NCBI GenBank assembly: GCA_019694515.1
Contig: JAIBBU010000007.1
Coordinates: 6,573-70,572 of the forward strand
Direction of reading: 5' to 3'
Origin: Oligoflexia bacterium
Lineage (GTDB): Bacteria > Bdellovibrionota_C > UBA2361 > JBGSMV01
Length of the DNA stretch: 64,000 nt
The position numbers were made by a program, and so were the translations under genes. The notes below the pieces were generated by a model. That model searched no databases and had not been told where the DNA came from. It saw only the letters and a program-made list of their open reading frames with translations. Shown piece by piece: positions 1 to 64,000 of this stretch (position 1 is the stretch's first letter; each line of letters opens with the position of its first letter).

Positions 1-213
1 ACCGTACTGCTCGTAACGCACAACATTCGGGAAGCGGTATGTCTTGGGGATCGGGTGGTATTGATGACCGGAAGCCCTGGGATCATTAAAGATCAGTTTG
101 AGATCGATATGCCTAGACCACGCGATATAAATAGTGTGAGCTTGGCGCAAACCGCTACTAACATCACTCACGCGCTCAAAGGGGCGCCAGCGGTATTCCA
201 GGGGATCTAGCCG
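1..213 (+). CDS. ABC transporter ATP-binding protein, C-terminal fragment (gene starts upstream of window)
   Basis: Frame 1 reads ...TVLLVTHNIREAVCLGDRVVLMTGSPGIIKDQF... to TAG at 211-213. The TH-x-x-x-EA...DR-VV-M motif is typical of the ABC ATPase C-terminal H-loop region. The stop lies 2 nt before the permease start. Confidence 0.55.
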
Positions 214-215
214 CT

Positions 216-986
216 ATGAATATGCGCCGCATAACCGTCTCACTGTTGTTCTTCCTGGTGCTGTTGGGTGGTTGGGAGGCGCTTGTTAGGTTCGAAATTA
301 TCGACGAGTTCTTATTCCCTGCCCCTACCCAGATCCTGAGTTATCTGATAGGTGCGCTCAAAGATCGATCGCTGATCTTCGCCTCGGGCATTACACTTAA
401 ACGTTTGATGATGGGGTATGCGGTGGGGCTTATTTGCGGACTGCCGCTCGGAATGTTGTGTGCGCGCTTTAAAGCCCTCGATGATACGCTGGGGCTGCTG
501 GCGCTAGGTTTTCAGACTTTGCCCAGCGTGTGTTGGGTACCGTTGGCGCTGCTCTGGTTCGGACAAAGCGAGGGGGCGATGCTATTCGTCGTTATCATGG
601 GCTGTCTCTGGTCGGTGTTGCTGGCTGCGAAGCATGGCGTGGAGCATGTACCCCCTCTGTTTCACCGGGTCGCTAGCACCATGGGCTCCTCCGGGTTGCA
701 TCAGGCGCTCTTCGTAACTCTACCCGCAGCCCTGCCTGGAATTTTGGGTGGGATGAAGCAGGGCTGGGCCTTTGCTTGGCGCTCTCTAATGGCGGCGGAG
801 ATATATGTCACTATTCTCACCGGTTTTGGACTGGGTCACCTGCTTCATTACGGCCGTGAGTTGCATGCCATGGATCAGGTCTTCGGTGTAATGCTGGTGA
901 TTATGCTGTGTGGCTATCTGGTGGACCGTGTGGTTTTTTCGCCTGCTGAACGCTACCTCCATCGGCGCTGGGGAACGGCCGCTTGA
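216..986 (+). CDS. ABC transporter permease, NitT/TauT (SsuC/TauC-like) family
   Basis: 256 aa multi-TM protein. The EAA-like region (GMKQGWAFAWRSLMAAEIY) and overall layout resemble binding-protein-dependent transport permeases. Tightly coupled to the upstream ATPase fragment. Confidence 0.8.
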   Translation: MNMRRITVSLLFFLVLLGGWEALVRFEIIDEFLFPAPTQILSYLIGALKDRSLIFASGITLKRLMMGYAVGLICGLPLGMLCARFKALDDTLGLLALGFQTLPSVCWVPLALLWFGQSEGAMLFVVIMGCLWSVLLAAKHGVEHVPPLFHRVASTMGSSGLHQALFVTLPAALPGILGGMKQGWAFAWRSLMAAEIYVTILTGFGLGHLLHYGRELHAMDQVFGVMLVIMLCGYLVDRVVFSPAERYLHRRWGTAA

Positions 987-1038
987 TTTTTTAAGCTAGG
1001 CTGTTGAAGATAACTGCACACCTTTTGGAGGAATTTAG

Positions 1039-1629
1039 ATGAAATCAAAACTACTTCTGATCGCTGCAGCCTTCTTGCTTCCGGCTTCCGCGTTTGCGGC
1101 GCATTACGCCATCGACCCTGATCACAGCAACGTAACCTTTAAGGTCAGGCATCTGGCAATTTCTTCGGTCTCGGGGCGGTTTGCGGAATTTTCCGGCTCG
1201 TTTGATTACGATCCGGCAAAAATCGAACAGTCAAAGACTGAAGCGCTGATCAAGACTGTCAGTATCGATACCCGTCAGAAGAAGCGAGACGATCATTTGC
1301 GTAGCCCCGACTTCTTCGATGCAGCGCAGTTTCCGGAGATTAAATTTGTCAGCAAGGGCATTAAAAAGGCCACTGCGGAGGGTTTCGAACTAAGCGGCGA
1401 TCTAACGATGCGGGGCGTAGTTAAGCCGGTCGTATTGAATGTGGAGTTTGGCGGCTTGGCCAAGGACCCCTTTGGAAATGAGCGCGCCGCTTTTACCGCA
1501 ACGACAAAGCTTAATCGCAAGGATTGGGGAGTAAGCTGGAGTAAGGTGCTGGATAGCGGAGCGCTGGTAGTTGGCGACGAGGTTTCAGTTACCTTGGAGA
1601 TCGAAGGGATTCAACAGACCGCGGGATAA
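1039..1629 (+). CDS. YceI-family periplasmic protein (signal peptide)
   Basis: Signal peptide, then HYAIDPDHSNVTFKVRHLAISSVSGRFAEFSG, the YceI signature. GGAGG ribosome-binding site 6 nt upstream. Confidence 0.85.
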   Translation: MKSKLLLIAAAFLLPASAFAAHYAIDPDHSNVTFKVRHLAISSVSGRFAEFSGSFDYDPAKIEQSKTEALIKTVSIDTRQKKRDDHLRSPDFFDAAQFPEIKFVSKGIKKATAEGFELSGDLTMRGVVKPVVLNVEFGGLAKDPFGNERAAFTATTKLNRKDWGVSWSKVLDSGALVVGDEVSVTLEIEGIQQTAG

Positions 1630-1657
1630 TACGCTGTCAGTCTTGATCTCGCCCCGC

Positions 1658-2053
1658 CTATTTTACAGTACTTATGAAATAGGCGGCGGCGCCCATTACT
1701 GCGCTAAAAAATAGGCAGTAAGGAATCCCTAAGACCATCAGGACGAACAGGAACAGATCCACCCGCGGCCGGATCACCGGCATTCCACCCCACAAGATCA
1801 ATGCAAAAGCTGCCGCACCTCCTACTATTGCGAGCGCCACCAGCCACGAGCGCCTGGCCCGTAAGAAGTAAATCGTTGCAATCGAACACAGCAGCGCCAG
1901 CAGCTGTCCTAGCACCGGAATAAAGATAGCGGTCATGATCAAAAACGGAGTGGAGATCAGCGAAAACAAGAGCCAGCCGACGGCCTCTCTTCGTTCTGCG
2001 GGTGCGAGCAGAAAGCTGCATCGTTCTGGAGAAAATATCGCGGGTCCACTCAT
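1658..2053 (-). CDS. ExoD-family membrane protein (exopolysaccharide synthesis)
   Basis: 131 aa with 3-4 TM segments. Size and hydrophobic layout fit ExoD-like proteins. Convergent with the YceI gene. Confidence 0.6.
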   Translation of the reverse strand: MSGPAIFSPERCSFLLAPAERREAVGWLLFSLISTPFLIMTAIFIPVLGQLLALLCSIATIYFLRARRSWLVALAIVGGAAAFALILWGGMPVIRPRVDLFLFVLMVLGIPYCLFFSAVMGAAAYFISTVK

Positions 2054-2207
2054 GCGGGCGTTATTGTAGTCCGGCTTTGCGCAGTTTGTAATGTTGAAAA
2101 TGCAGCTCCGGATAGAGGGGCCTCAATTAAACGGATTGTTAGAACGGCAACCCTCTGTTAGTTTCAAAATGCTGTATTGTAAAAAGTTGATTGGTTCAGA
2201 GGCCCCT

Positions 2208-3893
2208 ATGAAATTCGGTTTGCGACTAGCTATTAGTCTATGTGCTTTGCTTGGGTTAGCTCCGCTAGAACTCGCGGCCATAACGATCGATCACTTTAAC
2301 GACAATCAGTTCGTTCAAACCCCGCCCTCCCCAACGCAGGGCACCCTTACCCCTGTAACTGCCCTTGGCGGGAGCCGGAAGATCCAAGCTAATAAGACCG
2401 TGGGTATTGGTCGGGTGAGCGGGGAGGTGTTCCTTGATACCTCGGTTTCTCCCAGTGTCGGCGCTTACTTTCATTCCCAGGACGCCGGCGTGAGCGGTGA
2501 TACCACGCTGATTTATGATGGCACCGTGGGACCCAGTTTAGACGGCGATGGGCTCGGCGGAATAGATTTTACTCGCGATGGCGGGTCCGCTTTTCTGCTC
2601 AAGACTTTGAACTTCAATCCGCCCGATTCAGGCGGTGTTCAAGCTAAAATCACCGTCACAAAGGCTTCGAATCCGGCGACACAGGCAAGTGTAGTATTGG
2701 CCATTACCACCTCGGGCGATCTCCTATTTCCCTTTTCCGGGTTCTTAATCGGCGGAAACCCCGCTAATCCATTTCCTTTTGCTGAGGTCGGCTCGGTACA
2801 GCTTCAGATCATCGGAGGACCCGCAGCTGATCTGGCCATTGATTGGTTCGGCACTAATGGCCGCTGCGATCTGATTCCCCTATCCTCTACCCAGGTGATC
2901 GTGGATGAGTGCGGAGTGTGCGGCGGAGACAACTCCACCTGTAAAGACTGTCTCGGAATACCAAATGGCCCCGCCCTTCCCGGTACGGCCTGCCAAACCG
3001 GGGTCAATGGACCTCCCAACTGTTCGACGAGCAGCTGGCAGCAGGTCGGTATTGCCATCCCAATTCAATGTTCCTGTACGCCAGTGCCCCAGCCTGAGAT
3101 CTGTGATGAGCTGGATAACAACTGTAACGGGCAGATCGATGAGGCCTTCCCACTCAAGGGACAGACCTGTGGTATCGGCAGCAACGGTTGCACGGCAGAA
3201 GGGACATATATCTGCAGCGAGAACGGCGGACTTTTCTGTACTGCCGAAAATCTGCAGCCCGAGGTGGACGAGTGCGAGAATTCACGTGGCTGTGATGGGG
3301 TTCCATATAGCGGGCTGGTTTACGATCAGTGTGAAGTATGCGGAGGAAACGGCACCTCTTGTTTAGACTGCGCCGGAACTCCGAATGGCATCGCCACAGT
3401 GGATAGCTGCGGGGTCTGCCAAGGAGATGGATCCACCTGTATTAGCTGTGATGAGAAGGAGAACACCGAGCACCAGGCAGCCCTAGATGGCACCGCCAAG
3501 GCGCAAGAGAAAGTGATCAAACTCGTACTTACCCGTATGCAACGAGAGTTTGGAAAGAAGCCAGGGCTGCTGCCGATGATTGAGGCTTGGAGAGACGAGA
3601 CCCACCGTTTGCAGATTAGGAACTGGATCATCTCGTGGACCCTGCCGAACATTACGGTGCAGTGCGCCAATAAGACCCCGCAGTGTATCACCACCAGCAA
3701 TGAGCCGTTGCTGACCGAGTATCGCAAGCATGCCAAAGAGCTCCGGGAGATGATGGACACGGTGTTGGCCAAATACCGGCAGCTTCTACGCAAGCGCAAG
3801 TTCGGGGGAAATTACGCCAAGATGGCTGAGAAGCTCTATCAACAAGGGCTGACCCTTGCTAATAGCTTCGCTCTTACGCAGGACGACTGTTGA
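2208..3893 (+). CDS. Secreted cysteine-rich repeat protein (three D-x-C-G/E-V-C-G/Q-G-D/N-x-S/T-x-C repeats plus a MopE-like C-D-x-x-D-N-N-C-x-G-x-x-D-E motif)
   Basis: The ORF track starts at 2091, but the signal peptide MKFGLRLAISLCALLGLAPLELAA begins at the ATG at 2208. Repeats: DECGVCGGDNSTC, DQCEVCGGNGTSC, DSCGVCQGDGSTC. ICDELDNNCNGQIDEAF resembles the putative metal-binding (MopE-type) motif common in myxobacterial and planctomycete secreted proteins. Confidence 0.65.
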   Translation: MKFGLRLAISLCALLGLAPLELAAITIDHFNDNQFVQTPPSPTQGTLTPVTALGGSRKIQANKTVGIGRVSGEVFLDTSVSPSVGAYFHSQDAGVSGDTTLIYDGTVGPSLDGDGLGGIDFTRDGGSAFLLKTLNFNPPDSGGVQAKITVTKASNPATQASVVLAITTSGDLLFPFSGFLIGGNPANPFPFAEVGSVQLQIIGGPAADLAIDWFGTNGRCDLIPLSSTQVIVDECGVCGGDNSTCKDCLGIPNGPALPGTACQTGVNGPPNCSTSSWQQVGIAIPIQCSCTPVPQPEICDELDNNCNGQIDEAFPLKGQTCGIGSNGCTAEGTYICSENGGLFCTAENLQPEVDECENSRGCDGVPYSGLVYDQCEVCGGNGTSCLDCAGTPNGIATVDSCGVCQGDGSTCISCDEKENTEHQAALDGTAKAQEKVIKLVLTRMQREFGKKPGLLPMIEAWRDETHRLQIRNWIISWTLPNITVQCANKTPQCITTSNEPLLTEYRKHAKELREMMDTVLAKYRQLLRKRKFGGNYAKMAEKLYQQGLTLANSFALTQDDC

Positions 3894-4663
3894 TACTAGC
3901 CCGCAAAGCTTTGGTCCTTGCGGGCATTTTGATCGTCGTCGGCAGTCCGCATAGTGCGCTCCCGCAAAGTAGTGCTTCTAGCCATGAAGTGCGTTGTCCG
4001 CCATTTATTGCAGAGCGTGCCGGGGGCCTATTCTATCCAAAAAGGAACTATGCCTGTTTCCCCAGCGCTCGCGCTGCACGCAAGGCCGGGCTAGCGGGCC
4101 CGGCACTGGCGCAGAGCCTTCCCGACTATACCGGTTGGTGGCGATTGGGATTTAAGAAGGTTAGCGATAGTTGTAGCGGCAACCTGTCGAGCGATCTCGC
4201 ACGCACTACTATCTTCCTCGAGATACGCCAAGATTCGGCAGGGCTATATGGGACCCTCTGCCCCAATTCGGCGACCAACTACAGTGGAGTAGCGCCGCCA
4301 TTGAAGCCGGTCGAAGCGCAGCGGCAGGGTTTTTCCGTGTCTACTCGTATTATTACCAGCGGAGACACGGACTGCGCGGGCGGGGATGCCGAGACCGTTA
4401 ATACGGTAGAAGCGCGCAATTTCGATCAAAATTATCGGAATGCGCTAACGGCTAGGTTCATTTCAGTCAAGAGTTGTGTGGATCCCGGTCAGTCGAGCTT
4501 TCGGTGCGCACGGGTATACGAGGGGCAAGGGGGGCGCGAAACTCCTGACCATCGATTTTGGCCCGATGTCCCGACTCGATTAGAAGAGTTCAGTCCCGCT
4601 TGTCAAACCGCGCTTACCAAGTGCTCTGGCTGCCACGGCGAACTGCCCGGACCCTTGGGCTAA
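3890..4663 (+). CDS. Secreted hypothetical protein (TTG start, signal peptide, Cys-containing)
   Basis: No internal Met in the ORF. The TTG at 3890 overlaps the upstream stop (TTGA). N-terminus ILARKALVLAGILIVVGSPHSA is signal-peptide-like. Confidence 0.4.
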   Translation: MILARKALVLAGILIVVGSPHSALPQSSASSHEVRCPPFIAERAGGLFYPKRNYACFPSARAARKAGLAGPALAQSLPDYTGWWRLGFKKVSDSCSGNLSSDLARTTIFLEIRQDSAGLYGTLCPNSATNYSGVAPPLKPVEAQRQGFSVSTRIITSGDTDCAGGDAETVNTVEARNFDQNYRNALTARFISVKSCVDPGQSSFRCARVYEGQGGRETPDHRFWPDVPTRLEEFSPACQTALTKCSGCHGELPGPLG

Positions 4664-4670
4664 GGAATTG

Positions 4671-5036
4671 TTATGGCAGACTGGACTGCACGGTAATTTC
4701 GCGGTGGCAGCTTTCACAAACATCAGAGAAGTTCTGCGTATAGCGGCGTGCCATCACCCGGAAGGCAGCACCGCAGGCCGGGCAGGACCCCGCCCCCGAG
4801 AGAACCATTGCTGAAGAACCCGCCGGAATAAAAGCTGATACAACGGTAATTACTAGGAGGAGCGGTGTCACAATCAGATGCACGATCGGAATTAGGGCAC
4901 TAGCGGCAGTAATCAGCAGCAGCAGCATCGTCCGTTTGAAGCGTTTCTTTAACAGATCGGCTGCCGATAGGAACTGCAGCGTTAGTACACCTGGAGAGGT
5001 TGAATTCGAGTAGGTAAGGGTAGCAGGAACTTCCAT
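4671..5036 (-). CDS. Hypothetical membrane protein with C-terminal CxxC...CxxC zinc-ribbon-like motif
   Basis: 121 aa. Two TM helices, then CPACG...CESCH. Confidence 0.4.
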   Translation of the reverse strand: MEVPATLTYSNSTSPGVLTLQFLSAADLLKKRFKRTMLLLLITAASALIPIVHLIVTPLLLVITVVSAFIPAGSSAMVLSGAGSCPACGAAFRVMARRYTQNFSDVCESCHREITVQSSLP

Positions 5037-5207
5037 CAGATATTTTGCTGAAGGCTTTCAGCCTATTCCAATTATCGTGATACCACCAATTCAATTTACA
5101 TGTGCTGGTTACAGAGCGCTGTGGCTACATAGCGCTCTGATCTACAACATGATCTGGCTTTGGCTGTTGGTATAAGATACGACTTATTAGACAGGTAGGA
5201 AACACAT

Positions 5208-5810
5208 ATGAAGATCATGATCATTGCAGGGAGTCATCGGGAGAACTCGGAATCGGAACGGGTGGCGAGATACATTGAAGGACTGCTTAAAGGGGATCAG
5301 ATCGAGTCAGATCTCTTTTCGCTACAAGATAATCCGTTGCCGCTTTGGGAGGAGGGTGCGGTTAAGGGCGATCCCGATTGGAAAACGCTTTGGCAGCCAG
5401 TCAGCGCCAGAGCGCGCGCGGCTGAGGGATTCGTAATTGTTTCGCCTGAATGGAGCGGCATGGTGCCTGCCGGATTGAAAAATTTCTTTTTGTTGTGTAA
5501 CGCCAATGAACTGGCCCATAAACCTGCGCTGATCGTTACCGTTTCGTCTGGGCTGGGTGGATCGTATCCGGTGAGCGAGCTCCGCACTTCCAGCTACAAG
5601 AATACCCGGATCTGCTACCTCCCCGATCATGTGATTGTGCGCAATTGTAATTTAATGCTGAAAGGCGATAGCCCGGCCAACGATCACGACGCCAGTCTGC
5701 GGAAACGCCTCGCATACTGCGCTAAACTGCTAGTTCAATACACCAAGGCGCTTGCGCTCGTTCGTGAGAGCGGTGTGATTGACCTTAAGAATTTCCCCTT
5801 CGGACTTTAG
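5208..5810 (+). CDS. NAD(P)H-dependent FMN reductase (flavodoxin-like fold)
   Basis: MKIMIIAGSHRENSESERVARYI..., the typical NADPH-dependent FMN reductase N-terminus, at 200 aa. AGGTAGGA ribosome-binding site upstream. Confidence 0.8.
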   Translation: MKIMIIAGSHRENSESERVARYIEGLLKGDQIESDLFSLQDNPLPLWEEGAVKGDPDWKTLWQPVSARARAAEGFVIVSPEWSGMVPAGLKNFFLLCNANELAHKPALIVTVSSGLGGSYPVSELRTSSYKNTRICYLPDHVIVRNCNLMLKGDSPANDHDASLRKRLAYCAKLLVQYTKALALVRESGVIDLKNFPFGL

Positions 5811-5874
5811 ACAGATAGGCTACGCGCGGCTCTGTCATTGCTGTAGATGTTACATATTTCGAGGACAATAATTC

Positions 5875-5924
5875 TGTCATTGCGAACCCGAGCTTGGCGA
5901 GGGTGAAGCAAACCCTAACATTAG
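5875..5924 (+). repeat. Interspersed repeat unit, forward copy (core ctgtcattgcga(a/g)c ... gcaaaccctaacatta)
   Basis: Shares both conserved termini with the copies at 6049-6118, 42837-42871, 43020-43053 and 43186-43220. Confidence 0.7.
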
Positions 5925-6048
5925 GTCGATGTAGGCTTTGTCTCTAGATAATAGTAAAAGTTTCCTACGAGCAGTAGGACTACGGCTTTTGGCTGGAAAA
6001 TGTGCAGAAAATTCGCCTAACTTTTTCAGTCCAGAGACCATTACGACT

Positions 6049-6118
6049 TAATGTTAGGGTTTGCCCGCCTCCGCTCATGCTACGGCGTGACAGGCTTTCG
6101 CGCCGCTCGCAATGACAG
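6049..6118 (-). repeat. Interspersed repeat unit, inverted copy with expanded middle
   Basis: Its reverse complement reads ctgtcattgcgagc...gcaaaccctaacatta. It forms an inverted pair with 5875-5924 around a spacer of about 124 bp, so the whole looks like a roughly 245-bp MITE-like element. Confidence 0.7.
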
Positions 6119-6251
6119 ATCAAAGCGCCGTTGCAGGACCGTAACGCCCGCGATGACACCTTTAAGCATTGCGGTATTAGTTTGCATGAGCGCAATCATG
6201 CAGAACCCCCCAGTTAGCGCCGTATAGTACCTCCAAATCGATGGAGGCATA

Positions 6252-6524
6252 ATGAAGCACAAACAGTTTAGAATAACGACGATCTTTGCTCTAGGGCTGC
6301 TGGTAATAACACCAATGCTGAGCGGGTGCGCAGGTCATAAGACCACCACCGAAACGACTACTGAGGTGCGGCATGATCTGGACGCACCACCCTACGATGG
6401 CGGTACTACCGTTGAAACCACCAAGATCGAACAGGTGACAAAAGATGATAATCACAAAGGCTTCTTTGGCATCATCGGAGATATTTTAGCGCTGCCTTTT
6501 CGCGCGATCGGATCGATTCTTTAA
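6252..6524 (+). CDS. Small lipoprotein (signal peptide plus LSGC lipobox)
   Basis: MKHKQFRITTIFALGLLVITPMLSGC..., then a Thr/Glu-rich mature region. GGAGG ribosome-binding site 5 nt upstream. Confidence 0.6.
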   Translation: MKHKQFRITTIFALGLLVITPMLSGCAGHKTTTETTTEVRHDLDAPPYDGGTTVETTKIEQVTKDDNHKGFFGIIGDILALPFRAIGSIL

Positions 6525-7112
6525 TCGGCTAAAAACTAAAGCACGTCCGCGAGTGTCGTACGTTCGAGCCGCTCAGCGACTACTACGCGGAGCTCTTTCA
6601 GCAGGCTAATCATCTTCTTCTCTTTGGCAATCGGGGTTGGTTCGTAAAAATACTTGCTGGCCGACCGGGTAGAGGCTAGGGGACCCTATGGGGCTGTGCG
6701 CTGACCTCAGTAGAGCCGATTCCTCAATTCTAGGCGCGGTAGTAGCGCGAGGACTTGGGGCTTATGATCCGCTGAGGCTGGGGCTGCGTACGGTGCACTC
6801 CGGTAATCTAACTGCCGCAGACGGAACCGTGCAGCGGGACATTTACACTCTGGGGGTGCTTAGAAGGGGAGATCTATGGGAGAGCACCGCGGTGCGGGAG
6901 CTGCGATCGCAGGCACAACGGATCGCTTCAACTGTGGCTCATCGCATTGAACTTGAGCCACAGGAAGTTGCTTCGGGTCGCGAGTTAAGGATGGCTGCTT
7001 CGATGTCGTAATGCCGTAGCGAGTTGCCCCTCAATGCGAAATGCCCCACAGCAGCGTGGGCTAGGGTGCGTAGGTTGACTTCGGGAGTTGGAAGGGACCA
7101 ATTTTAGGTATT

Positions 7113-7598
7113 TTATTTCCAGAACTCCCACCAGCGCTTAGCACCGCCTAGCGCTGCAATTACTAATTCAGAGGTTTTATTGATATCGGACTGTGTCGGC
7201 CTTCCTCGATGGACCTCAAATTGAACCGAGCCTCCAGGGGGAAAAGTTCCCTGTTGAGCGGCCGCTGGATCAATCCCGTGTTTCCGGAGCAAGCTTTCCA
7301 CTCGTGCGGGAAGATCAAGTTCCGCGCCATTCGGGCGCACCGTCACTTTCAAAATGGGGGTATCGCGCCCCCCAATAAATTCGCGCAGCGAACCATCGTC
7401 AACCACAATTGGTTCCGCTCGAAAGGGCGTACCCTCTTTTGCGAATGCGGTGGCCCCCATTCCGTACGGGACAGGAGATAGATTTTCAGTGCAAAGAAGA
7501 TCGAACAACTCATCTCTGAAGTTCTTCACGGCCTCCGGCCTAGCAACAGCGCCACAACTGTTGGGTCCTGGAAAAGATTCGTTCATACGGCCACTCAT
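7113..7598 (-). CDS. Hypothetical protein (low confidence)
   Basis: 161-aa ORF with protein-like composition and no recognisable motif. It lies in a 2-kb stretch (6.5-8.7 kb) without strong coding signal. Confidence 0.3.
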   Translation of the reverse strand: MSGRMNESFPGPNSCGAVARPEAVKNFRDELFDLLCTENLSPVPYGMGATAFAKEGTPFRAEPIVVDDGSLREFIGGRDTPILKVTVRPNGAELDLPARVESLLRKHGIDPAAAQQGTFPPGGSVQFEVHRGRPTQSDINKTSELVIAALGGAKRWWEFWK

Positions 7599-7904
7599 AC
7601 TTCAGCTCCTTCTCTAAGTCCCCGGGTGGGGGAGACAATGGTTGATGAGCCAATAGTTTTGCGCGGATCGAGATGCGAATCAACAGATCGCATAGGGCGG
7701 GGGCCACCGTACTGCGAACAGTGCCGCGAGCGGCAGCCACCGCGGCTGGTTCACCCGATGAGGTTTGAATTTTAATATCGTATTGAAAATATTGGTCCTT
7801 GAGGGGGAGGTTGTAGATCTCCGCCCTTTGAAACAATTAGGTTGGCAGCGCGAATAGTTGGCATAGACCAAGCGGGTGATGCAGTGGACCAATCATCACC
7901 GGTC

Positions 7905-8333
7905 TTACTTTTGCTGCGAGCCAAATACGCCCAATAAGATGCCGGTTGCATATCGGCGCAGGTTCAGCAATCTCGACTCGTCTGCGGATCTCGTAGTGTT
8001 GATACGGGTGCGTAGCACCATTTCCTGGAATTCACTTAGGGCCCCGGAGTCATCCTCTTGCAGCAGACGCACGACCTCGCTTGCTGCAGAGTTGGCTAAT
8101 GCATGAAGCTGATCGCTTCGAGACATCCAATTCGCGACTCTTGTCGCCATCTTTCGTTCCATCTCTTCCGTCCCGCGGGCGGGGAATTGGCTATATGAAC
8201 TCTTCAAGAATCCGATGAAAATCGATACAGAAGTTGAAGCTGCCTCGGATAGGTCTCTAGATACTGCTTGTAGCATGGCGATAAGCTCCCCAAATAGCGG
8301 GCCCAAGCTGCGAGGAGGCCTCTTTGACGGCAA
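7905..8333 (-). CDS. Hypothetical protein (low confidence)
   Basis: 142-aa ORF with no recognisable domain. Confidence 0.3.
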   Translation of the reverse strand: MPSKRPPRSLGPLFGELIAMLQAVSRDLSEAASTSVSIFIGFLKSSYSQFPARGTEEMERKMATRVANWMSRSDQLHALANSAASEVVRLLQEDDSGALSEFQEMVLRTRINTTRSADESRLLNLRRYATGILLGVFGSQQK

Positions 8334-8709
8334 AAGAGTAACGTAATCACGGGTATTAAGCTAGGACGTCGGCTGGCCGGTCTGGACATCAGGGCCCTTC
8401 ATGAGTTCTCGTGAGCAAATGATATTTCTTTTCCTGAGTAATCTCGAACTCTTCATGATCAAATTCGATCCCGCAGTTCTTACCTGAGTTGTTTGGTAGG
8501 AGTCCTACTCCTTGCTGCGGGCTTAAATCAGCGATTGTGTCGGATTAGACACCTCCCGAGTTATCTGCTAGACTGAACTCAGGAAATAATTGTCCGACCC
8601 CAATCCAAGTCGATTACGCGTTCAAAGCGCGTCCAACACAGGGCAGATCGTAGCAAGGAATATCAGGTCGTTATTATTTTAGCTTTAATTAACTAAAAGG
8701 CCTGATCCT

Positions 8710-9984
8710 ATGTCATTCGATCGTCTTGGGCTCGATCCCATTATATGTCGCGCTGTATCCGAAGCTGGGTATAAATCCCCAACCGCTATCCAACTTTCCG
8801 CCATTCCGGAGGTCTTAGCCGGCCGGGATCTGCTGGCTTCGGCGGATACCGGGACTGGGAAAACTGCGGCATTCATGTTGCCAGCATTGAATCGCTTGAC
8901 GCGCCCAAGCCGCGGAACCGGCAAAGGGCCGCGTGTCCTGGTGTTAACTCCGACGCGCGAACTTGCTACCCAGATCACCAACGCAGCCCGCAAATATAGC
9001 CGCCATATGCAGCGCATTAGAACCGTAAGCATTTTGGGAGGCATGCCTTATGAACCGCAGCGCCGCGATCTTAGTCAGCATGTCGATATCATGGTGGCGA
9101 CCCCTGGCCGTCTCCTCGATCATCACCGTGAGGGCCGGGTTGATTTCCGGCGGGTCGAATTGCTAGTGCTGGACGAAGCAGATCGAATGTTAGATATGGG
9201 GTTCTTTGAGGACGTGACGACGATCTCAAACGCGGCCTCTTCAGAGCGCCAAACTTTGTTGTTCAGCGCTACGTTAGGCAAACGCATCTTGTCGCTGGCG
9301 GACTCGGTCACTCGCGATGCTAAGCGCATCGAAATCGCGCGTTCAGCACAAACCAATGACAACGTCTCTCAGAGCGTGATCTGCGTTAACGATCAGAAGC
9401 ATAAGTTTAAAGTGTTGTTGCACCTCTTGGAGCGCGGGGCTGAAGGACAGGTAATCGTATTCAATGCAACCAAGCGTGGCGCCGATCGGCTGAGCGATGA
9501 ACTTTGCGATAGCGGAGTTTCGGCGATCGCGTTGCATGGCGATATGCGGCAGAACAAGCGCTTACAGGCGATCCGTAAGATCCGTGAGAACAAGTTCCGG
9601 GTGCTGGTTGCAACAGATGTCGCGGCTCGTGGCATCGATATCTGCTCAGTCGGTCTGGTCGTGAACTTCGATCTCCCACGGACCGCTGAAGATTATACGC
9701 ATCGGATCGGACGCACAGGGCGCGCCGGTGCGCAGGGTGAGGCGGTGACCTTTATTGCACGGCAAGATCTGCGTGATTTCAAAGCGATCGAACGGACATT
9801 GGGCCATGCGATTGCAGCCAACAGCATTGAGGGCTTGGAGGCTGGATTTGATCCGAACGCTCGGGCAGAACGTCGACCCGATCGGAGTGGACGAAACGGC
9901 GGCGGGGGTCGGCGTCCGTTCCGTGCTGGGGGCGGTCGATTCAAAAGAGCGCGGCGCGGCTTTAAGCGCGCTTCGGCGCATTAA
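8710..9984 (+). CDS. rhlE: DEAD-box ATP-dependent RNA helicase (RhlE-like) with RG-rich C-terminal tail
   Basis: Q-motif region; ADTGTGKT (motif I); PTRELATQ (Ia); DEAD; SAT; ARGID; HRIGRTGRAG. C-terminus rich in RGG and RR. Preceded by a leader of about 375 nt with no ORF. Confidence 0.9.
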   Translation: MSFDRLGLDPIICRAVSEAGYKSPTAIQLSAIPEVLAGRDLLASADTGTGKTAAFMLPALNRLTRPSRGTGKGPRVLVLTPTRELATQITNAARKYSRHMQRIRTVSILGGMPYEPQRRDLSQHVDIMVATPGRLLDHHREGRVDFRRVELLVLDEADRMLDMGFFEDVTTISNAASSERQTLLFSATLGKRILSLADSVTRDAKRIEIARSAQTNDNVSQSVICVNDQKHKFKVLLHLLERGAEGQVIVFNATKRGADRLSDELCDSGVSAIALHGDMRQNKRLQAIRKIRENKFRVLVATDVAARGIDICSVGLVVNFDLPRTAEDYTHRIGRTGRAGAQGEAVTFIARQDLRDFKAIERTLGHAIAANSIEGLEAGFDPNARAERRPDRSGRNGGGGRRPFRAGGGRFKRARRGFKRASAH

Positions 9985-10132
9985 GCACTGCCCGCCTAGG
10001 GCTTGAATATCAGCGTAAATGGTTGCTAACCAGCCCTAGGGATTGCTCTGCCTACGCGGCACCGTACACCTTGCCTAATATCCAACATAATCGGGATAGC
10101 GCTAATAGTCATTTTGGTGACGGCGACACTAA

Positions 10133-10885
10133 ATGTGCCCCAGTTCCTCTCAAAATCTTGCCCCAGCTCCGGCGCACTTTAGGGCGCCGGTCTCTGAGGT
10201 ATTTATCAGTGTTGATCAACCAGAGCTTGAAACTCTAGCGGCACCCAAACCCGCTCGGGAATTGTTAAAATCGCTGGCCGAGGAGGTGAAGCTAGAATTG
10301 CGGAGAGGGCCGGAGAGCGAGCCAGGCTCAAAATCGGTGGCGGCGTTAAGAATATTGGCTAAGTGTGAGTGGAAGCCTACCGAGGAGCTCCTAATCGCTG
10401 CCAGTGAGGCGGCCTTTCGGGGAGGGAAAGGGGACCGGAAGATAATCCAGGCACTATCAGAGTTCGACAGTCCTAGAACGAGATTGCAGCTTAGCAAAAT
10501 AGCCCAGGGGGATTTCTTCCGCACAGAAATTCTAGCGTTCCTGAACGATCCATATGAAGGCGCGCCCTTCAGCGACAAGCTAGCGGGGATTCTAAGGGCA
10601 CCGTTTTCCTTGGCCGGATCTGTTTTGAGTGATTCGGAGGAAACTTATAGTAGTTCTAGCATGTCCGGACGAGGGGCACTGGGCGTGCTGACCATCGCCT
10701 TGGCTATCGTAGTGGTGGGAGAGCCGGTTGCTTGCTTGATTGCGGGATCCTGGGCATTGAAGCGCGCCATTTTCGATAACCCCAAACGCCCCGTTCATAA
10801 CGATGCGATGCAAGAATTCGCCAAGTTGAAATTAGCCGAGCGCACGCAGCGGCCTGAGAATATAGGCTCTGAACATCCCGTGTAA
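10133..10885 (+). CDS. Hypothetical protein (possibly shorter; C-terminal hydrophobic segment)
   Basis: 250-aa ORF with no recognised domain. Its 3' end overlaps the convergent CHAP-like gene by 54 bp, so its extent is uncertain. Confidence 0.3.
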   Translation: MCPSSSQNLAPAPAHFRAPVSEVFISVDQPELETLAAPKPARELLKSLAEEVKLELRRGPESEPGSKSVAALRILAKCEWKPTEELLIAASEAAFRGGKGDRKIIQALSEFDSPRTRLQLSKIAQGDFFRTEILAFLNDPYEGAPFSDKLAGILRAPFSLAGSVLSDSEETYSSSSMSGRGALGVLTIALAIVVVGEPVACLIAGSWALKRAIFDNPKRPVHNDAMQEFAKLKLAERTQRPENIGSEHPV

Positions 10886-11422
10886 CGTCGCATAATTCAC
10901 CCAGCTGTTCGTGTTGGGATCAAACTTTGCTCCTACCAGCCAATGGGTGGCATCCGCCTCTGCAGCTCCGTCTTTATGGGCTCCCACCGACCAGATGCGG
11001 CCAGCTGCCCGATTGACGGAAGTTATGATCTCAACGTGAGCGCCATTTGATCCCTGTGCTGCCCAGTCCAAAACCAGGAGATCTCCTGATTGAATCTGTT
11101 CCAGAGCCCTTACCCGGGCGAAGTATTGGCCGGCGCGTGGTAACGACTCCGCCTGCACATAGTGTTCGCTGCCATCGGACATGCGCCAGGTCGGCATGCG
11201 GTAGCCCGCATAGGTTAAGCTGTCGCCGACGAATTGATTGCACTTGTAACGGCCTCGTAGCCATTCCAATGGAGTGGACCCCGGGACACTGTTGCCGCTT
11301 AAGTGGGAATAGGGGCTGACCGGAGCGCCATTGAGACCGTAGCTCGACCCTCTTTGTGCCGCGAGTCTCAGCGCGATTTGCGCCAAATTCGAGGGGCTTG
11401 GGAAATTTAATGGCGATGGCAC
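10832..11422 (-). CDS. CHAP/NlpC-P60-like cysteine peptidase-domain protein (putative peptidoglycan hydrolase)
   Basis: Cys in YKCNQFVGDSL and His in NGAHVEIITSV, spaced as in CHAP-domain catalytic Cys/His. Signal-less N-terminus. Confidence 0.45.
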   Translation of the reverse strand: MPSPLNFPSPSNLAQIALRLAAQRGSSYGLNGAPVSPYSHLSGNSVPGSTPLEWLRGRYKCNQFVGDSLTYAGYRMPTWRMSDGSEHYVQAESLPRAGQYFARVRALEQIQSGDLLVLDWAAQGSNGAHVEIITSVNRAAGRIWSVGAHKDGAAEADATHWLVGAKFDPNTNSWVNYATLHGMFRAYILRPLRALG

Positions 11423-11512
11423 CTGGGTCGATCCTCGATTATCCTGCCCGAATTAGCAGTGCAATTCAGCTTGATGCCATTTGTTCGTCGATCTGCTTTA
11501 GTAGTTTCCTAA

Positions 11513-12406
11513 ATGTTTGGAATCGCTCTCGCAATAATATCATGCTTCATACTGACCTGCGGCGATGCGGGCAAGAGACACTTAGCGGGGAGCACGCACC
11601 CTCTTTACGTGCCTTGGCTCACACTCGGATTCCTCTCGCTCAGCGGCACGATCTATTTTGGCGTAATGTATTCTGCCGCGGCGCATTTGCAGATAACGGA
11701 TCTCAGAAGATTTCTATGGCTGGCTGGAGCAATGGCCGGATTTAGCTTTATCGCCGAGATCTTATTTATTCACGCTGTTAATGCGGGGGATTTTTCGCGT
11801 GTGATGCCGCTGGGCGCATTCACACCTATCGTCACGATGCTGTTGGCATGGCTGACCTTCGACGAAGCGCCGACTAAATTGGCTTTAGGGGGGGTGCTCC
11901 TATTGATTTTGGGGGCCTATGTACTTTATCTGCCGCAGGTGAATTCTCGTTCCTTGATCGCTCCACTCAAGCTTTTAGTGTCCGACACCTCGGCCCAATG
12001 CATGGGGTTGGTCACAATCTGCTTTGCCTTTATGGCCACTCTGCAAAAGCTGGGGGCCGAGCTAAGTTCCCCGATCTTTTTTATTTATTTTTCATCTCTT
12101 CTGGCCTATTTAGGATTTACGGTGATGATGATCGCGCGAGGGACGTGCTCCTTTCGCCCGCTAGAGGGAAGGAAGCTTGTAGCCCTGGCTACAGTGGCAT
12201 CATGGACCGTGGGCTACGTAGGAATGTTCGTTTCCTTTAGCTATACTGTGGCTGTTTATGCTGCGGCGCTGAGCAAGTTGAATGTGCTGTTTGCGCTGGC
12301 TATCGGGCATTTTGCGTTCAAGGAAGATCGCGCTATGACTCGATTAGTGCCTGCGCTGCTCATGCTGCTGGGTGCTGCGCTGGTGATTGCGGGAGGGATG
12401 GGATGA
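11513..12406 (+). CDS. EamA/DMT-family transporter (10 TM)
   Basis: 297 aa. Two repeated 5-TM halves typical of drug/metabolite transporters. Confidence 0.7.
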   Translation: MFGIALAIISCFILTCGDAGKRHLAGSTHPLYVPWLTLGFLSLSGTIYFGVMYSAAAHLQITDLRRFLWLAGAMAGFSFIAEILFIHAVNAGDFSRVMPLGAFTPIVTMLLAWLTFDEAPTKLALGGVLLLILGAYVLYLPQVNSRSLIAPLKLLVSDTSAQCMGLVTICFAFMATLQKLGAELSSPIFFIYFSSLLAYLGFTVMMIARGTCSFRPLEGRKLVALATVASWTVGYVGMFVSFSYTVAVYAAALSKLNVLFALAIGHFAFKEDRAMTRLVPALLMLLGAALVIAGGMG

Positions 12407-13176
12407 ATCAGCAATTGGAAATTGTTTTTGAACAGTTCAATAATGGTGAATTACGCGGTTCAGATCCCGTTGCGCGTCAGCGGCTGCTGGACGCTTTTTC
12501 GGAATTCCCCGTTCAATATCTGAGCTCCGATGGAGCCTTTCAATCCGAGTCTACGCATGCTGCCGGGATTGATAAGTTTGGCAGTTTGCTCAATCGTCGC
12601 GCCCCGAAATTGAAAGCCGATGGCAATCGGATCGTCCCGGGAGCGATGATCCGGGATGGCGTACATATCGGCAGACACAATATTTTTATGTTCCACGCTG
12701 CAGTTAATATCGCTGCATATATCGGCGACGATAACATGATCGATTCGCACGCCTCGGTGGGGAGCGCCGCGCAAATTGGGAATGGTAATAAGATTGGCTC
12801 GTTCGTGAGTCTCGAAGGTGTCTTAAGTCCAGCGAATGCTGAGCCGGTCATTATCGGAGACCATAATTTTCTAGGAAGCTTTGTTCGAATCGGCACCGGC
12901 ATTGTCATGGGCAATCATAATTTCATCGGTTCAGGGGTGAACGTTTCGCTGGGGACTAAAATTCGGGATTGCCGCGCGGCCTCCTCCACTCGGGGCGGGT
13001 ATGTGACCTTCCATGACTTGAATCGCAAGTTCGATCATGCGGTGCTGATGCTCAATAACGCTGTCAGAACCTTCGAAGGGGTAGAGGTGTTACCGGGAGA
13101 GTATCTGCTCTTTGAGAACTCCGAGGGCTTCATGGCCCGTTTTGAGGCCGACCCCAGAATTAAGGCGGCGCGTTAG
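12403..13176 (+). CDS. dapD: 2,3,4,5-tetrahydropyridine-2,6-dicarboxylate N-succinyltransferase (DapD), hexapeptide-repeat left-handed beta-helix
   Basis: RIVPGAMIRDGVHIGRHN...NIAAYIGDDNMIDSHASVGSAAQIGNGNKIGSFVSLEGVLSP...IIGDHNFLGS aligns closely with E. coli DapD (RVVPPAAVRQGAFIARN...[42 protein letters not shown]...IIEDNCFIGA). ATGA-coupled to the EamA gene. Confidence 0.8.
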   Translation: MNQQLEIVFEQFNNGELRGSDPVARQRLLDAFSEFPVQYLSSDGAFQSESTHAAGIDKFGSLLNRRAPKLKADGNRIVPGAMIRDGVHIGRHNIFMFHAAVNIAAYIGDDNMIDSHASVGSAAQIGNGNKIGSFVSLEGVLSPANAEPVIIGDHNFLGSFVRIGTGIVMGNHNFIGSGVNVSLGTKIRDCRAASSTRGGYVTFHDLNRKFDHAVLMLNNAVRTFEGVEVLPGEYLLFENSEGFMARFEADPRIKAAR

Positions 13177-13602
13177 TGCCGGCTTACAGCTTGGGTGCTA
13201 AGTAATTCCGGCTCTGCTTGCCAGTTTGAGTAGCGATCGCGCTCGAATTATATTGAATTGTCGCCCTGCTGCAGGGCCTGGATTAGTTTCTGCGATCGTA
13301 GAAATTATTCGAGGTACAACAAGCAATTAGGTTCCACGCACATTGCTCGGGCAATGTGCTCGCGCGGCCCTTAACAAGGAGGTGTTTATAGCGGAGCCAT
13401 CTTGGACGTAACATAGCGCGAGCTGCGGGGGCAGTTGAACCGGTTGGTGAGACTGTCCCCGCAGACAAAACCCGCTATTTTGCTTTGCAAGCTGCACCGT
13501 TCTGACTGTTAAGCTGGTTGTGCCTCAATTTTTTGAGGCGGCCCAAAATATGAGGGAGAGTGCTCTTGCAGCTTATCCCGTTCGCTGCATGCTCCAATTT
13601 TC

Positions 13603-13630
13603 TTGACTTGTAAACTTATTGGCGTAAATT
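13603..13630 (+). promoter_or_regulatory. Candidate sigma70-type promoter (TTGACT, 16 nt, TAAATT)
   Basis: Lies in an AT-rich 600-bp intergenic region, about 145 nt upstream of the ORF at 13776. Confidence 0.3.
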
Positions 13631-13775
13631 GATCGCGATGTTCCATGCCTTTTCCTACCGCTTTTTTTTCTATTTTGCGTCGTAACGACGCAGTAAATCC
13701 CCTTTCGTTCGAAAACTAGGCTGTTCTTTTTAAAATAACCAATAGTTTGGCCATTTTTGGTCAAAGGAAAATCGT

Positions 13776-14150
13776 ATGATTTCAGTCGAAAAAAGAGTTC
13801 TTTTAGCAGTTAATGGTCTTCCACCCTCCAGGGTTTTGCTCGAACTACAACATGCTGCGCGTGATTCGGATGGACATTGTCATGATCCGTATTCTGTCGG
13901 ATCGCGTGACATCACCACGGAAGAGGCAGCGACCCGAGTTGGACAGCTGGATCTCGATGGCTACCAGGGCGTGGTAAATGGCCGCTTGCTGTGTGTAGAT
14001 CTTCGTCCTGATGAGAGTGGGCAGATCGATTTGACCGACTACTGCCGGCTTAACGGTCCGCAAAGCGGCATGGCTGTCATTCGAGCAGTACGAACTTTAC
14101 TTGGCGTAGAGGAAGGAGCAGCGCTCTTACAGCCTCTAGTTGAGGATTAG
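13776..14150 (+). CDS. Hypothetical small protein
   Basis: 124 aa. AAAGGAAAA ribosome-binding-site-like sequence upstream. No recognisable domain. Confidence 0.45.
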   Translation: MISVEKRVLLAVNGLPPSRVLLELQHAARDSDGHCHDPYSVGSRDITTEEAATRVGQLDLDGYQGVVNGRLLCVDLRPDESGQIDLTDYCRLNGPQSGMAVIRAVRTLLGVEEGAALLQPLVED

Positions 14151-14154
14151 GCGA

Positions 14155-15066
14155 TTAACCCGTGGATCCCCGCACCTTCATGCAGAGCTGATTGAGCGTC
14201 GTCTCCATTGTGTCTGCCAGTTGATCGAGATTGGCGAGATTTTGGAAGCTTCCTACGATTACAGGCAGTGGCACCGCCGGAGAATGTTGATTGTAGCCAT
14301 GCGCCAATGCCGCAAAAAATCGTTGTTGCTCCTCCACAGGCAGAGCGGCTCTGCCGACGAGTGCACCGGGATGAATCACTCCGCGGAGGTCCTGAAGCAG
14401 CCACTTGGTACGTTCGCCGAAATCGTAATTGATGCTCCAGGTAAGGAGGCGCTGATCTCTTAGCAACGAATTTAATTCAGTTCGTCGCTCAGGCGGCAGC
14501 AGTGGAGGGATCGGGTTCTCGTCGGGGCCGGTAGCGATAGCGCCAGCTGCTACACGCAGATTATGAACAGCCAGGCCGATTGCTGCTTTTTCGGTGTAAT
14601 TCGGAGATCGAAAAGGCGGGATATGATATCCTTCCAGATCGCGTGCCAATGCTGCGCTAAAGAGAGCTGCAGGATCCCATGCGTGCAATGCCTCTGTCAT
14701 GTTGCGTTTGGTGCTAAAGGTCACACGCGCGCTGGACCAGCTCGCGTGCATAGCTCGCCAGTTTCTTTCAAGAACGTGCTGGATATTGGAGGGAAACCAA
14801 TGACGAGGAAGATTGTCGACTTGGTTAACGACCCTTTGAAACTGCTGCTGCAGCTCGAGATGCACCTTTTGAATGGCGGACTGAGAACAGAGATATCGAG
14901 CGCTGGATTCTTCCAGGTCGTTTACCAATATTGCCAATGATTCGCCCAGCCGCGTCGCAACGGCCGAGAGTTCCGACCCTGGCACTGTCTCGGAAATCTC
15001 GACCTCACTCCGTCCCGCCGATGGAAAGATAACTGATTGTGGACCCCTCTCAATTCTGGTTTCCAT
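14155..15066 (-). CDS. Hypothetical protein
   Basis: 303-aa ORF convergent with 13776-14150. No recognisable domain. Confidence 0.45.
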   Translation of the reverse strand: METRIERGPQSVIFPSAGRSEVEISETVPGSELSAVATRLGESLAILVNDLEESSARYLCSQSAIQKVHLELQQQFQRVVNQVDNLPRHWFPSNIQHVLERNWRAMHASWSSARVTFSTKRNMTEALHAWDPAALFSAALARDLEGYHIPPFRSPNYTEKAAIGLAVHNLRVAAGAIATGPDENPIPPLLPPERRTELNSLLRDQRLLTWSINYDFGERTKWLLQDLRGVIHPGALVGRAALPVEEQQRFFAALAHGYNQHSPAVPLPVIVGSFQNLANLDQLADTMETTLNQLCMKVRGSTG

Positions 15067-15164
15067 TTCGCGCTCTTACTTGCCTTTCCTCAGTTATGCC
15101 CCTTTTCGTGCTATCTGTAAGGAGGGAGCGTCCTAAGCGCATGGCAAGCGGCGCATGGTGCATC

Positions 15165-15180
15165 CCAACATTTCTTAAGT
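15165..15180 (+). repeat. Direct repeat ccaacatttcttaagt (left copy) flanking the AT-rich cassette
   Basis: An identical 16-mer recurs at 16426-16441. A degenerate third copy (ccccaacatttttcaag) sits at 16406-16423. Confidence 0.7.
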
Positions 15181-15290
15181 GCCAGGCAAGGAGGCTTCGG
15201 TTGGTTGAGCCACCGCGAATGTGGGTGTCTACCTCGACATGGGCTGACTACGACGATTAGCGATAGGCATGGAAGAGCTTCTTCGGCCTT

Positions 15291-15812
15291 CTATTGAATA
15301 AACCGCTCAATGATTTCACCTTCCGATAAATGTTCACGTTTGGCTAACTCGGTTAGTTTGGACGCCACCGATCTCTTAAGCCTAAAAGAACGCATCACCT
15401 TCTTTTCACTCAGCGGAACTACGCGCTTATCTTTTGGCTTAAATTCGGTCCACATTTTAAACATTTCATAGGTAAAACCTTGGTAACTTGGGCCAGTCGG
15501 CGCTTGCAATTTAAGTTGATCGACTATCTCGGTAAGCTGTTTTGGGAGTTTGTTGACATTGATAGCTGTCTTTGGAAAATGAATCACTACTGCAGGTAGT
15601 AATTCTAATACCCGCGGCTCAACGTTCTCGCCAACCCAGAGAGCATCAACGACATTGAACTTTATTGATGGGCGGGCAGGAATCCAATCGACAAGCAATA
15701 AACCCTTAGCTTTTAAGAACCCCAAGACTCTAGTTGCGCGGGGATCCTTGCTGCGTTTTTCATGTAATTGAGCAAGTTCTTTCGCTTTGTCAATAATATC
15801 TTGATCGCGCAT
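15291..15812 (-). CDS. Hypothetical protein with C-terminal ribbon-helix-helix (CopG/antitoxin-like) DNA-binding motif; inside the AT-rich cassette
   Basis: C-terminus KVMRSFRLKRSVASKLTELAKREHLSEGEIIERFIQ fits a beta-strand plus two-helix RHH pattern. The gene is visibly AT-richer than its surroundings. Confidence 0.5.
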   Translation of the reverse strand: MRDQDIIDKAKELAQLHEKRSKDPRATRVLGFLKAKGLLLVDWIPARPSIKFNVVDALWVGENVEPRVLELLPAVVIHFPKTAINVNKLPKQLTEIVDQLKLQAPTGPSYQGFTYEMFKMWTEFKPKDKRVVPLSEKKVMRSFRLKRSVASKLTELAKREHLSEGEIIERFIQ

Positions 15813-15818
15813 ACGAGT

Positions 15819-16313
15819 TTATTTCAAAAACAGATTTATATTGCCGCCATTTTGCCTAATGCACCTGATTAGAGGGGAGCCGTATATCCCAATTGCTTGC
15901 TGAATTAAAAATCGATTCTTGTGGGGTGCCTTCACCGCTTTACTGACAAGCGCAAACAAAGGTTCAATTGCTTCTATTCTTAGGTTGCTTGATTCGTACA
16001 GTAAAATAAACTTAGAATTTGGCGGGATCCAAATCTCTTCGCTATGTTCGTCATAAACGAACCCGAGTCCGAGGAGTACTTCTTTAATTGCGGTTCGTGC
16101 CGACCAATCACACTTAAGCAATGCATCCACATCAACAGTATTTGCCAGCTGAAGTTTAGAATTAACTTCTGGGTTGACGATTAACGAAAACTGACCCAAC
16201 AACGAGATCTCGGCCAGACTCAAGGACAACAAACCGTCTTTGAGTCTTTCCTGATTCAGGACGGTAAGCTTTGCCTCAATTTGCTGCGCAAGTTTCCCAA
16301 GTAGCTCGTTCAT
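15819..16313 (-). CDS. Hypothetical protein (first gene of the AT-rich cassette)
   Basis: 164 aa, 6 bp upstream of the RHH gene on the same strand. Preceded by a very AT-rich 5' region (16314-16400). Confidence 0.5.
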   Translation of the reverse strand: MNELLGKLAQQIEAKLTVLNQERLKDGLLSLSLAEISLLGQFSLIVNPEVNSKLQLANTVDVDALLKCDWSARTAIKEVLLGLGFVYDEHSEEIWIPPNSKFILLYESSNLRIEAIEPLFALVSKAVKAPHKNRFLIQQAIGIYGSPLIRCIRQNGGNINLFLK

Positions 16314-16425
16314 ATATACAGTATAACATTATATATAGGTAATGCAATACAATATTATCATATTGATAACAGTGAATATAATAACTTATCCGGGGTCGGC
16401 TTTCGCCCCCAACATTTTTCAAGCA

Positions 16426-16441
16426 CCAACATTTCTTAAGT
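16426..16441 (+). repeat. Direct repeat ccaacatttcttaagt (right copy)
   Basis: Exact copy of 15165-15180. Confidence 0.7.
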
Positions 16442-16609
16442 TTCAGTTGGGAGGGTGAATGTTCATAAATCCTATAAATTTTGGGTGATTAGGCACCTAG
16501 AACGCATAGCCGTTTGAGAAAAAAGCTTGGTGCACTCGGGGGGTCAGAGCCGCGGCGCAACGGATGCCGGAAGCGGGGGTAGAAATATGAGGTGGCCGCT
16601 GTCTACGCC

Positions 16610-17842
16610 CTACGAACAGGTCGATGCGTGCCCGACTCCGCTGCTAAGCTCGCTGACAAAGGAACAGGTCACGGTCCCGCCACTGGCTGTGCCTGCGTGA
16701 AGGGCCGCGTCAATTTGAATTTGATTAACGATGATTGTTGCAGAGGCACCGTTGGCGTAGAGGGCGTAGCTGCCTCCTCCATTCAGGGTGGAATGCGTAA
16801 ATTGTATGCGACTATTCGAGGCGTAGATGCCCACCCCGTCGGTGTCAATGGTGGCGCCACTAATGTAAGTAGTGAGGGTAGATCCCGAAGTTAGAATCGC
16901 ATTACCGTTTCCGCCGATAATCCGGAAAGAAGTCCCCTCAACTCGAGCTACCTTCGTAGAGCCGCTTCCCGAGAAATAGGCCCCATAGTCAATCGTGGCA
17001 TTTCCGACTCGGACGGCCGAGTGTCGAAGCAGTACGTCGGCATTGGTGGCGTAGAGCCCGTAGTGACCGGTGCCGGTCGCCCCTGTTACGTCCAAGTAAA
17101 CGTGGTCCAGGAATGTAGTGAAAGTGGATGGATCTGCCGTGTCAGAGGCGCTTATATTTGAGGCACAGATGGCAGTCGCGTGGTTGGTAGTGGCTGCATT
17201 CCTGATTCCCAGATAGGAGAGGGATGCGCCCGAGGATAGATTGAGAAGGCATCCAGAGGCAACCGATCCGGCGCTGATTGAGCCTTCGAGAGTAGTGGCA
17301 TACATCCCGGCGCCCCGAACGTGGACGCCGCTCGGTATCGTCAGCGCAGAATCCACGGCAAAGCTGCCGGGACCGACAATCACCAGGTAAGGATTGTCCT
17401 CCGCAGCATCACTGATGGCGGCGATCGCGGTTGCAAGCGAGCTGTAATCGCCTCCAGAAACTGAGACGCGGATCACATGGTCATCGCGCGTCTCGGTTTC
17501 GAGATCAGAGACTCTGGTGGTAACGGTGCTCAGATCGGAAGCGCTGCTGAAATCGGCGCTGGAATGTCCATCGAGTGTGTCTGCATCGAGTCCACTGCCC
17601 GAGCCGTCTACTCCGGAAATATCACTGAGTAGGGCGCTCGCGGCAGGGCGGTATACTTCCTGGTATTTCGCGGGACAGGTGGATGTCGATGTGGTGAAGG
17701 AGTTTGAGATCTTCACCTTTCCATTGGACAGCTTAACCGTCCTCTTAGCACAGAGCGCACTTTCCGCGTGAACAGATGACGCGATGCAGAGGACTATCAG
17801 AGATAGCGGAAGAAAAATTGCAGCAATCGATTTAGATCTCAT
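16610..17842 (-). CDS. Secreted right-handed beta-helix repeat protein with phage tail-fibre/collar-like N-terminal motif
   Basis: The signal peptide MRSKSIAAIFLPLSLIVLCIASSVHA starts at the ATG at 17842; the ORF track extends to 17983. The motif GSGLDADTLDGHSSADF is followed by Gly/Ser/Thr/Asn-rich beta-helix-like repeats. Confidence 0.65.
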   Translation of the reverse strand: MRSKSIAAIFLPLSLIVLCIASSVHAESALCAKRTVKLSNGKVKISNSFTTSTSTCPAKYQEVYRPAASALLSDISGVDGSGSGLDADTLDGHSSADFSSASDLSTVTTRVSDLETETRDDHVIRVSVSGGDYSSLATAIAAISDAAEDNPYLVIVGPGSFAVDSALTIPSGVHVRGAGMYATTLEGSISAGSVASGCLLNLSSGASLSYLGIRNAATTNHATAICASNISASDTADPSTFTTFLDHVYLDVTGATGTGHYGLYATNADVLLRHSAVRVGNATIDYGAYFSGSGSTKVARVEGTSFRIIGGNGNAILTSGSTLTTYISGATIDTDGVGIYASNSRIQFTHSTLNGGGSYALYANGASATIIVNQIQIDAALHAGTASGGTVTCSFVSELSSGVGHASTCS

Positions 17843-18125
17843 ATTTAGTTTCCGGCCAGGTCGCAAACAGCAAGGCGGAACCTGGATATTTATGGGTAAC
17901 AATGGAGCGCCCTTTGGCGTTAAGATCGGAGCTCTGAGCAATCCGCTTGAGCACTTGAATGTGAACGGTGTGCTAGTCGGCAAGGCCGAACCTGAGAGTT
18001 TGATTCAAGTTTCGGGCCAGTAATTTCGCCATATTCCCTGCCTTTCACCCCGCATGTGAGGCGTTGTTTCTGACAGTCGCGTCAACTGGACGCATAAAAG
18101 GATAGGTAATCCGGAGAAGAAGAAG

Positions 18126-18914
18126 ATGGTTACACAAGCAAGCGCCCACCAGAGGCAGCCAGGCGATGGGGCTACCCCATGGATCTCGGCTCACCAGCCG
18201 GAGGGCAATACGCTACATGACCTGACTGCCGAGGCGATTACCTCACCGCCCGAAGCAATCATGCACAAGCTCAGCATTGAGGAGCGCATGAAAAACTATC
18301 AGAGTGGGGTCGATGCGGCCTTAGCGAGAATCGATCGGGCTTCCAGCCTCTATACCAGAAATTTCTTGATCGCCGCGGGTGCGCTATTGGCTGCATCAGT
18401 AGGTGGTTGTTTTGCAGCCAATGCGCTGGAGTCGACCGGCACGGCTATCGCGGGATTTTTTGGAATTTGCGGTGCGATTGGCCTGTTTTTTACCGGCGCC
18501 TGCACCGCGAACCATAGACAGAGCCCAGAAAATACTTTACTGAGTTTGATCTCTAACTTTAGGGAGCTACGATCTGATGCTCCTGGGCAGTTGTTGCAGG
18601 TCTCGGGGATGTCACTTGCAGAGATGGGAATCTTGGTGGAATCCATGGCCAATCCTATTCGACGGGGAGACAGTGGGACCATCAAACTCAGTACCGATAT
18701 GGCGGTCAACACGCTTCAAGAGATTGGCGAATTCATGCTGAAACACCGCTCGGAACTGGAATCAATGGGCACTTCCGTTCCTCCGGCTCAGTGGTTTGCG
18801 GCAAAATTCCGTGATTTGGCGAAGAGCCAGCAGATGTCGAAGGAGACAGCTTCGTTCGCCGGCAAAGCTTACAAATACTTTACGGAGTTCAAAGAAGCGA
18901 GCGTAGAGAGCTGA
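18126..18914 (+). CDS. Hypothetical membrane protein (2 TM)
   Basis: 262 aa. GGAGAAG ribosome-binding-site-like sequence upstream. No recognised domain. Confidence 0.45.
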   Translation: MVTQASAHQRQPGDGATPWISAHQPEGNTLHDLTAEAITSPPEAIMHKLSIEERMKNYQSGVDAALARIDRASSLYTRNFLIAAGALLAASVGGCFAANALESTGTAIAGFFGICGAIGLFFTGACTANHRQSPENTLLSLISNFRELRSDAPGQLLQVSGMSLAEMGILVESMANPIRRGDSGTIKLSTDMAVNTLQEIGEFMLKHRSELESMGTSVPPAQWFAAKFRDLAKSQQMSKETASFAGKAYKYFTEFKEASVES

Positions 18915-18918
18915 GCTG

Positions 18919-19938
18919 CTACGAGATACAGAGGACGCGCATCTCTTTTAGATTATCGACGATTTTTCCAACACCGCGTACGACGCAGCTCAACGGGTCT
19001 TTAGCTCGGTGGAACTGAATTCCCGTTTCCCGATTCAACCGTTCACTAAGCCCTTTAAGCAGGGCCCCGCCTCCGGCTAAGTACACACCTCGGGCGATGA
19101 TATCATGGGCTACCTCGGCGCTGGTCTGCTCAAGGGCGGTTACTACAGAGGAGATAATTGCTGAGATCGGCTCATTTAGTGCCTCCCGAACCAGCTCGTC
19201 AGAAATCTCGATTTGATGCGGCATCCCGGTGGCGAGCTCGCGCCCGCAAGAGGTAATACTGCGGGCCTTGCCGAATGGCAGCGCTGAACCGATCACCAGC
19301 TTAATGCGCTCGGCTTCAAAGATCCCGATCTGGAGTCCAAAATGCCGCTTCACTTCGCGCTGGATGGCTTCATCCATTTCATCGCCTGCAACTCGAATGG
19401 AGTGCGAATATAGGGTGCCGTTTAAGCTAATAATTGCGACCTCGGTCGTGCCTCCGCCGATATCCACGACCATGTTTCCCACTGGCTTCTCGACCGGCAG
19501 GTCGGCGCCCAATGCCGCCGCCATGGGTTCTTCGACTAACATCACCTCGCGCACCCCTGAGGCTAGAGCAGCATCGATCACCGCACGTTTCTCAACCTGA
19601 GTGATGCCGGAGGGGACCCCGATCACTATTCTGGGTTTATGAACCGACCTCGATCGACGGGCCTGCCGCAGCATGAAGTCGATCATCAAGGAGGTCATAT
19701 CAAAGTCGGCAATCACGCCGTCCTTCATCGGCCTGATGCAGCGCACGGCGCGGGAGGTCTTGCCGAACATACGTTTAGCAGCGTTTCCCACGGCGACCGC
19801 TTTGCCGCTCTCTTCATCGACCGCCACCACGGAAGGTTCATTCAGGATGATGCCGCGATTGCGCACGTATACGAGGGTATTGGCGGTTCCCAAGTCCATG
19901 GCCATGTCATGCGACCACAGCGAACCCAGAAAACCCAT
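18919..19938 (-). CDS. mreB: Rod shape-determining protein MreB (actin homologue)
   Basis: MGFLGSLWSHDMAMDLGTANTLVYV..., then DIGGGTTEVAIIS and the actin-fold phosphate motifs. Start placed at the ATG at 19938, preceded by AGAGGG; the ORF track extends to 20010. Confidence 0.9.
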   Translation of the reverse strand: MGFLGSLWSHDMAMDLGTANTLVYVRNRGIILNEPSVVAVDEESGKAVAVGNAAKRMFGKTSRAVRCIRPMKDGVIADFDMTSLMIDFMLRQARRSRSVHKPRIVIGVPSGITQVEKRAVIDAALASGVREVMLVEEPMAAALGADLPVEKPVGNMVVDIGGGTTEVAIISLNGTLYSHSIRVAGDEMDEAIQREVKRHFGLQIGIFEAERIKLVIGSALPFGKARSITSCGRELATGMPHQIEISDELVREALNEPISAIISSVVTALEQTSAEVAHDIIARGVYLAGGGALLKGLSERLNRETGIQFHRAKDPLSCVVRGVGKIVDNLKEMRVLCIS

Positions 19939-19990
19939 CAACCCTCTGCCGGAGGGCCGCGGAAGCTCCAGCGCCGAAGGAACGGAGAGA

Positions 19991-21151
19991 CTAAGCTCGG
20001 CGGAACTCATACAACTCTCCCTGTTTAAGCTGGGAACTTTCGAGGACCGCGGTGTCGGCGATTAATCGCTCCAAGGTTGATGATTTGTAACGGCGATCGC
20101 GCATGCTGCGGCGTGAATAGAGGAATTGCGGCTGCGCGCGACCCACGCAAACGCGTGAGCAGGCCGCCGAAATTCGATTTTCATAGAAGGAGCTGGTCAT
20201 AGTGTCGAGGCTAGCGAGCAAGTCGCCATTCGCCAGGGTGAGGAGCGGGCAGCCTGGGGGCAAGGACTGTTTCACCAGGCGATGCATCTGCTCTACCAGT
20301 TTTAAGCATTCGCCGGTGCCGAGCTCGATCTCAAGCTCTTCAAAATTCTTGAGCTTGATCCGCAGCACTTCAAGTGAGTCGCGTCCGATCGTCTCCACGA
20401 GTTTGATCGTCTCCGACAAAAAGTGTGACCAGGTCTCGGCGTTGCGAGTAACTGGAGCTCCGCGAGCATGCAATCGGAGCAGATTGGAAACCTCGAGCGA
20501 AAGATCTTCAAGCAATTTCCCCTGCAGTTTGGAAAATGCAAAGGCCTTGCGGCTGTCGCATGCTATTACACCGGACATCGCAGTCGCATCTTGCGTCACA
20601 TCTCCCCGCATTGGCAGAGCCACTGGAATGCCGATAAAGCTCTTGAGCTGCTGATCATGGGTGTAGATTCCGAGTGTGCGGCTGTCCCTCTCGAAAGGAG
20701 AGACGTGAATTGAACGGCGATGTTTTGCGACCCAGCCGATTAATCCGGTGCTAACCGCCAAACGGCAATTAGGCAGCAGTTCTCGGCTCAGCGAGTGCAG
20801 CCCGGCCAATCCGAGATAGCTCTCCGCGGAGGAAGCCGTTCTGCCTAGCGCGGTTGCTTGGCCTTCTAAATATTCTTCCGGCAAAAAAATGAAGCAGCTA
20901 TGCGCATCCGAAATGTTTGCACCAAAACGCGCCAATCGGCAGAGATCCCGTTTCATGCCGCTTTCAAATCCGGCACCTGCATGCATCGGTGGAGCTGAGC
21001 TGCTGATATTCCGGCTGGCTGAACTCCGCGCTTGAAGATCATCAAACGCACTATGCTCTATGGGACTGTTCTCTATGGGACTGCTCTCTAGGGGATTTTT
21101 CACCACAACGAAATTCCTTGCCCAGCAAAGTCGTGGACTTCCGAGCGACAA
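19991..21151 (-). CDS. Hypothetical protein with GAF-like domain
   Basis: The central region STGLIGWVAKHRRSIHVSPFERDSRTLGIYTHD...IGIPV resembles a GAF small-molecule-binding domain. The N-terminus contains the short tandem repeat SPIENSPIE, so the true start is uncertain. Confidence 0.5.
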   Translation of the reverse strand: MSLGSPRLCWARNFVVVKNPLESSPIENSPIEHSAFDDLQARSSASRNISSSAPPMHAGAGFESGMKRDLCRLARFGANISDAHSCFIFLPEEYLEGQATALGRTASSAESYLGLAGLHSLSRELLPNCRLAVSTGLIGWVAKHRRSIHVSPFERDSRTLGIYTHDQQLKSFIGIPVALPMRGDVTQDATAMSGVIACDSRKAFAFSKLQGKLLEDLSLEVSNLLRLHARGAPVTRNAETWSHFLSETIKLVETIGRDSLEVLRIKLKNFEELEIELGTGECLKLVEQMHRLVKQSLPPGCPLLTLANGDLLASLDTMTSSFYENRISAACSRVCVGRAQPQFLYSRRSMRDRRYKSSTLERLIADTAVLESSQLKQGELYEFRRA

Positions 21152-21237
21152 ATGGATCTATGCGCTATAAATCCGCGAAATTAAAGGTAACAGACGAGGC
21201 TGTCTTGGACAATCTGCAAAATTGCAGGAGCTGCGGA

Positions 21238-22824
21238 TCAGGTCACTTCTTCGGCTGGTTCGCCAGCGGAGTTGTCATCCTCGAGGGAGCTGGCCGGCTC
21301 CGGAATGGGAATATGGCCGTGCTGCACAGTAGTGCGCTGTTCCCGACTGGATTCAAACTCAAACTCGTATTCGTCGGCCCTCAAGCGGCCGTCTGCCAGG
21401 ACAAAAATCTTGGCGCCATAGTGGGTTTCAAGCTCATTTAGGTCGCGTTTCTTGCTATTCAGGAGAAAAAGCGCAGCGCCGGGTGCTAAACGTGCCTTGA
21501 CCAGGCTGACGTGCCCAACAATGATCCCCGATTGGATCTTACGCAGGGCTTCCAAAGCTACCAGCTCCGGATTACGGATCCTCCCCGTTCCCTGACATTC
21601 AGAACAATCCAGATGGCTCTGGCTGGTTAAGGCGCCCCGCAGCCTTTGCCGGGACATCTCTAGCAGACCGAACTTGGAAAGCCTGCCGATCTCGATCCGG
21701 GCCTTATCGGTCTTGATCGCTTCTCTCAGACGGCGCTCTACCCCCGCTTTGTGGCGTCGGTCGGTCATATCGATGAAATCCACCACGATCAGTCCGCCCA
21801 AATCGCGCAACTTTAGCTGTCTAGCGATCTCGTCGGCCGCTTCGAGGTTGGTCTTGTAGGCTGTTTCTTCGATACTGCCCTCATTGGTAGCCTTTCCAGA
21901 GTTAACATCTATAGCTACGAGCGCTTCCAGCGAGTCAATCACTATGGCGCCGCCCGATCGAAGCTTAACCTCAGGCTTGAAGGTCTCAAGAACCTGTTCC
22001 TCGATCCGGTGATGCGCCAAGAGCGGCTGCTTGTCCTTGTAAAGTACAACGCGCGAACGATATCGCGGCATTACCTCATCCACGAAGGCGCGCACACGCT
22101 TAAATGTCTCGACGTCATCGATCAAGATCTCGCGGATCTCAGGGGTAAAATAGTCGCGGATGACGCGGGTGGCTAAGTCACTCTCTTTATAAAGCAGCGC
22201 TGGGCAGCTGGCGTTCTGCGAATCATTGGTGATCCGCTCCCACAGCTTTAGCTGCAAGGAGAGGTCCCGTCCTAAGTCACTGAGTGAACGATCCAGCCCG
22301 GCGGTACGTATGATCATGCCGACCCCGGCGGGCATCTCCAGCTCCTGAGCCAGCTTCTTTAGCCGTTTGCGCTGCTCGGAATCACTAATTTTTCGCGAAA
22401 TTCCGCCGCGTTCGCTGCCTGGCATAACCACCAGGTAACGTCCCGGAAGCGAAAGGTAGGTTGTCAGGGTCGCGCCCTTAAGGTCACGCTCCTCCTTGAC
22501 TACCTGTACTACCAGCTCCTGACCGGGCTCCAAGACATCCTGGATCCGGACCCGATAGCCACGCCCCGTCTCTCGCGAGCTAGAGCGGAAATAGGCGGGG
22601 TGTACGTCGTTAATCTGGAGAAAGCCGTTACGCTGGGTCCCGATATCGAGAAAGGCCGCCTGAAGACTAGGCTCGATTCTGGAAATTCGAGCCTTATAAA
22701 TATTCCCTTTTAGTTTGCGCCCGAGATCGGATTCGATCTCAAGTTCAACCAAACTGGAACCTTCGGTAATTGCGATCCTGATCTCTTCCGGATGGACCGC
22801 ATTGATGAGCATGCGCCGATCCAT
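21238..22824 (-). CDS. rng: Ribonuclease E/G family endoribonuclease (RNase G-like: S1 domain plus catalytic core, no scaffold tail)
   Basis: S1 domain (GNIYKARISRIEPSLQAAFLDIG); DNase-I-like catalytic region (LVAIDVNSGKATNEG...GGLIVVDFIDM). 528 aa, the size of RNase G. Confidence 0.9.
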   Translation of the reverse strand: MDRRMLINAVHPEEIRIAITEGSSLVELEIESDLGRKLKGNIYKARISRIEPSLQAAFLDIGTQRNGFLQINDVHPAYFRSSSRETGRGYRVRIQDVLEPGQELVVQVVKEERDLKGATLTTYLSLPGRYLVVMPGSERGGISRKISDSEQRKRLKKLAQELEMPAGVGMIIRTAGLDRSLSDLGRDLSLQLKLWERITNDSQNASCPALLYKESDLATRVIRDYFTPEIREILIDDVETFKRVRAFVDEVMPRYRSRVVLYKDKQPLLAHHRIEEQVLETFKPEVKLRSGGAIVIDSLEALVAIDVNSGKATNEGSIEETAYKTNLEAADEIARQLKLRDLGGLIVVDFIDMTDRRHKAGVERRLREAIKTDKARIEIGRLSKFGLLEMSRQRLRGALTSQSHLDCSECQGTGRIRNPELVALEALRKIQSGIIVGHVSLVKARLAPGAALFLLNSKKRDLNELETHYGAKIFVLADGRLRADEYEFEFESSREQRTTVQHGHIPIPEPASSLEDDNSAGEPAEEVT

Positions 22825-23311
22825 AAAACTCGTCCTGCATTTGGGATCAGACGATTGCCAGCTCGAGCATCACCGGTCGACCGATCTACGGTCTCCCGAT
22901 TAGTACGCAGCATTGTTCCCGAAACTCGGGCGGCTGCAGAGCAATGTTCCAAGGCTTGAAAAATCATCGAGCTAAGCGAAATAGAAATCTGATCCGGTTA
23001 AGGTTAAAAAGAAAAAACTCTCAAAGAAAAATCTATGCAATTCTACTCATTAGAATTTTTCGCCGTAGGTTTCTTGGAAGTACCGTCTGGACCGGCGGGG
23101 CCGAACCAGACATCAAGTGTACTCGTCCCAAGATTCCAGGGCTATCCGGACACCAATTGGCTGTCCGGAACCTGTGGAGTATACCTATAGATATAGGAGG
23201 ACAGAAGGGCCATCAAGTTTTCAGAAATAAAAGACGTTAATCCATTGAAATAACTTGCGGGAATCCTATCTGCCCCGAAAAACTAACGATTTACCCTATC
23301 GGTGTTCTATT

Positions 23312-23632
23312 ATGAGACTAGTTGTTTTACGTGGTTCAGGCCAGGGAAAGGCTTTTCAGTTGGAGCAGGGTAGCAATCTGATCGGTCGCTGGGATCCCGA
23401 CAGCGGGGCCTTCCCCGAGATCGACCTGGAGGAGGAAGACCCGGAAGCTAAGGTCTCCCGCAAACATGCGGTGATCGAATGTACGGGTGAAATGGTTACG
23501 ATTGAGGACCTGGGGAGCAGAAATGGTACCTATCTAAATCGCGACCAAAAGCTCGAACCCGGTAGGCAGTACGACCTGAAAGTTGGCGACGAGCTGATTG
23601 TAGGCAAGACTTTCTTGCGGTTCGAAAATTAG
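23312..23632 (+). CDS. FHA-domain protein (single domain, about 106 aa)
   Basis: MRLVVLRGSGQGKAFQLEQGSNLIGR...VSRKHAVIECTGEMVTIEDLGSRNGTYLN is a canonical FHA domain. The ORF could start at 23255 instead. Confidence 0.7.
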   Translation: MRLVVLRGSGQGKAFQLEQGSNLIGRWDPDSGAFPEIDLEEEDPEAKVSRKHAVIECTGEMVTIEDLGSRNGTYLNRDQKLEPGRQYDLKVGDELIVGKTFLRFEN

Positions 23633-23651
23633 CTTCCGGTCTGCAGCTATT

Positions 23652-24014
23652 TTATTTTAATAGCGTTTCGATGTGATTGACCAAAACCGCAGGTTTGCAC
23701 GGTTTGGTGAGCACTAAATTACATCCTGCATCCAGGGCTTCCTGATGAACCTCGGGGTCATCGAGCGCCGTGAACGCAACTATCGGCAGCTTCAGCCCTT
23801 TGGCTCTAATTTGCCGGACGCACTCTTGCCCATTCATCTTAGGCATCATCAGGTCGATCAGAATTATATCGGGACCGACTTCCTCAACGCACTGCAATGC
23901 TGAAATGCCGTCGGTGCGACGGACAACCTCAAAACCTTTATCTTCGAAAAGATAGTCAACGATATCGAGCGCCGTGAGGTCGTCGTCAATAATTAGTATT
24001 TTTTTATTATCCAT
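23652..24014 (-). CDS. CheY-like single-domain response regulator (receiver only)
   Basis: ILIIDDD...DIILIDLMMPKMNG...LTKP. The phospho-acceptor Asp and Lys are conserved. 120 aa. Confidence 0.85.
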   Translation of the reverse strand: MDNKKILIIDDDLTALDIVDYLFEDKGFEVVRRTDGISALQCVEEVGPDIILIDLMMPKMNGQECVRQIRAKGLKLPIVAFTALDDPEVHQEALDAGCNLVLTKPCKPAVLVNHIETLLK

Positions 24015-24406
24015 CTACGCCGATACGTTTTGCTAAAATTTAGACCACTTCTACTTATATCCTATTACTTGATGCGCGGGCGCGTGGGAAAGATCCAGCG
24101 GTAAATTCAGTAACGGCGCGAAACGAAGTTTTAACCACGAGCGCGCTTGGTATAAGCAAAATCCTGTTTAAATCTACAGATTTCCGGATCTTATTAACAA
24201 CACCGTGTCTCCTATATACAGTACAGCCCAAATGGGCTTTTTAGATACTAAGCTCCGGTTGCCAGGAATTGAGTGCTGAAGTCGTTGTCGAAGTAAGATT
24301 GCGGCGCCCCGCCTCATTCCGCGCTATGAGTCCTGCGGTTGTAACATAATCCGGGAAGCGCTTTAGTATCGCATTCCGAACTGTATTTTCAGTTTGGTCA
24401 TAAAAC

Positions 24407-25747
24407 ATGTTCGCACTTGAAATAGATTTTCGCGACGGCATCTCCGATCCGGAGACCATCTTCGTGCGCCGCCCGCACGCGCTGGTTGGCGCTTCCGACT
24501 ACGCGCATGTCGTGGTGGAGGACATGAAAGAGTTGGGATATCAAATCCGCTTAACTCGCGACCTGGGGCGCAGCTTTCGTTGTCGTTTAGTCTCAAACGA
24601 ACCGGTCGAGGCCGCGGCTCATCTTGAAGGGCTGTATGAGGGAGAGGCGCTGCTGGATACGGGCAGCGTAAAGCTCCGCATCACAGCGCTTGATACAGAT
24701 TTGGTGTTCAAGGACGGCGAAACCCCGGATAGTGCAGGCGCAAGGATTCTACGGCAGGCTTGTGCTGCAGGTAGTCCAACCTTTCCAGCATTGGTGGTGG
24801 CCGGAAGCTTTCCGCTCGTGATCTCTTTTTCCGAAGAGCAGCCGCTTTACCTCGGGCGCTCCAAGCAGTGCGTAGTGCGCTTTGATTCCTCCGAGATCTC
24901 CGCGCGGCATGCGCGGATGGGATTTGAAAACGGTAAATTCTGGATCGAGGATTTGGGTTCCACGAACGGGACCTTTGTAAATCAGCAGCAGGTATCCGGA
25001 AGAGTTAATGTCGAACCTGGAGCTCCGGTAACTCTGGGACGTGAGATCTCAATTGCGGGTGTGACTTCTCCGCAGGAGCTGGCGCAAGCGCTGCACGCAG
25101 AGGAGCCGCGCATCGATCGCAATGCGCCGCTGGCGAATAGATTTCCCGTGTTGATTTCCACCTCCGAAGTCGCCCGGCCAGCTCGAATGGTTTTAAGTGC
25201 CGGCGCAACGGTGACGATCGGGCGGGACCCATCCAGCGATATGTGGATTGGGGCTCCGCATGTATCGCGCAAGCACTGTGCGGTGTTCTTGCATGATAAC
25301 GGTACACTATCGGTCACCGACCACAGTACCAATGGGACCGCCTATACAGGCGGGGTCCTAAAACGTGGCAGCTCGATTCAGGTACGGGAAAGGCCGGAAA
25401 TCCTCGATTTGGGCAGCGGAGTGACGGTGGCGGTCTGTTTAAACGAGGAACAGGAGCGCGTCTTTATCGCTGCGCATGGCTCGCCGCTGGCTTTTGGCGA
25501 ACCTGAAAGAGACCTGCCCAAGCGGGAAAGCCCTGTCATCGCTCATGGCACCCGCTTTTCCGGAGAAGATACGATCTGGAATACCCAACAGATGCGGGCG
25601 CATATGGAGCGCAGCTTCGTGGTATGGCTGCTGGAATACTTCAGATCGTGCGGGTTTTTCGGACGGGCCGCTTTGTTTTGTCTCGTGTTCGCCTTTATAA
25701 TGGTTTTGGCTTTTATTGTATTGATTTTGGGACGCGTTTTCCTGTAG
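24407..25747 (+). CDS. Multi-FHA-domain protein with C-terminal TM anchor; candidate SctD (YscD/CdsD-like inner-ring component)
   Basis: Three FHA-like segments, e.g. LYLGRSKQCVVRF...ARHARMGFENGKFWIEDLGSTNGTFVN and VTIGRDPSSDMWIG...SRKHCAVFLHDNGTLSVTDHSTNGTAY. C-terminal hydrophobic helix FCLVFAFIMVLAFIVLILG. Sits at the head of the sctJ operon. Confidence 0.7.
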   Translation: MFALEIDFRDGISDPETIFVRRPHALVGASDYAHVVVEDMKELGYQIRLTRDLGRSFRCRLVSNEPVEAAAHLEGLYEGEALLDTGSVKLRITALDTDLVFKDGETPDSAGARILRQACAAGSPTFPALVVAGSFPLVISFSEEQPLYLGRSKQCVVRFDSSEISARHARMGFENGKFWIEDLGSTNGTFVNQQQVSGRVNVEPGAPVTLGREISIAGVTSPQELAQALHAEEPRIDRNAPLANRFPVLISTSEVARPARMVLSAGATVTIGRDPSSDMWIGAPHVSRKHCAVFLHDNGTLSVTDHSTNGTAYTGGVLKRGSSIQVRERPEILDLGSGVTVAVCLNEEQERVFIAAHGSPLAFGEPERDLPKRESPVIAHGTRFSGEDTIWNTQQMRAHMERSFVVWLLEYFRSCGFFGRAALFCLVFAFIMVLAFIVLILGRVFL

Positions 25748-25823
25748 CAGAAGGCTGCGCGCGGACCGCGTGAATTTTTGGTTTTTGCAGTTTTTGGTTT
25801 TCAGATAGTAACGGGAGAGAGTC

Positions 25824-26855
25824 ATGGCAACTGACAGTACTGAATTGACCTTCGTTCGATGCCCTTCATGCCGCAGCTTAGTGCCGGCTTCTCAGACACG
25901 CTGCCGGATGTGCGGTGCATCGCTGGATGCTGGAACCCAGCAGGGTGGCGATGATGCCGCGCGGAAGTCGGGACGAGTCAAGCAGCGTACTATGTCGCAG
26001 CCGCAAAGCGACTTAAATTCGGCTGCCGATCAGCTGCGCAAAGAGCATAAGAGCTCCGGTATGGAAGAGCTTCCGGATAGTGGCGATGAGATCTCAGTCG
26101 ATGATCCGTTGAGCGGATATGTCGAAGAAGTCGAGAGCGCCGAAACGGATGCGCCGGCTGAAGCCCCGGCGGCAAAGAGCGCTAATGGTGGCGGGTATGC
26201 ATCGCATGAACGGCCTAAAGAGGCTTCGCCGATGCCTCCCAAGCCGCGCGATGAGCAGAAACCGAAAGTATTCGCTGAGAGCGGTAGAAAGCAGAGTGGC
26301 GGTTTGTCCTTCAATAAGGAGCGATCCGAGCCGCCGGTTGCACGCAATTTGGCTTCCGCTGCCGAGTCTGACGATGCTTGGAGCAGTGTCAATGAAGAAT
26401 TACCGGTTGAAGAACCGGTGCGTGAGCCGCGTGCTTCACGTGAAAAGGAACAGCGCCACACACCGCCGTCAGCTGCGCCAGCTCGCGAAGGAGCTAAGAA
26501 GGCTGAGCAGCGCCCCGGCCGGCTCTTTGGGTGGCTGGTAAGCTATGCCAATCCGGATGGAAGCGCCTTAGAGCTGCGCGAAGGGAAGTTCTTCGTCACA
26601 GCCGGCAGCCTCAAGCCTAGTGATATGATCATTCAAGACCCTAGCATTTCGACTCCGCACGCTTTGGTCAACATCAGCGCGGCGCAGGGATTCGCAGTGC
26701 AGGACCTGATGAGCGATCGCGGTGTCTGGATTAGGCGTCGTGAAGGCGACACCTACCAGCGTGAGGAGAGTCTGCAGGTTAAGCATGGCGACTGGCTGCG
26801 GTTTGGTGATGTTGAGTACCTGGTGACTTTGATCGCACACGTCGGCGCGAAGTAA
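25824..26855 (+). CDS. Zinc-ribbon plus disordered linker plus C-terminal FHA-domain protein
   Basis: N-terminal CPSCRSLV...CRMCG zinc ribbon. Long Ala/Glu/Pro/Ser-rich low-complexity region. C-terminal FHA (GKFFVTAGS...SISTPHALVNISAAQGFAVQDLMSDRGVWI). Confidence 0.7.
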   Translation: MATDSTELTFVRCPSCRSLVPASQTRCRMCGASLDAGTQQGGDDAARKSGRVKQRTMSQPQSDLNSAADQLRKEHKSSGMEELPDSGDEISVDDPLSGYVEEVESAETDAPAEAPAAKSANGGGYASHERPKEASPMPPKPRDEQKPKVFAESGRKQSGGLSFNKERSEPPVARNLASAAESDDAWSSVNEELPVEEPVREPRASREKEQRHTPPSAAPAREGAKKAEQRPGRLFGWLVSYANPDGSALELREGKFFVTAGSLKPSDMIIQDPSISTPHALVNISAAQGFAVQDLMSDRGVWIRRREGDTYQREESLQVKHGDWLRFGDVEYLVTLIAHVGAK

Positions 26856-26978
26856 GAACGTGTGCCGAGGGGGCCCAAATGCTAAGCTTTGGGCTGCCCC
26901 TGACAATGCTCGGGTGGCCGGACGCTTGCGGTTGCGGCACCGGAAAATCTCTAGGAAAGAGAACGTCCTGGAACTGAA

Positions 26979-27854
26979 ATGGGTTATCGAACTAGGTTAA
27001 GCGCATTCAAGGCACTTCGCATCGGCGTCTTAGTCGGCGTTTTGCTGCTGATTTCGGGATGCAATACCTCCGTAGTGCTGAATGACCTCTCGCAGTCAGA
27101 AGCCTTGGAAGTCATAGCGGCGCTCAATGCCACCGGCATTAGCGCCTATTCAGCGGAAGATTCGGGCGCCCGGGGAAAATTTAGTGTGACCGTTGATTCA
27201 GCCCGCTATTCCGAAGCGGTCGCAATCATCAATGACAAACGGCTGCCGCGCCGCAGCGAATTTCGCAAGATGATTGAACCCAAAGGGCTGCTGCCGAATT
27301 CCCGCGAGCTTGAAGCGTTGCGGGTGGATAAGGCGCGCGCGATCGAACTTAAAGAACTTCTCGAGAATCATCCTGATATTGCCTCTGCCGAAGTCACGGT
27401 TCGTCAAAAATTTCTGGCTGAGGATGAAGCCCCCTCAGTTGGAGCTATGGTCGTAACGCGGTCCGGCTCGACGCTATCCACTGATCAGCTGCGCACGATG
27501 ATCCAAAGTTTCGTGCCCGGTATTAATCCTGAGCGGGTGGTCGTGGTTGCACACGCGCTGGATTCTTCAGGCAATGTGTTCAAGGCCGAAGGAATCCTGA
27601 ATGATAATCAGAAACTTATCCATGTGCCGCTAGCGGGCTTCCTGCTGGGTTGGCGTGTGGCTGAAGCCGATCAGAATGGATTGGCGATTACGATTGTGGC
27701 CTTCGTCCTGGCGGTAGGAATTCTAGGGGCAATTTTGGGTTACTCCTACGGTTCATTCAAACGTTCGGAAGATGCTTTAAATGATGCACTCCCGGAACCC
27801 GCAATTCGGGCGGGGCGCTTTGAACGACCGGTTAAGACTTTACCGGAGGAATAA
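26979..27854 (+). CDS. sctJ: Type III secretion inner-membrane ring lipoprotein SctJ (YscJ/EscJ/PrgK family)
   Basis: Signal peptide plus LISGC lipobox, then LSQSEALEVIAALNATGISA (compare YscJ [20 protein letters not shown]). About 290 aa with a C-terminal TM. A lipoprotein of this size argues against flagellar FliF. Confidence 0.85.
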   Translation: MGYRTRLSAFKALRIGVLVGVLLLISGCNTSVVLNDLSQSEALEVIAALNATGISAYSAEDSGARGKFSVTVDSARYSEAVAIINDKRLPRRSEFRKMIEPKGLLPNSRELEALRVDKARAIELKELLENHPDIASAEVTVRQKFLAEDEAPSVGAMVVTRSGSTLSTDQLRTMIQSFVPGINPERVVVVAHALDSSGNVFKAEGILNDNQKLIHVPLAGFLLGWRVAEADQNGLAITIVAFVLAVGILGAILGYSYGSFKRSEDALNDALPEPAIRAGRFERPVKTLPEE

Positions 27855-28073
27855 ATGGATTTGCAGCGTTTTCGAGCTCTATCAGAGAAAGATCGCGCCT
27901 TAGTGGCCGTGGCTGTATTAATGGATGGCCGCGATGCGGGTGTGTATTTGGAGAATGATGCTCAGAGCGGTGCGGTGTTAAAGCGGGCGGCGGATGACTT
28001 GGCAGCACAAGAACTCGAGCTGCGAATGACCTACGCTGCTACGCAGTTGCGGGCAGCGCTGAAGGAGGGGTAG
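27855..28073 (+). CDS. Small helical protein of the T3SS operon (function unknown; in the SctK/SctI position)
   Basis: 72 aa. Its ATG starts immediately after the sctJ stop (TAA at 27852-27854, ATG at 27855). Confidence 0.4.
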   Translation: MDLQRFRALSEKDRALVAVAVLMDGRDAGVYLENDAQSGAVLKRAADDLAAQELELRMTYAATQLRAALKEG

Positions 28074-28391
28074 GTGGATAGCCCCGAGCGGCGTGAGGAG
28101 ATTGCGGCATATATCGATAAGGTCAATGCGGAGCTGGCGAAGCGCCGCAAGCGGGTGCTGGAGCTGGAGAAGGAATTAAGTGATTTGCAGATGCAGGTAG
28201 AAGAGGCTGGTACAAAGATCAGAAGAGGGGTGGGGGATGCGGCCGTTGCCGCCGCTTCAGCCAGCTTTATGGCCTCCGTCGGCAAACGCCGTAAATTATT
28301 GGATGAGCAGTTAGGGGAGGCGCGCAGCGATGTACAACGAGCCGAGGATCGGCTTAGGACCGCCACCCAGGAAATGGATCAATTGAATTAG
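28074..28391 (+). CDS. Coiled-coil protein of the T3SS operon (candidate SctL/SctO, FliH/FliJ-like)
   Basis: 105 aa, charged heptad-repeat-rich. GTG start immediately after the upstream TAG, with GGAGGGG upstream. Confidence 0.45.
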   Translation: MDSPERREEIAAYIDKVNAELAKRRKRVLELEKELSDLQMQVEEAGTKIRRGVGDAAVAAASASFMASVGKRRKLLDEQLGEARSDVQRAEDRLRTATQEMDQLN

Positions 28392-28405
28392 GGAGCAACT
28401 TAGCC

Positions 28406-29434
28406 GTGAAGGCCCAAGCAGGAACGGACAGCGATATTTCAGTGGTACCTTGGGAGCCCGAGAAGACTCTTGAGAAGATGGCGCTGCTGCAGGCCAGGCT
28501 GTCGCGGGGGTTTTTGCGCTCTGACCCTTCGAAATGGTTCCCGGGATTTGCGATGCAGTGGATTCCGCTTACCAGCGCCTTCGGTGTTGAGCTGCAGATA
28601 CGAACTGTCGAGCCGGTGCTGGCCGCACCCCGCGGTTTGAGCGGCTACGTTGGTGCAGTGGACGATGAGCCGATTGCAGTGGGGATGGAAGATCGAGATG
28701 CGCGGCTGTTGACGGCAGCTTTCTGTAGTGGCGCACTGGCGGGAGCTCAGGGGGTCCTGCGGGAATATTTGGCGCGCCGCTTCATAACCAGCATGGCTTT
28801 ATCATGGAGCGGTCCCGAGTCTTCGGTGGTGACCTTTGATCGCAGCATGAATATGTCGCATATGCGCGAGTCGGCAGCGATTCGGATGGAACTCTTGGTC
28901 AATGATCAGGCCTGCAATCTATGGGTCTTGATGGGGAAATTTTTGGTTGAACGTTTGGACGCATTGTGGCGCAAACAGGTGCGTTCCACTGCGCGCCAGG
29001 AGTCCGGTGCAGCGCGCGAACTAGCTCTAGAGGTTACACAGTTAGCTGTGCCGCCTTCGCTTCTAGCGGAGTACATGAAGCCTCGGGCAATCATCGATCT
29101 CGAGACGATCGTCTCAGACCGGGTCTTGCTCCGCGAAGGCGGCAAGCCGCTTTCCTATGCGCGGTTGGTGAACATCGAGGGTCGCTACGGCATCTCCTTG
29201 CTAGACGAGCCGGTAGCCAACCCTAGACTGCCCGACGGTACTACCAGACTAGCTGTCGAGCTGGGGCGCATTGCGGTCGATGGCAATCAATCAGCGGAAT
29301 TTCTTCAGAATGGCGCAATCTGGGAGACCGGTCTGAAACTGGGTCCCGCGGCCAACATGGTAATAAACGATGAAAAGGTCGGCTCTGCCGAGCTGATGAT
29401 CTTTGAGGGGCGCTTTGCGCTGCGGGTAACCTAG
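28406..29434 (+). CDS. sctQ: Type III secretion cytoplasmic-ring protein SctQ (YscQ/FliN/FliM family; C-terminal SpoA domain)
   Basis: The C-terminus LQNGAIWETGLKLGPAANMVINDEKVGSAELMIFEGRFALRVT is a FliN/SpoA-type domain. A second SpoA-like segment lies upstream (VLLREGGKPLSYARLVNIEGRYGISLL). Confidence 0.7.
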   Translation: MKAQAGTDSDISVVPWEPEKTLEKMALLQARLSRGFLRSDPSKWFPGFAMQWIPLTSAFGVELQIRTVEPVLAAPRGLSGYVGAVDDEPIAVGMEDRDARLLTAAFCSGALAGAQGVLREYLARRFITSMALSWSGPESSVVTFDRSMNMSHMRESAAIRMELLVNDQACNLWVLMGKFLVERLDALWRKQVRSTARQESGAARELALEVTQLAVPPSLLAEYMKPRAIIDLETIVSDRVLLREGGKPLSYARLVNIEGRYGISLLDEPVANPRLPDGTTRLAVELGRIAVDGNQSAEFLQNGAIWETGLKLGPAANMVINDEKVGSAELMIFEGRFALRVT

Positions 29435-29526
29435 TTCTCGGTCGAGCGCTTTGAATCAATCTGCATTTGTCAGCCACACCCCTTAAGTGGGTAGCCTCAA
29501 AAGTTGCGATTGCTTATAGTTGAAGC

Positions 29527-30111
29527 ATGGATGGCTTTCTGCAGTCGCTGCTGGCAATTTTAGTCTTCACCGGCTTTGTTAAGATCTTCACAGCTCTGTG
29601 TATTGCGCGCTACGGTCTGGGCCTCGATCAAGCGGGCTTCGGCATCGTCATCGGAGTTTTGGCTTTGGCCCTCTCGATCTTCGCAGTGGAGCCGCAGCTT
29701 AGGCCCTATGGGGGCTGGAGCATCCTGAATGGTGGTGAAAACCAGAAGGTAGATCTGCCTAGGACCTTTACGCCGTTCTTGGTCAAGCATTCGGATGCGA
29801 AAATTATTTCGGAACTTGAAAAGCTGCGCCCAAATTCCGAAGGGCAAAAGAACGACACACCGGAGTTCTCATTACTGACAGTGAGTTTTTTGCTGAGTGA
29901 GTTGAAATCAGCATTCGAAATTGGGCTGTTACTTCTCATTCCGCTGATCATCATCGATCTTTTAACCTCCAATATTTTAATGGCGCTGGGTATGCAGCAG
30001 CTTTCCCCGGCGTTGGTCTCCCTGCCGATTAAGTTGCTGCTATTCTTAGCGCTGGATGGCTGGACTCTGTTTAGCGAAAAGCTGCTCAATTCATATACGG
30101 GGGCTGGATAA
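29527..30111 (+). CDS. sctR: Type III secretion export-apparatus protein SctR (YscR/FliP family)
   Basis: LIPLIIIDLLTSNILMALGMQQLSPALVSLPIKLLLFLALDGW matches the FliP/YscR signature (...GMMMLSP...PFKLLLFVLVDGW). No cleavable signal peptide, as in non-flagellar SctR. Confidence 0.85.
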   Translation: MDGFLQSLLAILVFTGFVKIFTALCIARYGLGLDQAGFGIVIGVLALALSIFAVEPQLRPYGGWSILNGGENQKVDLPRTFTPFLVKHSDAKIISELEKLRPNSEGQKNDTPEFSLLTVSFLLSELKSAFEIGLLLLIPLIIIDLLTSNILMALGMQQLSPALVSLPIKLLLFLALDGWTLFSEKLLNSYTGAG

Positions 30112-30366
30112 ATGGACGCCGTATTATACAGCATGTTTATTGAGGCTATTCGCGTACTGCTGTTGGTCGGGGTGCCATCGGCGCTGCTGATCGGCTGTGC
30201 AGGGGTATTGGCTGGCGCGTTTCAGAGCGTTACCTCGATTCACGATCCGGCGATTGGCTACACTGCGCGGCTGCTGGCGCTGATTGCGGCGTTGTATTTC
30301 TTGGGCGGATTTTTTTGGGAACGGGTGCGGAACCTGCTTGAGCAGGCACTGCTCGCACAGTCATGA
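30112..30366 (+). CDS. sctS: Type III secretion export-apparatus protein SctS (YscS/FliQ family)
   Basis: 84 aa, two TM. Overall FliQ-like pattern (AIRVLLLVGVPSALLIGCAGVLAGAFQSVTSIHDPAIGY). ATG immediately follows the sctR stop. Confidence 0.8.
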   Translation: MDAVLYSMFIEAIRVLLLVGVPSALLIGCAGVLAGAFQSVTSIHDPAIGYTARLLALIAALYFLGGFFWERVRNLLEQALLAQS

Positions 30367-30980
30367 TCTTAGAAATCTCATTGCTGACGATGCTGCTCGG
30401 CGGCGCCCTGTTGTTCGGAATGTGGCCGGGACTGGTGATGTTAGCGGGGACTTTTGCCTACGCCGCCTCTCAGTACCATCCCGCTGCCGTTGGTCTGGTA
30501 GTCTTAACCTGTGCCGCGGTGACGGCGGTTCCGCTTAGTGCCGCAGTGTGCGGTGCCGCGCTCGAGCGCCATACTTTTGTGCATGTGCGACGTAATGGGC
30601 AGCTGAATGCGCTGGTCCTTGCCACTGCTACAACCGCATTCTTGCAGACAGGGCTGCCGGTTTCCTTTTTCACTGTGATTGAACGTGCGCAATTGCATGG
30701 CAAAGCGCTCGATTATGGGCAGGCTATCGCAGGGATTATCAGCGCCGCACTGTCAGTCGGTTCATTTGCCGCGCTGCTAATCATGGGTGTCGTATTGCTG
30801 GCAGAGGTGCCGCTAGTGATTGCCGGCCGCATCGGAGAATTTAAAGCAGACCATCACATCACACTTTTTCGGCCGCTGCTTGTGGTATTTGTGCTTTCCA
30901 TGGCGATGAACCTCTTGCTGGGCTTGTTTTTCGAGGAGCTCGCACCGTTACGCATTTTGCCGCTGGGGAATCAACCATGA
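30363..30980 (+). CDS. sctT: Type III secretion export-apparatus protein SctT (YscT/FliR family), short form
   Basis: 205-aa polytopic membrane protein in the canonical R-S-T-U position. ATGA overlaps on both sides. Confidence 0.6.
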   Translation: MILEISLLTMLLGGALLFGMWPGLVMLAGTFAYAASQYHPAAVGLVVLTCAAVTAVPLSAAVCGAALERHTFVHVRRNGQLNALVLATATTAFLQTGLPVSFFTVIERAQLHGKALDYGQAIAGIISAALSVGSFAALLIMGVVLLAEVPLVIAGRIGEFKADHHITLFRPLLVVFVLSMAMNLLLGLFFEELAPLRILPLGNQP

Positions 30981-31639
30981 GCGAGAGGACGGAATGGCCG
31001 ACTGCTGCCAAGCTGGGAGAACTAAGGGAGCGCGGTTTAGTGCCGGTCAGCAGGCTGGCGCTTTGGTCTGGCGCGTTAATCGGCTGTGTTATTGCAGTCT
31101 TTGTTCTAGGCAGCACCTGGAATTTCCCGCAGCGCTGGCTGGAAATTGGTGCGGCGACCCAAGCAGATTCTCCGAATCTAATGGCCGAGCTAGCGGCGCA
31201 TCAGGGCGAGATAGTTAAACTGTTATGTCTGCCGGCTTTGGGAGCAGCTCTCTTGGTAATCCTTGCGGGGGTAGTTCAAACCCGCTTTCTTTTCAGGCCT
31301 GCCACGCTCGCGCCTCAGGGTGAGCGGTTGTGGAACCCAGCAGCAGCAAGCTTTGCAAGGCCCATTGCCCGCCCCCTATCGGCGGTGCTCTGGCTGGTGC
31401 TTGGAATTTTTTGTGGATTCCTGCTTTTTAGTTCGCAGTCGGCGCTGCTCTTAGGACTGCTAAATCAGAGCGTTGCTCCGGGGATTGCCCGGCTGACCGA
31501 CATGCTGAAGAGCTATGCCTTGATCGCCGCAGCGGCTGCTTTGGCAGGGGCTATTCTTGGTTGGATTGCGGCACGCCTCATTTTTATGCTGAGACATCGC
31601 ATGACTCGCCGTGAGGTGCAAAGCGAGGTTGGTGAGTAA
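30977..31639 (+). CDS. sctU: Type III secretion SctU (YscU/FlhB family), membrane domain only; lacks the C-terminal autocleaving (NPTH) domain
   Basis: The N-terminus RTEWPTAAKLGELRERGLVPVSRLA matches the FlhB/YscU N-terminus (KTEAPTPKRL...G.VPKS.EL). Four TM segments. The ORF ends at RMTRREVQSEVGE, equivalent to the MSKQEVKDE linker that normally precedes the cytoplasmic domain. Confidence 0.7.
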   Translation: MSERTEWPTAAKLGELRERGLVPVSRLALWSGALIGCVIAVFVLGSTWNFPQRWLEIGAATQADSPNLMAELAAHQGEIVKLLCLPALGAALLVILAGVVQTRFLFRPATLAPQGERLWNPAAASFARPIARPLSAVLWLVLGIFCGFLLFSSQSALLLGLLNQSVAPGIARLTDMLKSYALIAAAAALAGAILGWIAARLIFMLRHRMTRREVQSEVGE

Positions 31640-31708
31640 CTCGGTGTAATTTGTGGCTTTGCCTGATCTGGCCGCCCCGAGCTATCATCAGCCTGAGTTA
31701 GTAGAACC

Positions 31709-31966
31709 ATGAAACGCAGCATATTTGACCCCCCTGAAGCCTTCTCGTTGTCCCCGCTACTCGCATTGCTGCCGCAAAAAGGACAGCTCTCAAAATTAGA
31801 GACCCTCTCGGCTTCGCTCTTTGCCCGCTATGAAAGGGTTACAGGGCTGCTGGGCGAGATTGCGGCGGGCTCCTCCCCTGAGTTAGAAACCCGTCTTTCG
31901 CGGGAGCAAAATATGCTGCGCCAGGTCTTGGAGTGGCTCAACATTAAGCCCGAAGGTCAGGCATGA
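31709..31966 (+). CDS. Small hypothetical protein, ATGA-coupled to the TPR chaperone gene (candidate chaperone partner or substrate)
   Basis: 85 aa. Its stop overlaps the next start. No needle (SctF) signature. Confidence 0.4.
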   Translation: MKRSIFDPPEAFSLSPLLALLPQKGQLSKLETLSASLFARYERVTGLLGEIAAGSSPELETRLSREQNMLRQVLEWLNIKPEGQA

Positions 31967-32397
31967 ACCAGGTGCGTCCGCGAGTGCCCTCTGAAATCCT
32001 GAAGCGCGGTTATACCGACGACGAAATCGCGAACATTTACGAATTAGGCCGGCTATTCTTAGAGAATGGCGATCTAAGACGCGGTGAGACGATTATGTTG
32101 GGCTTGCTGGAGATCATGGGCGAATACTCACCGGCCTGGTTAGCCATGAGTTACATTCATTTTGCGAACAAGGCCACCGAGTCGGCAGTAAACGCGGCGC
32201 AAAACGCGTTGAAGCACGATCCCGAAAGTGTCGAAGCCATGTTGGCCCTGGTGGCGGGGCTTCTTACTCTGGGCGACTTTAATAGCGCCGGTACATATCT
32301 GGGTGAGGTGGGTGAGAAATTAGACGCCGGACTTAGCGACGATCCGCGAGTCGTACGTTTCTATAAGGCCATGCTGGCGCGTTATCAAAATCGCTGA
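31963..32397 (+). CDS. TPR-repeat protein, candidate T3SS class II chaperone (SycD/LcrH/CesD-like)
   Basis: 144 aa. Three TPR-like helical hairpins (GDLRRGETIMLGLLEI...; AWLAMSYIHFANKATESAVNAAQNAL; AMLALVAGLLTLGDFNSAGTYL). Size and location are typical of translocator chaperones. Confidence 0.55.
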   Translation: MNQVRPRVPSEILKRGYTDDEIANIYELGRLFLENGDLRRGETIMLGLLEIMGEYSPAWLAMSYIHFANKATESAVNAAQNALKHDPESVEAMLALVAGLLTLGDFNSAGTYLGEVGEKLDAGLSDDPRVVRFYKAMLARYQNR

Positions 32398-32445
32398 GTT
32401 CGTTTTGACCGCAGGACCTGCACCTAGTGCGTGCCGGACTGAAAT

Positions 32446-33045
32446 ATGAGCAGAGCACGTCTCGTACCCTTCCTGATATTTTTGAGCTGCGCCGTCGCGC
32501 TGCAAATTCTAACCATGTGGTTAATGGGGCGTGTGTGGTGGTGCGGCTGCAACGAGTTTTTCATCGCATCGTGGAGTATTTGGAGCCGCCATAATTCGCA
32601 GCATCTGATTGATCCCTACTCATTCAGCCATCTCTCTCACGGGTTGATATTTTTTCTTTTTTTGAGATGGTGGGGGCCGCGGCCGAATGTCGATCTAAAG
32701 TTGGCGATCGCCTGTACGATCGAGATTGTTTGGGAGATTGCCGAGAATACCAGCTTCATAATTGAGCGCTATCGTAGTGTAACGATCTCCCTGGACTATT
32801 TCGGTGATAGCATCGCCAACTCGGTTGCTGATTTGATCTGCTGCCTCGCAGGATACTTGCTGGCACAAGCGCTCGGAGTGCGCCGTACGATCTTGCTATT
32901 CATCATGATCGAAATAGTACTGCTTCTCACGATCAGAGACTCGCTCACGATCAATGTGATCATGCTGCTTTGGCCGTTGCAATCGATTCTGCGTTGGCAG
33001 CAGGCAGGACTGCTGGAGCTTGGTACGATGCTAATGCCGACTTGA
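32446..33045 (+). CDS. Polytopic membrane protein, DUF2585/UPF0314-like
   Basis: 199 aa. Motif WWCGCNEFF early in the sequence. Five or six hydrophobic helices. The family assignment is tentative. Confidence 0.45.
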   Translation: MSRARLVPFLIFLSCAVALQILTMWLMGRVWWCGCNEFFIASWSIWSRHNSQHLIDPYSFSHLSHGLIFFLFLRWWGPRPNVDLKLAIACTIEIVWEIAENTSFIIERYRSVTISLDYFGDSIANSVADLICCLAGYLLAQALGVRRTILLFIMIEIVLLLTIRDSLTINVIMLLWPLQSILRWQQAGLLELGTMLMPT

Positions 33046-33092
33046 GCGACACTTGGCGATCGTTTTACAGTAATTCGCAGCGAACGGCCGCG

Positions 33093-33443
33093 CTATTTTT
33101 TGGATTTAGGATCGGTCGCTTCTTGCGCGGACATCAATCCGATATCCACGGCCATCTTCACGGCATTGACGACTTTTTGCTTGTTGGCATTAGAGGCCGA
33201 CTTCCCGAACATGTCTTCGGCTTCTTCCTCGATCAGCCGCAGGAGCTCTTCGCGCTCGGCCATAGTCATGGAACGGGTTGCCCCGCGCTTACCAATGCCG
33301 CCGGCCTTGGTTACACCCCCGATGGCGGAGGTTGGCTTGATCCCCTGAACATTCCCGACAGCTTGAGTACCCTCAACCTCGGTCGCCCGGTTGGTGGAGG
33401 TTACCTCACCGACTTTTTTCTTATCGCCGATCTTTTTGGTCAT
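33093..33443 (-). CDS. Small hypothetical protein downstream of the sigma factor (candidate anti-sigma/FlgM-like, speculative)
   Basis: Start at MTKKIGDKKK, with GGAGGA 5 nt upstream. Disordered Gly/Thr-rich N-terminal half and helical C-terminal half (MTMAEREELLRLIEEEAEDMF...). Confidence 0.45.
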   Translation of the reverse strand: MTKKIGDKKKVGEVTSTNRATEVEGTQAVGNVQGIKPTSAIGGVTKAGGIGKRGATRSMTMAEREELLRLIEEEAEDMFGKSASNANKQKVVNAVKMAVDIGLMSAQEATDPKSKK

Positions 33444-33453
33444 CTGTTCCTCC

Positions 33454-34251
33454 TCATCCACTCCGCAGCAAGCGCCGGAACTCTCCCTGTTCAGACTTCT
33501 TTCGTAACTTTATCGCAACTTGCTTCAGTCCGGGACGTACTTTTACGGCTGTGCGCCGTTTGCCCTTCGATAGGCTTTCAAGCAGATGCTCCAAAAGCAC
33601 TTTATGTTCTCTAATTACATTTAATTCGTCCGTTTCCCACTCATCGGCGACGTTACGTAGCGAGCAGCCCTCCCAGTAGATCTTCCAAATCAGGGATTGA
33701 TGAACGGGGTCCATGTCAGCCACCACTTCGATCATCTTCTTGTAATCAAGGGCTTCCTCAGGAGTGGCAGTAGCCAGACCCTGCCGCGCGGCGATCAAGG
33801 TGGCGCCGATCAAGAGTTGTCGGACCGCCATGCGGGTATCGGCTTCATCATTACCTGAGGATTCGTCGCTCAGCGGCAGCTGTCCGGTTCGTAAGTCCGG
33901 ATAGACATTTAATAATTCAGCAGAAATCTCGCGGGTTTGAACTTCCGCGCGTGAACCGCTGCGCCAGCCGCGTGATTTTCGCGCGGCTTCAGTTGAGGCT
34001 TCATGAATGCGCTTGCGCGCATAGCCGCGGAAAGGCACTCCCCGGGAGGGTTGGAAGCGGCGCGCACAGAACAGCAGCGCCTCCATAGCGGCTCCATCCA
34101 GCCCGTCCAGCTGCCAGTCCAAATTCCAGCCCCGGGCGACCGACCGGGCGATACTTTCGGCCCAGCCACGATGCTCCAGCGCCAGCTGATCAGCTTCCTC
34201 AATCGGGAGGGTAGGATGTTGACCCACTGTCGAAGGCGTTTTTGTCTGCAT
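33454..34251 (-). CDS. Sigma-70 family RNA polymerase sigma factor (sigma-28/FliA-like; regions 2 and 4)
   Basis: Region 2: ADQLALEHRGWAESIARSV...DGLDGAAMEALLFCARRFQPSRGVPFRGYARKRIHEA. Region 4: SLIWKIYWEGCSLRNVADEWETDELNVIREHKVLLEHL. Start chosen at MQTKTPS (34251); the ORF extends to 34374. Confidence 0.65.
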   Translation of the reverse strand: MQTKTPSTVGQHPTLPIEEADQLALEHRGWAESIARSVARGWNLDWQLDGLDGAAMEALLFCARRFQPSRGVPFRGYARKRIHEASTEAARKSRGWRSGSRAEVQTREISAELLNVYPDLRTGQLPLSDESSGNDEADTRMAVRQLLIGATLIAARQGLATATPEEALDYKKMIEVVADMDPVHQSLIWKIYWEGCSLRNVADEWETDELNVIREHKVLLEHLLESLSKGKRRTAVKVRPGLKQVAIKLRKKSEQGEFRRLLRSG

Positions 34252-34559
34252 ATCCGCTAAGTTAACTGATGCTGGAAAGCTCTCCTCGGACTCTAGCTTA
34301 TTAGATCCATCTCCGGCCAGCCGGGGAGCGGATAAGTTGCGGAACCGATGTGACTTATCTCCCCGATAATTCAATTAATTCAATAAGTTAACAAAAAACT
34401 GAAGTGCTTATACGTATTCGGCTGATAGGTGGCAAGAGGACCTGTTACGCCCTGCAACGGGAGGTTTGGGCGGACATCTTCTCGACAGTACGTCCTCGCA
34501 ACGTACCGAGTTCGAAAAGGGAAAGCTCACTTCCGGTTGTCAGTTAGGAGATGGAATCA

Positions 34560-35459
34560 ATGCCTGCAAGTAATCTCAAAGTAAAAGATTTCGATCATGC
34601 AGTTGACGCCAAGCGCGCCGTTGTTAAGACAGCGAAGAGCGCGAAGGTCGTTTCGCTTTTCAAAGCTCCCCGCGCCGGCATTCTAACCCAGCGTCAAAAA
34701 GATAATTTAGTTATCACTTACCAGATCAAAGCTCGTAAGATGGCATTTAGCATTTTGCGTCGCTGGCATTCGCGTCTGGATCTGCAGGAAGTTCACAGCA
34801 TCGTAGATCTATCGCTGTGTGAGGCCGTTAAGCATTTCAATCCCACCAAGGGTGCGAGCTTCTTGACCTTCCTGTTCTACCATCTGCGCGGCAATTTGAT
34901 TCGCGCCGTAACAACCGCGGCTAAACTGAATGCAATTCCGCTGAGCGATCTGGATCCGATGCAGCCCGAGGATCAAGATTCTGCGAAGCAATCTGATGGA
35001 CGTGGTATCAGTGCCGCAGAGGTAGCCGACGCGCTTTCGAGCCGCGAAGCACCGCTGCCCGATGAGGTCTTGGCTCGTAAAGAATTGATCAGAGCAAGTT
35101 TGGATGCGTGTCAGAAGCTGGATACGCTGGAGCGTGAAGTCCTGTTCAGAATCTTCTTGCAGGAAGAGCAGCTGCTGGATGTCGCGGCTTCGCTTGGTTA
35201 CAGCCGCTGCCATATCTCACGGGTTAAGCGCCGTGCATTAGAAAGTTTATACGGCGAGGTATGTCGCGCCGTGTATGGCGAGGAAGGAGCATCGATGAAA
35301 CGGCCTGAGGTGGAGGAGTTAGAGGCGGTAGCAACACGCCGTCCAATTCACCGCCGTAAGCCGCGCGCCGGAATGAAGGCCGGCAAGTTCAGAGCGAGTG
35401 CTGGTGCGCTTAAGCGTTCGATGGATAAGGCAAATTCAATTGTAGCAGCCTATTCCTAA
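34560..35459 (+). CDS. Sigma-70 family RNA polymerase sigma factor (sigma-28/FliA-like), divergent from the upstream one
   Basis: Region 2: ITYQIKARKMAFSILRRW...EVHSIVDLSLCEAVKHFNPTKGASFLTFLFYHLRGNLIRAV. Region 4: LDTLEREVLFRIFLQEEQLLDVAASLGYSRCHISRVKRRALESL. AGGAG lies 9 nt before the ATG at 34560. Confidence 0.7.
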   Translation: MPASNLKVKDFDHAVDAKRAVVKTAKSAKVVSLFKAPRAGILTQRQKDNLVITYQIKARKMAFSILRRWHSRLDLQEVHSIVDLSLCEAVKHFNPTKGASFLTFLFYHLRGNLIRAVTTAAKLNAIPLSDLDPMQPEDQDSAKQSDGRGISAAEVADALSSREAPLPDEVLARKELIRASLDACQKLDTLEREVLFRIFLQEEQLLDVAASLGYSRCHISRVKRRALESLYGEVCRAVYGEEGASMKRPEVEELEAVATRRPIHRRKPRAGMKAGKFRASAGALKRSMDKANSIVAAYS

Positions 35460-35722
35460 TCCGATCGAAATGGTGTTATATAAGCCCGCCGCTATGAATC
35501 AGAAGGGTTCGTAGCGGCGGTTGCTTTATGAGGGTGTCTACAGCTCAGACCCCGACGAAAGTTTCAGATCGGCTCTGGTCAACTCACCGCGGATGGGACT
35601 TATAATGGGTAAAGTTTGAGGTATTTTTTGTGACGATCTTCGAATTATTCGCATTTGTCTGCGCGGGTGCCATGGTGCTCACCATGGTATTCGGCGGCTG
35701 GTCTTAAAGCGATCACCATCCA

Positions 35723-37429
35723 TTGACCGAAACCCGATCAAGCTCCGGCACAATACTGCTGCTACTGGCCTTAGCCTTAGTTCCATTTGTATATCTTTGC
35801 GGCCTTCTGCCGGTCGGTTCGTCCACCGAAGCACGTGAGCTGCTGGTAATTGATACGATCTTGCGTGACCATGCCTGGCTCCTACCGCTCCGCAATGGGC
35901 AGGTGCCATCTAAGCCGCCTCTCTATCACTGGCTAAATGCGATCATAAGTTTCCCGGTCGGCGCTGCTTCTGTATGGCTGGCGCGCCTTCTTTCAGCATT
36001 GCTGGGGGGATTGACCGTGTATTCGACCGCGTTGATTGCAGATGCGGTGGGCGGCAGACGTCCGCGCCTGACACTGCTCAGCGCCGCGCTGCTCTTATCC
36101 ACCTATGGCTTCGTAAAGCTTATGGGCGAAGCCCGCGTGGACATGCTCTTCGCATTCTTGAATACGCTGGCGATGTTCATCGTGCTGCGCCGTTTTGTCC
36201 CTGATTTTACTAGCCGGACGGGGCGCCTCATTCCGCTCGAGGATTTAGATCTTAATCTTTTTTATGCGATCTGCGGCATTAGTGTACTGGCGCGCGGCCC
36301 CCTTGGGATAGTGCTCCCCCTCCTTAGCCTTGGGGCGGTTTTAATCTATACAGCTGGCTTTCGGGCTGCCGTGGTTTACCTATTACGTCCGCGAGCAGGC
36401 TGGTTCATAGCAGCAGCAATCTTTTTGCCGTGGTATTGCAGCGCATTTTTTCGTGGAGGCGATGCCTTCATCAACCGGCAGCTGATCTTTGAGAATATGC
36501 GCCGCTTTTTCGGCGGGGAGCAGGTGAACACTGAAGTTTGGTGGTTCTATCTGCCTTCGTTGCTGCGCACTGCGTTTCCGGTTTCGCTGCTGTTTCTCAT
36601 TTTTCATCGTCGGCTGCGGGATCCGCAGGCCCGCATAATCTCCATCTGGTTCTGGACCGGCTTTCTGTTTTTTTCGCTCGCCTCTGGTAAGCGCCATTCC
36701 TATCTTTTACCTCTTTACCCCGCGTGTGCCGTGTTCGCCGCGCTCTATCTCGAACAGTGGCTTTCACGGCTTTCCGATCGCAGTGGCGAGCGTCTGCGCA
36801 GCATCGCGCGCGCCTTAAATCCCGGAACGATATTCGCAGGGGCGATCTTGGTGTTAGAGGCCTTGCGGGTGTTTGATGAGTTTCACAACCCGGCGGTGCT
36901 GAACGCTAAGATTAGCTTTAATCTGATCTTAGTTCGTACCGAGCTGTTATTGAGTGCCTGCGGAGTTGTGATGCTAGCGTTGTCTATGCTACCAAGCGCG
37001 CGCGCTTATTACCGCAGCCCAGTGCTCTCATGGAGCGCGATTTTGATCGTTTTTTATGCGGCCATCCTGTTGGGGGACGGGTTTAAGAATCAGCTTAAGG
37101 AGTATCCAGCCCAGAGTGCTGCACTGGCTGCAGCCATTCCCGCCAACCAAAAACTAGTGGTTATGAAGAGTGAGTGGGACGAATCCTTTGACGTATTGTT
37201 ATATTATTTGAAACGTCCGGTGATTGTGCACCCTCCGGACGCCCAACCGCTACCGGGCCTGCTGCTGGCTAGCCGTAGCTGGATCGATACCCAGCGTGTG
37301 AAGTGGGTGCAAGCTGGCTGGTCGATGCAGGAAAGGCTCAAGTTAAGCTCCTCATATGATCGGGTGCTCGGGCGGGTTGAGCGCGAGAAAATCCTGTTAG
37401 AGCTTGTGCGATCCGGGCCGCGCCAATAG
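35723..37429 (+). CDS. Glycosyltransferase family 39/83 (ArnT/PMT-like) integral membrane protein
   Basis: The N-terminal loop EARELLVIDTILRDHAWLLPLRNGQVPSKPPLYHWL is typical of undecaprenyl-phosphate-sugar-dependent glycosyltransferases (ArnT-like). 11 or more TM, 568 aa. Confidence 0.7.
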   Translation: MTETRSSSGTILLLLALALVPFVYLCGLLPVGSSTEARELLVIDTILRDHAWLLPLRNGQVPSKPPLYHWLNAIISFPVGAASVWLARLLSALLGGLTVYSTALIADAVGGRRPRLTLLSAALLLSTYGFVKLMGEARVDMLFAFLNTLAMFIVLRRFVPDFTSRTGRLIPLEDLDLNLFYAICGISVLARGPLGIVLPLLSLGAVLIYTAGFRAAVVYLLRPRAGWFIAAAIFLPWYCSAFFRGGDAFINRQLIFENMRRFFGGEQVNTEVWWFYLPSLLRTAFPVSLLFLIFHRRLRDPQARIISIWFWTGFLFFSLASGKRHSYLLPLYPACAVFAALYLEQWLSRLSDRSGERLRSIARALNPGTIFAGAILVLEALRVFDEFHNPAVLNAKISFNLILVRTELLLSACGVVMLALSMLPSARAYYRSPVLSWSAILIVFYAAILLGDGFKNQLKEYPAQSAALAAAIPANQKLVVMKSEWDESFDVLLYYLKRPVIVHPPDAQPLPGLLLASRSWIDTQRVKWVQAGWSMQERLKLSSSYDRVLGRVEREKILLELVRSGPRQ

Positions 37430-37525
37430 ATCTCGATCCGGCAAACGGGTTGAAATTACCCTTGGGCCCCGGCAGAGCTAGCGATTCACTATAATTGCGA
37501 TCTGCAGCCTGAGTTGCGGACTGAC

Positions 37526-38005
37526 TCAGCTCCCTGTTCCGATCTCGGCTTCTTTGACGCCGCTCTTGGCTCGAACGTATGAGAGCAGCATGTGTACCAA
37601 TCGCAGTGAATAGATCGCGGCCAAGGCTACGAGGGTAGCCGAAACGGCTAACGGAAACTTATCAAATCCAACCGCGGTGCCGATTGCGGCCGTGATCCAC
37701 ATCAAGGTGGCCGTAGTTATTCCGGATACGCCGCGGGTGCTCTTAAAAATCGCGCCCGCACCTAAGAAGCCGATACCTGGCACGATCTGGGCTGCTATAC
37801 GCCCGGGATCGGCACCAGGGACCGTCTGGGCTACATAACGCGACATCAGTGCGAAGATACATGAACCCATGCAGATCAGGGAAAAGGTCCGCAGGCTCGG
37901 ATCTTTCCCGGCTAGCTCCCGTTCCAGCCCGATAACTGCACCCAGCACGGCGGAGAGAATTAAATGCCTTGATATCTCAGGGTCCCAAAAAAGTGATAAA
38001 TCCAT
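37526..38005 (-). CDS. MgtC/SapB family membrane protein
   Basis: HLILSAVLGAVIGLERE...TFSLICMGSCIF...GIGFLGAGAI...GITTAATLWITAAIG is the MgtC family signature. Confidence 0.8.
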   Translation of the reverse strand: MDLSLFWDPEISRHLILSAVLGAVIGLERELAGKDPSLRTFSLICMGSCIFALMSRYVAQTVPGADPGRIAAQIVPGIGFLGAGAIFKSTRGVSGITTATLMWITAAIGTAVGFDKFPLAVSATLVALAAIYSLRLVHMLLSYVRAKSGVKEAEIGTGS

Positions 38006-38068
38006 CCGTCAAATATAGCTGAGACTGGGTGCTTTAAGAACCTACCTTTTCGCGGGTATATTGCCCGA

Positions 38069-38671
38069 ATGTATCCAAAGCCCGACTTAATATTATTTGC
38101 CTCCACCAACAGTGGGAAGGCCGTTGAAGTTAAACGGATTGGCTCTGCACACGGTATTAAAGTGGTGCTGCCAGCGGAGCTTGAACGCGGTCTTCCGCCA
38201 GAGGTCGCGGAAACCGGCCTAACCTTTCAGGCCAATGCGAAACTTAAGGCTGAGGCTCTTTATGCCTGGAGCGGCGTACCAACCCTGGGGGATGACAGCG
38301 GTCTTGAGGTTGATGCGCTAAATGGAGCACCCGGCATTCATTCGGCACGATATGCCGGTCCGCAAGCTAGCGACGAAGATAACCGCGCAAAATTGCTTTC
38401 CGCACTGCAGGGGGTGAAGCGTCGTACCGCCCGTTACCGCTCGGCACTCTGTCTCAAGCTGAATCAGGAGCAGTTGTTGATGGCCGATGGAGTATTAGAG
38501 GGAGAGATTGCGCACGCGGAGGCGGGGACGGGAGGCTTTGGTTATGATCGACTCTGCATCATCGCAGGAACCGGAATGACCCTAGCGCAACTGAAGGAGC
38601 AGGGCGTCGAGGTCGAAACCCATCGCGTGCAGGCCTTAAGAAAACTCTTTGCGCGGCTCAAGAGCGGATAG
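38069..38671 (+). CDS. rdgB: dITP/XTP pyrophosphatase (RdgB/HAM1 family)
   Basis: ILFASTNSGK...GDDSGLEVDALNGAPGIHSARYAG...FGYD match the HAM1 motifs. 200 aa. Confidence 0.85.
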   Translation: MYPKPDLILFASTNSGKAVEVKRIGSAHGIKVVLPAELERGLPPEVAETGLTFQANAKLKAEALYAWSGVPTLGDDSGLEVDALNGAPGIHSARYAGPQASDEDNRAKLLSALQGVKRRTARYRSALCLKLNQEQLLMADGVLEGEIAHAEAGTGGFGYDRLCIIAGTGMTLAQLKEQGVEVETHRVQALRKLFARLKSG

Positions 38672-39125
38672 GGCGCTGGGCGATTTGTCGTCTAGCTTCA
38701 TACAATGCGATCGAAACGGCATTGCTTAAATTAAGACTCCGAACCCCGTCACAATCGATCGGAATGCGGAGTGCCTGATCCGGGGGGAAGTGCGACATAA
38801 ATTCCTTCCCCAGCCCTTTGGTCTCGCTGCCAAATACCAAGGCATCCTCAGCAAAGAAATCGGCTTCGTAGTAGCAGCGCGTAGCAAATTTGGAGAATAA
38901 CCAGACTCTGCGGCTGGGAGAACGAGCGCTATATTCCTCCCAGGTGGCATGCAGCTGCAGATCGACAAAGGGCCAGTAATCCAGTCCAGCCCGTCTGACG
39001 GTACGCTCGGAGATCTCAAAGGGAGTCTTTCCCACGATATGCAGCGGGGTATAGGTAGCTGCGCAGGTTCGGGCAATAGAGCCGGTATTTTGAGGGATTT
39101 GCGGTTCGACTAGTACGACTTGCAT
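38658..39125 (-). CDS. trmL: tRNA (cytidine/uridine-2'-O)-methyltransferase TrmL (SpoU-TrmH family)
   Basis: MQVVLVEPQIPQNTGSIARTCAAT matches E. coli TrmL ([25 protein letters not shown]). C-terminal LNLSNAVSIALYEA SPOUT motif. Confidence 0.85.
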   Translation of the reverse strand: MQVVLVEPQIPQNTGSIARTCAATYTPLHIVGKTPFEISERTVRRAGLDYWPFVDLQLHATWEEYSARSPSRRVWLFSKFATRCYYEADFFAEDALVFGSETKGLGKEFMSHFPPDQALRIPIDCDGVRSLNLSNAVSIALYEARRQIAQRPIRS

Positions 39126-39253
39126 CTCAATCAACCCATCTTTTCTGAACTGTTACTATCCGAGGATATGCTGAAAGTCTACTCGACCGGAAAAATCCCC
39201 CAACTTTGCATCACCCCCACCCTTTGCTATCATCCCAAGGGCTAATTTAGGAC

Positions 39254-40048
39254 GTGTTTGTTTTAGGGTTGGTTGTGTTAAACGCCGCGATTACAAAAAG
39301 ATTTGAAGTCACTCCAGATCTAATCATCTTTCAGATCAAACCGGATACCGAAGTGCCGGATTTTTCTCCCGGTCAATACGTAGCTCTAGGATTGCCCGGG
39401 TCGGCTGCTCGCCCATCAAACTTTCCGCCGGAAGCCCAGCTGCCTGCGCCTGACAAGATCATCAAGCGCGCTTATTCGATCGGTTCTCCCCCCCAACAAA
39501 AGGAGTACCTGGAGTTTTACATCGCGATTGCTCCTTTGGGTGCTTTAACTTCGCGCCTGGCGATGTTGCATGAGGGAGACCGTCTGTTCATGAATCCTAA
39601 GATTACCGGAACCTTTACGCTGCATGAGGTCCCAGCTGATCATAATTTGATTCTAGTATCGACCGGCACAGGCATCGCCCCGTATATGTCGATGCTTCGC
39701 ACTGAAAGTAGCTGGACACCGCAGCGCCGCATTACTCTGCTGCATGGTGCGCGGCATGCACAGGATCTGGCTTATCGGGAAGAATTATTGGCGCTGGCTG
39801 CACGCGAGCCACGCTTCACCTATCACGCCATCGTAAGTCGTGAAGATCCAGCCTGGCACGGACCGCGCGGCTATGTGCAGAGCTTCTTCAATGACGGCAC
39901 TATCGTGCTCGACCCGCGGGTGGACCATGTCTTTATGTGCGGCAATCCGGGGATGATTGATCAAACTCAGAAGTATCTTGAGGCGCACGGGTATACCGTG
40001 CACTCGAAACGAGTGCCCGGTAATTTGCATTTAGAAAAATACTGGTAG
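39254..40048 (+). CDS. fpr: Ferredoxin/flavodoxin-NADP+ reductase (Fpr-type)
   Basis: RAYSIGS (FAD-binding motif); GTGIAP (NADP-binding motif); C-terminal ...LEKYW aromatic stacking residue. GTG start; an alternative start lies 21 nt downstream. Confidence 0.85.
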   Translation: MFVLGLVVLNAAITKRFEVTPDLIIFQIKPDTEVPDFSPGQYVALGLPGSAARPSNFPPEAQLPAPDKIIKRAYSIGSPPQQKEYLEFYIAIAPLGALTSRLAMLHEGDRLFMNPKITGTFTLHEVPADHNLILVSTGTGIAPYMSMLRTESSWTPQRRITLLHGARHAQDLAYREELLALAAREPRFTYHAIVSREDPAWHGPRGYVQSFFNDGTIVLDPRVDHVFMCGNPGMIDQTQKYLEAHGYTVHSKRVPGNLHLEKYW

Positions 40049-40057
40049 GCTTCCCAG

Positions 40058-40405
40058 CTATTTCTTCCTCAGTGAGTGCACGAACTCAATCAGGCTGGCA
40101 ATATCTGCGTCAGACAGTCCGGCCTGCGGAGGCATCAGCGCGTTCAAACCGAAAGCGGTGCCCCCCTTCAGAATTAGCTCCTTAAATTTTGCATCGTCGA
40201 CTGCCACCTTCATTGTCCCGGTTTGCAGGTCGCGCGGCTTCATGTCCGCGGGAAGCCCAGCAGCAATTGGGCCATCGCCTTTACCCTCAGTACCGTGACA
40301 GGTAATGCAGCGTTCCATGAAGATGGCCTTGCCCTTTTCCAGGTCCGCGGCAGCGGTAAATGGGAGTGCAAGAATAACTAAAATTAGAGCGTATCTAGCA
40401 ATCAT
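40058..40405 (-). CDS. Class I c-type cytochrome (periplasmic, CxxCH)
   Basis: Signal peptide, then CITCHG haem-binding motif and a distal Met (NALMPPQ). 115 aa. Confidence 0.8.
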   Translation of the reverse strand: MIARYALILVILALPFTAAADLEKGKAIFMERCITCHGTEGKGDGPIAAGLPADMKPRDLQTGTMKVAVDDAKFKELILKGGTAFGLNALMPPQAGLSDADIASLIEFVHSLRKK

Positions 40406-40536
40406 TTGCCTCTATAAGGTTAAATAAGTTAGAAGAGTATACGCTTTGGCATGAGGGCTTGGAATCCCTCGAAAATCGGATCGGTGCTTCAGACCCCACT
40501 GTTTCGCCCTGCATTTGAGTAGATGAAACATTTATT

Positions 40537-40812
40537 ATGCCATTCAAACCACTTGAAATTATCCGCAGTAAAAGCCGAGAGGAATGGGAAGCGCTAGCGC
40601 GCGAACGCTGGACCAATGCCCGGATCTGGACCCAAGAGAACGGCGAGCTTGCACTGGTCTTTGGTTTACTGGCCGGTATCTTCTTTGTGCTGGCGCTAAA
40701 GCTTGTGGTTATGTTGCTGGTGATTGCGGGATTGGCTGCGTTTGGAGTTTGGCTATACGCCCTTCCGGACGGACAGAAGCGCGGTCCCTCCTCTGACGAG
40801 AACCCGTCGTAA
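40537..40812 (+). CDS. Small hypothetical membrane protein (2 TM)
   Basis: 91-aa ORF with two hydrophobic helices. Confidence 0.4.
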   Translation: MPFKPLEIIRSKSREEWEALARERWTNARIWTQENGELALVFGLLAGIFFVLALKLVVMLLVIAGLAAFGVWLYALPDGQKRGPSSDENPS

Positions 40813-40998
40813 GGGGGCCCTCTCGGGAATGATTATTCTAGTCGAAGTACTGCTTCCAACTGTATCTAGTTAACATCTTAATATTGAGCATGAATTAGGC
40901 TTCGCCCTGCCGGATTGCAGGGCCGCCAGATTTAAGGCTTATTGGCAGCTTGCCGATATAACTATATTATCTTCATTTACTGGAGGTTTTGTTATTCG

Positions 40999-41385
40999 AT
41001 GGGCACCGTGCCGTTCATCGAGATTGCGGAACATCTTGAGCTAGCCGGTTTAATCTGGCAGCCCGAAATCGGAGACGAGGTCTCCAAACGCGCCCAGCGA
41101 GCGTCGGTCTCGATTCTCGTTGATCCCCAGGGGATGACCCCTACAGAGCTCCGATCGACCTTCCTGTGGCTTCCTACAGTGGAGCAGATCGTGCTGCAAT
41201 TTGAGAGCCGTCAGGCGATTCTGTTTCATGCTGGGCTCGAACTTTCCAACTATTCTATGCTTTATAAGACCGTCGTTCAAAAACGCGACGAACAGATTGA
41301 ACAAAAAGGCGAAAGCTTGAGGATTGCCATGGGACTCGCGCTCAGGGATCTGCTGCTAATCGATAACCAGGCGGCCGTTAATTAG
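40999..41385 (+). CDS. Hypothetical protein
   Basis: Start at MGTVPFIEIAEHL, with GGAGG 12 nt upstream; the ORF track begins at 40942. No recognised domain. Confidence 0.45.
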   Translation: MGTVPFIEIAEHLELAGLIWQPEIGDEVSKRAQRASVSILVDPQGMTPTELRSTFLWLPTVEQIVLQFESRQAILFHAGLELSNYSMLYKTVVQKRDEQIEQKGESLRIAMGLALRDLLLIDNQAAVN

Positions 41386-42079
41386 CTGAGCCCGATTGGT
41401 TGGGCGCATCGCTATCCCCTGAATCATTCTCTCCCAATACCAGCGATTCGAGCTGGCGACGGCGGCGGCGATATATCCAGTAGCCGACTGTGCCCAATAA
41501 GATCGTTGCAATTACCGTCATGAACTTCGCTTCGGAAATATAATGCAGCGCCATCTTGTAATTGTCTGCGACTAAATATCCCACAGCCAAGAAAAAAGGC
41601 AGACTGACCAGTGCGGCTAAACAGTCAGCCACCAAAAATTTTCGAAGATTCATGCGGACGGCACCGCACGTTAGAAACGTGACTGTCCTCAATGTAAAGA
41701 GATGCCGGGCCACGAAAATCATCAGCAGGCTGCGGCGTTCAAGACGACCGCGAATGCTTTTGATTTTTCCGCTTGGCACACGCGATCTGAACCAGCGCGT
41801 CTTGAAAAGAGCTAAGCCGAAGCGACGGCCCACGAAATATACAACTAGATCGCCTAGAATCAACGCCGCGTAACACACGCCTAGGGTGGGCCAAAGCTGC
41901 ACCTGCTCAGTTTGAATTAGAACGCCGCCCAAAATCAGGGGAAGATCCTCAGGCAGCGGCAGCCCGACAGCTCCAGCCATCAGCATGAAAAAGAGGGCGA
42001 GATAAAGTACTAGCCCATGTTGTCCGAGCAGCCACGCGTCCATTCGGCTTAATATGTTACTTAATGCTAATTCAGGCAA
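41378..42079 (-). CDS. DedA/SNARE-associated (VTT-domain) family membrane protein
   Basis: GLPLPEDLPLILGGVLI..., then the conserved F(V/I)ARHL...R motif region. 233 aa. Confidence 0.75.
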   Translation of the reverse strand: MPELALSNILSRMDAWLLGQHGLVLYLALFFMLMAGAVGLPLPEDLPLILGGVLIQTEQVQLWPTLGVCYAALILGDLVVYFVGRRFGLALFKTRWFRSRVPSGKIKSIRGRLERRSLLMIFVARHLFTLRTVTFLTCGAVRMNLRKFLVADCLAALVSLPFFLAVGYLVADNYKMALHYISEAKFMTVIATILLGTVGYWIYRRRRRQLESLVLGENDSGDSDAPNQSGSAN

Positions 42080-42103
42080 TAAGAGGACCAGTCGCTTGCG
42101 CGA

Positions 42104-42460
42104 CTATTTCTTATCGAGCACAGAAAGAAATTCAGCGACCTTAAAAGGTTTTTGTAAGTAAAGATCGGCGTGCACAGATTGGTCGAGCACCATCGGTGAA
42201 TCGGAATTTGCAGAGAGCATAATCACTGGGACACCGGCTGTGCGCGTATTTTGTCTGAGCTGCTTCAGTACGTCGATGCCATTCATGCCCGGCATTTGAA
42301 GATCGAGAATCAGGACATCAGGGAGCGCATTGTCCATGCTGTGCAGGCAGTCTTCGCCCTTTTCAAAGGCTTCCACCGTGTGGCCGGCACTCTCCGCGAT
42401 ATCACTAATCAGGGTGCGAATCACCGGATCATCGTCAACTATCATGATTTTCTTGGTCAT
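42104..42460 (-). CDS. CheY-like single-domain response regulator
   Basis: IMIVDDD...DVLILDLQMPGMNG...LQKP. 118 aa. Confidence 0.85.
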   Translation of the reverse strand: MTKKIMIVDDDPVIRTLISDIAESAGHTVEAFEKGEDCLHSMDNALPDVLILDLQMPGMNGIDVLKQLRQNTRTAGVPVIMLSANSDSPMVLDQSVHADLYLQKPFKVAEFLSVLDKK

Positions 42461-42836
42461 CTTTGCACCTTAATTTCCTATGGCTATATCGGAAGATTTC
42501 TGAGGAATCTTGAATGCTGAAGTTTTGAGGGGCTGATTGCGGCGGTGCTGCATTTGAAGGGGGAAACATGGCCTTGGGAGAAGCGGCGTAAGGTTTATAC
42601 ATACGGGACTGCCGGAGGTTGGAGGAGCAGCTAATTGCTAACGGCGTCGGACTTTGGATGGGTATGGGGCCTGGTAGTTCTCCGATTCGAGCATGAAGTT
42701 CCGGCCAGTGCGCTTGGTCCGTCCTTGCGAGCGGAGCGAAGTAATCTAAGATTTTGCCTGGCAGTGCAAACACCCTGCGATGGGGGGAGGGGAACACGCT
42801 TCCGATCATAACTGGGTAAAATAGAGCGTGCCTCAG

Positions 42837-42871
42837 TGTTAGGGATTGCTTCGCTCTGCTCGCAATGACAG
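42837..42871 (-). repeat. Interspersed repeat unit (compact 35-nt copy, inverted)
   Basis: gtgttagggattgcttcgctctgctcgcaatgacag is the reverse complement of the ctgtcattgcgagc...gcaatccctaacac core. Confidence 0.7.
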
Positions 42872-43019
42872 AGAATCTGTTCTCGAATTGCGTAACTCGT
42901 ACAGCAATGACAAAACAGAGCACAAGACGAACGGTTTTCGTGCTCGAAACCGGGGAAAGCTTTAATTGCCGATATTTCATATTTCGACAACGGAATAATC
43001 GCCACCAATCCGGACGGCT

Positions 43020-43053
43020 CCGTCATTGCGAGCGAAGCGAAGCAAACCCTAAC
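43020..43053 (+). repeat. Interspersed repeat unit (forward copy)
   Basis: ccgtcattgcgagcgaagcgaagcaaaccctaac. Confidence 0.7.
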
Positions 43054-43185
43054 TTTAAGTCGAAATGAACGCTCTATTGAAGAAGCTAGGGGAATTTCCT
43101 GTGCATATTCCAGTCATTGGCGGTAGCTTGCATGCTTGTAAGAAGTTTTTGCAATTACCAAAGAACAAAGCCTCCTTCGGTACAA

Positions 43186-43220
43186 TGTTAGGGATTGCTT
43201 CGCTCTGCTCGCAATGACAG
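43186..43220 (-). repeat. Interspersed repeat unit (inverted copy, near-identical to 42837-42871)
   Basis: tgttagggattgcttcgctctgctcgcaatgacag. Forms an inverted pair with 43020-43053 around a spacer of about 130 bp. Confidence 0.7.
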
Positions 43221-43416
43221 GGTCGCGCGTTTAGCCCCCTATTTTCGGCGTCGAGTGTTAGAGACGGGTTTCGGATTCAGCATCAGCTCTGCGCACCGGC
43301 AAACTGCGCGCTGATTCCGTTTCGGAATTCAGAGATGCAAGCCGGATGCTGGCCCACGGCGATTAGTTAAGGGACGCGGTCTTCTGACTTTGATGCGGTC
43401 AACGCGACAGCTACAT

Positions 43417-45867
43417 CTAATGAGGGCCGTGAGCACCACTATCGATGCGGGGGCTTTGGCTGACTGAAGGAGCCGAGGCCAGAGCCTGTTTCACGGCTTT
43501 TGCCAATGTTTGCAGATCGAACGGCTTGGGGATCACGGTCTCGCTGGGATCGCCGCCGGGAGGATTAAGACCGTAGCCGGTCATAACCAAAGTGCGCACT
43601 GAGGAATCGCTAGCTTTCAATTTAGAGATCAATTCGGTGCCGTTCATCTTCGGCATAATCATGTCGACCAACACCAAATCGAAATCCTCACTATGCTGTT
43701 GCTTTAGAGCATCTTGGCCATTTGAACAGCTTGAGACGTTATAGCCTAAGGTCGCTAACATCTTGGCGATTAATTCTCGAACTGTCGGCTCATCTTCTAC
43801 CACCAGGATCTTCTGGCGATTGCCACGCAGTGTTGAGTTGATTTCCTTGGTGTCATTCATGGAGCCTGCTTTCGACTCGGCAGCCAGTGAATCGATTCGA
43901 GCATCCTCTTTTAGCGGTAAATACAGGGTGATAGTCGTCCCTTTTTCGGGGTGACTTTCGGCGGCTAAGAAGCCGTCATGCGCGCGCACGATTGCGAAGA
44001 CCATCGAAAGACCGAGCCCGGAATGCCCGCTGGCCGATCGGGTGGAGAATAGGGGATCAAAGGCCCGTGCCAGGATCTCGCGACTCATACCCTGCCCATG
44101 GTCGCGCACCCGAATGCGCACAAACCGGCCGGCATGCGCGCCGCTGTGCAAATACGCCACGTTCTGGTCGAGTTCCTCTTGGTCTAGAACAATTTCAATC
44201 TCGCCTGGTTTGCCGTTGTAGGATTCTTTGGCATTTAGCACTAAGTTGGTCAGGGCCTGCAGCATTAGGTTAACGTCGCACTCAACCGGCATCTTTTGTC
44301 CGCTGTGCGCCAGTTTAATTTCGTAATTTTCGCCAGCCATGCGTTTAATCAGTTCTAAACGGCTGGTTAAGACATCGGTTAGATCAACCTGTTTGATTTC
44401 ATCCGGCTTGCCCTGGGCAAAATCCATGAGCTTGCGCACCAAATCACCAGCGCTCTTGGCAGCTCCCAAAATTTTGTTCAAGCACTGTTGGACCTCGGCT
44501 TGATCAGGAGTGTGACGCGCGTAGCTGGCGTGGCCAATGATGGTGGTTAGAGAATTATTGAAGGAATGCGCAATCCCGCCGATGACCTCGCCAATTGATC
44601 TCACTTTTTGGGCTTGCAGTAGTTGACCCTCTACAGTGCGTTTGTCGGTGATGTCCTGCACGGTTAAAATCACGCTGTCTGGTCCGCTTGAAATCGACGA
44701 ATCGTCAAAACTTTCGGGACGCGAGGAACACAGCTCGAAGAATCTTAGCTTGTCGGGAAGCTGATTTAATTTGAATTCGACTGTCCGTGCGCCAACAGTG
44801 CGGGTGGTTTCCACCAGCTCCAAGATGGGTTTCAAGATCTCCGGATTGATGCCCAGCGACGCGATATTCCTGCCCGTTATCTCACCCTCGGGTAAGTTAA
44901 GGATCGTGCGTAATTTACGGTTGGCATAGGTGACCGTCCCGGTTGTATCGATCGCACACACGCCTCTTGTCCCCGCAAAGGAGAGCAGGGCGCCGCCATC
45001 GCTCGATTTCTCTTTGCGTTGATCCTCGCTGGGCGGCTGGATGTTGACCGAACTGCGCCGCCGCCAGTAGTCGCTTGAAAGTCCTGAGAAGGTTTGCCCA
45101 CGAGAGTCGGGCATTAGCTGAGCAGCGAAATATTGACGGAAGTCCCGTCGCAGCACGCCGCACAAGCGCCAGGCGCTTAAGGCTGGAACTGCTATGCAGA
45201 ATGTGACCAACAGCAGCAGATTGCCGGCCGCAATCTGTTGTAGCAGCCCGCTCGGCTGCTGGCTGCCGCCGCCAATCCATAGCACACAGAATATCGTGAG
45301 CACTGACACCAAGGTTACGGTGTGGATCAACAAGGCATCGAGAGCGCCGCGGCGCGGCTTCTGCGTACACCAGCCCCACAGTACCGGACTAAGAGACAGA
45401 GCTCCTGCAAGCAGCGTCATGAGCGTCTCTTGCAACAGCTGAAATATCACACCGAAATTGTGAATGATCGGATTAGGGATAGTGTTGGGGCCAATCCAGT
45501 ATGCCAGCGGCCCGAAAACTAACAGCCATGCGGCGAAGGTCACGGTGAAGCTCGGCAGCTGCGGCGCAAGAATATTGGCATAACCGATCGCTACGGCAAT
45601 CGTGACAATTCGCAGCGCTTCGAAGTATTCGCCGCTAGCAAAAAAAGGAAAAACCAGCGCTACGGCGCAGGCACTGAGCGCTCCAGAGGGACCGAAAGCC
45701 AACGCGGCAAAGAAAATAAAGATCGTTCCCAAATTATAGAGTGGGGTCGGCGCAAAATTGCTGCAGGTCACGTTGACGGCCAGCGCGGCCAGACCCAGTC
45801 CGAGTGAGAACTTCAAATCCCTCTTGGAAAATTGCGGATTGATCAAAATTTTAGCTCCAAAAAGCAC
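43417..45867 (-). CDS. Hybrid sensor histidine kinase (polytopic membrane sensor, PAS, HisKA, HATPase_c, C-terminal receiver)
   Basis: About 8-10 N-terminal TM segments; PAS-like region; H-box IGGIAHSFNNSLTTIIG; G-boxes DHGQGM...GLGLS; C-terminal receiver ILVVEDE...LVLVDMIMPKMNG. Confidence 0.85.
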   Translation of the reverse strand: MLFGAKILINPQFSKRDLKFSLGLGLAALAVNVTCSNFAPTPLYNLGTIFIFFAALAFGPSGALSACAVALVFPFFASGEYFEALRIVTIAVAIGYANILAPQLPSFTVTFAAWLLVFGPLAYWIGPNTIPNPIIHNFGVIFQLLQETLMTLLAGALSLSPVLWGWCTQKPRRGALDALLIHTVTLVSVLTIFCVLWIGGGSQQPSGLLQQIAAGNLLLLVTFCIAVPALSAWRLCGVLRRDFRQYFAAQLMPDSRGQTFSGLSSDYWRRRSSVNIQPPSEDQRKEKSSDGGALLSFAGTRGVCAIDTTGTVTYANRKLRTILNLPEGEITGRNIASLGINPEILKPILELVETTRTVGARTVEFKLNQLPDKLRFFELCSSRPESFDDSSISSGPDSVILTVQDITDKRTVEGQLLQAQKVRSIGEVIGGIAHSFNNSLTTIIGHASYARHTPDQAEVQQCLNKILGAAKSAGDLVRKLMDFAQGKPDEIKQVDLTDVLTSRLELIKRMAGENYEIKLAHSGQKMPVECDVNLMLQALTNLVLNAKESYNGKPGEIEIVLDQEELDQNVAYLHSGAHAGRFVRIRVRDHGQGMSREILARAFDPLFSTRSASGHSGLGLSMVFAIVRAHDGFLAAESHPEKGTTITLYLPLKEDARIDSLAAESKAGSMNDTKEINSTLRGNRQKILVVEDEPTVRELIAKMLATLGYNVSSCSNGQDALKQQHSEDFDLVLVDMIMPKMNGTELISKLKASDSSVRTLVMTGYGLNPPGGDPSETVIPKPFDLQTLAKAVKQALASAPSVSQSPRIDSGAHGPH

Positions 45868-46300
45868 AATAGGGTTTGCTTCTGCTTATAGATGCAGGTC
45901 GGGAACCCAGAGAACGAAATAAAGTTATAATGCTCCCCGATGCGCTAGAAACCTGTTTTAATAATCGTCAGATTCTCCTAGCTAGTTAAGGACTTAACTG
46001 TAATATATTAGAAACATGGAGAATTCATGATTGCTGAGATTTGCGAGCGGTTCGCAGGACCGTGTCAACGCTGTTATTTTAAATTTTCTCCACCCGGCCT
46101 CAAATGATAGCCGATAGTTAATTGGAGAATTCCTGTTCCCATTCCGAACTGGATGAATCTACTATACTGACAGAGTAGTTTATTTAAATTGCTAAGAGTC
46201 TGATCTGCCGGAGTCCAGCGTGCCCGCGGCGCGTGTTTTTGTTGGCTTCGCCACGCTCACTGGTTGGGCTCACTGGTTGTGTTTTGGAGGATGTCTACTA

Positions 46301-47056
46301 ATGAATCGCCACTATAGTCTGATCGTTATTCTATTTGCTGCGTTGGTCTCTGTTCAGAGCGCCATCGCTCAGGACGTCCTGCCGGCCGATAATGGGTTGG
46401 CTACATATCATACGGCTCCGCGCTATCGCGAAAGTGAGTCGCACCCATTAAGAATTCTTGCTTACGTCGCGCATCCGATCGGGTGGGTGGCGCGCGAGGT
46501 GCTGTTTAGGCCGCTAAGTTATTTTGCCTCATCCACTGAAACCACCCGAAGCGTGATGGGATACCGCGAGCCGTTCGACTATCGGCAGCCTGAGTGTTTC
46601 TCAGCCGATGATAGCATTCCGGATTGTCGGGCGATCTCGCCGTTTAACTACGACTCCGGGGCGGGCAACGCTGACACCCAGGAAACCGCGCTTAACACGG
46701 GGGATCATGTACGCGAGGTGTATATGCCTGATGTGAATTTCGACTTTAACGTTCGTACCTTGAATGATTTGGGCAAAGGTCAGGCACGCCGGATTAAGGC
46801 CATGCTTGATAAGGAGCCCAATCTAAAAGTTGTGCTTGAGGGCCACACTGACTACAAGGGTGGTGATACCTACAACGAAAAGCTGGGCATGGATCGCTCC
46901 GAAGCAGTGCGGCAGGAATTGCTGGCGCTGGGAGTACCGGCTGAAAGACTTTCAACCGTCACCTTTGGAAAGACCAAGCCGATCTTCTCCGATCAAACAG
47001 ATTGGGCACGCGCTGTGAATCGTCGTGTGCAGGTGCATGTTGACGGCGAAGGCTGA
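46301..47056 (+). CDS. OmpA-family peptidoglycan-binding protein (signal peptide; C-terminal OmpA-like domain)
   Basis: The signal peptide MNRHYSLIVILFAALVSVQSAIAQ starts at 46301, with GGAGGA 9 nt upstream. The C-terminus VVLEGHTDYKGGDTYNEKLGMDRSEAVRQELL...NRRVQV is the OmpA/MotB signature. Confidence 0.8.
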   Translation: MNRHYSLIVILFAALVSVQSAIAQDVLPADNGLATYHTAPRYRESESHPLRILAYVAHPIGWVAREVLFRPLSYFASSTETTRSVMGYREPFDYRQPECFSADDSIPDCRAISPFNYDSGAGNADTQETALNTGDHVREVYMPDVNFDFNVRTLNDLGKGQARRIKAMLDKEPNLKVVLEGHTDYKGGDTYNEKLGMDRSEAVRQELLALGVPAERLSTVTFGKTKPIFSDQTDWARAVNRRVQVHVDGEG

Positions 47057-47084
47057 GATTAGCCTTAGTCAAAATTAGATTTTT

Positions 47085-47113
47085 AGAGGCGGATTTATTC
47101 CGCCTCTTTTTTT
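47085..47113 (+). terminator. Rho-independent terminator (agaggcgga-tttatt-ccgcctct plus T7)
   Basis: A 9-bp GC-rich stem followed by tttttttg, 29 nt after the OmpA-like stop. It may also act on the convergent EEP gene. Confidence 0.7.
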
Positions 47114-47175
47114 GCCTGATCAGCACTTCGCGCCGGCTTTAAGTGCAGAGGTTAAAGTTGCAGGGCAGCGCCGTG

Positions 47176-47802
47176 CTAGAGTTCGAACTCAACAATCAGG
47201 GGTAAATGATCGGAGGCTGTCCGGGTCAGCGTAGTGCTTGGAGCTTCCACCCCTAACACTTTCATATTGGCTGTGGCGAATACATGATCGATCCGGCCTA
47301 ACCTGAACCTGCTGGGATAGGTGCGTTGCGGACGCCTTGCGGCTGAGGCCTGTTGAGTATCCTTGAGTGCCCGCACGGTTGCCCGCCAAACGAACGATCG
47401 AGGCAGGGCGTTGAAATCACCGAGCAGCAGCGCCGGCGCCGTGCAGCTAGGATGGCGGAGCCAATCCGGGCCGAGCAACGCTTCGATCTGCAGCCGCTTC
47501 TCCGCGGGGCGCAATCCCAGGTGGGTATTAATAATTTGGATCTTCTGTTCGGCGGCGCTGATCTCCACCCACAGCGCGCCGCGCGGTTCGAGGCTGGGGT
47601 TGAGTTCGAGCCCCGGTAGCGCGGCAGCCTTGATCAGACGCATCGGTAGGCGACTAAAAATAGCGTCGCCGTACTGCTCGCCCTGGGCTTCCAGTGCGGG
47701 GCGAAAGTGAAAGTTCATATCGAGCTCGTGCGCAATTTCTTCAACCTGATGCACTAAGCCGCTGCGGCTGCGCTTAACATCCAGCTCTTGAAGCGCGACC
47801 AC
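47176..47802 (-). CDS. Endonuclease/exonuclease/phosphatase (EEP) family protein
   Basis: Catalytic motifs LLGDFN and the C-terminal SDHLPLIVEFEL. Confidence 0.8.
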   Translation of the reverse strand: MVALQELDVKRSRSGLVHQVEEIAHELDMNFHFRPALEAQGEQYGDAIFSRLPMRLIKAAALPGLELNPSLEPRGALWVEISAAEQKIQIINTHLGLRPAEKRLQIEALLGPDWLRHPSCTAPALLLGDFNALPRSFVWRATVRALKDTQQASAARRPQRTYPSRFRLGRIDHVFATANMKVLGVEAPSTTLTRTASDHLPLIVEFEL

Positions 47803-47921
47803 CTCCAGTATTCAATTAATATGGCCTGCCGCGGTATGACGTATTACAGTCTGAAGCCGAATATACATAACAGAGACATGCTCATTTTTGGGAAATAACG
47901 CCGAGAACTAATACAATCGAT

Positions 47922-49424
47922 ATGCAAAGAACCAGACAGATCAATCTTCATGAAATTGCGGACGAGGCTTTGCGGGAGCGCGGACTGCGTACCGATTTCT
48001 CGGCGGAGGCCAAGCGCCAGGCGGCCGCAGTAGAACTTCCCGATTTCTCAGCATTGAAGATCCCCGATCTTTCTGCACTACCGTGGTCATCCATCGATAA
48101 TGATGATTCCAAGGATCTTGACCAGGTCGAGTGTGCGACGGTTGAGGGTAAACGTACCCGAATTCTTGTTGGAATTGCCGATGTTGCGGCCGTAATCCCT
48201 AAGGACAGTCCCCTCGATCAGCACGCCCGTAATAACACCACCTCAGTGTATACAGGGGTGCAGACCTATCCGATGCTGCCGCCGCGGCTCTCAACTGATT
48301 TAACCTCGCTGAATGAGTCGGAAAAGCGCCTGGCGGTAGTGATTGAGGCGGTGGTTTCAAAAGAAGGAGAAGTCGAAAGCTTCAAGGTGTATCCGGCGAT
48401 TGTGCAGAATAAAGCGCAGCTCACCTATGAGGCGGTGGCAGCCTGGTTAGAAGATCATCAGCCGGCGGATTCTGAAATTACTCAGCGGATGCTGGAGAAG
48501 ATCCGTGCCAACCCCGAACTACAAGCACAATTAAAGATTCAGGACGAAGCGGCGCAGGCCTTGCGCCGGAATCGGCATGAGAACGGGGCGCTGGTTTTTG
48601 GAACGCAACAACTTCGGCCAACGATCGAACCAGATGGCTCTATTCACCTGGCTGCGCAGAAATCCAATCGCGCCACGCAGCTAATCGAGGAGTTCATGGT
48701 AGCGGCAAACCAGTCGGTTTTGGAATATTTGGACTCTAAGGGCTACCCGGATCTCGAACGAATCGTCCGCGAGCCGGAAAGGTGGCAGCGTATGGTGGAG
48801 CTCGCTGCGGAGCACGATGGCGATCTTCCGGCGCAACCAGATGGTAAAGCTTTGGCTAAGTTTCTAGTGAGTCAGGAGCGTAAAGATCCCGATCGTTTTC
48901 CGGATCTGTCACTGGCCATGATTAAATTGATGGGTCGGGGCGAATATGTAATGAAGGCACCGGGTCAGAAAGGTGAGGGCCACTTTGGATTGGCGGTACC
49001 TGGTTACGGGCACACGACTGCACCCAATCGGCGCTTTCCCGACCTGATTAAGCAGCGCATTCTGCATGCTGCATTTGAAGGCAAGAAATCTCCCTATAAC
49101 AGAGCGGAGCTGCAGGAACTGGCAACGCGATGCTCCATGATGGAGCAAGCTGCCAGCAAAGCAGAGCGACAGGTGCATAAGAGCATCGCTGCCCTGGCGC
49201 TGCAGGATCGCATCGGCGAGAAGTTCTCAGGATTCATCACCGGTGCCGGTGAAAAGGGCGTTTGGGTGCGCATTGCCAATCCGCCTGTGGAAGGCAAGGT
49301 TGAAGGACTGACCGCTGGCCTAAAGGTCGGCGACCAGGTCGAGGTGCGGCTGCTCAGCACCAATGTGGAGCGCGGTTATATCGATTTCGGGGTGGTAGAT
49401 TTTGGCAAGCGGCGCCGTCGTTAA
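47922..49424 (+). CDS. RNase II/R family 3'-5' exoribonuclease (RNB domain plus C-terminal S1), lacking N-terminal cold-shock domains
   Basis: RNB motif I SIDNDDSKDLDQ. C-terminal S1 (FSGFITGAGEKGVWVRIANPPVEGKVEGL). 500 aa. Confidence 0.8.
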   Translation: MQRTRQINLHEIADEALRERGLRTDFSAEAKRQAAAVELPDFSALKIPDLSALPWSSIDNDDSKDLDQVECATVEGKRTRILVGIADVAAVIPKDSPLDQHARNNTTSVYTGVQTYPMLPPRLSTDLTSLNESEKRLAVVIEAVVSKEGEVESFKVYPAIVQNKAQLTYEAVAAWLEDHQPADSEITQRMLEKIRANPELQAQLKIQDEAAQALRRNRHENGALVFGTQQLRPTIEPDGSIHLAAQKSNRATQLIEEFMVAANQSVLEYLDSKGYPDLERIVREPERWQRMVELAAEHDGDLPAQPDGKALAKFLVSQERKDPDRFPDLSLAMIKLMGRGEYVMKAPGQKGEGHFGLAVPGYGHTTAPNRRFPDLIKQRILHAAFEGKKSPYNRAELQELATRCSMMEQAASKAERQVHKSIAALALQDRIGEKFSGFITGAGEKGVWVRIANPPVEGKVEGLTAGLKVGDQVEVRLLSTNVERGYIDFGVVDFGKRRRR

Positions 49425-49561
49425 AGGCGATTGGTCCGCGGCATTGGGCGATCCGTGACAAGTTTTCGGGTTCCCATCCGCGTGTTCCAAATTCTATTAT
49501 AAGCCTATTTGGCGCATCGCCTGCTGTGTGCAGGCCTGTGTCGGTATCTGAGTAGGCAGCA

Positions 49562-51667
49562 ATGAATCTATTAGCTCTATTCTTTGTGCTCGCGGCAATT
49601 TTTTGGTGCGCGGGCTTGCCGGCCTTCGAGTTTGCAGTGGGCGTCATGCTGCTTACTCCGATTATAGCTTATTTGGTGCAGCTGCAGTTTGGGGCCTTTC
49701 TTTGGGTTCACTTTCTAATCATGGCGCTGCTGATCGTCGCAGCCTATTTCTCGGTACCGCGCCGCCGGGAGCTGGCGAAGAGGCGCGAGCTAAAGCAGCT
49801 CTTTCCGTGCGGCATATTCGCTCTGGCATATCTGATTCTACTTTCTTTGTGTTTGCGCTGGCCCGACTTCATTGCGATGGGGGAGCGGCTTCGTGACTAT
49901 GCCATCCTGGGGTCAAGCGTGCTTGACCCCGTGCATATCAAGGAGCCCTGGATGTCAGGGGCATTGCTCTATTACTATGCCTATTGGTACCGCTTTGGCG
50001 CCATGCTGAGCACGGCTTTGGCCATGCCGGTATGGAGCACCTACCACGCTCTGGTTGCCTTTAGCTTGGCGCTGTATTTCACCTGTGCTTTTCTAATTTT
50101 TCAACGTCATTTGGGATTCAAGAGTGCCAGTGCGCTCTTTGCTGCACTATTGGTGGCGATCGGATCCAATGTTGAGGGCATGCTCAATTTCTTTCGTTCC
50201 GACAGCAATTGGTGGGGGCCTTCACGGGTAATTCCTGGAGCAATTAACGAATTTCCCGCCTGGTCTTTTCTGCTCGGCGATTTACATCCGCATTATCTGA
50301 ATCTTTGTTTCTTTCCGCTAATCTTGCTGCTTTTTTTGGAAGTCGCGAACCATTCTGCAATTCACATCCAGTTACGTCCTTCCCCCCAAAAGGTTTTGTT
50401 TTACGGGGCGCTGATCCTGATCCCCCCGCTTTGGCTCTATAATGCCAACGCTTGGGAGGTTCCAATGTGGCTCGGGCTCGTTGGAATCTTCGGACTGCTC
50501 CTCTTGGTTTCAACTCGCGGACGGATGTTCAGCATTGGCTATCGCCTCCTCCCGCATTTACGAACATTTGTCACGCCGGCGAGTCTTTTAATTGCCGGTT
50601 TAATCTTGCTGACTGCGGTCTCGCTGCTCCTCTCCTGGCCTTCAATACCCGGCGGAACTGAAAGCAAGTTTAGTTTAGTGCGTGATCCGATTCAGCGCTC
50701 GCATTCATGGAATCTAGTGCAGCATTGGGGATTACCGCTCGCCCTAATTGCAATATCTACAATCATGCTCATTCCCGATCTTAGCTGGCGCTGGCTGGGG
50801 GGCGCGTTTCTGGCGGGATCGCTGCTATTTGAGGATGGTTTGACGTTTCTTTATCTGCTGTTGTTTCTGAATTTGCTGCGTTTGATTCCTATTTTCGGAC
50901 TGGGAGCGACAAAGGCCAAACACCCCGACACCAAGAACTTGCTTTTTAATGCGGTTGGGCTCTGGAGCATCATGCTTTTGATCATACCAGAGCTGGTGTT
51001 CTTGGACGATGCATACGGCGGTGAAAACGAGCGCATGAATACGATCTTTAAGATCTACACCACCGACTGGTTCTTGCTGTACTGCTTTGCGTTCTACTTA
51101 ACGGCGCGCGCATTTGCAGCCTGGATTTCTACGGCCCATCGCCAGCGCGTCCTCCGCGTCGGTCAGGGCATCTTAGCAATCTGCTTGATCGGTTTTTTTG
51201 TACACACCGCCCGTGAGCTAAGACCCACAGTGGATCGAGCAGATGACGTGCCGACGGAGGAGGGGCTTTCGACTGTCCAAAAACTCTTCCCGGGGTCCAG
51301 CGAAACGATACGATATCTGCGCGGTTTGCCTCCGGGGGTCGTACTCGAGGCCCAGGGAAATCCCTACGATTACACCACTTTCGTGAGCACCTTGGCGAAT
51401 CACCAGAGCTTCCTTGGATGGGCCAATCACGTGGAGCTACTGACGCGGCAATACGCCGAGGTGCGGCGTCGGGATAAGTTGACCGAGGAGCTTTATCGCG
51501 AGGGTGATTGCTCCAACAAGGCCGCGGGGCTGCGTCGTGAGGGTATCGAGTATCTGGTTTACGGCAGTCTAGAGAAGCGCAAGTACCACGGAGTTGATGC
51601 CGCGAGCTTTGGATGTTTAAAGACGCTCTTTAGTTCGGGGGACTATACTCTGTACGGACTACCGTAA
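49562..51667 (+). CDS. Large polytopic membrane protein, DUF2298 (Chlor_Arch_YYY, TIGR03662-like)
   Basis: GALLYYYAYWYRFGAML is the YYY motif. 701 aa with more than 12 TM. Confidence 0.7.
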   Translation: MNLLALFFVLAAIFWCAGLPAFEFAVGVMLLTPIIAYLVQLQFGAFLWVHFLIMALLIVAAYFSVPRRRELAKRRELKQLFPCGIFALAYLILLSLCLRWPDFIAMGERLRDYAILGSSVLDPVHIKEPWMSGALLYYYAYWYRFGAMLSTALAMPVWSTYHALVAFSLALYFTCAFLIFQRHLGFKSASALFAALLVAIGSNVEGMLNFFRSDSNWWGPSRVIPGAINEFPAWSFLLGDLHPHYLNLCFFPLILLLFLEVANHSAIHIQLRPSPQKVLFYGALILIPPLWLYNANAWEVPMWLGLVGIFGLLLLVSTRGRMFSIGYRLLPHLRTFVTPASLLIAGLILLTAVSLLLSWPSIPGGTESKFSLVRDPIQRSHSWNLVQHWGLPLALIAISTIMLIPDLSWRWLGGAFLAGSLLFEDGLTFLYLLLFLNLLRLIPIFGLGATKAKHPDTKNLLFNAVGLWSIMLLIIPELVFLDDAYGGENERMNTIFKIYTTDWFLLYCFAFYLTARAFAAWISTAHRQRVLRVGQGILAICLIGFFVHTARELRPTVDRADDVPTEEGLSTVQKLFPGSSETIRYLRGLPPGVVLEAQGNPYDYTTFVSTLANHQSFLGWANHVELLTRQYAEVRRRDKLTEELYREGDCSNKAAGLRREGIEYLVYGSLEKRKYHGVDAASFGCLKTLFSSGDYTLYGLP

Positions 51668-51685
51668 TTTAAACTGGAGGTGCTC

Positions 51686-52441
51686 ATGGTTGCGCAGGTG
51701 GAACTTAGACCGCTGCGAGTTGTCGAGATCCTGGATCGTGCTTTCAAAGTAGTGAAGGAGAATCTGCAAGCTCTGATGACTCTTGCTTTGATCCCGGCCG
51801 TCTTTACGGCAGCCTCGCATGTAGTTGGCCCAGATCACATCGGCTTGATGATGTTGTTCGGGATATTGGGCGCTATCGCAGGATTGTATATTAACCTGCT
51901 TTATCTGTTCATTCTTGCAGACGGCTGGCACGGCAGCCCTAGTTCTATCAGCAGCGCACGTGAAAGGACCACTTTTGGATTGGCGGTTCGATGGTGTCTC
52001 TTGTCGGTCTGGGTGGCAATTATCGGCGGGCTGCTTTTGCTTCTATTGATCATTCCGGGTTTGATCTACCTCGTTAATCGCACTCTGGCTTATACCGTTC
52101 TTGTGCTGGAAGGATGCAGCATTTCTGAGGCGCTAAGTAACAGCAAGATGCTGATGACCGGGGAGCGCTGGTATAAGCTTAGTAGTCCTACGATGCGCTT
52201 GGGAGGCCTCTGGATAATCTTGATGGTTATTTGGCTTACCGGGTATGTTTTGATAGGGGCCTTAGCGGTGCCGTTCATCTCGGAAGCGGGAATTGTGAGC
52301 GGCATTGCGCAGGGAGCCCAGGTGTTCTTTCAATCGGTGCTCTCGTGCTTCGGGATAGCGGCCTTGATCGGTTTTTATTACGACTTGCGAAATCGATATG
52401 AGGGTCATGATCTGAGCCAACAAATCAGCCAACTCTCCTGA
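51686..52441 (+). CDS. Hypothetical polytopic membrane protein
   Basis: Start at the ATG at 51686, with GGAGG 5 nt upstream. Six to seven TM. Confidence 0.55.
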   Translation: MVAQVELRPLRVVEILDRAFKVVKENLQALMTLALIPAVFTAASHVVGPDHIGLMMLFGILGAIAGLYINLLYLFILADGWHGSPSSISSARERTTFGLAVRWCLLSVWVAIIGGLLLLLLIIPGLIYLVNRTLAYTVLVLEGCSISEALSNSKMLMTGERWYKLSSPTMRLGGLWIILMVIWLTGYVLIGALAVPFISEAGIVSGIAQGAQVFFQSVLSCFGIAALIGFYYDLRNRYEGHDLSQQISQLS

Positions 52442-53175
52442 TGCGCGGGCTTTTTTGGCTGATTATAGTGGTAGCGCTGGGGTGCTCGGCAGCATTGGCT
52501 GAAAGGCTGCCACCGGACGGGTCACAAAAGCTTACCCAAATTCTTTCTGCTCCGGAGTTTCAACCGCGCTCGGTCAACCCTGGCTGGCGTGAGCGTTTGG
52601 GACAGTACCTGATGCACCAAGCGCAGGAATTTCTCAATCGGATCGAAGATTGGGGTCGCAATAATGCCATCGATTCCTGGCTGCCGCAGGGTCTGAGGAA
52701 CTTTCTGGGTAATTTGGCCGCGATGCTAAAACAGCTGGGGGAGCTGCTCGGCGCTCTGGCGCAAACTTTGGTGCTCGTGCTCTTGCTTGCAGCACTCTGG
52801 ATCTTTGCTCGAATTGCGTATTCATATCTGCGCCCATATTTCCAAGAGTCCGGCAACATCGCGCCGCTGGGGGAAGAGCGCGCGGAGCTTACTGCGGCCA
52901 ACTTAAATGCCTATCTGAGCGCCGGGCAATACTCGGCGTTACTGGAAGGTTTACGGCTAATTTTGCGAGGCCAGTTCGAAAGACGCTATGCTCTTCAGAG
53001 CGGAATGACGGACCGTGAAATGCTAGGCGCCGCGCCCCGCGGACTTGCTGCCTTGGAGCTTTTCCGGGACGCGAGCTTGCTCTTCGAGCAGCGCGCCTTC
53101 GAGGGTGGCACTCTCGATGCTGATGCGGTCGTAAGCTTATTTGGACGATTTTGTAGAATCGCAGATCGGCCGTGA
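52441..53175 (+). CDS. DUF4129-like protein (MoxR-operon associated, N-terminal signal/TM)
   Basis: Position immediately upstream of the DUF4350-like, MoxR and DUF58 genes. One internal TM. TGATG overlap with the upstream gene. Family assignment from context and architecture. Confidence 0.5.
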   Translation: MRGLFWLIIVVALGCSAALAERLPPDGSQKLTQILSAPEFQPRSVNPGWRERLGQYLMHQAQEFLNRIEDWGRNNAIDSWLPQGLRNFLGNLAAMLKQLGELLGALAQTLVLVLLLAALWIFARIAYSYLRPYFQESGNIAPLGEERAELTAANLNAYLSAGQYSALLEGLRLILRGQFERRYALQSGMTDREMLGAAPRGLAALELFRDASLLFEQRAFEGGTLDADAVVSLFGRFCRIADRP

Positions 53176-54326
53176 AGAAACGATATGTCGCGCTGATTGT
53201 TGTAGCCCTGCTGTTAATGCTGCTGGGGCCTCTGTTTCAAAAGCCTGCAGCGCCAACTTCATTTGCCGCAAATCCCCCGGGCGCTAAAGCATTCTTCTTG
53301 TTTTTGAGCCAAGTTGGAACGCCGGTCGAGCAATGGCTCTATCCTTTTAAAGATCTCGTTCGAGCGCCGCAGGGTTCCGTTCTCATTCTGGCAGCACCAA
53401 TTACTCCCGTCGCGGGGCATCAGGGGCTGCTTGATTGGGTCAGGAAGGGAAATACTCTAGTGCTTCTCGATGACCAGAAGAATTCGATCTTTGATGCTCT
53501 TGACCTCGAATGGAAAGCGGCTGAAGGACGGCAGTTACTGATGCAAGCAGCAGGCTTCGCTGACCAGGGCGTGCCCGTCAACTGTAGCGGAGAATTCAAT
53601 TCGATCTGCGAAGGGGTGCGCTTAATCAGCACACCGCTGGGACATTTCGAAACGGTCCCAGCGGGCGCTCAGATCTTGGCAGGAACAACCGGCAATGCGT
53701 TGGCCGTCGGTATGGCGCTAGATCGGGGCAAGCTGTTCGCCTTTCCAGGGCCCGAACCGCTGCTTAATTCGAATATCGATAAATTCGATAATTTACGCTT
53801 GCTCTTTCAGATCGTATCGAGCGGCAAGCGCATCCTGATCGATGAGTTTCATCATGGATTCACGGCACCCGTTGCGGCCGAGAATGCTGCACGCTGGGAT
53901 TCGATTTTGATGCTGAGCGGTTATCTAACGCTGCTGCTGGTCCTGGCAGCCCTCAGTCGATCTGTGCGCTTTGGACCGCCGACGCCGGAGCTGCCCGCGC
54001 CGCACTCATCCAGCGTGCAGTTTACCCAGGCCCTCGGTTTGCTGTATGCCGAGAACGGAGCGCAGGATATGCTGAAATACTACCGCGCAGCGTGGAGATC
54101 GAGATTGCAGCGTGCTTTCGGAATCCCCACCAGTCTTGCTCACAGCAGTGCGGTTGAGGAGCTCTTGCACCGCCGGCTGCTGAACGCGGCCTCGGCAGCG
54201 GCTATTATTAGGACATCCAAAGCGATTGATGCAGGCGCACCTCTGGAAGCCTCGCAGCTTCAGGCGCTGGAGAGAATTTTCACAAGTTCGGGAGAGATAA
54301 ATGCAAGACCGGGAGATCATCAGTAA
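53172..54326 (+). CDS. DUF4350-like protein (MoxR-operon associated)
   Basis: N-terminal TM. Conserved ILIDEFHHG motif. Internal TM before the C-terminal domain. GTGA overlap with the upstream gene. Confidence 0.55.
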   Translation: MKKRYVALIVVALLLMLLGPLFQKPAAPTSFAANPPGAKAFFLFLSQVGTPVEQWLYPFKDLVRAPQGSVLILAAPITPVAGHQGLLDWVRKGNTLVLLDDQKNSIFDALDLEWKAAEGRQLLMQAAGFADQGVPVNCSGEFNSICEGVRLISTPLGHFETVPAGAQILAGTTGNALAVGMALDRGKLFAFPGPEPLLNSNIDKFDNLRLLFQIVSSGKRILIDEFHHGFTAPVAAENAARWDSILMLSGYLTLLLVLAALSRSVRFGPPTPELPAPHSSSVQFTQALGLLYAENGAQDMLKYYRAAWRSRLQRAFGIPTSLAHSSAVEELLHRRLLNAASAAAIIRTSKAIDAGAPLEASQLQALERIFTSSGEINARPGDHQ

Positions 54327-55284
54327 TTTAACAACCAAGGTAGTGACGCAGATTGGCGAGACCGTGCTTGGTCAAGCCAAGGTAAGCGAGCTGCTGTTCG
54401 GAGCGCTCTTGATTGGCGGTCATGTGCTGCTTGAGGGGCCTCCGGGGGTGGCCAAGACGCTATTGGCGCGCTGTTTTGCAGAAACTCTCGGACTTAGCTT
54501 TCGCCGTATCCAATTCACACCGGACTTGATGCCCTCTGATATCACCGGGGTGAATGTGTTCGATCGGGAAAGTTCGACCTTCAGATTCGCACCCGGTCCG
54601 CTCTTCGCGGACATTGTTTTAGCCGATGAGATTAATCGCACTCCCCCCAAGACGCAGGCGGCGCTGCTTGAGGCCATGGAGGAACATCGTGTGACTGTGG
54701 ATGGAAAGCCCTATGAGCTGGGTGAACTTTTTACCGTTGTAGCAACGCAAAATCCAATTGAAATGGAGGGGACCTTTCCATTACCGGAAGCACAGCTGGA
54801 CCGCTTCTTGTTCAAGCTCCAGATTTCTTATCCCGACAAGACAGCGGAACAGCAGATGTTGGAGCGATTTAGTTCCGAACCGCAGCTCAGAAGCTTGCAG
54901 CCCAGTCCCGAGCGGAGTCCTGGCCGGGCTGGCTTGCAGTTAAGTGACCTGCTAGAAGCGCGCGCTGCTTTGCGGCGGGTACGGCTGGCTCCAGCGATCT
55001 CCGATTATGTGCTGCGATTGGTCAGCGCCACCCGTACCCACGGCGCCCTCGAACTGGGCGCTAGTCCCCGCGCCGGACTCGGACTGGCCTTGGCTGCTAA
55101 GCTTAGCGCGGCGCTAGAGCGGCGTGACTTTGTGATCCCGGACGATGTGAAGAAAGTTGCGCGCCCAGTACTGCTGCACCGCCTCATTCCGAAGAGCGAC
55201 CTATACGATTCCGCTGACGGAGTAGAATCGGTTTTGGATCAGCTCCTAAAGACTACCCCAGTGCCTTCAAAGGTGGAGGGGTAA
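54301..55284 (+). CDS. MoxR-family AAA+ ATPase
   Basis: Walker A GPPGVAKT. ...ADEINRTPPKTQAALLEAMEE (Walker B/sensor). Typical MoxR length of 327 aa. Confidence 0.9.
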   Translation: MQDREIISNLTTKVVTQIGETVLGQAKVSELLFGALLIGGHVLLEGPPGVAKTLLARCFAETLGLSFRRIQFTPDLMPSDITGVNVFDRESSTFRFAPGPLFADIVLADEINRTPPKTQAALLEAMEEHRVTVDGKPYELGELFTVVATQNPIEMEGTFPLPEAQLDRFLFKLQISYPDKTAEQQMLERFSSEPQLRSLQPSPERSPGRAGLQLSDLLEARAALRRVRLAPAISDYVLRLVSATRTHGALELGASPRAGLGLALAAKLSAALERRDFVIPDDVKKVARPVLLHRLIPKSDLYDSADGVESVLDQLLKTTPVPSKVEG

Positions 55285-55291
55285 TGCGCAG

Positions 55292-56656
55292 ATGAAAAAG
55301 AACCCCCGACAGGCGCTGTTGTTGCCGCTGCTGACGGTTAGAGGGGTCACATTCCTGGCAGTTGGTTTGATCTTTCCGCTGCTTGGGGTCGCCTTGGATC
55401 TGCCGTTCAATGCAGTCGTCACGCTCTGCAGTCTTTGGCTGGTGCTCGCGTTGGTGCTCTTTGGAAGCGAGTGGCTCAAACTCAGCCGCACAGTTCAGGC
55501 GCTCAAGGTACGGCTGACCCTCCCCGGCCGGCTGCCCGCGCTAAAGGCGATCAACGCGGAGGTGCAGGTGGAGAGCCGTGTCAGCTCGGACGCCACCGAA
55601 TTGATGCTGAGATTCGCACCGGTTACAGGAGTGCGCTTCGTGCAGCCGCAGCTAAACTTCATGCTTCAACGCCGCGGTACCCTGGTCTCGCAGCCGCTGC
55701 AGATACGGCCGATCATGCGGGGCAGCGTGGAGATCGTCAACTTCGACGTGCGCGCTCGGCTGAGGCGGGGCCATCTCACTGTTCAGACGGCGTTGCGACT
55801 AGAACCAGGGGTGAGAACTGTCGTCACTCCGGCCTCCGACGGCAACGACCGTCGAATTAGACGTAGCGCGATTAAATATATCTCCGGTAACCGTCTCTTT
55901 CATTATAATGCGGGGGAGGGGCGTGAATTTGATTCTCTAAAATACTACTCGCCCGGAGAAGATCTGCGCCGGGTTGACTGGAAGCGCAGTGCGCGCAGTG
56001 ATGCGCTGCTTGTGCGACTGTATCGTCCTGAATCACACCAGCGTGTAATGATCGCCATCGATTGTAGCCGCCGGATGTCAACCCGCGTGGGGGAACGTCT
56101 CTATCTAGACTATGCCGCTGATGCTGCCGCGCATCTGGTTCAGACGGCCTACCGCTGTTCGGACCAGGTCGGCCTTTTGGCTTTTGATCATAGGCGCCTT
56201 TGCTTTCGTCCCTGTGCTCAGGGGGCCGCGCATGCCGGCAAGCTGCTTGAAGAACTGACCTCCATTCAGCCGGGAGACTTTGAGGCGGACTATCAGATTG
56301 TGGCGCAGTGTGCAGCAGCGTTGCGCCGGCGCACGATGCTGGTATTGATCACTAGTGTTTCCAATAGTGCAGCAGTCGAGAGTTTGTGCGCCAGTTTAAC
56401 ACGGCTAAAGAAGAAACATCTGCCGCTAGTGCTGGCGATCGCCGATCGTGACCTGATCGCGCTGAACAGCGAGCCGGCGCGTAGCATCGAGGAAGCTTTC
56501 ATCATCAGCGCTGCTAACCAGCAGATCACAGGGTTACGCACCCGACTAAACGGGCTGGCCCGTCAGGGTATCGAATGCGCATACGGCGATGCGCTTGAAC
56601 TGGAATCTTTGCTTGAACGGCGCTATTTCCAATTAAAGCTCGGCGGCCGGCTCTAA
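55292..56656 (+). CDS. DUF58 (vWA-like) protein, MoxR partner
   Basis: DLRRVDWKRSARSDALLVRLYRPESHQRVMIAIDCSRRM is the DUF58 signature. N-terminal TM pair. Confidence 0.8.
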   Translation: MKKNPRQALLLPLLTVRGVTFLAVGLIFPLLGVALDLPFNAVVTLCSLWLVLALVLFGSEWLKLSRTVQALKVRLTLPGRLPALKAINAEVQVESRVSSDATELMLRFAPVTGVRFVQPQLNFMLQRRGTLVSQPLQIRPIMRGSVEIVNFDVRARLRRGHLTVQTALRLEPGVRTVVTPASDGNDRRIRRSAIKYISGNRLFHYNAGEGREFDSLKYYSPGEDLRRVDWKRSARSDALLVRLYRPESHQRVMIAIDCSRRMSTRVGERLYLDYAADAAAHLVQTAYRCSDQVGLLAFDHRRLCFRPCAQGAAHAGKLLEELTSIQPGDFEADYQIVAQCAAALRRRTMLVLITSVSNSAAVESLCASLTRLKKKHLPLVLAIADRDLIALNSEPARSIEEAFIISAANQQITGLRTRLNGLARQGIECAYGDALELESLLERRYFQLKLGGRL

Positions 56657-56753
56657 AGATACAATAAATCGCCGCTAGTAGTTGCCGCACCAGCATCTTC
56701 GTATATATATATAGCAATAAGATGTTGTGCCGATCGTCGTTCCATAGAGGGGC

Positions 56754-57824
56754 TTGATGGAGCCCGAAACAGGTCCTCAGCATATCGCTCCGGAAGAGGA
56801 TCGGTCCGGAATAACAAGATCCAATCCGGGAATATTAAGTGCAATCCAGGGCGCATTTAGCGCTGGCATGACCCGCTTTCGCGCGGAGCCGGGTGAAACA
56901 CCTGAAATTGACCCAACCGCGCTGCCGCGCAAGGCGCTCTCATTCGGAATTGACCTAGAGGAGGAGCTCCCGAAGGAATTCGTGCGTCATGCTCAGCCGG
57001 TGGTGCTGCAGGGTCGGGTCGACGCTCCGGTGTTGCAGTTCTATGGGGGGCTCGGTCAAACCTCGCTGCCGTGTTTGGAATTGGCACGGCTCTTTAATCA
57101 ACAATCCGGTTATACCTGTGAGCTTTACAGCTTGGAGGGTCACCAGGGCTCCTGGCGTAAGATCATTGCTCAGTCGGAAATCCACTGGGTGAGGGATGTA
57201 ATCGAGCGCGCAGAGAGGGTCTTGGCAGAAACTGGAAATCCCACTACGGGATTCGGGTTTTCGACCGGTGGTTTGACGTTGCTAAAAGCGGCCGCAGAGC
57301 GCCCTGAATTGTTCAGTAAATTGGTCCTGATCGGCACACCGCTTGAATTGCGCAACCGTGTCCACGTGGCTGCGCTCGAAGTGGCCGAGATGTTGGCCTC
57401 CCATTTCACCGCATTGCGTATGCTCACACCCTATATCCCGGTGCCCCTGGCGTGGAACGATCTGCTGGTGAAGAACACCTTCAATGCCAAGGGGCGACGG
57501 CGCCTAGAATTTCTGCCGCTCTCCCGATTTCTATGTCTAAAGCGGCTACAGCTGAAGACCGTGGCATCCTTGACCCGGGTTTCATGCCCCGTAATCTTCG
57601 TACATGGCAGTGAAGACGAGTTTTCTACTCCAGCTACGATCAAGAAGCACTTTGGGCGGCTCGGTACCTCAGATAAATATCTGCACCAGGTAAGTGGTGG
57701 ACACATGTTAATCTTGGATGGCGATGTAGTAAGGCTCTACGGTGAACTGGAGCGCTGGTTAGAGGCTAGAAGCGTGCCAGCAGCGGTGCGCGGGGCGAAA
57801 GGGGCCAGTAACGTCAGCCAGTAA
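56754..57824 (+). CDS. Alpha/beta-hydrolase fold protein
   Basis: Nucleophile elbow GFSTGG. VIFVHGSEDE. Catalytic His in GGHM. Confidence 0.7.
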   Translation: MMEPETGPQHIAPEEDRSGITRSNPGILSAIQGAFSAGMTRFRAEPGETPEIDPTALPRKALSFGIDLEEELPKEFVRHAQPVVLQGRVDAPVLQFYGGLGQTSLPCLELARLFNQQSGYTCELYSLEGHQGSWRKIIAQSEIHWVRDVIERAERVLAETGNPTTGFGFSTGGLTLLKAAAERPELFSKLVLIGTPLELRNRVHVAALEVAEMLASHFTALRMLTPYIPVPLAWNDLLVKNTFNAKGRRRLEFLPLSRFLCLKRLQLKTVASLTRVSCPVIFVHGSEDEFSTPATIKKHFGRLGTSDKYLHQVSGGHMLILDGDVVRLYGELERWLEARSVPAAVRGAKGASNVSQ

Positions 57825-59533
57825 GCCGCCCCGAGGGCCAGGCCGAAAATCAATTTCACAGCGGTTGGAAGCTGCTCGTAGGGTGAAACAAAACCCTCCA
57901 CTAAACCTGCGACGACCAAACCCATGGAGCTGAATATTATCAGATCAAACAATGCTCGCCCGCGAAGCTGCAGAGATTTAACGCGGGTTAGATCTCGGGG
58001 ATGTAATAGGGCGTCGCCCAGGGCCAGGCCGCACCCTGCGGCGACCGCAATAATCGACATTTCCAAGAAACCGTGGGCCACTACAAAATTGAAGAGCCGG
58101 TGCGCCATGCCATAGTGGGAGAGCGCTGCAAAGATTCCTCCGAGGGAGGCGCCGTTGAAGACCAGAACCAGAATTGTGCCGAAGCCCCCCGCTATTCCCA
58201 GAGTAAATGCGAGGATCGAAACCTGAATGTTGTTAGTCATGATGCGTGAAGACGATACGGCATTGAGCCCCTTGATGCCTTCAGTCCATAACCTTCCCTC
58301 AGTTAGTGATTGAATCGCGTCTTCCGACAGGATCAGCCAGGAGAGGTTCGGGTTCAGAATCACTAATGCTGCCGTTAGCCCGGCGCTGATCGTCATCAAG
58401 CCGATTGCGCCCATAATGAAGGGCCACGCTTCGCGATAGCCATGGCGCACCCGATCGATCCATGGAGCTTGCCGCCGATCCTCACGATCTACTAACCGCC
58501 GTCCATAAATTACGCGCCGTCCGAAGCGTACCAACGAAGCTGCGCGGAGTGCTTCCTGCGTGTCGGGGAAAAAAGTGGAGAGTTCGGAATAAAGCTGACA
58601 CAAACGCTGATAAGCCAGGGCGATGCGATGGAGAGTTTGCGAAGACAGCATCCCCGTGGCGCGTCGGAGCTGTCGAATTTCACCTTCAGCTAGATTCAGA
58701 TCATACTGCAGTTTTCGCCATTTAATCGGATCGGAGCTCTGGGCGCGATGGTATTGCTGGGATTTTTCAGGCTGTGCTCGCTTAAAAAGTTCGTCCAACC
58801 ACTGATCAAGCCGCTCAGGACTCGACCCCTGGGCTGGGGGCAAAGCTTTCGGCTGTGCCTGCGTGATGGAGCGGATTAACTGCTGCTGCAGTTCGGCTTT
58901 TTCGGCGGCATGAATCTGCTCCCTGCGCCGCAGATAAGCTTCGAGTACCCGGTAGTGTTGTAGCGGCAGAGTCAGGGCGTCAGTAGCTACAGCGGATTTG
59001 TGGATTAGATCTTCGCGTCCCTTGAAGTCATATACTACGAGAGTACGTGCAACCAGATCTCCAATACGCTGGGAGCGGGGTGTAAAAAGCATGCTAATGA
59101 AGCCCACCGCGCCGACTCCAGGCAGCAGATCGATCAGCATAAAGGCATTGCGCAGGAAGGATGAGGCCAGTGAGATTGAAAAACCACGCTCGTCCACCAC
59201 GCGGAGCCCCACCAGCTTCTTCCCCGGAGTAAGCCCGTCGCGCCGAACCTCAAAATAGATCGCATAAGCCCATTCGGTCAGGAAGAAGAGTAGCACGATG
59301 CAGGCTAGTAGGGCGCTGCTGATATGAGAGCCCCCATTTTGGGCAACGCTTCTGACAGCGCCCCAAATATTCAGCGACTCCATTAGGGGTGTAAGCGATA
59401 AAATCAGATAGATTAAGAGCAGAATTATGGTCCAGCGGATGGCGAAATCGATTAAGTACGCCATCGCCCGGCTGCCAAAGCTAGCCGGCTGGTAATCGAT
59501 CCAGGCCTGTTCGGGAAGCAAAATGCGCATCAC
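57737..59533 (-). CDS. Fused RDD-family / SpoIIM-like (DUF95) membrane protein
   Basis: N-terminal RDD (AYLIDFAIRW...GLRVVDERG...LIDLLPG). C-terminal TNNIQVSILAFTLGIAGGFGTILVLVFNGASLG matches the stage II sporulation protein M / DUF95 core. Confidence 0.7.
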   Translation of the reverse strand: MMRILLPEQAWIDYQPASFGSRAMAYLIDFAIRWTIILLLIYLILSLTPLMESLNIWGAVRSVAQNGGSHISSALLACIVLLFFLTEWAYAIYFEVRRDGLTPGKKLVGLRVVDERGFSISLASSFLRNAFMLIDLLPGVGAVGFISMLFTPRSQRIGDLVARTLVVYDFKGREDLIHKSAVATDALTLPLQHYRVLEAYLRRREQIHAAEKAELQQQLIRSITQAQPKALPPAQGSSPERLDQWLDELFKRAQPEKSQQYHRAQSSDPIKWRKLQYDLNLAEGEIRQLRRATGMLSSQTLHRIALAYQRLCQLYSELSTFFPDTQEALRAASLVRFGRRVIYGRRLVDREDRRQAPWIDRVRHGYREAWPFIMGAIGLMTISAGLTAALVILNPNLSWLILSEDAIQSLTEGRLWTEGIKGLNAVSSSRIMTNNIQVSILAFTLGIAGGFGTILVLVFNGASLGGIFAALSHYGMAHRLFNFVVAHGFLEMSIIAVAAGCGLALGDALLHPRDLTRVKSLQLRGRALFDLIIFSSMGLVVAGLVEGFVSPYEQLPTAVKLIFGLALGAAYWLTLLAPFAPRTAAGTLLASNQRSSSP

Positions 59534-59588
59534 CTCTAGGCTACTATAACCGCGTGCCGAGGCGTACTCGTTATCCTTTAAATCGAGC

Positions 59589-61541
59589 CTACTTACGGGT
59601 CAAAAGCGCCACATTGCTGAAACCGCTCGGATCTCCACCCCAGCCGGGCTTCCAAGGGGTGTGCAGCAATGCATACTTAAAGAAACCTTTAACCGTCATT
59701 TGGGTATAATCCGGTACCCACCAACCCCGCAGCTTCAACTTGCGAATCTCGAAACCCTCCGGAAGATCGGGATCGTTGTCCTTCCAGTCTTGGAGAATGT
59801 ACTTGTAGTCTTTCTTTTGTTCCTTCGTAGCTTCATAACGCAGCGGCAGATTTCGCAGATACCAGACGGTCGGCCACACCGATTCACCGCTGACTAGCAC
59901 CTGATCCCGCTTCTCCTCAGGCTGCAGCAGCAGCTTCGTGCGAATATCTCGCACCACCTGATCGTACTCGTAGGTGGTATGAACCTGGCTCAGGAGCTCG
60001 TTAGGTTTCCCAGCGTAGGTGAAATTAGTCAGGATTGAGATATGCAGCAGATATAATCCGATCACCACAAAGCCGGTCGAAATCAAGCTGACACGCGCCG
60101 AATCACCGAGCCACGAATATACCAGCGCAAAACCGGTCAGCAGGGCGCCATACACGAAAAACATCAGATTGTGGGACATGCCATCGTCCAACAAGCCAAA
60201 CAGCAGGCCCAGAAAGATGCTGCAAATTCCAGCGCCGCCGATTAAGTATTCCAACGGAAATACGCGCCAGTCCTTAATCGGATTTTTGGCGAAGTAATCG
60301 TCAAAATATAGGGTCAAATACACCAACCCACAGACGAAGGGATAGATCGAGAGCCAGGGGGTTTTCTCCCCGGCGTAGCTGTAGGCAAAGAAATTGGCAT
60401 AAAAGAAATAGCCGAAGAAGGCCAGTTTACGCTCGCCCCTCAGCAGATGATAAGTTGTAATGATCAGCGACTGGCCGACCAAGAAAATCAGCCCGAAGAT
60501 GTCGATCCCATCTTTAAGTTTGAAGAGTTTCCAAAGTTCGAATTCCGGAGTGGGCTTGGTTTGTGACATTAGCGCGCAGAGCAGAGCGGCGCTCAGACAG
60601 GACGCAATTGCAATTCTGAAGCGATCGCTGGCGGTTGAGAGCAGTAGCAGCGTTTGTGCTGCCATTACAATAATGAAAGGCAGTTCGTACCAAGAAAGCA
60701 CATAGAAGTGGAACATGAAGGGCCCCACAATTCGTTCTTTATTGTGCTGATCTAACCAATAGCTGAAACCCTTGCGGTAGAGTCCGTCTAAGATTCCATC
60801 TGTGTACCGGAAGCCGGAGGAATAGAAGTAACAAAAAATGAAGGCTGCTGCCGCAAGTCCGAACAGGACGCCAGCCCAGTTGGCTCGGACATAACGACCG
60901 AGCTTGCCCGCGCATGTATCTCCCGCCAAGCCGACGACTCGGCTGATAATTACTTCATAGAAAAGATAAGCCACTAAAAGTGCTACCGTAATATATACGT
61001 TGGCCTTGACTGCCCATTGCACAGCAATGCCGCAGAGAAAAAATAATGCGCGCTGTTTTTCGCGGGATAACGTTGCCCCGTAGAGCATCAAAATCCACCC
61101 CAGTAATACCAATAGATCATGGTGAATCAACCTGGACCAGTAAACGAGTGTGGGCGAGAGGGCCACAGCACCGGTCAGCGCCAGCAATGCGGTTGATGAA
61201 AAATAACGCCGGAAAATAAATGGGACAAAAATGAAGATCGATCCCAGAAATGCAATCGGCGCCCGGATCGACCAGTCTGAGATCCCCAGGATTGCGTAAA
61301 CCAAAGGATATAGGTTGTACATCATCGGGCCATGGAGCATCGGGTCGTAACGATAAAATTTCTCATCGGGCCAATCGAAGAAATAAATACCGTACATGGC
61401 GTGGAGTGATTCATCGTGATGAATCGGCCGCACATCGAGCTGCAGCCAGCGTAATAGCAACCCCGCCCCAACTAGCAGGAGAAAGACCGCCCATTCGCGG
61501 TTTGTCAGGTATGATGCATTGCCCCGTTCTGATGTGCTCAT
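59589..61541 (-). CDS. Large polytopic membrane protein, TIGR03663-like (glycosyltransferase-39-like), usual partner of DUF2298
   Basis: The N-terminal loop DVRPIHHDESLHAMY is characteristic. 650 aa with more than 12 TM. Confidence 0.65.
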   Translation of the reverse strand: MSTSERGNASYLTNREWAVFLLLVGAGLLLRWLQLDVRPIHHDESLHAMYGIYFFDWPDEKFYRYDPMLHGPMMYNLYPLVYAILGISDWSIRAPIAFLGSIFIFVPFIFRRYFSSTALLALTGAVALSPTLVYWSRLIHHDLLVLLGWILMLYGATLSREKQRALFFLCGIAVQWAVKANVYITVALLVAYLFYEVIISRVVGLAGDTCAGKLGRYVRANWAGVLFGLAAAAFIFCYFYSSGFRYTDGILDGLYRKGFSYWLDQHNKERIVGPFMFHFYVLSWYELPFIIVMAAQTLLLLSTASDRFRIAIASCLSAALLCALMSQTKPTPEFELWKLFKLKDGIDIFGLIFLVGQSLIITTYHLLRGERKLAFFGYFFYANFFAYSYAGEKTPWLSIYPFVCGLVYLTLYFDDYFAKNPIKDWRVFPLEYLIGGAGICSIFLGLLFGLLDDGMSHNLMFFVYGALLTGFALVYSWLGDSARVSLISTGFVVIGLYLLHISILTNFTYAGKPNELLSQVHTTYEYDQVVRDIRTKLLLQPEEKRDQVLVSGESVWPTVWYLRNLPLRYEATKEQKKDYKYILQDWKDNDPDLPEGFEIRKLKLRGWWVPDYTQMTVKGFFKYALLHTPWKPGWGGDPSGFSNVALLTRK

Positions 61542-61545
61542 GGTA

Positions 61546-63963
61546 CTAACCTGTCATTTCAGTTCGAGACAGCGCACTCAGCGCCGAATCCCGAACAGTA
61601 TAAATCTTAAAATCACCACTAACAAAAAGCGGCGGAAACAGATCCGATCGCTCCTCGAATTTTCTTAGACCCTCGGCAGAGTATGTGGCGCGTTCTACGT
61701 CGCCCACCACAATAACCTGGGCCGCATACTTGCGCGCAATCTCTAACGCCAAATTAACATTGCCCGTATTGTAAAAAGTTTTTACATCGGCCTTGCGGCG
61801 TTCAAGGTCGCCATTTGAGGAGCCGCGCTGACTGGCATGATATTGCCACCCCAATACCACCGGAATTCCGGTGTGCATTACGATCCGGCTAAACTCTCGG
61901 TAGCCGTCGCCTTGGGCCTCAAACATCGTCGGCAGCCCCGGAACATGCTGAGCCAGCCACTGAATGCCTTTGTATTCATCGGCCTTCTTAGGATCAGCTC
62001 CAAGAAAGGCCTGACCATCTAATGCGGGCTTGGGACCGGGTACGCGGTTAAAGCCCATCATTACGTACAAATTGATCAGGCTTCCGCTGCCGGCGATCAG
62101 GAGTAACGCAGAAATCAAGCACAGTCCCGCGACGCGCGGTACTTTGAGCCCCAAGGTGGCGCTGTGAGCGCGCAGCGCAGTAATAAGACCCGGCAGCGTT
62201 AACAGCGCCGCAGCAGCCAAGAATATCCAGGTAGGAATAAAAAACTTAAAGATCGTGTTCATGCGATCGTTCAAGAAAACCAGCTCTGTGGTGCTGATTA
62301 CGAATCCCCCCATCACTGCTAAAACACCGCCAAAACGGATCGCCGGACGGGTGGATGCCACGAGGTAAAGAACCATGCCGGCCGCGATGAGCAGCGCGGC
62401 GAGCGTCTCGATCGCCCAGGGCATATTGCGAATGCCGCTGGCGAAACTGCATCCGGTCAGAATGAAGGGGTAGCAGACCAAAACTGCGCCGACTAATGCC
62501 GGTAAGCGATTGCGGCGCAGCGTGCTGCGTAGCGCACGAACTTCGAGACTCGCAGCGAGGAGAATCGGAACAATCCATAGTCCGAAATGCCTTAAGATCT
62601 GCCAGACCGAATTAAATTCGGAGGATTGTACCCAGCCATAGTGGGTGTGAATCGCCTCGCCCGAGGAGAGCACGAAGGGCACCACACTTACGAGTGCCAA
62701 CGCCAGGATGGAGAATCCATCGAACAATAATTCGTCGAGCATCTTAGCGGCTGGCACCCGTTCTGAAATGAACTGTATCAGTCGCAGCAGAAAGATTAAC
62801 GCCAGTAGTGCGCCATATATGATCAGATCCCAGGAGTTGATCACGAACAACGAGCCAAATGAAACGCCTAAGAGAGCGCGCAGCAGGAATGCGCCGCGGC
62901 TGCCCGCACCTGGAGGCTCAAGAAAAAGCTGCGAAGCTAGAAATAGCGTAACGATGCCGAAAGGGATCGCCATAAAATGCGCGTGCAGATCGGCAAATAG
63001 AATCGACCAGAGCGGATACTCGGTAAATGAAGGCGAGGTGAAGAGCCGGGTGCTGGCCCAAAATAGATCGAAGCCCATTTTGATCGTGCCGAAGCAGGTC
63101 AAATACAGCACCTCCAAATTGCTTAGAATGATCGCCGCGAAGGCGCAAAGCGCGGCGATCCAGAGGCGTGCGGCAAAGGCTGCGAAGAGCGAGAAGGCGG
63201 CTGAGCAAAGCCATCCGGCCACCGTAGCGATGGCCAGATTATAGGCTACCCCGGGCAGCACGGCCGTGCACTTTTGCATCACACCGAAAAGCAGCGATCC
63301 GAAATAATAGTAATGCATCGCATTGCGCGCAGCCCAAGGGTCCTGAGGAGGAGGATAGTCCAGCCGTGCAAAAAAATTCAGGAATGAAAAATCCATCGGT
63401 TTTTCACCCCAGAAAACTTCGGGTTGAAAGGAGCGCACCACCAGGAAGAAGAAAAAGCAGCTCAGCCAGAATACCTCTGAAACTAGCAACGCCGGTCCCA
63501 TCTCCTCGGCCAATTGGCGCCATGATCCCCATCGCCGCATCACGAAGGTGTGACTGATCGTAAGCAGCACGGCTAGGATGCCGAATAGGCTGTGGGCGCG
63601 AAGCGTTGCCAGTTCAAAATAGGAAAGCACCCATGTAATCAGAGTTAATGCTAATAGTCCGAGCGCTTTACTCACGCCAAATCCGCGATCGGCGGCCTTA
63701 GGGAGAGCCGCGGCCAGGAATGGGAAGATCCACAGTCCTGCGATCTCAAGAATACAGAGCCACCAAAGCGCCTGGAGCAGTGTGGGGACCCGCAGGAATG
63801 CGCGGCTGCCCTGCGCATCAGTAGAGTCGGTTTGCATGATTTCCCTGAGCGTCGGAAGCATGCGCTCCTCGGGGGGGTGCAGCATCCTGGCTTTCAGATC
63901 AGTCACGCTAAGATGCTGCTGATTCTTGAAGATCGTCACTTTGGGATGATCATAAACCGACAA
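61546..63963 (-). CDS. Large polytopic membrane protein, DUF2298 (YYY-motif) family, second copy
   Basis: DPWAARNAMHYYYFGSLLFG is the YYY motif. 805 aa. Lies 4 bp upstream of the TIGR03663-like gene. Confidence 0.7.
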   Translation of the reverse strand: MSVYDHPKVTIFKNQQHLSVTDLKARMLHPPEERMLPTLREIMQTDSTDAQGSRAFLRVPTLLQALWWLCILEIAGLWIFPFLAAALPKAADRGFGVSKALGLLALTLITWVLSYFELATLRAHSLFGILAVLLTISHTFVMRRWGSWRQLAEEMGPALLVSEVFWLSCFFFFLVVRSFQPEVFWGEKPMDFSFLNFFARLDYPPPQDPWAARNAMHYYYFGSLLFGVMQKCTAVLPGVAYNLAIATVAGWLCSAAFSLFAAFAARLWIAALCAFAAIILSNLEVLYLTCFGTIKMGFDLFWASTRLFTSPSFTEYPLWSILFADLHAHFMAIPFGIVTLFLASQLFLEPPGAGSRGAFLLRALLGVSFGSLFVINSWDLIIYGALLALIFLLRLIQFISERVPAAKMLDELLFDGFSILALALVSVVPFVLSSGEAIHTHYGWVQSSEFNSVWQILRHFGLWIVPILLAASLEVRALRSTLRRNRLPALVGAVLVCYPFILTGCSFASGIRNMPWAIETLAALLIAAGMVLYLVASTRPAIRFGGVLAVMGGFVISTTELVFLNDRMNTIFKFFIPTWIFLAAAALLTLPGLITALRAHSATLGLKVPRVAGLCLISALLLIAGSGSLINLYVMMGFNRVPGPKPALDGQAFLGADPKKADEYKGIQWLAQHVPGLPTMFEAQGDGYREFSRIVMHTGIPVVLGWQYHASQRGSSNGDLERRKADVKTFYNTGNVNLALEIARKYAAQVIVVGDVERATYSAEGLRKFEERSDLFPPLFVSGDFKIYTVRDSALSALSRTEMTG

Positions 63964-64000
63964 ACTTTCGTCGGCTAAGTCGTCATCGAAGAAACTTGAA

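What the first reader, a model, noticed from the sequence alone, without database searches (positions are those of the whole stretch)
49562..63963. MoxR/DUF58 chaperone-like module with a fused RDD/SpoIIM-like gene, flanked by DUF2298 and TIGR03663-like giant membrane proteins
The gene order is: a DUF2298 (YYY-motif) protein, a membrane protein, a DUF4129-like and a DUF4350-like protein, MoxR, a DUF58 protein, an alpha/beta-hydrolase, a fused RDD/SpoIIM-like protein, a TIGR03663-like protein and a second DUF2298 protein. The DUF2298/TIGR03663 pairs are best known from Chloroflexi and Archaea as putative glycosyltransferase-like machines. Finding two DUF2298 copies around a MoxR module suggests a co-functioning envelope glycosylation and assembly system. 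A third ArnT-like GT39 gene sits at 35.7 kb. The fusion of RDD with a SpoIIM-like domain in one 598-aa protein is uncommon.
Basis: partly seen in the sequence, partly recalled or inferred. Interest (0 to 1): 0.55.

Follow-up and report, generated by a model that had tools for sequence, protein, structure and literature searches.

The report
MoxR membrane module inside glycosyltransferase cluster
Two separately conserved, poorly understood gene sets – a MoxR ATPase/DUF58 membrane module with a fused RDD–SpoIIM protein, and a cluster of GT-C-type membrane glycosyltransferase-like genes – lie interleaved in one uncultured Oligoflexia genome, but relatives keep them apart, so the pairing looks like a local accident of gene order rather than one machine.

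Summary
All ten genes exist with the stated order and nearly all stated domains: DUF2298 x2, DUF4350, MoxR, DUF58, alpha/beta-hydrolase, RDD+SpoIIM fusion and TIGR03663. DUF4129 is supported only through homologues. Two corrections apply. Gene J runs off the window end (973 aa in a sister scaffold). The short DUF2298 copy is below the TIGR03662 cutoff.

The source is an Oligoflexia (Bdellovibrionota) MAG. The region holds two independent conserved modules.

1. B-C-D-E-F with convergent H matches, by annotation, the mycobacterial Rv3689-Rv3695 cluster.
2. TIGR03663 (Agl23 family) plus a short and a long DUF2298 paralogue recur together in four relatives. The DUF2298 model (pLDDT 89) matches only GT-C glycosyltransferases.

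No relative combines the two modules. DUF2298/TIGR03663 were absent from all 80 genome loci and all 5 close contigs around H homologues. MoxR-module genes were absent from all 4 relatives' glycosyltransferase clusters. The MoxR block fills a slot that holds unrelated genes elsewhere. Only the tight spacing (12 and 55 nt) suggests local co-transcription.

The RDD-SpoIIM fusion is a minority state but recurs in about 16 Bdellovibrionota-like proteins and 10 other genomes.

Verdict: ordinary; new members of known kinds. Interest 0.3.

The parts
49562..51667 (+). A: short DUF2298 paralogue (701 aa). About 13 TM helices plus a C-terminal soluble domain; GT-C fold. Belongs to the glycosyltransferase cluster.
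   Evidence: Pfam DUF2298 E 2.3e-47. TIGR03662 score 225 bits, below the 300-bit cutoff. AF2 model pLDDT 89, pTM 0.93. The top 21 Foldseek PDB hits are all GT-C enzymes; the best is AftA 8if8, E 4e-6. Orthologues at 38-49% identity sit next to TIGR03663 genes in L085, L086, L090 and L091.
51680..52441 (+). B: polytopic membrane protein (251-253 aa; the likely start is the ATG at 51686, after a GGAGG). First gene of the MoxR module.
   Evidence: No Pfam hit. Hydropathy suggests about 5-6 hydrophobic helices. An orthologue at 34% identity holds the same position in L088. That orthologue hits UPF0259 weakly, E 0.001.
52441..53175 (+). C: bitopic protein with a divergent C-terminal DUF4129 domain.
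   Evidence: DUF4129 at E 0.053 on its own. 26 of 54 homologues hit DUF4129, best E 1.3e-6. Orthologue in L088.
53172..54326 (+). D: DUF4350 protein. N-terminal anchor, a 215-aa domain, a second TM helix, then a C-terminal tail.
   Evidence: Pfam DUF4350 E 2.5e-16. Hydropathy. Orthologue at 37% identity in L088.
54301..55284 (+). E: MoxR-type AAA+ ATPase (327 aa, soluble).
   Evidence: AAA_3 E 4e-63 and AAA_lid_2 E 5e-21. PDB 2r44 E 1e-68. Walker A GPPGVAKT and Walker B IVLADE are visible in the sequence.
55292..56656 (+). F: DUF58/VWA-like protein with an N-terminal two-helix membrane hairpin. Its MIDAS motif is non-canonical.
   Evidence: DUF58 E 9.5e-25 and VWA_2 E 2.8e-6. Residues 257-263 read DCSRRMS. 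In the other 56 homologues scored, all 56 have R at the fourth position and 55 have G at the third (DxGRxM-like), where the canonical motif is DxSxS.
56754..57824 (+). G: alpha/beta-hydrolase. Not part of either conserved module; a local insertion between F and H.
   Evidence: Hydrolase_4 E 6.6e-14. No homologue in any of the 83+ related loci. A 97-nt AT-rich spacer with a (TA)5 palindrome lies upstream.
57720..57728 (.). Point where two public scaffolds of the same sample abut with a 9-nt overlap.
   Evidence: blastn of L081 and L084 against the window.
57737..59533 (-). H: fused RDD (N-terminal) - helical linker - SpoIIM-like (C-terminal) membrane protein, 597-598 aa. Convergent partner of the B-F operon.
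   Evidence: RDD E 1.1e-20 and SpoIIM E 1.9e-24. 16 fused homologues. The split call in L084 comes from a 10-N scaffold gap. AF2 model pLDDT 76. No PDB fold match.
59589..61541 (-). I: TIGR03663/Agl23-family GT-C-like membrane protein (650 aa).
   Evidence: TIGR03663 174 bits against a 126-bit cutoff. PMT_2. Family profile hits ArnT 5ezm, E 0.0019. H41-H42-D43-E44 is invariant after TM1.
61546..64000 (-). J: long DUF2298 paralogue, truncated by the window end (973 aa in full).
   Evidence: DUF2298 E 1.6e-72; TIGR03662 420 bits, above cutoff. Full length in L084 7075-9996.
35723..37429 (+). Separate PMT-like GT-C gene (568 aa), 12 kb upstream and unlinked.
   Evidence: Pfam PMT E 2.9e-7, 30.7 bits against a 22.7-bit cutoff.

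Best explanation
The region is a juxtaposition of two independent, separately conserved gene modules.

**Module 1: a membrane-bound MoxR system**
- It consists of B (polytopic membrane protein), C (DUF4129), D (DUF4350), E (MoxR AAA+ ATPase) and F (membrane-anchored DUF58/VWA-like protein). The convergent gene H is also part of it.
- In H, the RDD and SpoIIM-like membrane proteins are fused into one chain. In most bacteria these two are encoded as a divergent gene pair.
- Inferred mechanism: the cytoplasmic MoxR hexamer docks on the DUF58 adaptor at the membrane. It uses ATP to assemble or remodel a complex of the co-encoded membrane proteins, with RDD-SpoIIM as core or client.

**Module 2: a periplasmic-face glycosylation cluster of GT-C-type proteins**
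- It consists of I (TIGR03663/Agl23 family), a short (A) and a long (J) DUF2298 paralogue, and a 1062-aa double-PMT protein just beyond the window.
- It presumably uses polyprenyl-phosphate-linked sugars.

**How the two relate**
- The MoxR block, in its native convergent layout, occupies the variable slot between I and A.
- In this genome it is probably read through from the glycosyltransferase genes. No conserved functional coupling is indicated.
For: **Shown**
- Domain calls.
- L088 (H 44% identical) and the P0134 contig carry H convergent with DUF58-MoxR-DUF4350-C-B, in the same layout. They have no G and no DUF2298/TIGR03663.
- Of 80 genome loci around H homologues, 51 have MoxR, 57 have DUF58 and none has DUF2298 or TIGR03663.
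- I, an A-type and a J-type orthologue co-occur in L085, L086/87, L090 and L091, with no MoxR-module genes within 10 kb.
- At least 17 contig lengths are shared between the I-homologue and A-homologue lists.
- L085 has the same J->I ... <-A frame, with cNMP-binding, PPDK and Na/H-exchanger genes in the slot.
- DUF2298 has a GT-C fold. TIGR03663 resembles ArnT.
- RDD and SpoIIM genes are adjacent in about 60 of 80 loci and fused in 10.
- Mycobacterial Rv3691-Rv3695 carry the same annotations and are co-regulated in M. chelonae (PMC8191103). Rv3694c and Rv3695 co-purify with the same bait (PMC8093794).

**Inferred**
- The ATPase-adaptor-client mechanism. It rests on established knowledge of MoxR/VWA pairs such as RavA-ViaA, NorQ-NorD and CbbQ-CbbO.
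Against: **For coupling in this genome**
- A-to-B spacing is 12-18 nt and I-to-H spacing is 55 nt.
- No promoter- or terminator-like site lies in either spacer.
- In L088 the same module has intergenic regions of 260-400 nt.
- The module therefore appears to have lost its own upstream regions and to be co-transcribed with DUF2298/TIGR03663 genes. That could reflect real lineage-specific coupling.

**Limits of the sampling**
- Sampling of close relatives is thin: 4 glycosyltransferase-cluster relatives and 5 H relatives, with 10-kb flanks only.

**Limits of the mechanism**
- The DUF58 domain lacks a canonical MIDAS motif, so the textbook VWA-adaptor mechanism may not apply.
- In three close relatives H stands alone, without the MoxR genes. 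H is therefore not an obligate MoxR client.
- No function has been shown for any component.
Confidence: 0.7

Rival explanations
1. The MoxR module and the flanking GT-C proteins form one envelope glycosylation-and-assembly system. MoxR/DUF58 would act as chaperone or assembly factor for the giant glycosyltransferases, or RDD-SpoIIM would work with Agl23-like I in lipid-linked sugar handling.
For: - Both halves of the MoxR module sit directly downstream of GT-C genes on the same strand, with spacers of 12 nt and 55 nt.
- No terminator-like sites lie between them.
- The arrangement appears in two independent scaffolds, L081 and L084.
- MoxR systems are generally maturation factors for specific partner proteins (established knowledge).
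Against: - No relative examined combines the two modules: 0 of 80, 0 of 5 and 0 of 4.
- Each module keeps its own internal architecture elsewhere.
- The slot between I and A holds unrelated genes in L085.
- The MoxR module occurs in many phyla where none of the sampled loci carries DUF2298/TIGR03663 within 10 kb.
Confidence: 0.15
2. The juxtaposition is an assembly or binning chimera rather than a real genomic arrangement.
For: - The two public scaffolds meet with only 9 nt of overlap at 57720-57728.
- L081 differs from the window at 31 positions, while L084 differs at none.
- L084 contains a 10-N gap with a 9-nt duplication.
Against: - The key junctions, A-B and H-I, each lie inside a single scaffold.
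- Hydrolase G reads in frame across the 57720-57728 join, with a plausible C-terminal helix.
- Joining restores a complete module with the same convergent layout as L088.
- GC content is continuous across the region.
Confidence: 0.05
3. The MoxR/VWA module is an anti-phage or conflict system of the MoxR-vWA ternary type.
For: - E gives a bpMoxR Pfam hit at E 9e-9.
- E gives weak IetA/IteA hits.
Against: - The hits cover only the generic AAA core and score far below the family cutoffs.
- None of the other six proteins (B, C, D, F, G, H) hits PADLOC.
- No beta-propeller or effector domains are present.
- The module is chromosomal and syntenic across phyla, alongside housekeeping neighbours.
Confidence: 0.03

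Closest known systems
Mycobacterial Rv3689-Rv3695 cluster (membrane protein, Rv3691 DUF4350, Rv3692 MoxR2, Rv3693 DUF58, Rv3694c SpoIIM-like, Rv3695 RDD)
   Same: - It has the same set of families and the same layout, with the SpoIIM/RDD genes on the opposite strand to the MoxR operon.
- The genes are co-regulated as a block in M. chelonae (PMC8191103).
- Rv3694c and Rv3695 co-purify with the divisome protein Rv0954 (PMC8093794).
   Different: - Here RDD and SpoIIM are one polypeptide, and an alpha/beta-hydrolase gene is inserted.
- Homology to the mycobacterial proteins was compared only at the level of family annotation, not by sequence.
- Function is unknown in both.
Other MoxR (MRP subfamily) + DUF58/VWA operons, e.g. 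the Bacteroides Bat operon and Rhizobium RL3499-RL3502 (from general knowledge); the mycobacterial moxR1 operon (PMC12067865); solved MoxR structure 2r44
   Same: - A MoxR ATPase is followed directly by a DUF58 gene, and the other products are membrane-associated.
- E is close to PDB 2r44, E 1e-68.
   Different: - The partner set differs: DUF4129, DUF4350 and RDD-SpoIIM here, instead of BatA-E-type VWA/TPR proteins or transglutaminases.
- The MIDAS motif is degenerate.
Haloarcula hispanica Agl23 (TIGR03663 family), with the GT2 enzyme Agl22
   Same: - I passes the NCBIfam TIGR03663 cutoff.
- Relatives L090 and L091 have a GT2 gene next to the TIGR03663 gene, echoing the Agl22/Agl23 pairing.
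- Purified Agl23 translocates a lipid-linked oligosaccharide in vitro (PMC11182771).
   Different: - The host is bacterial (Oligoflexia).
- The model match covers positions 3-323 of 435.
- I carries an invariant HHDE loop-1 motif and resembles ArnT. It could therefore be a transferase rather than, or as well as, a flippase.
- No GT2 gene is present in this window.
GT-C glycosyltransferases (AftA, ArnT, PglB/AglB/STT3, DPY19, ALG12)
   Same: - The DUF2298 model matches these enzymes and nothing else at high probability.
- It has a multi-helix membrane domain followed by a soluble C-terminal domain.
- Acidic residues E108 and D112 are invariant in the loop after the early helices.
   Different: - No sequence-level similarity to any solved structure or to TIGR03663.
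- TM-scores are only 0.3-0.5.
- Donor, acceptor and catalytic residues are unknown.
Bacillus subtilis SpoIIM (engulfment protein)
   Same: H has a Pfam SpoIIM domain at residues 394-551.
   Different: - The host is not a spore-former.
- No SpoIID or SpoIIP partners were seen.
- The domain is fused to RDD and linked to MoxR.
- H is a family member by domain, not an orthologue in function.

Membership tests
MoxR (MRP-type) AAA+ ATPase | AAA_3 core with Walker A/B motifs, plus AAA_lid_2 | tested here: met
   AAA_3 E 4.3e-63 over positions 1-131 of 131; AAA_lid_2 E 5e-21. GPPGVAKT and IVLADE are in the sequence. PDB 2r44 E 1e-68.
MoxR (MRP-type) AAA+ ATPase | Adjacent DUF58/VWA partner gene | tested here: met
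   F starts 7 nt after E. It hits DUF58 and VWA_2.
DUF58 / VWA-like adaptor | Pfam DUF58 match above the gathering score | tested here: met
   87.5 bits against a 23.4-bit cutoff.
DUF58 / VWA-like adaptor | Canonical MIDAS motif DxSxS | tested here: not met
   The window protein has DCSRR. In the other 56 homologues scored, all 56 have R at the fourth position and 55 have G at the third, giving a DxGRxM-like pattern.
Rv3689-Rv3695-type MoxR membrane module | Co-located membrane protein, DUF4129, DUF4350, MoxR, DUF58, SpoIIM-like and RDD genes | tested here: met
   All are present. The same block is in L088. The family list for mycobacteria comes from PMC8191103.
Rv3689-Rv3695-type MoxR membrane module | Direct sequence homology to the mycobacterial proteins | not tested
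Only annotations were compared.
TIGR03663 / Agl23 | NCBIfam model score above the curated cutoff | tested here: met
   174 bits against 126.25 bits; model positions 3-323 of 435.
TIGR03663 / Agl23 | Lipid-linked sugar flippase activity | not testable with these tools
   Activity is known only for the Haloarcula protein (PMC11182771).
TIGR03662 (Chlor_Arch_YYY) / DUF2298 | Model score above cutoff; YYY motif | tested here: met
   J scores 420.5 bits against a 300.25-bit cutoff and has HYYYF. A scores 225 bits, which fails the cutoff, and has YYYAYW. A passes Pfam DUF2298.
TIGR03662 (Chlor_Arch_YYY) / DUF2298 | Linkage to a TIGR03663 gene | tested here: met
   Linked in the window and in L085, L086, L090 and L091. 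At least 17 contig lengths are shared between the two homologue lists.
GT-C glycosyltransferase superfamily (for DUF2298) | GT-C membrane fold | tested here: met
   Model pLDDT 89, pTM 0.93. Foldseek ranks 1-21 are all GT-C enzymes at probability 1.0, with E as low as 4e-6.
GT-C glycosyltransferase superfamily (for DUF2298) | Catalytic acidic residue in the first extracytoplasmic loop; transferase activity | tested here: inconclusive
   E108 and D112 are invariant. Their superposition on known catalytic residues was not examined. Activity cannot be tested with these tools.
SpoIIM (sporulation function) | Pfam SpoIIM domain | tested here: met
   86.9 bits against a 26.9-bit cutoff.
SpoIIM (sporulation function) | Spore-former context with SpoIID/SpoIIP | tested here: not met
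   The host is named Oligoflexia. No such genes appear among the window ORFs scanned against Pfam.
RDD family | Pfam RDD domain with conserved Arg/Asp residues | tested here: met
   74.8 bits against a 24.1-bit cutoff. R22, D29, D135, R156 and D159 are invariant in 17 sequences.

The most novel reading that the evidence does not exclude
In this Oligoflexia lineage the MoxR/DUF58/RDD-SpoIIM module has been captured into the operons of a GT-C glycosylation cluster. It would then act as a dedicated ATP-driven assembly or quality-control factor for the giant DUF2298/Agl23-like membrane enzymes, or for the handling of their lipid-linked sugar substrates. That would give the first functional client for this widespread orphan MoxR module.
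Probability: 0.12. Interest if true: 0.6.

Novelty: new member of a known kind. Interest (0 to 1): 0.3.

Why it matters
**The MoxR module**
- The B-F plus H module is found across Actinobacteria, Bacillales, Chloroflexota, Gemmatimonadota, Acidobacteriota and Bdellovibrionota. No function is known for it.
- The RDD-SpoIIM fusion is a Rosetta-stone hint that these two membrane proteins work as one complex.
- This fits their near-universal adjacency and the joint pull-down of Rv3694c and Rv3695 in M. tuberculosis.

**The glycosyltransferase cluster**
- The GT-C fold assignment for DUF2298 sharpens a testable hypothesis about a polyprenyl-phosphate-sugar glycosylation pathway outside Chloroflexi and Archaea.
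- So does the recurring trio of an Agl23-like gene with a short and a long DUF2298 gene.

**The specific claim of the finding**
- The claim that the two modules form one machine is not supported.
- The locus itself is therefore of modest interest.

Tried and rejected
- **Metagenome scan with I:** gave only two short contigs, of no use for synteny.
- **Exact-sequence look-up of H with the GTG start:** found nothing, because the gene call starts one codon later.
- **Profile-profile comparison of DUF2298 with TIGR03663:** no relationship, so the two are not detectable paralogues by sequence.
- **Sequence search of the DUF2298 profile, F and D against the PDB:** no hits.
- **Foldseek of the H model against the PDB:** nothing below E 0.4, so no solved structure informs RDD or SpoIIM.
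- **PADLOC scan:** only generic AAA hits, so a defence-system reading was rejected.
- **Promoter and terminator scan:** counts were at chance level and no site lay in the A-B or I-H spacers, so it is uninformative beyond that.
- **Repeat search:** no mobile-element ends around the MoxR block. The best inverted repeat is simply the conserved NERMNTIFK motif of the two DUF2298 paralogues.
- **Split H gene call in L084:** this looked like evidence against the fusion, but it comes from a 10-N scaffold gap.
- **Literature searches for DUF2298 and TIGR03662/3:** returned no functional study.

Full report
**1. Observation**

The ORF list gives ten genes in the stated order:
- A 49562-51667 (+)
- B 51680-52441 (+)
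- C 52441-53175 (+)
- D 53172-54326 (+)
- E 54301-55284 (+)
- F 55292-56656 (+)
- G 56754-57824 (+)
- H 57737-59533 (-)
- I 59589-61541 (-)
- J 61546-63963 (-)

Pfam and NCBIfam confirm most of the domain calls:
- DUF2298 for A (E 2.3e-47) and J (E 1.6e-72).
- DUF4350 for D.
- MoxR (AAA_3 E 4e-63, AAA_lid_2) for E.
- DUF58 plus VWA_2 for F.
- An alpha/beta-hydrolase for G.
- RDD (residues 16-162) plus SpoIIM (residues 394-551) in the single 598-aa protein H.
- TIGR03663 for I (174 bits against a 126-bit cutoff). NCBI now names this family 'flippase activity-associated protein Agl23'.
- TIGR03662 for J (420 bits against 300). A scores only 225 bits and fails that cutoff.

C hits DUF4129 only at E 0.053 on its own. 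However, 26 of 54 homologues found by an exhaustive search hit DUF4129, so 'DUF4129-like' is fair. B has no family. The gene at 35.7 kb is PMT-like.

**2. Source and assembly**

Proteins identical to I and A are named 'Oligoflexia bacterium' MAG proteins and lie on a 112-kb NCBI contig.

Two ENA scaffolds of the same sample cover the region:
- L081 corresponds to window 45292-57728, with 31 mismatches.
- L084 corresponds to window 57720-64000 and beyond, with 0 mismatches.
- They overlap by only 9 nt, just downstream of the stop codon of H.

The join is biologically coherent. G reads through it in frame. It also reunites a module whose layout is identical in L088.

L084 shows two further points:
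- J continues beyond the window, to 973 aa.
- J is divergent from a 1062-aa protein with two PMT-type modules.

A split call of H in L084 comes from a 10-N scaffold gap, not a real stop codon.

**3. Two modules, not one**

*Loci around H homologues in species-representative genomes*:
- 51 of 80 carry MoxR and 57 of 80 carry DUF58 within 10 kb.
- None carries a DUF2298 or TIGR03663 homologue.

*Close fused H homologues* (36-47% identity):
- L088 and the P0134 contig have H convergent with DUF58-MoxR-DUF4350-C-B.
- Orthology for L088 was confirmed by tblastn at 29-55% identity.
- Neither has G or any GT-C gene adjacent.
- In L089, L092 and L093, H stands alone.

*Relatives of I* (40-60% identity):
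- All keep I together with one A-type and one J-type DUF2298 gene. These are L085, L086/87, L090 and L091.
- PMT, GT87 or GT2 genes are often nearby.
- No MoxR-module gene lies within 10 kb in any of them.

L085 has the same J->I ... <-A frame as the window. There, a cNMP-binding gene, PPDK and a Na/H exchanger fill the slot.

The window arrangement is therefore best read as an intact MoxR block lying in a variable spacer of a glycosyltransferase cluster. G is an extra insertion with no counterpart anywhere.

**4. What argues for local coupling**

- The A stop is 12 nt from the GTG start of B, and 18 nt from the ATG that follows a GGAGG.
- I-to-H spacing is 55 nt and J-to-I is 4 nt. B-C, C-D and D-E overlap.
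- The pattern scan found no promoter- or terminator-like site in these spacers, though it is a weak test.
- In L088 the module has upstream regions of 260-400 nt of its own.

Co-transcription with the GT-C genes in this genome is therefore likely. That is the only evidence for functional coupling.

**5. Nature of the parts**

*DUF2298*
- A model built from 48 sequences has pLDDT 89 and pTM 0.93.
- Its top 21 PDB matches are all GT-C glycosyltransferases: AftA, DPY19, STT3/AglB/PglB, ArnT and ALG12. All have probability 1.0, with E as low as 4e-6.
- Sequence methods see no PDB relative and no link to TIGR03663.
- Invariant residues include G107-E108...D112, Y138-Y139, W234...D240-x-H242-x-H244 and M492-N493...K497.

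*TIGR03663*
- The family profile weakly matches ArnT (E 0.0019).
- It has an invariant H-H-D-E motif after TM1.
- The Haloarcula member Agl23 is a putative hexose-P-dolichol flippase. Purified protein flips a lipid-linked oligosaccharide in vitro (PMC11182771).

*MoxR module*
- E is a typical MoxR, close to PDB 2r44 (E 1e-68).
- F has an N-terminal membrane hairpin and a soluble VWA-like domain.
- F's MIDAS position reads DCSRRMS. The other 56 homologues show a DxGRxM-like pattern instead of DxSxS: R at the fourth position in all 56, and G at the third position in 55. Canonical metal-mediated docking is therefore doubtful.
- Hydropathy suggests C and D are bitopic and B is polytopic.
- H has RDD helices, a basic helical linker of about 220 aa, and five to six SpoIIM helices.
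- The H model (pLDDT 76) has no PDB fold match.

**6. The fusion**

Among the 80 genome loci:
- 10 carry a single-ORF RDD->SpoIIM fusion. These come from Gemmatimonadota, Longimicrobium, a Burkholderiales MAG and Acanthopleuribacteraceae.
- About 49 have RDD and SpoIIM as adjacent divergent genes, as in mycobacteria.
- About 16 show no RDD nearby.

In addition, about 16 fused proteins at 36-47% identity come from Bdellovibrionota-like contigs. The fusion is thus a recurrent minority state.

It supports a physical RDD/SpoIIM complex. This agrees with Rv3694c and Rv3695 both co-purifying with the divisome protein Rv0954 (PMC8093794). In L093 the fused gene follows minCDE, which is a single anecdote.

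**7. Mechanism (inferred)**

- By analogy with characterised MoxR/VWA pairs, the MoxR hexamer would use the membrane-anchored DUF58 protein as an adaptor. It would then assemble or remodel the co-encoded membrane proteins.
- The GT-C cluster would glycosylate an envelope target on the periplasmic face, using polyprenyl-phosphate sugars.
- None of these steps has been shown experimentally for this locus.
- A defence-system reading is not supported.

**8. Comparison and novelty**

- The MoxR block corresponds, by annotation, to mycobacterial Rv3689-Rv3695. That cluster is co-regulated in M. chelonae (PMC8191103).
- The TIGR03663/DUF2298 pairing is the one defined by the TIGRFAM models themselves.
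- Both modules are therefore new members of known, functionally uncharacterised kinds.
- The interleaving is unique among the loci sampled but lacks conservation.
- Overall interest is 0.3. The most novel reading not excluded is MoxR as a dedicated factor for the GT-C machinery, at about 12% probability.

Noticed in passing
window 24407-33614: Type III secretion-like gene set: two FHA/YscD-like proteins (24407-25747, 25824-26855), a YscJ/FliF-family protein (26979-27854) and a FliN/YscQ-like protein (28406-29434). Several small ORFs downstream were not annotated.
   Followed up: no
window 61546-64000; L084 7075-9996 and 3840-7028: Gene J runs off the window end. Its full length is 973 aa, with an extra N-terminal TM helix and a 190-aa soluble domain. 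Divergent from it is a 1062-aa protein with two PMT-type GT-C modules.
   Followed up: partly
L090 14072-18097: In a relative, the long DUF2298 paralogue is fused to PMT/PMT_2 modules in one 1341-aa protein. This is a natural fusion linking DUF2298 with PMT-type GT-C domains.
   Followed up: no
window 56060-56080 (F residues 257-263) and the other 56 homologues scored in related loci: The DUF58 proteins of this module type replace the canonical MIDAS motif DxSxS with a conserved DxGRxM-like motif. R is at the fourth position in all 56 other homologues scored and G at the third in 55. The window protein has DCSRRMS.
   Followed up: partly
L093 3673-7848: A fused RDD-SpoIIM homologue lies 118 nt downstream of minC-minD-minE on the same strand, with no MoxR genes nearby. 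In L089 and L092 the fused gene is also solitary.
   Followed up: no
window 57720-57728 and 58281: The public ENA scaffolds of this sample break or carry 10-N gaps at points bridged in the window by 9-nt overlaps. The left scaffold differs from the window at 31 positions and the right one at none, which suggests strain heterogeneity or a hybrid assembly.
   Followed up: partly
window 56688-56727: An AT-rich palindrome with (TA)5 lies in the 97-nt spacer between F and the inserted hydrolase gene G. It may be G's own promoter region.
   Followed up: no
window 51026-51052 and 62245-62271: A 27-nt inverted repeat, 93% complementary, lies between the two DUF2298 genes. It encodes the invariant NERMNTIFK motif of both paralogues.
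   Followed up: yes
L090 7834-8577 and L091 7525-8604: A GT2 (Glycos_transf_2) gene sits next to or near the TIGR03663 gene in two relatives. This recalls the archaeal Agl22 (GT2)/Agl23 pair. No GT2 was found among the window ORFs scanned.
   Followed up: no
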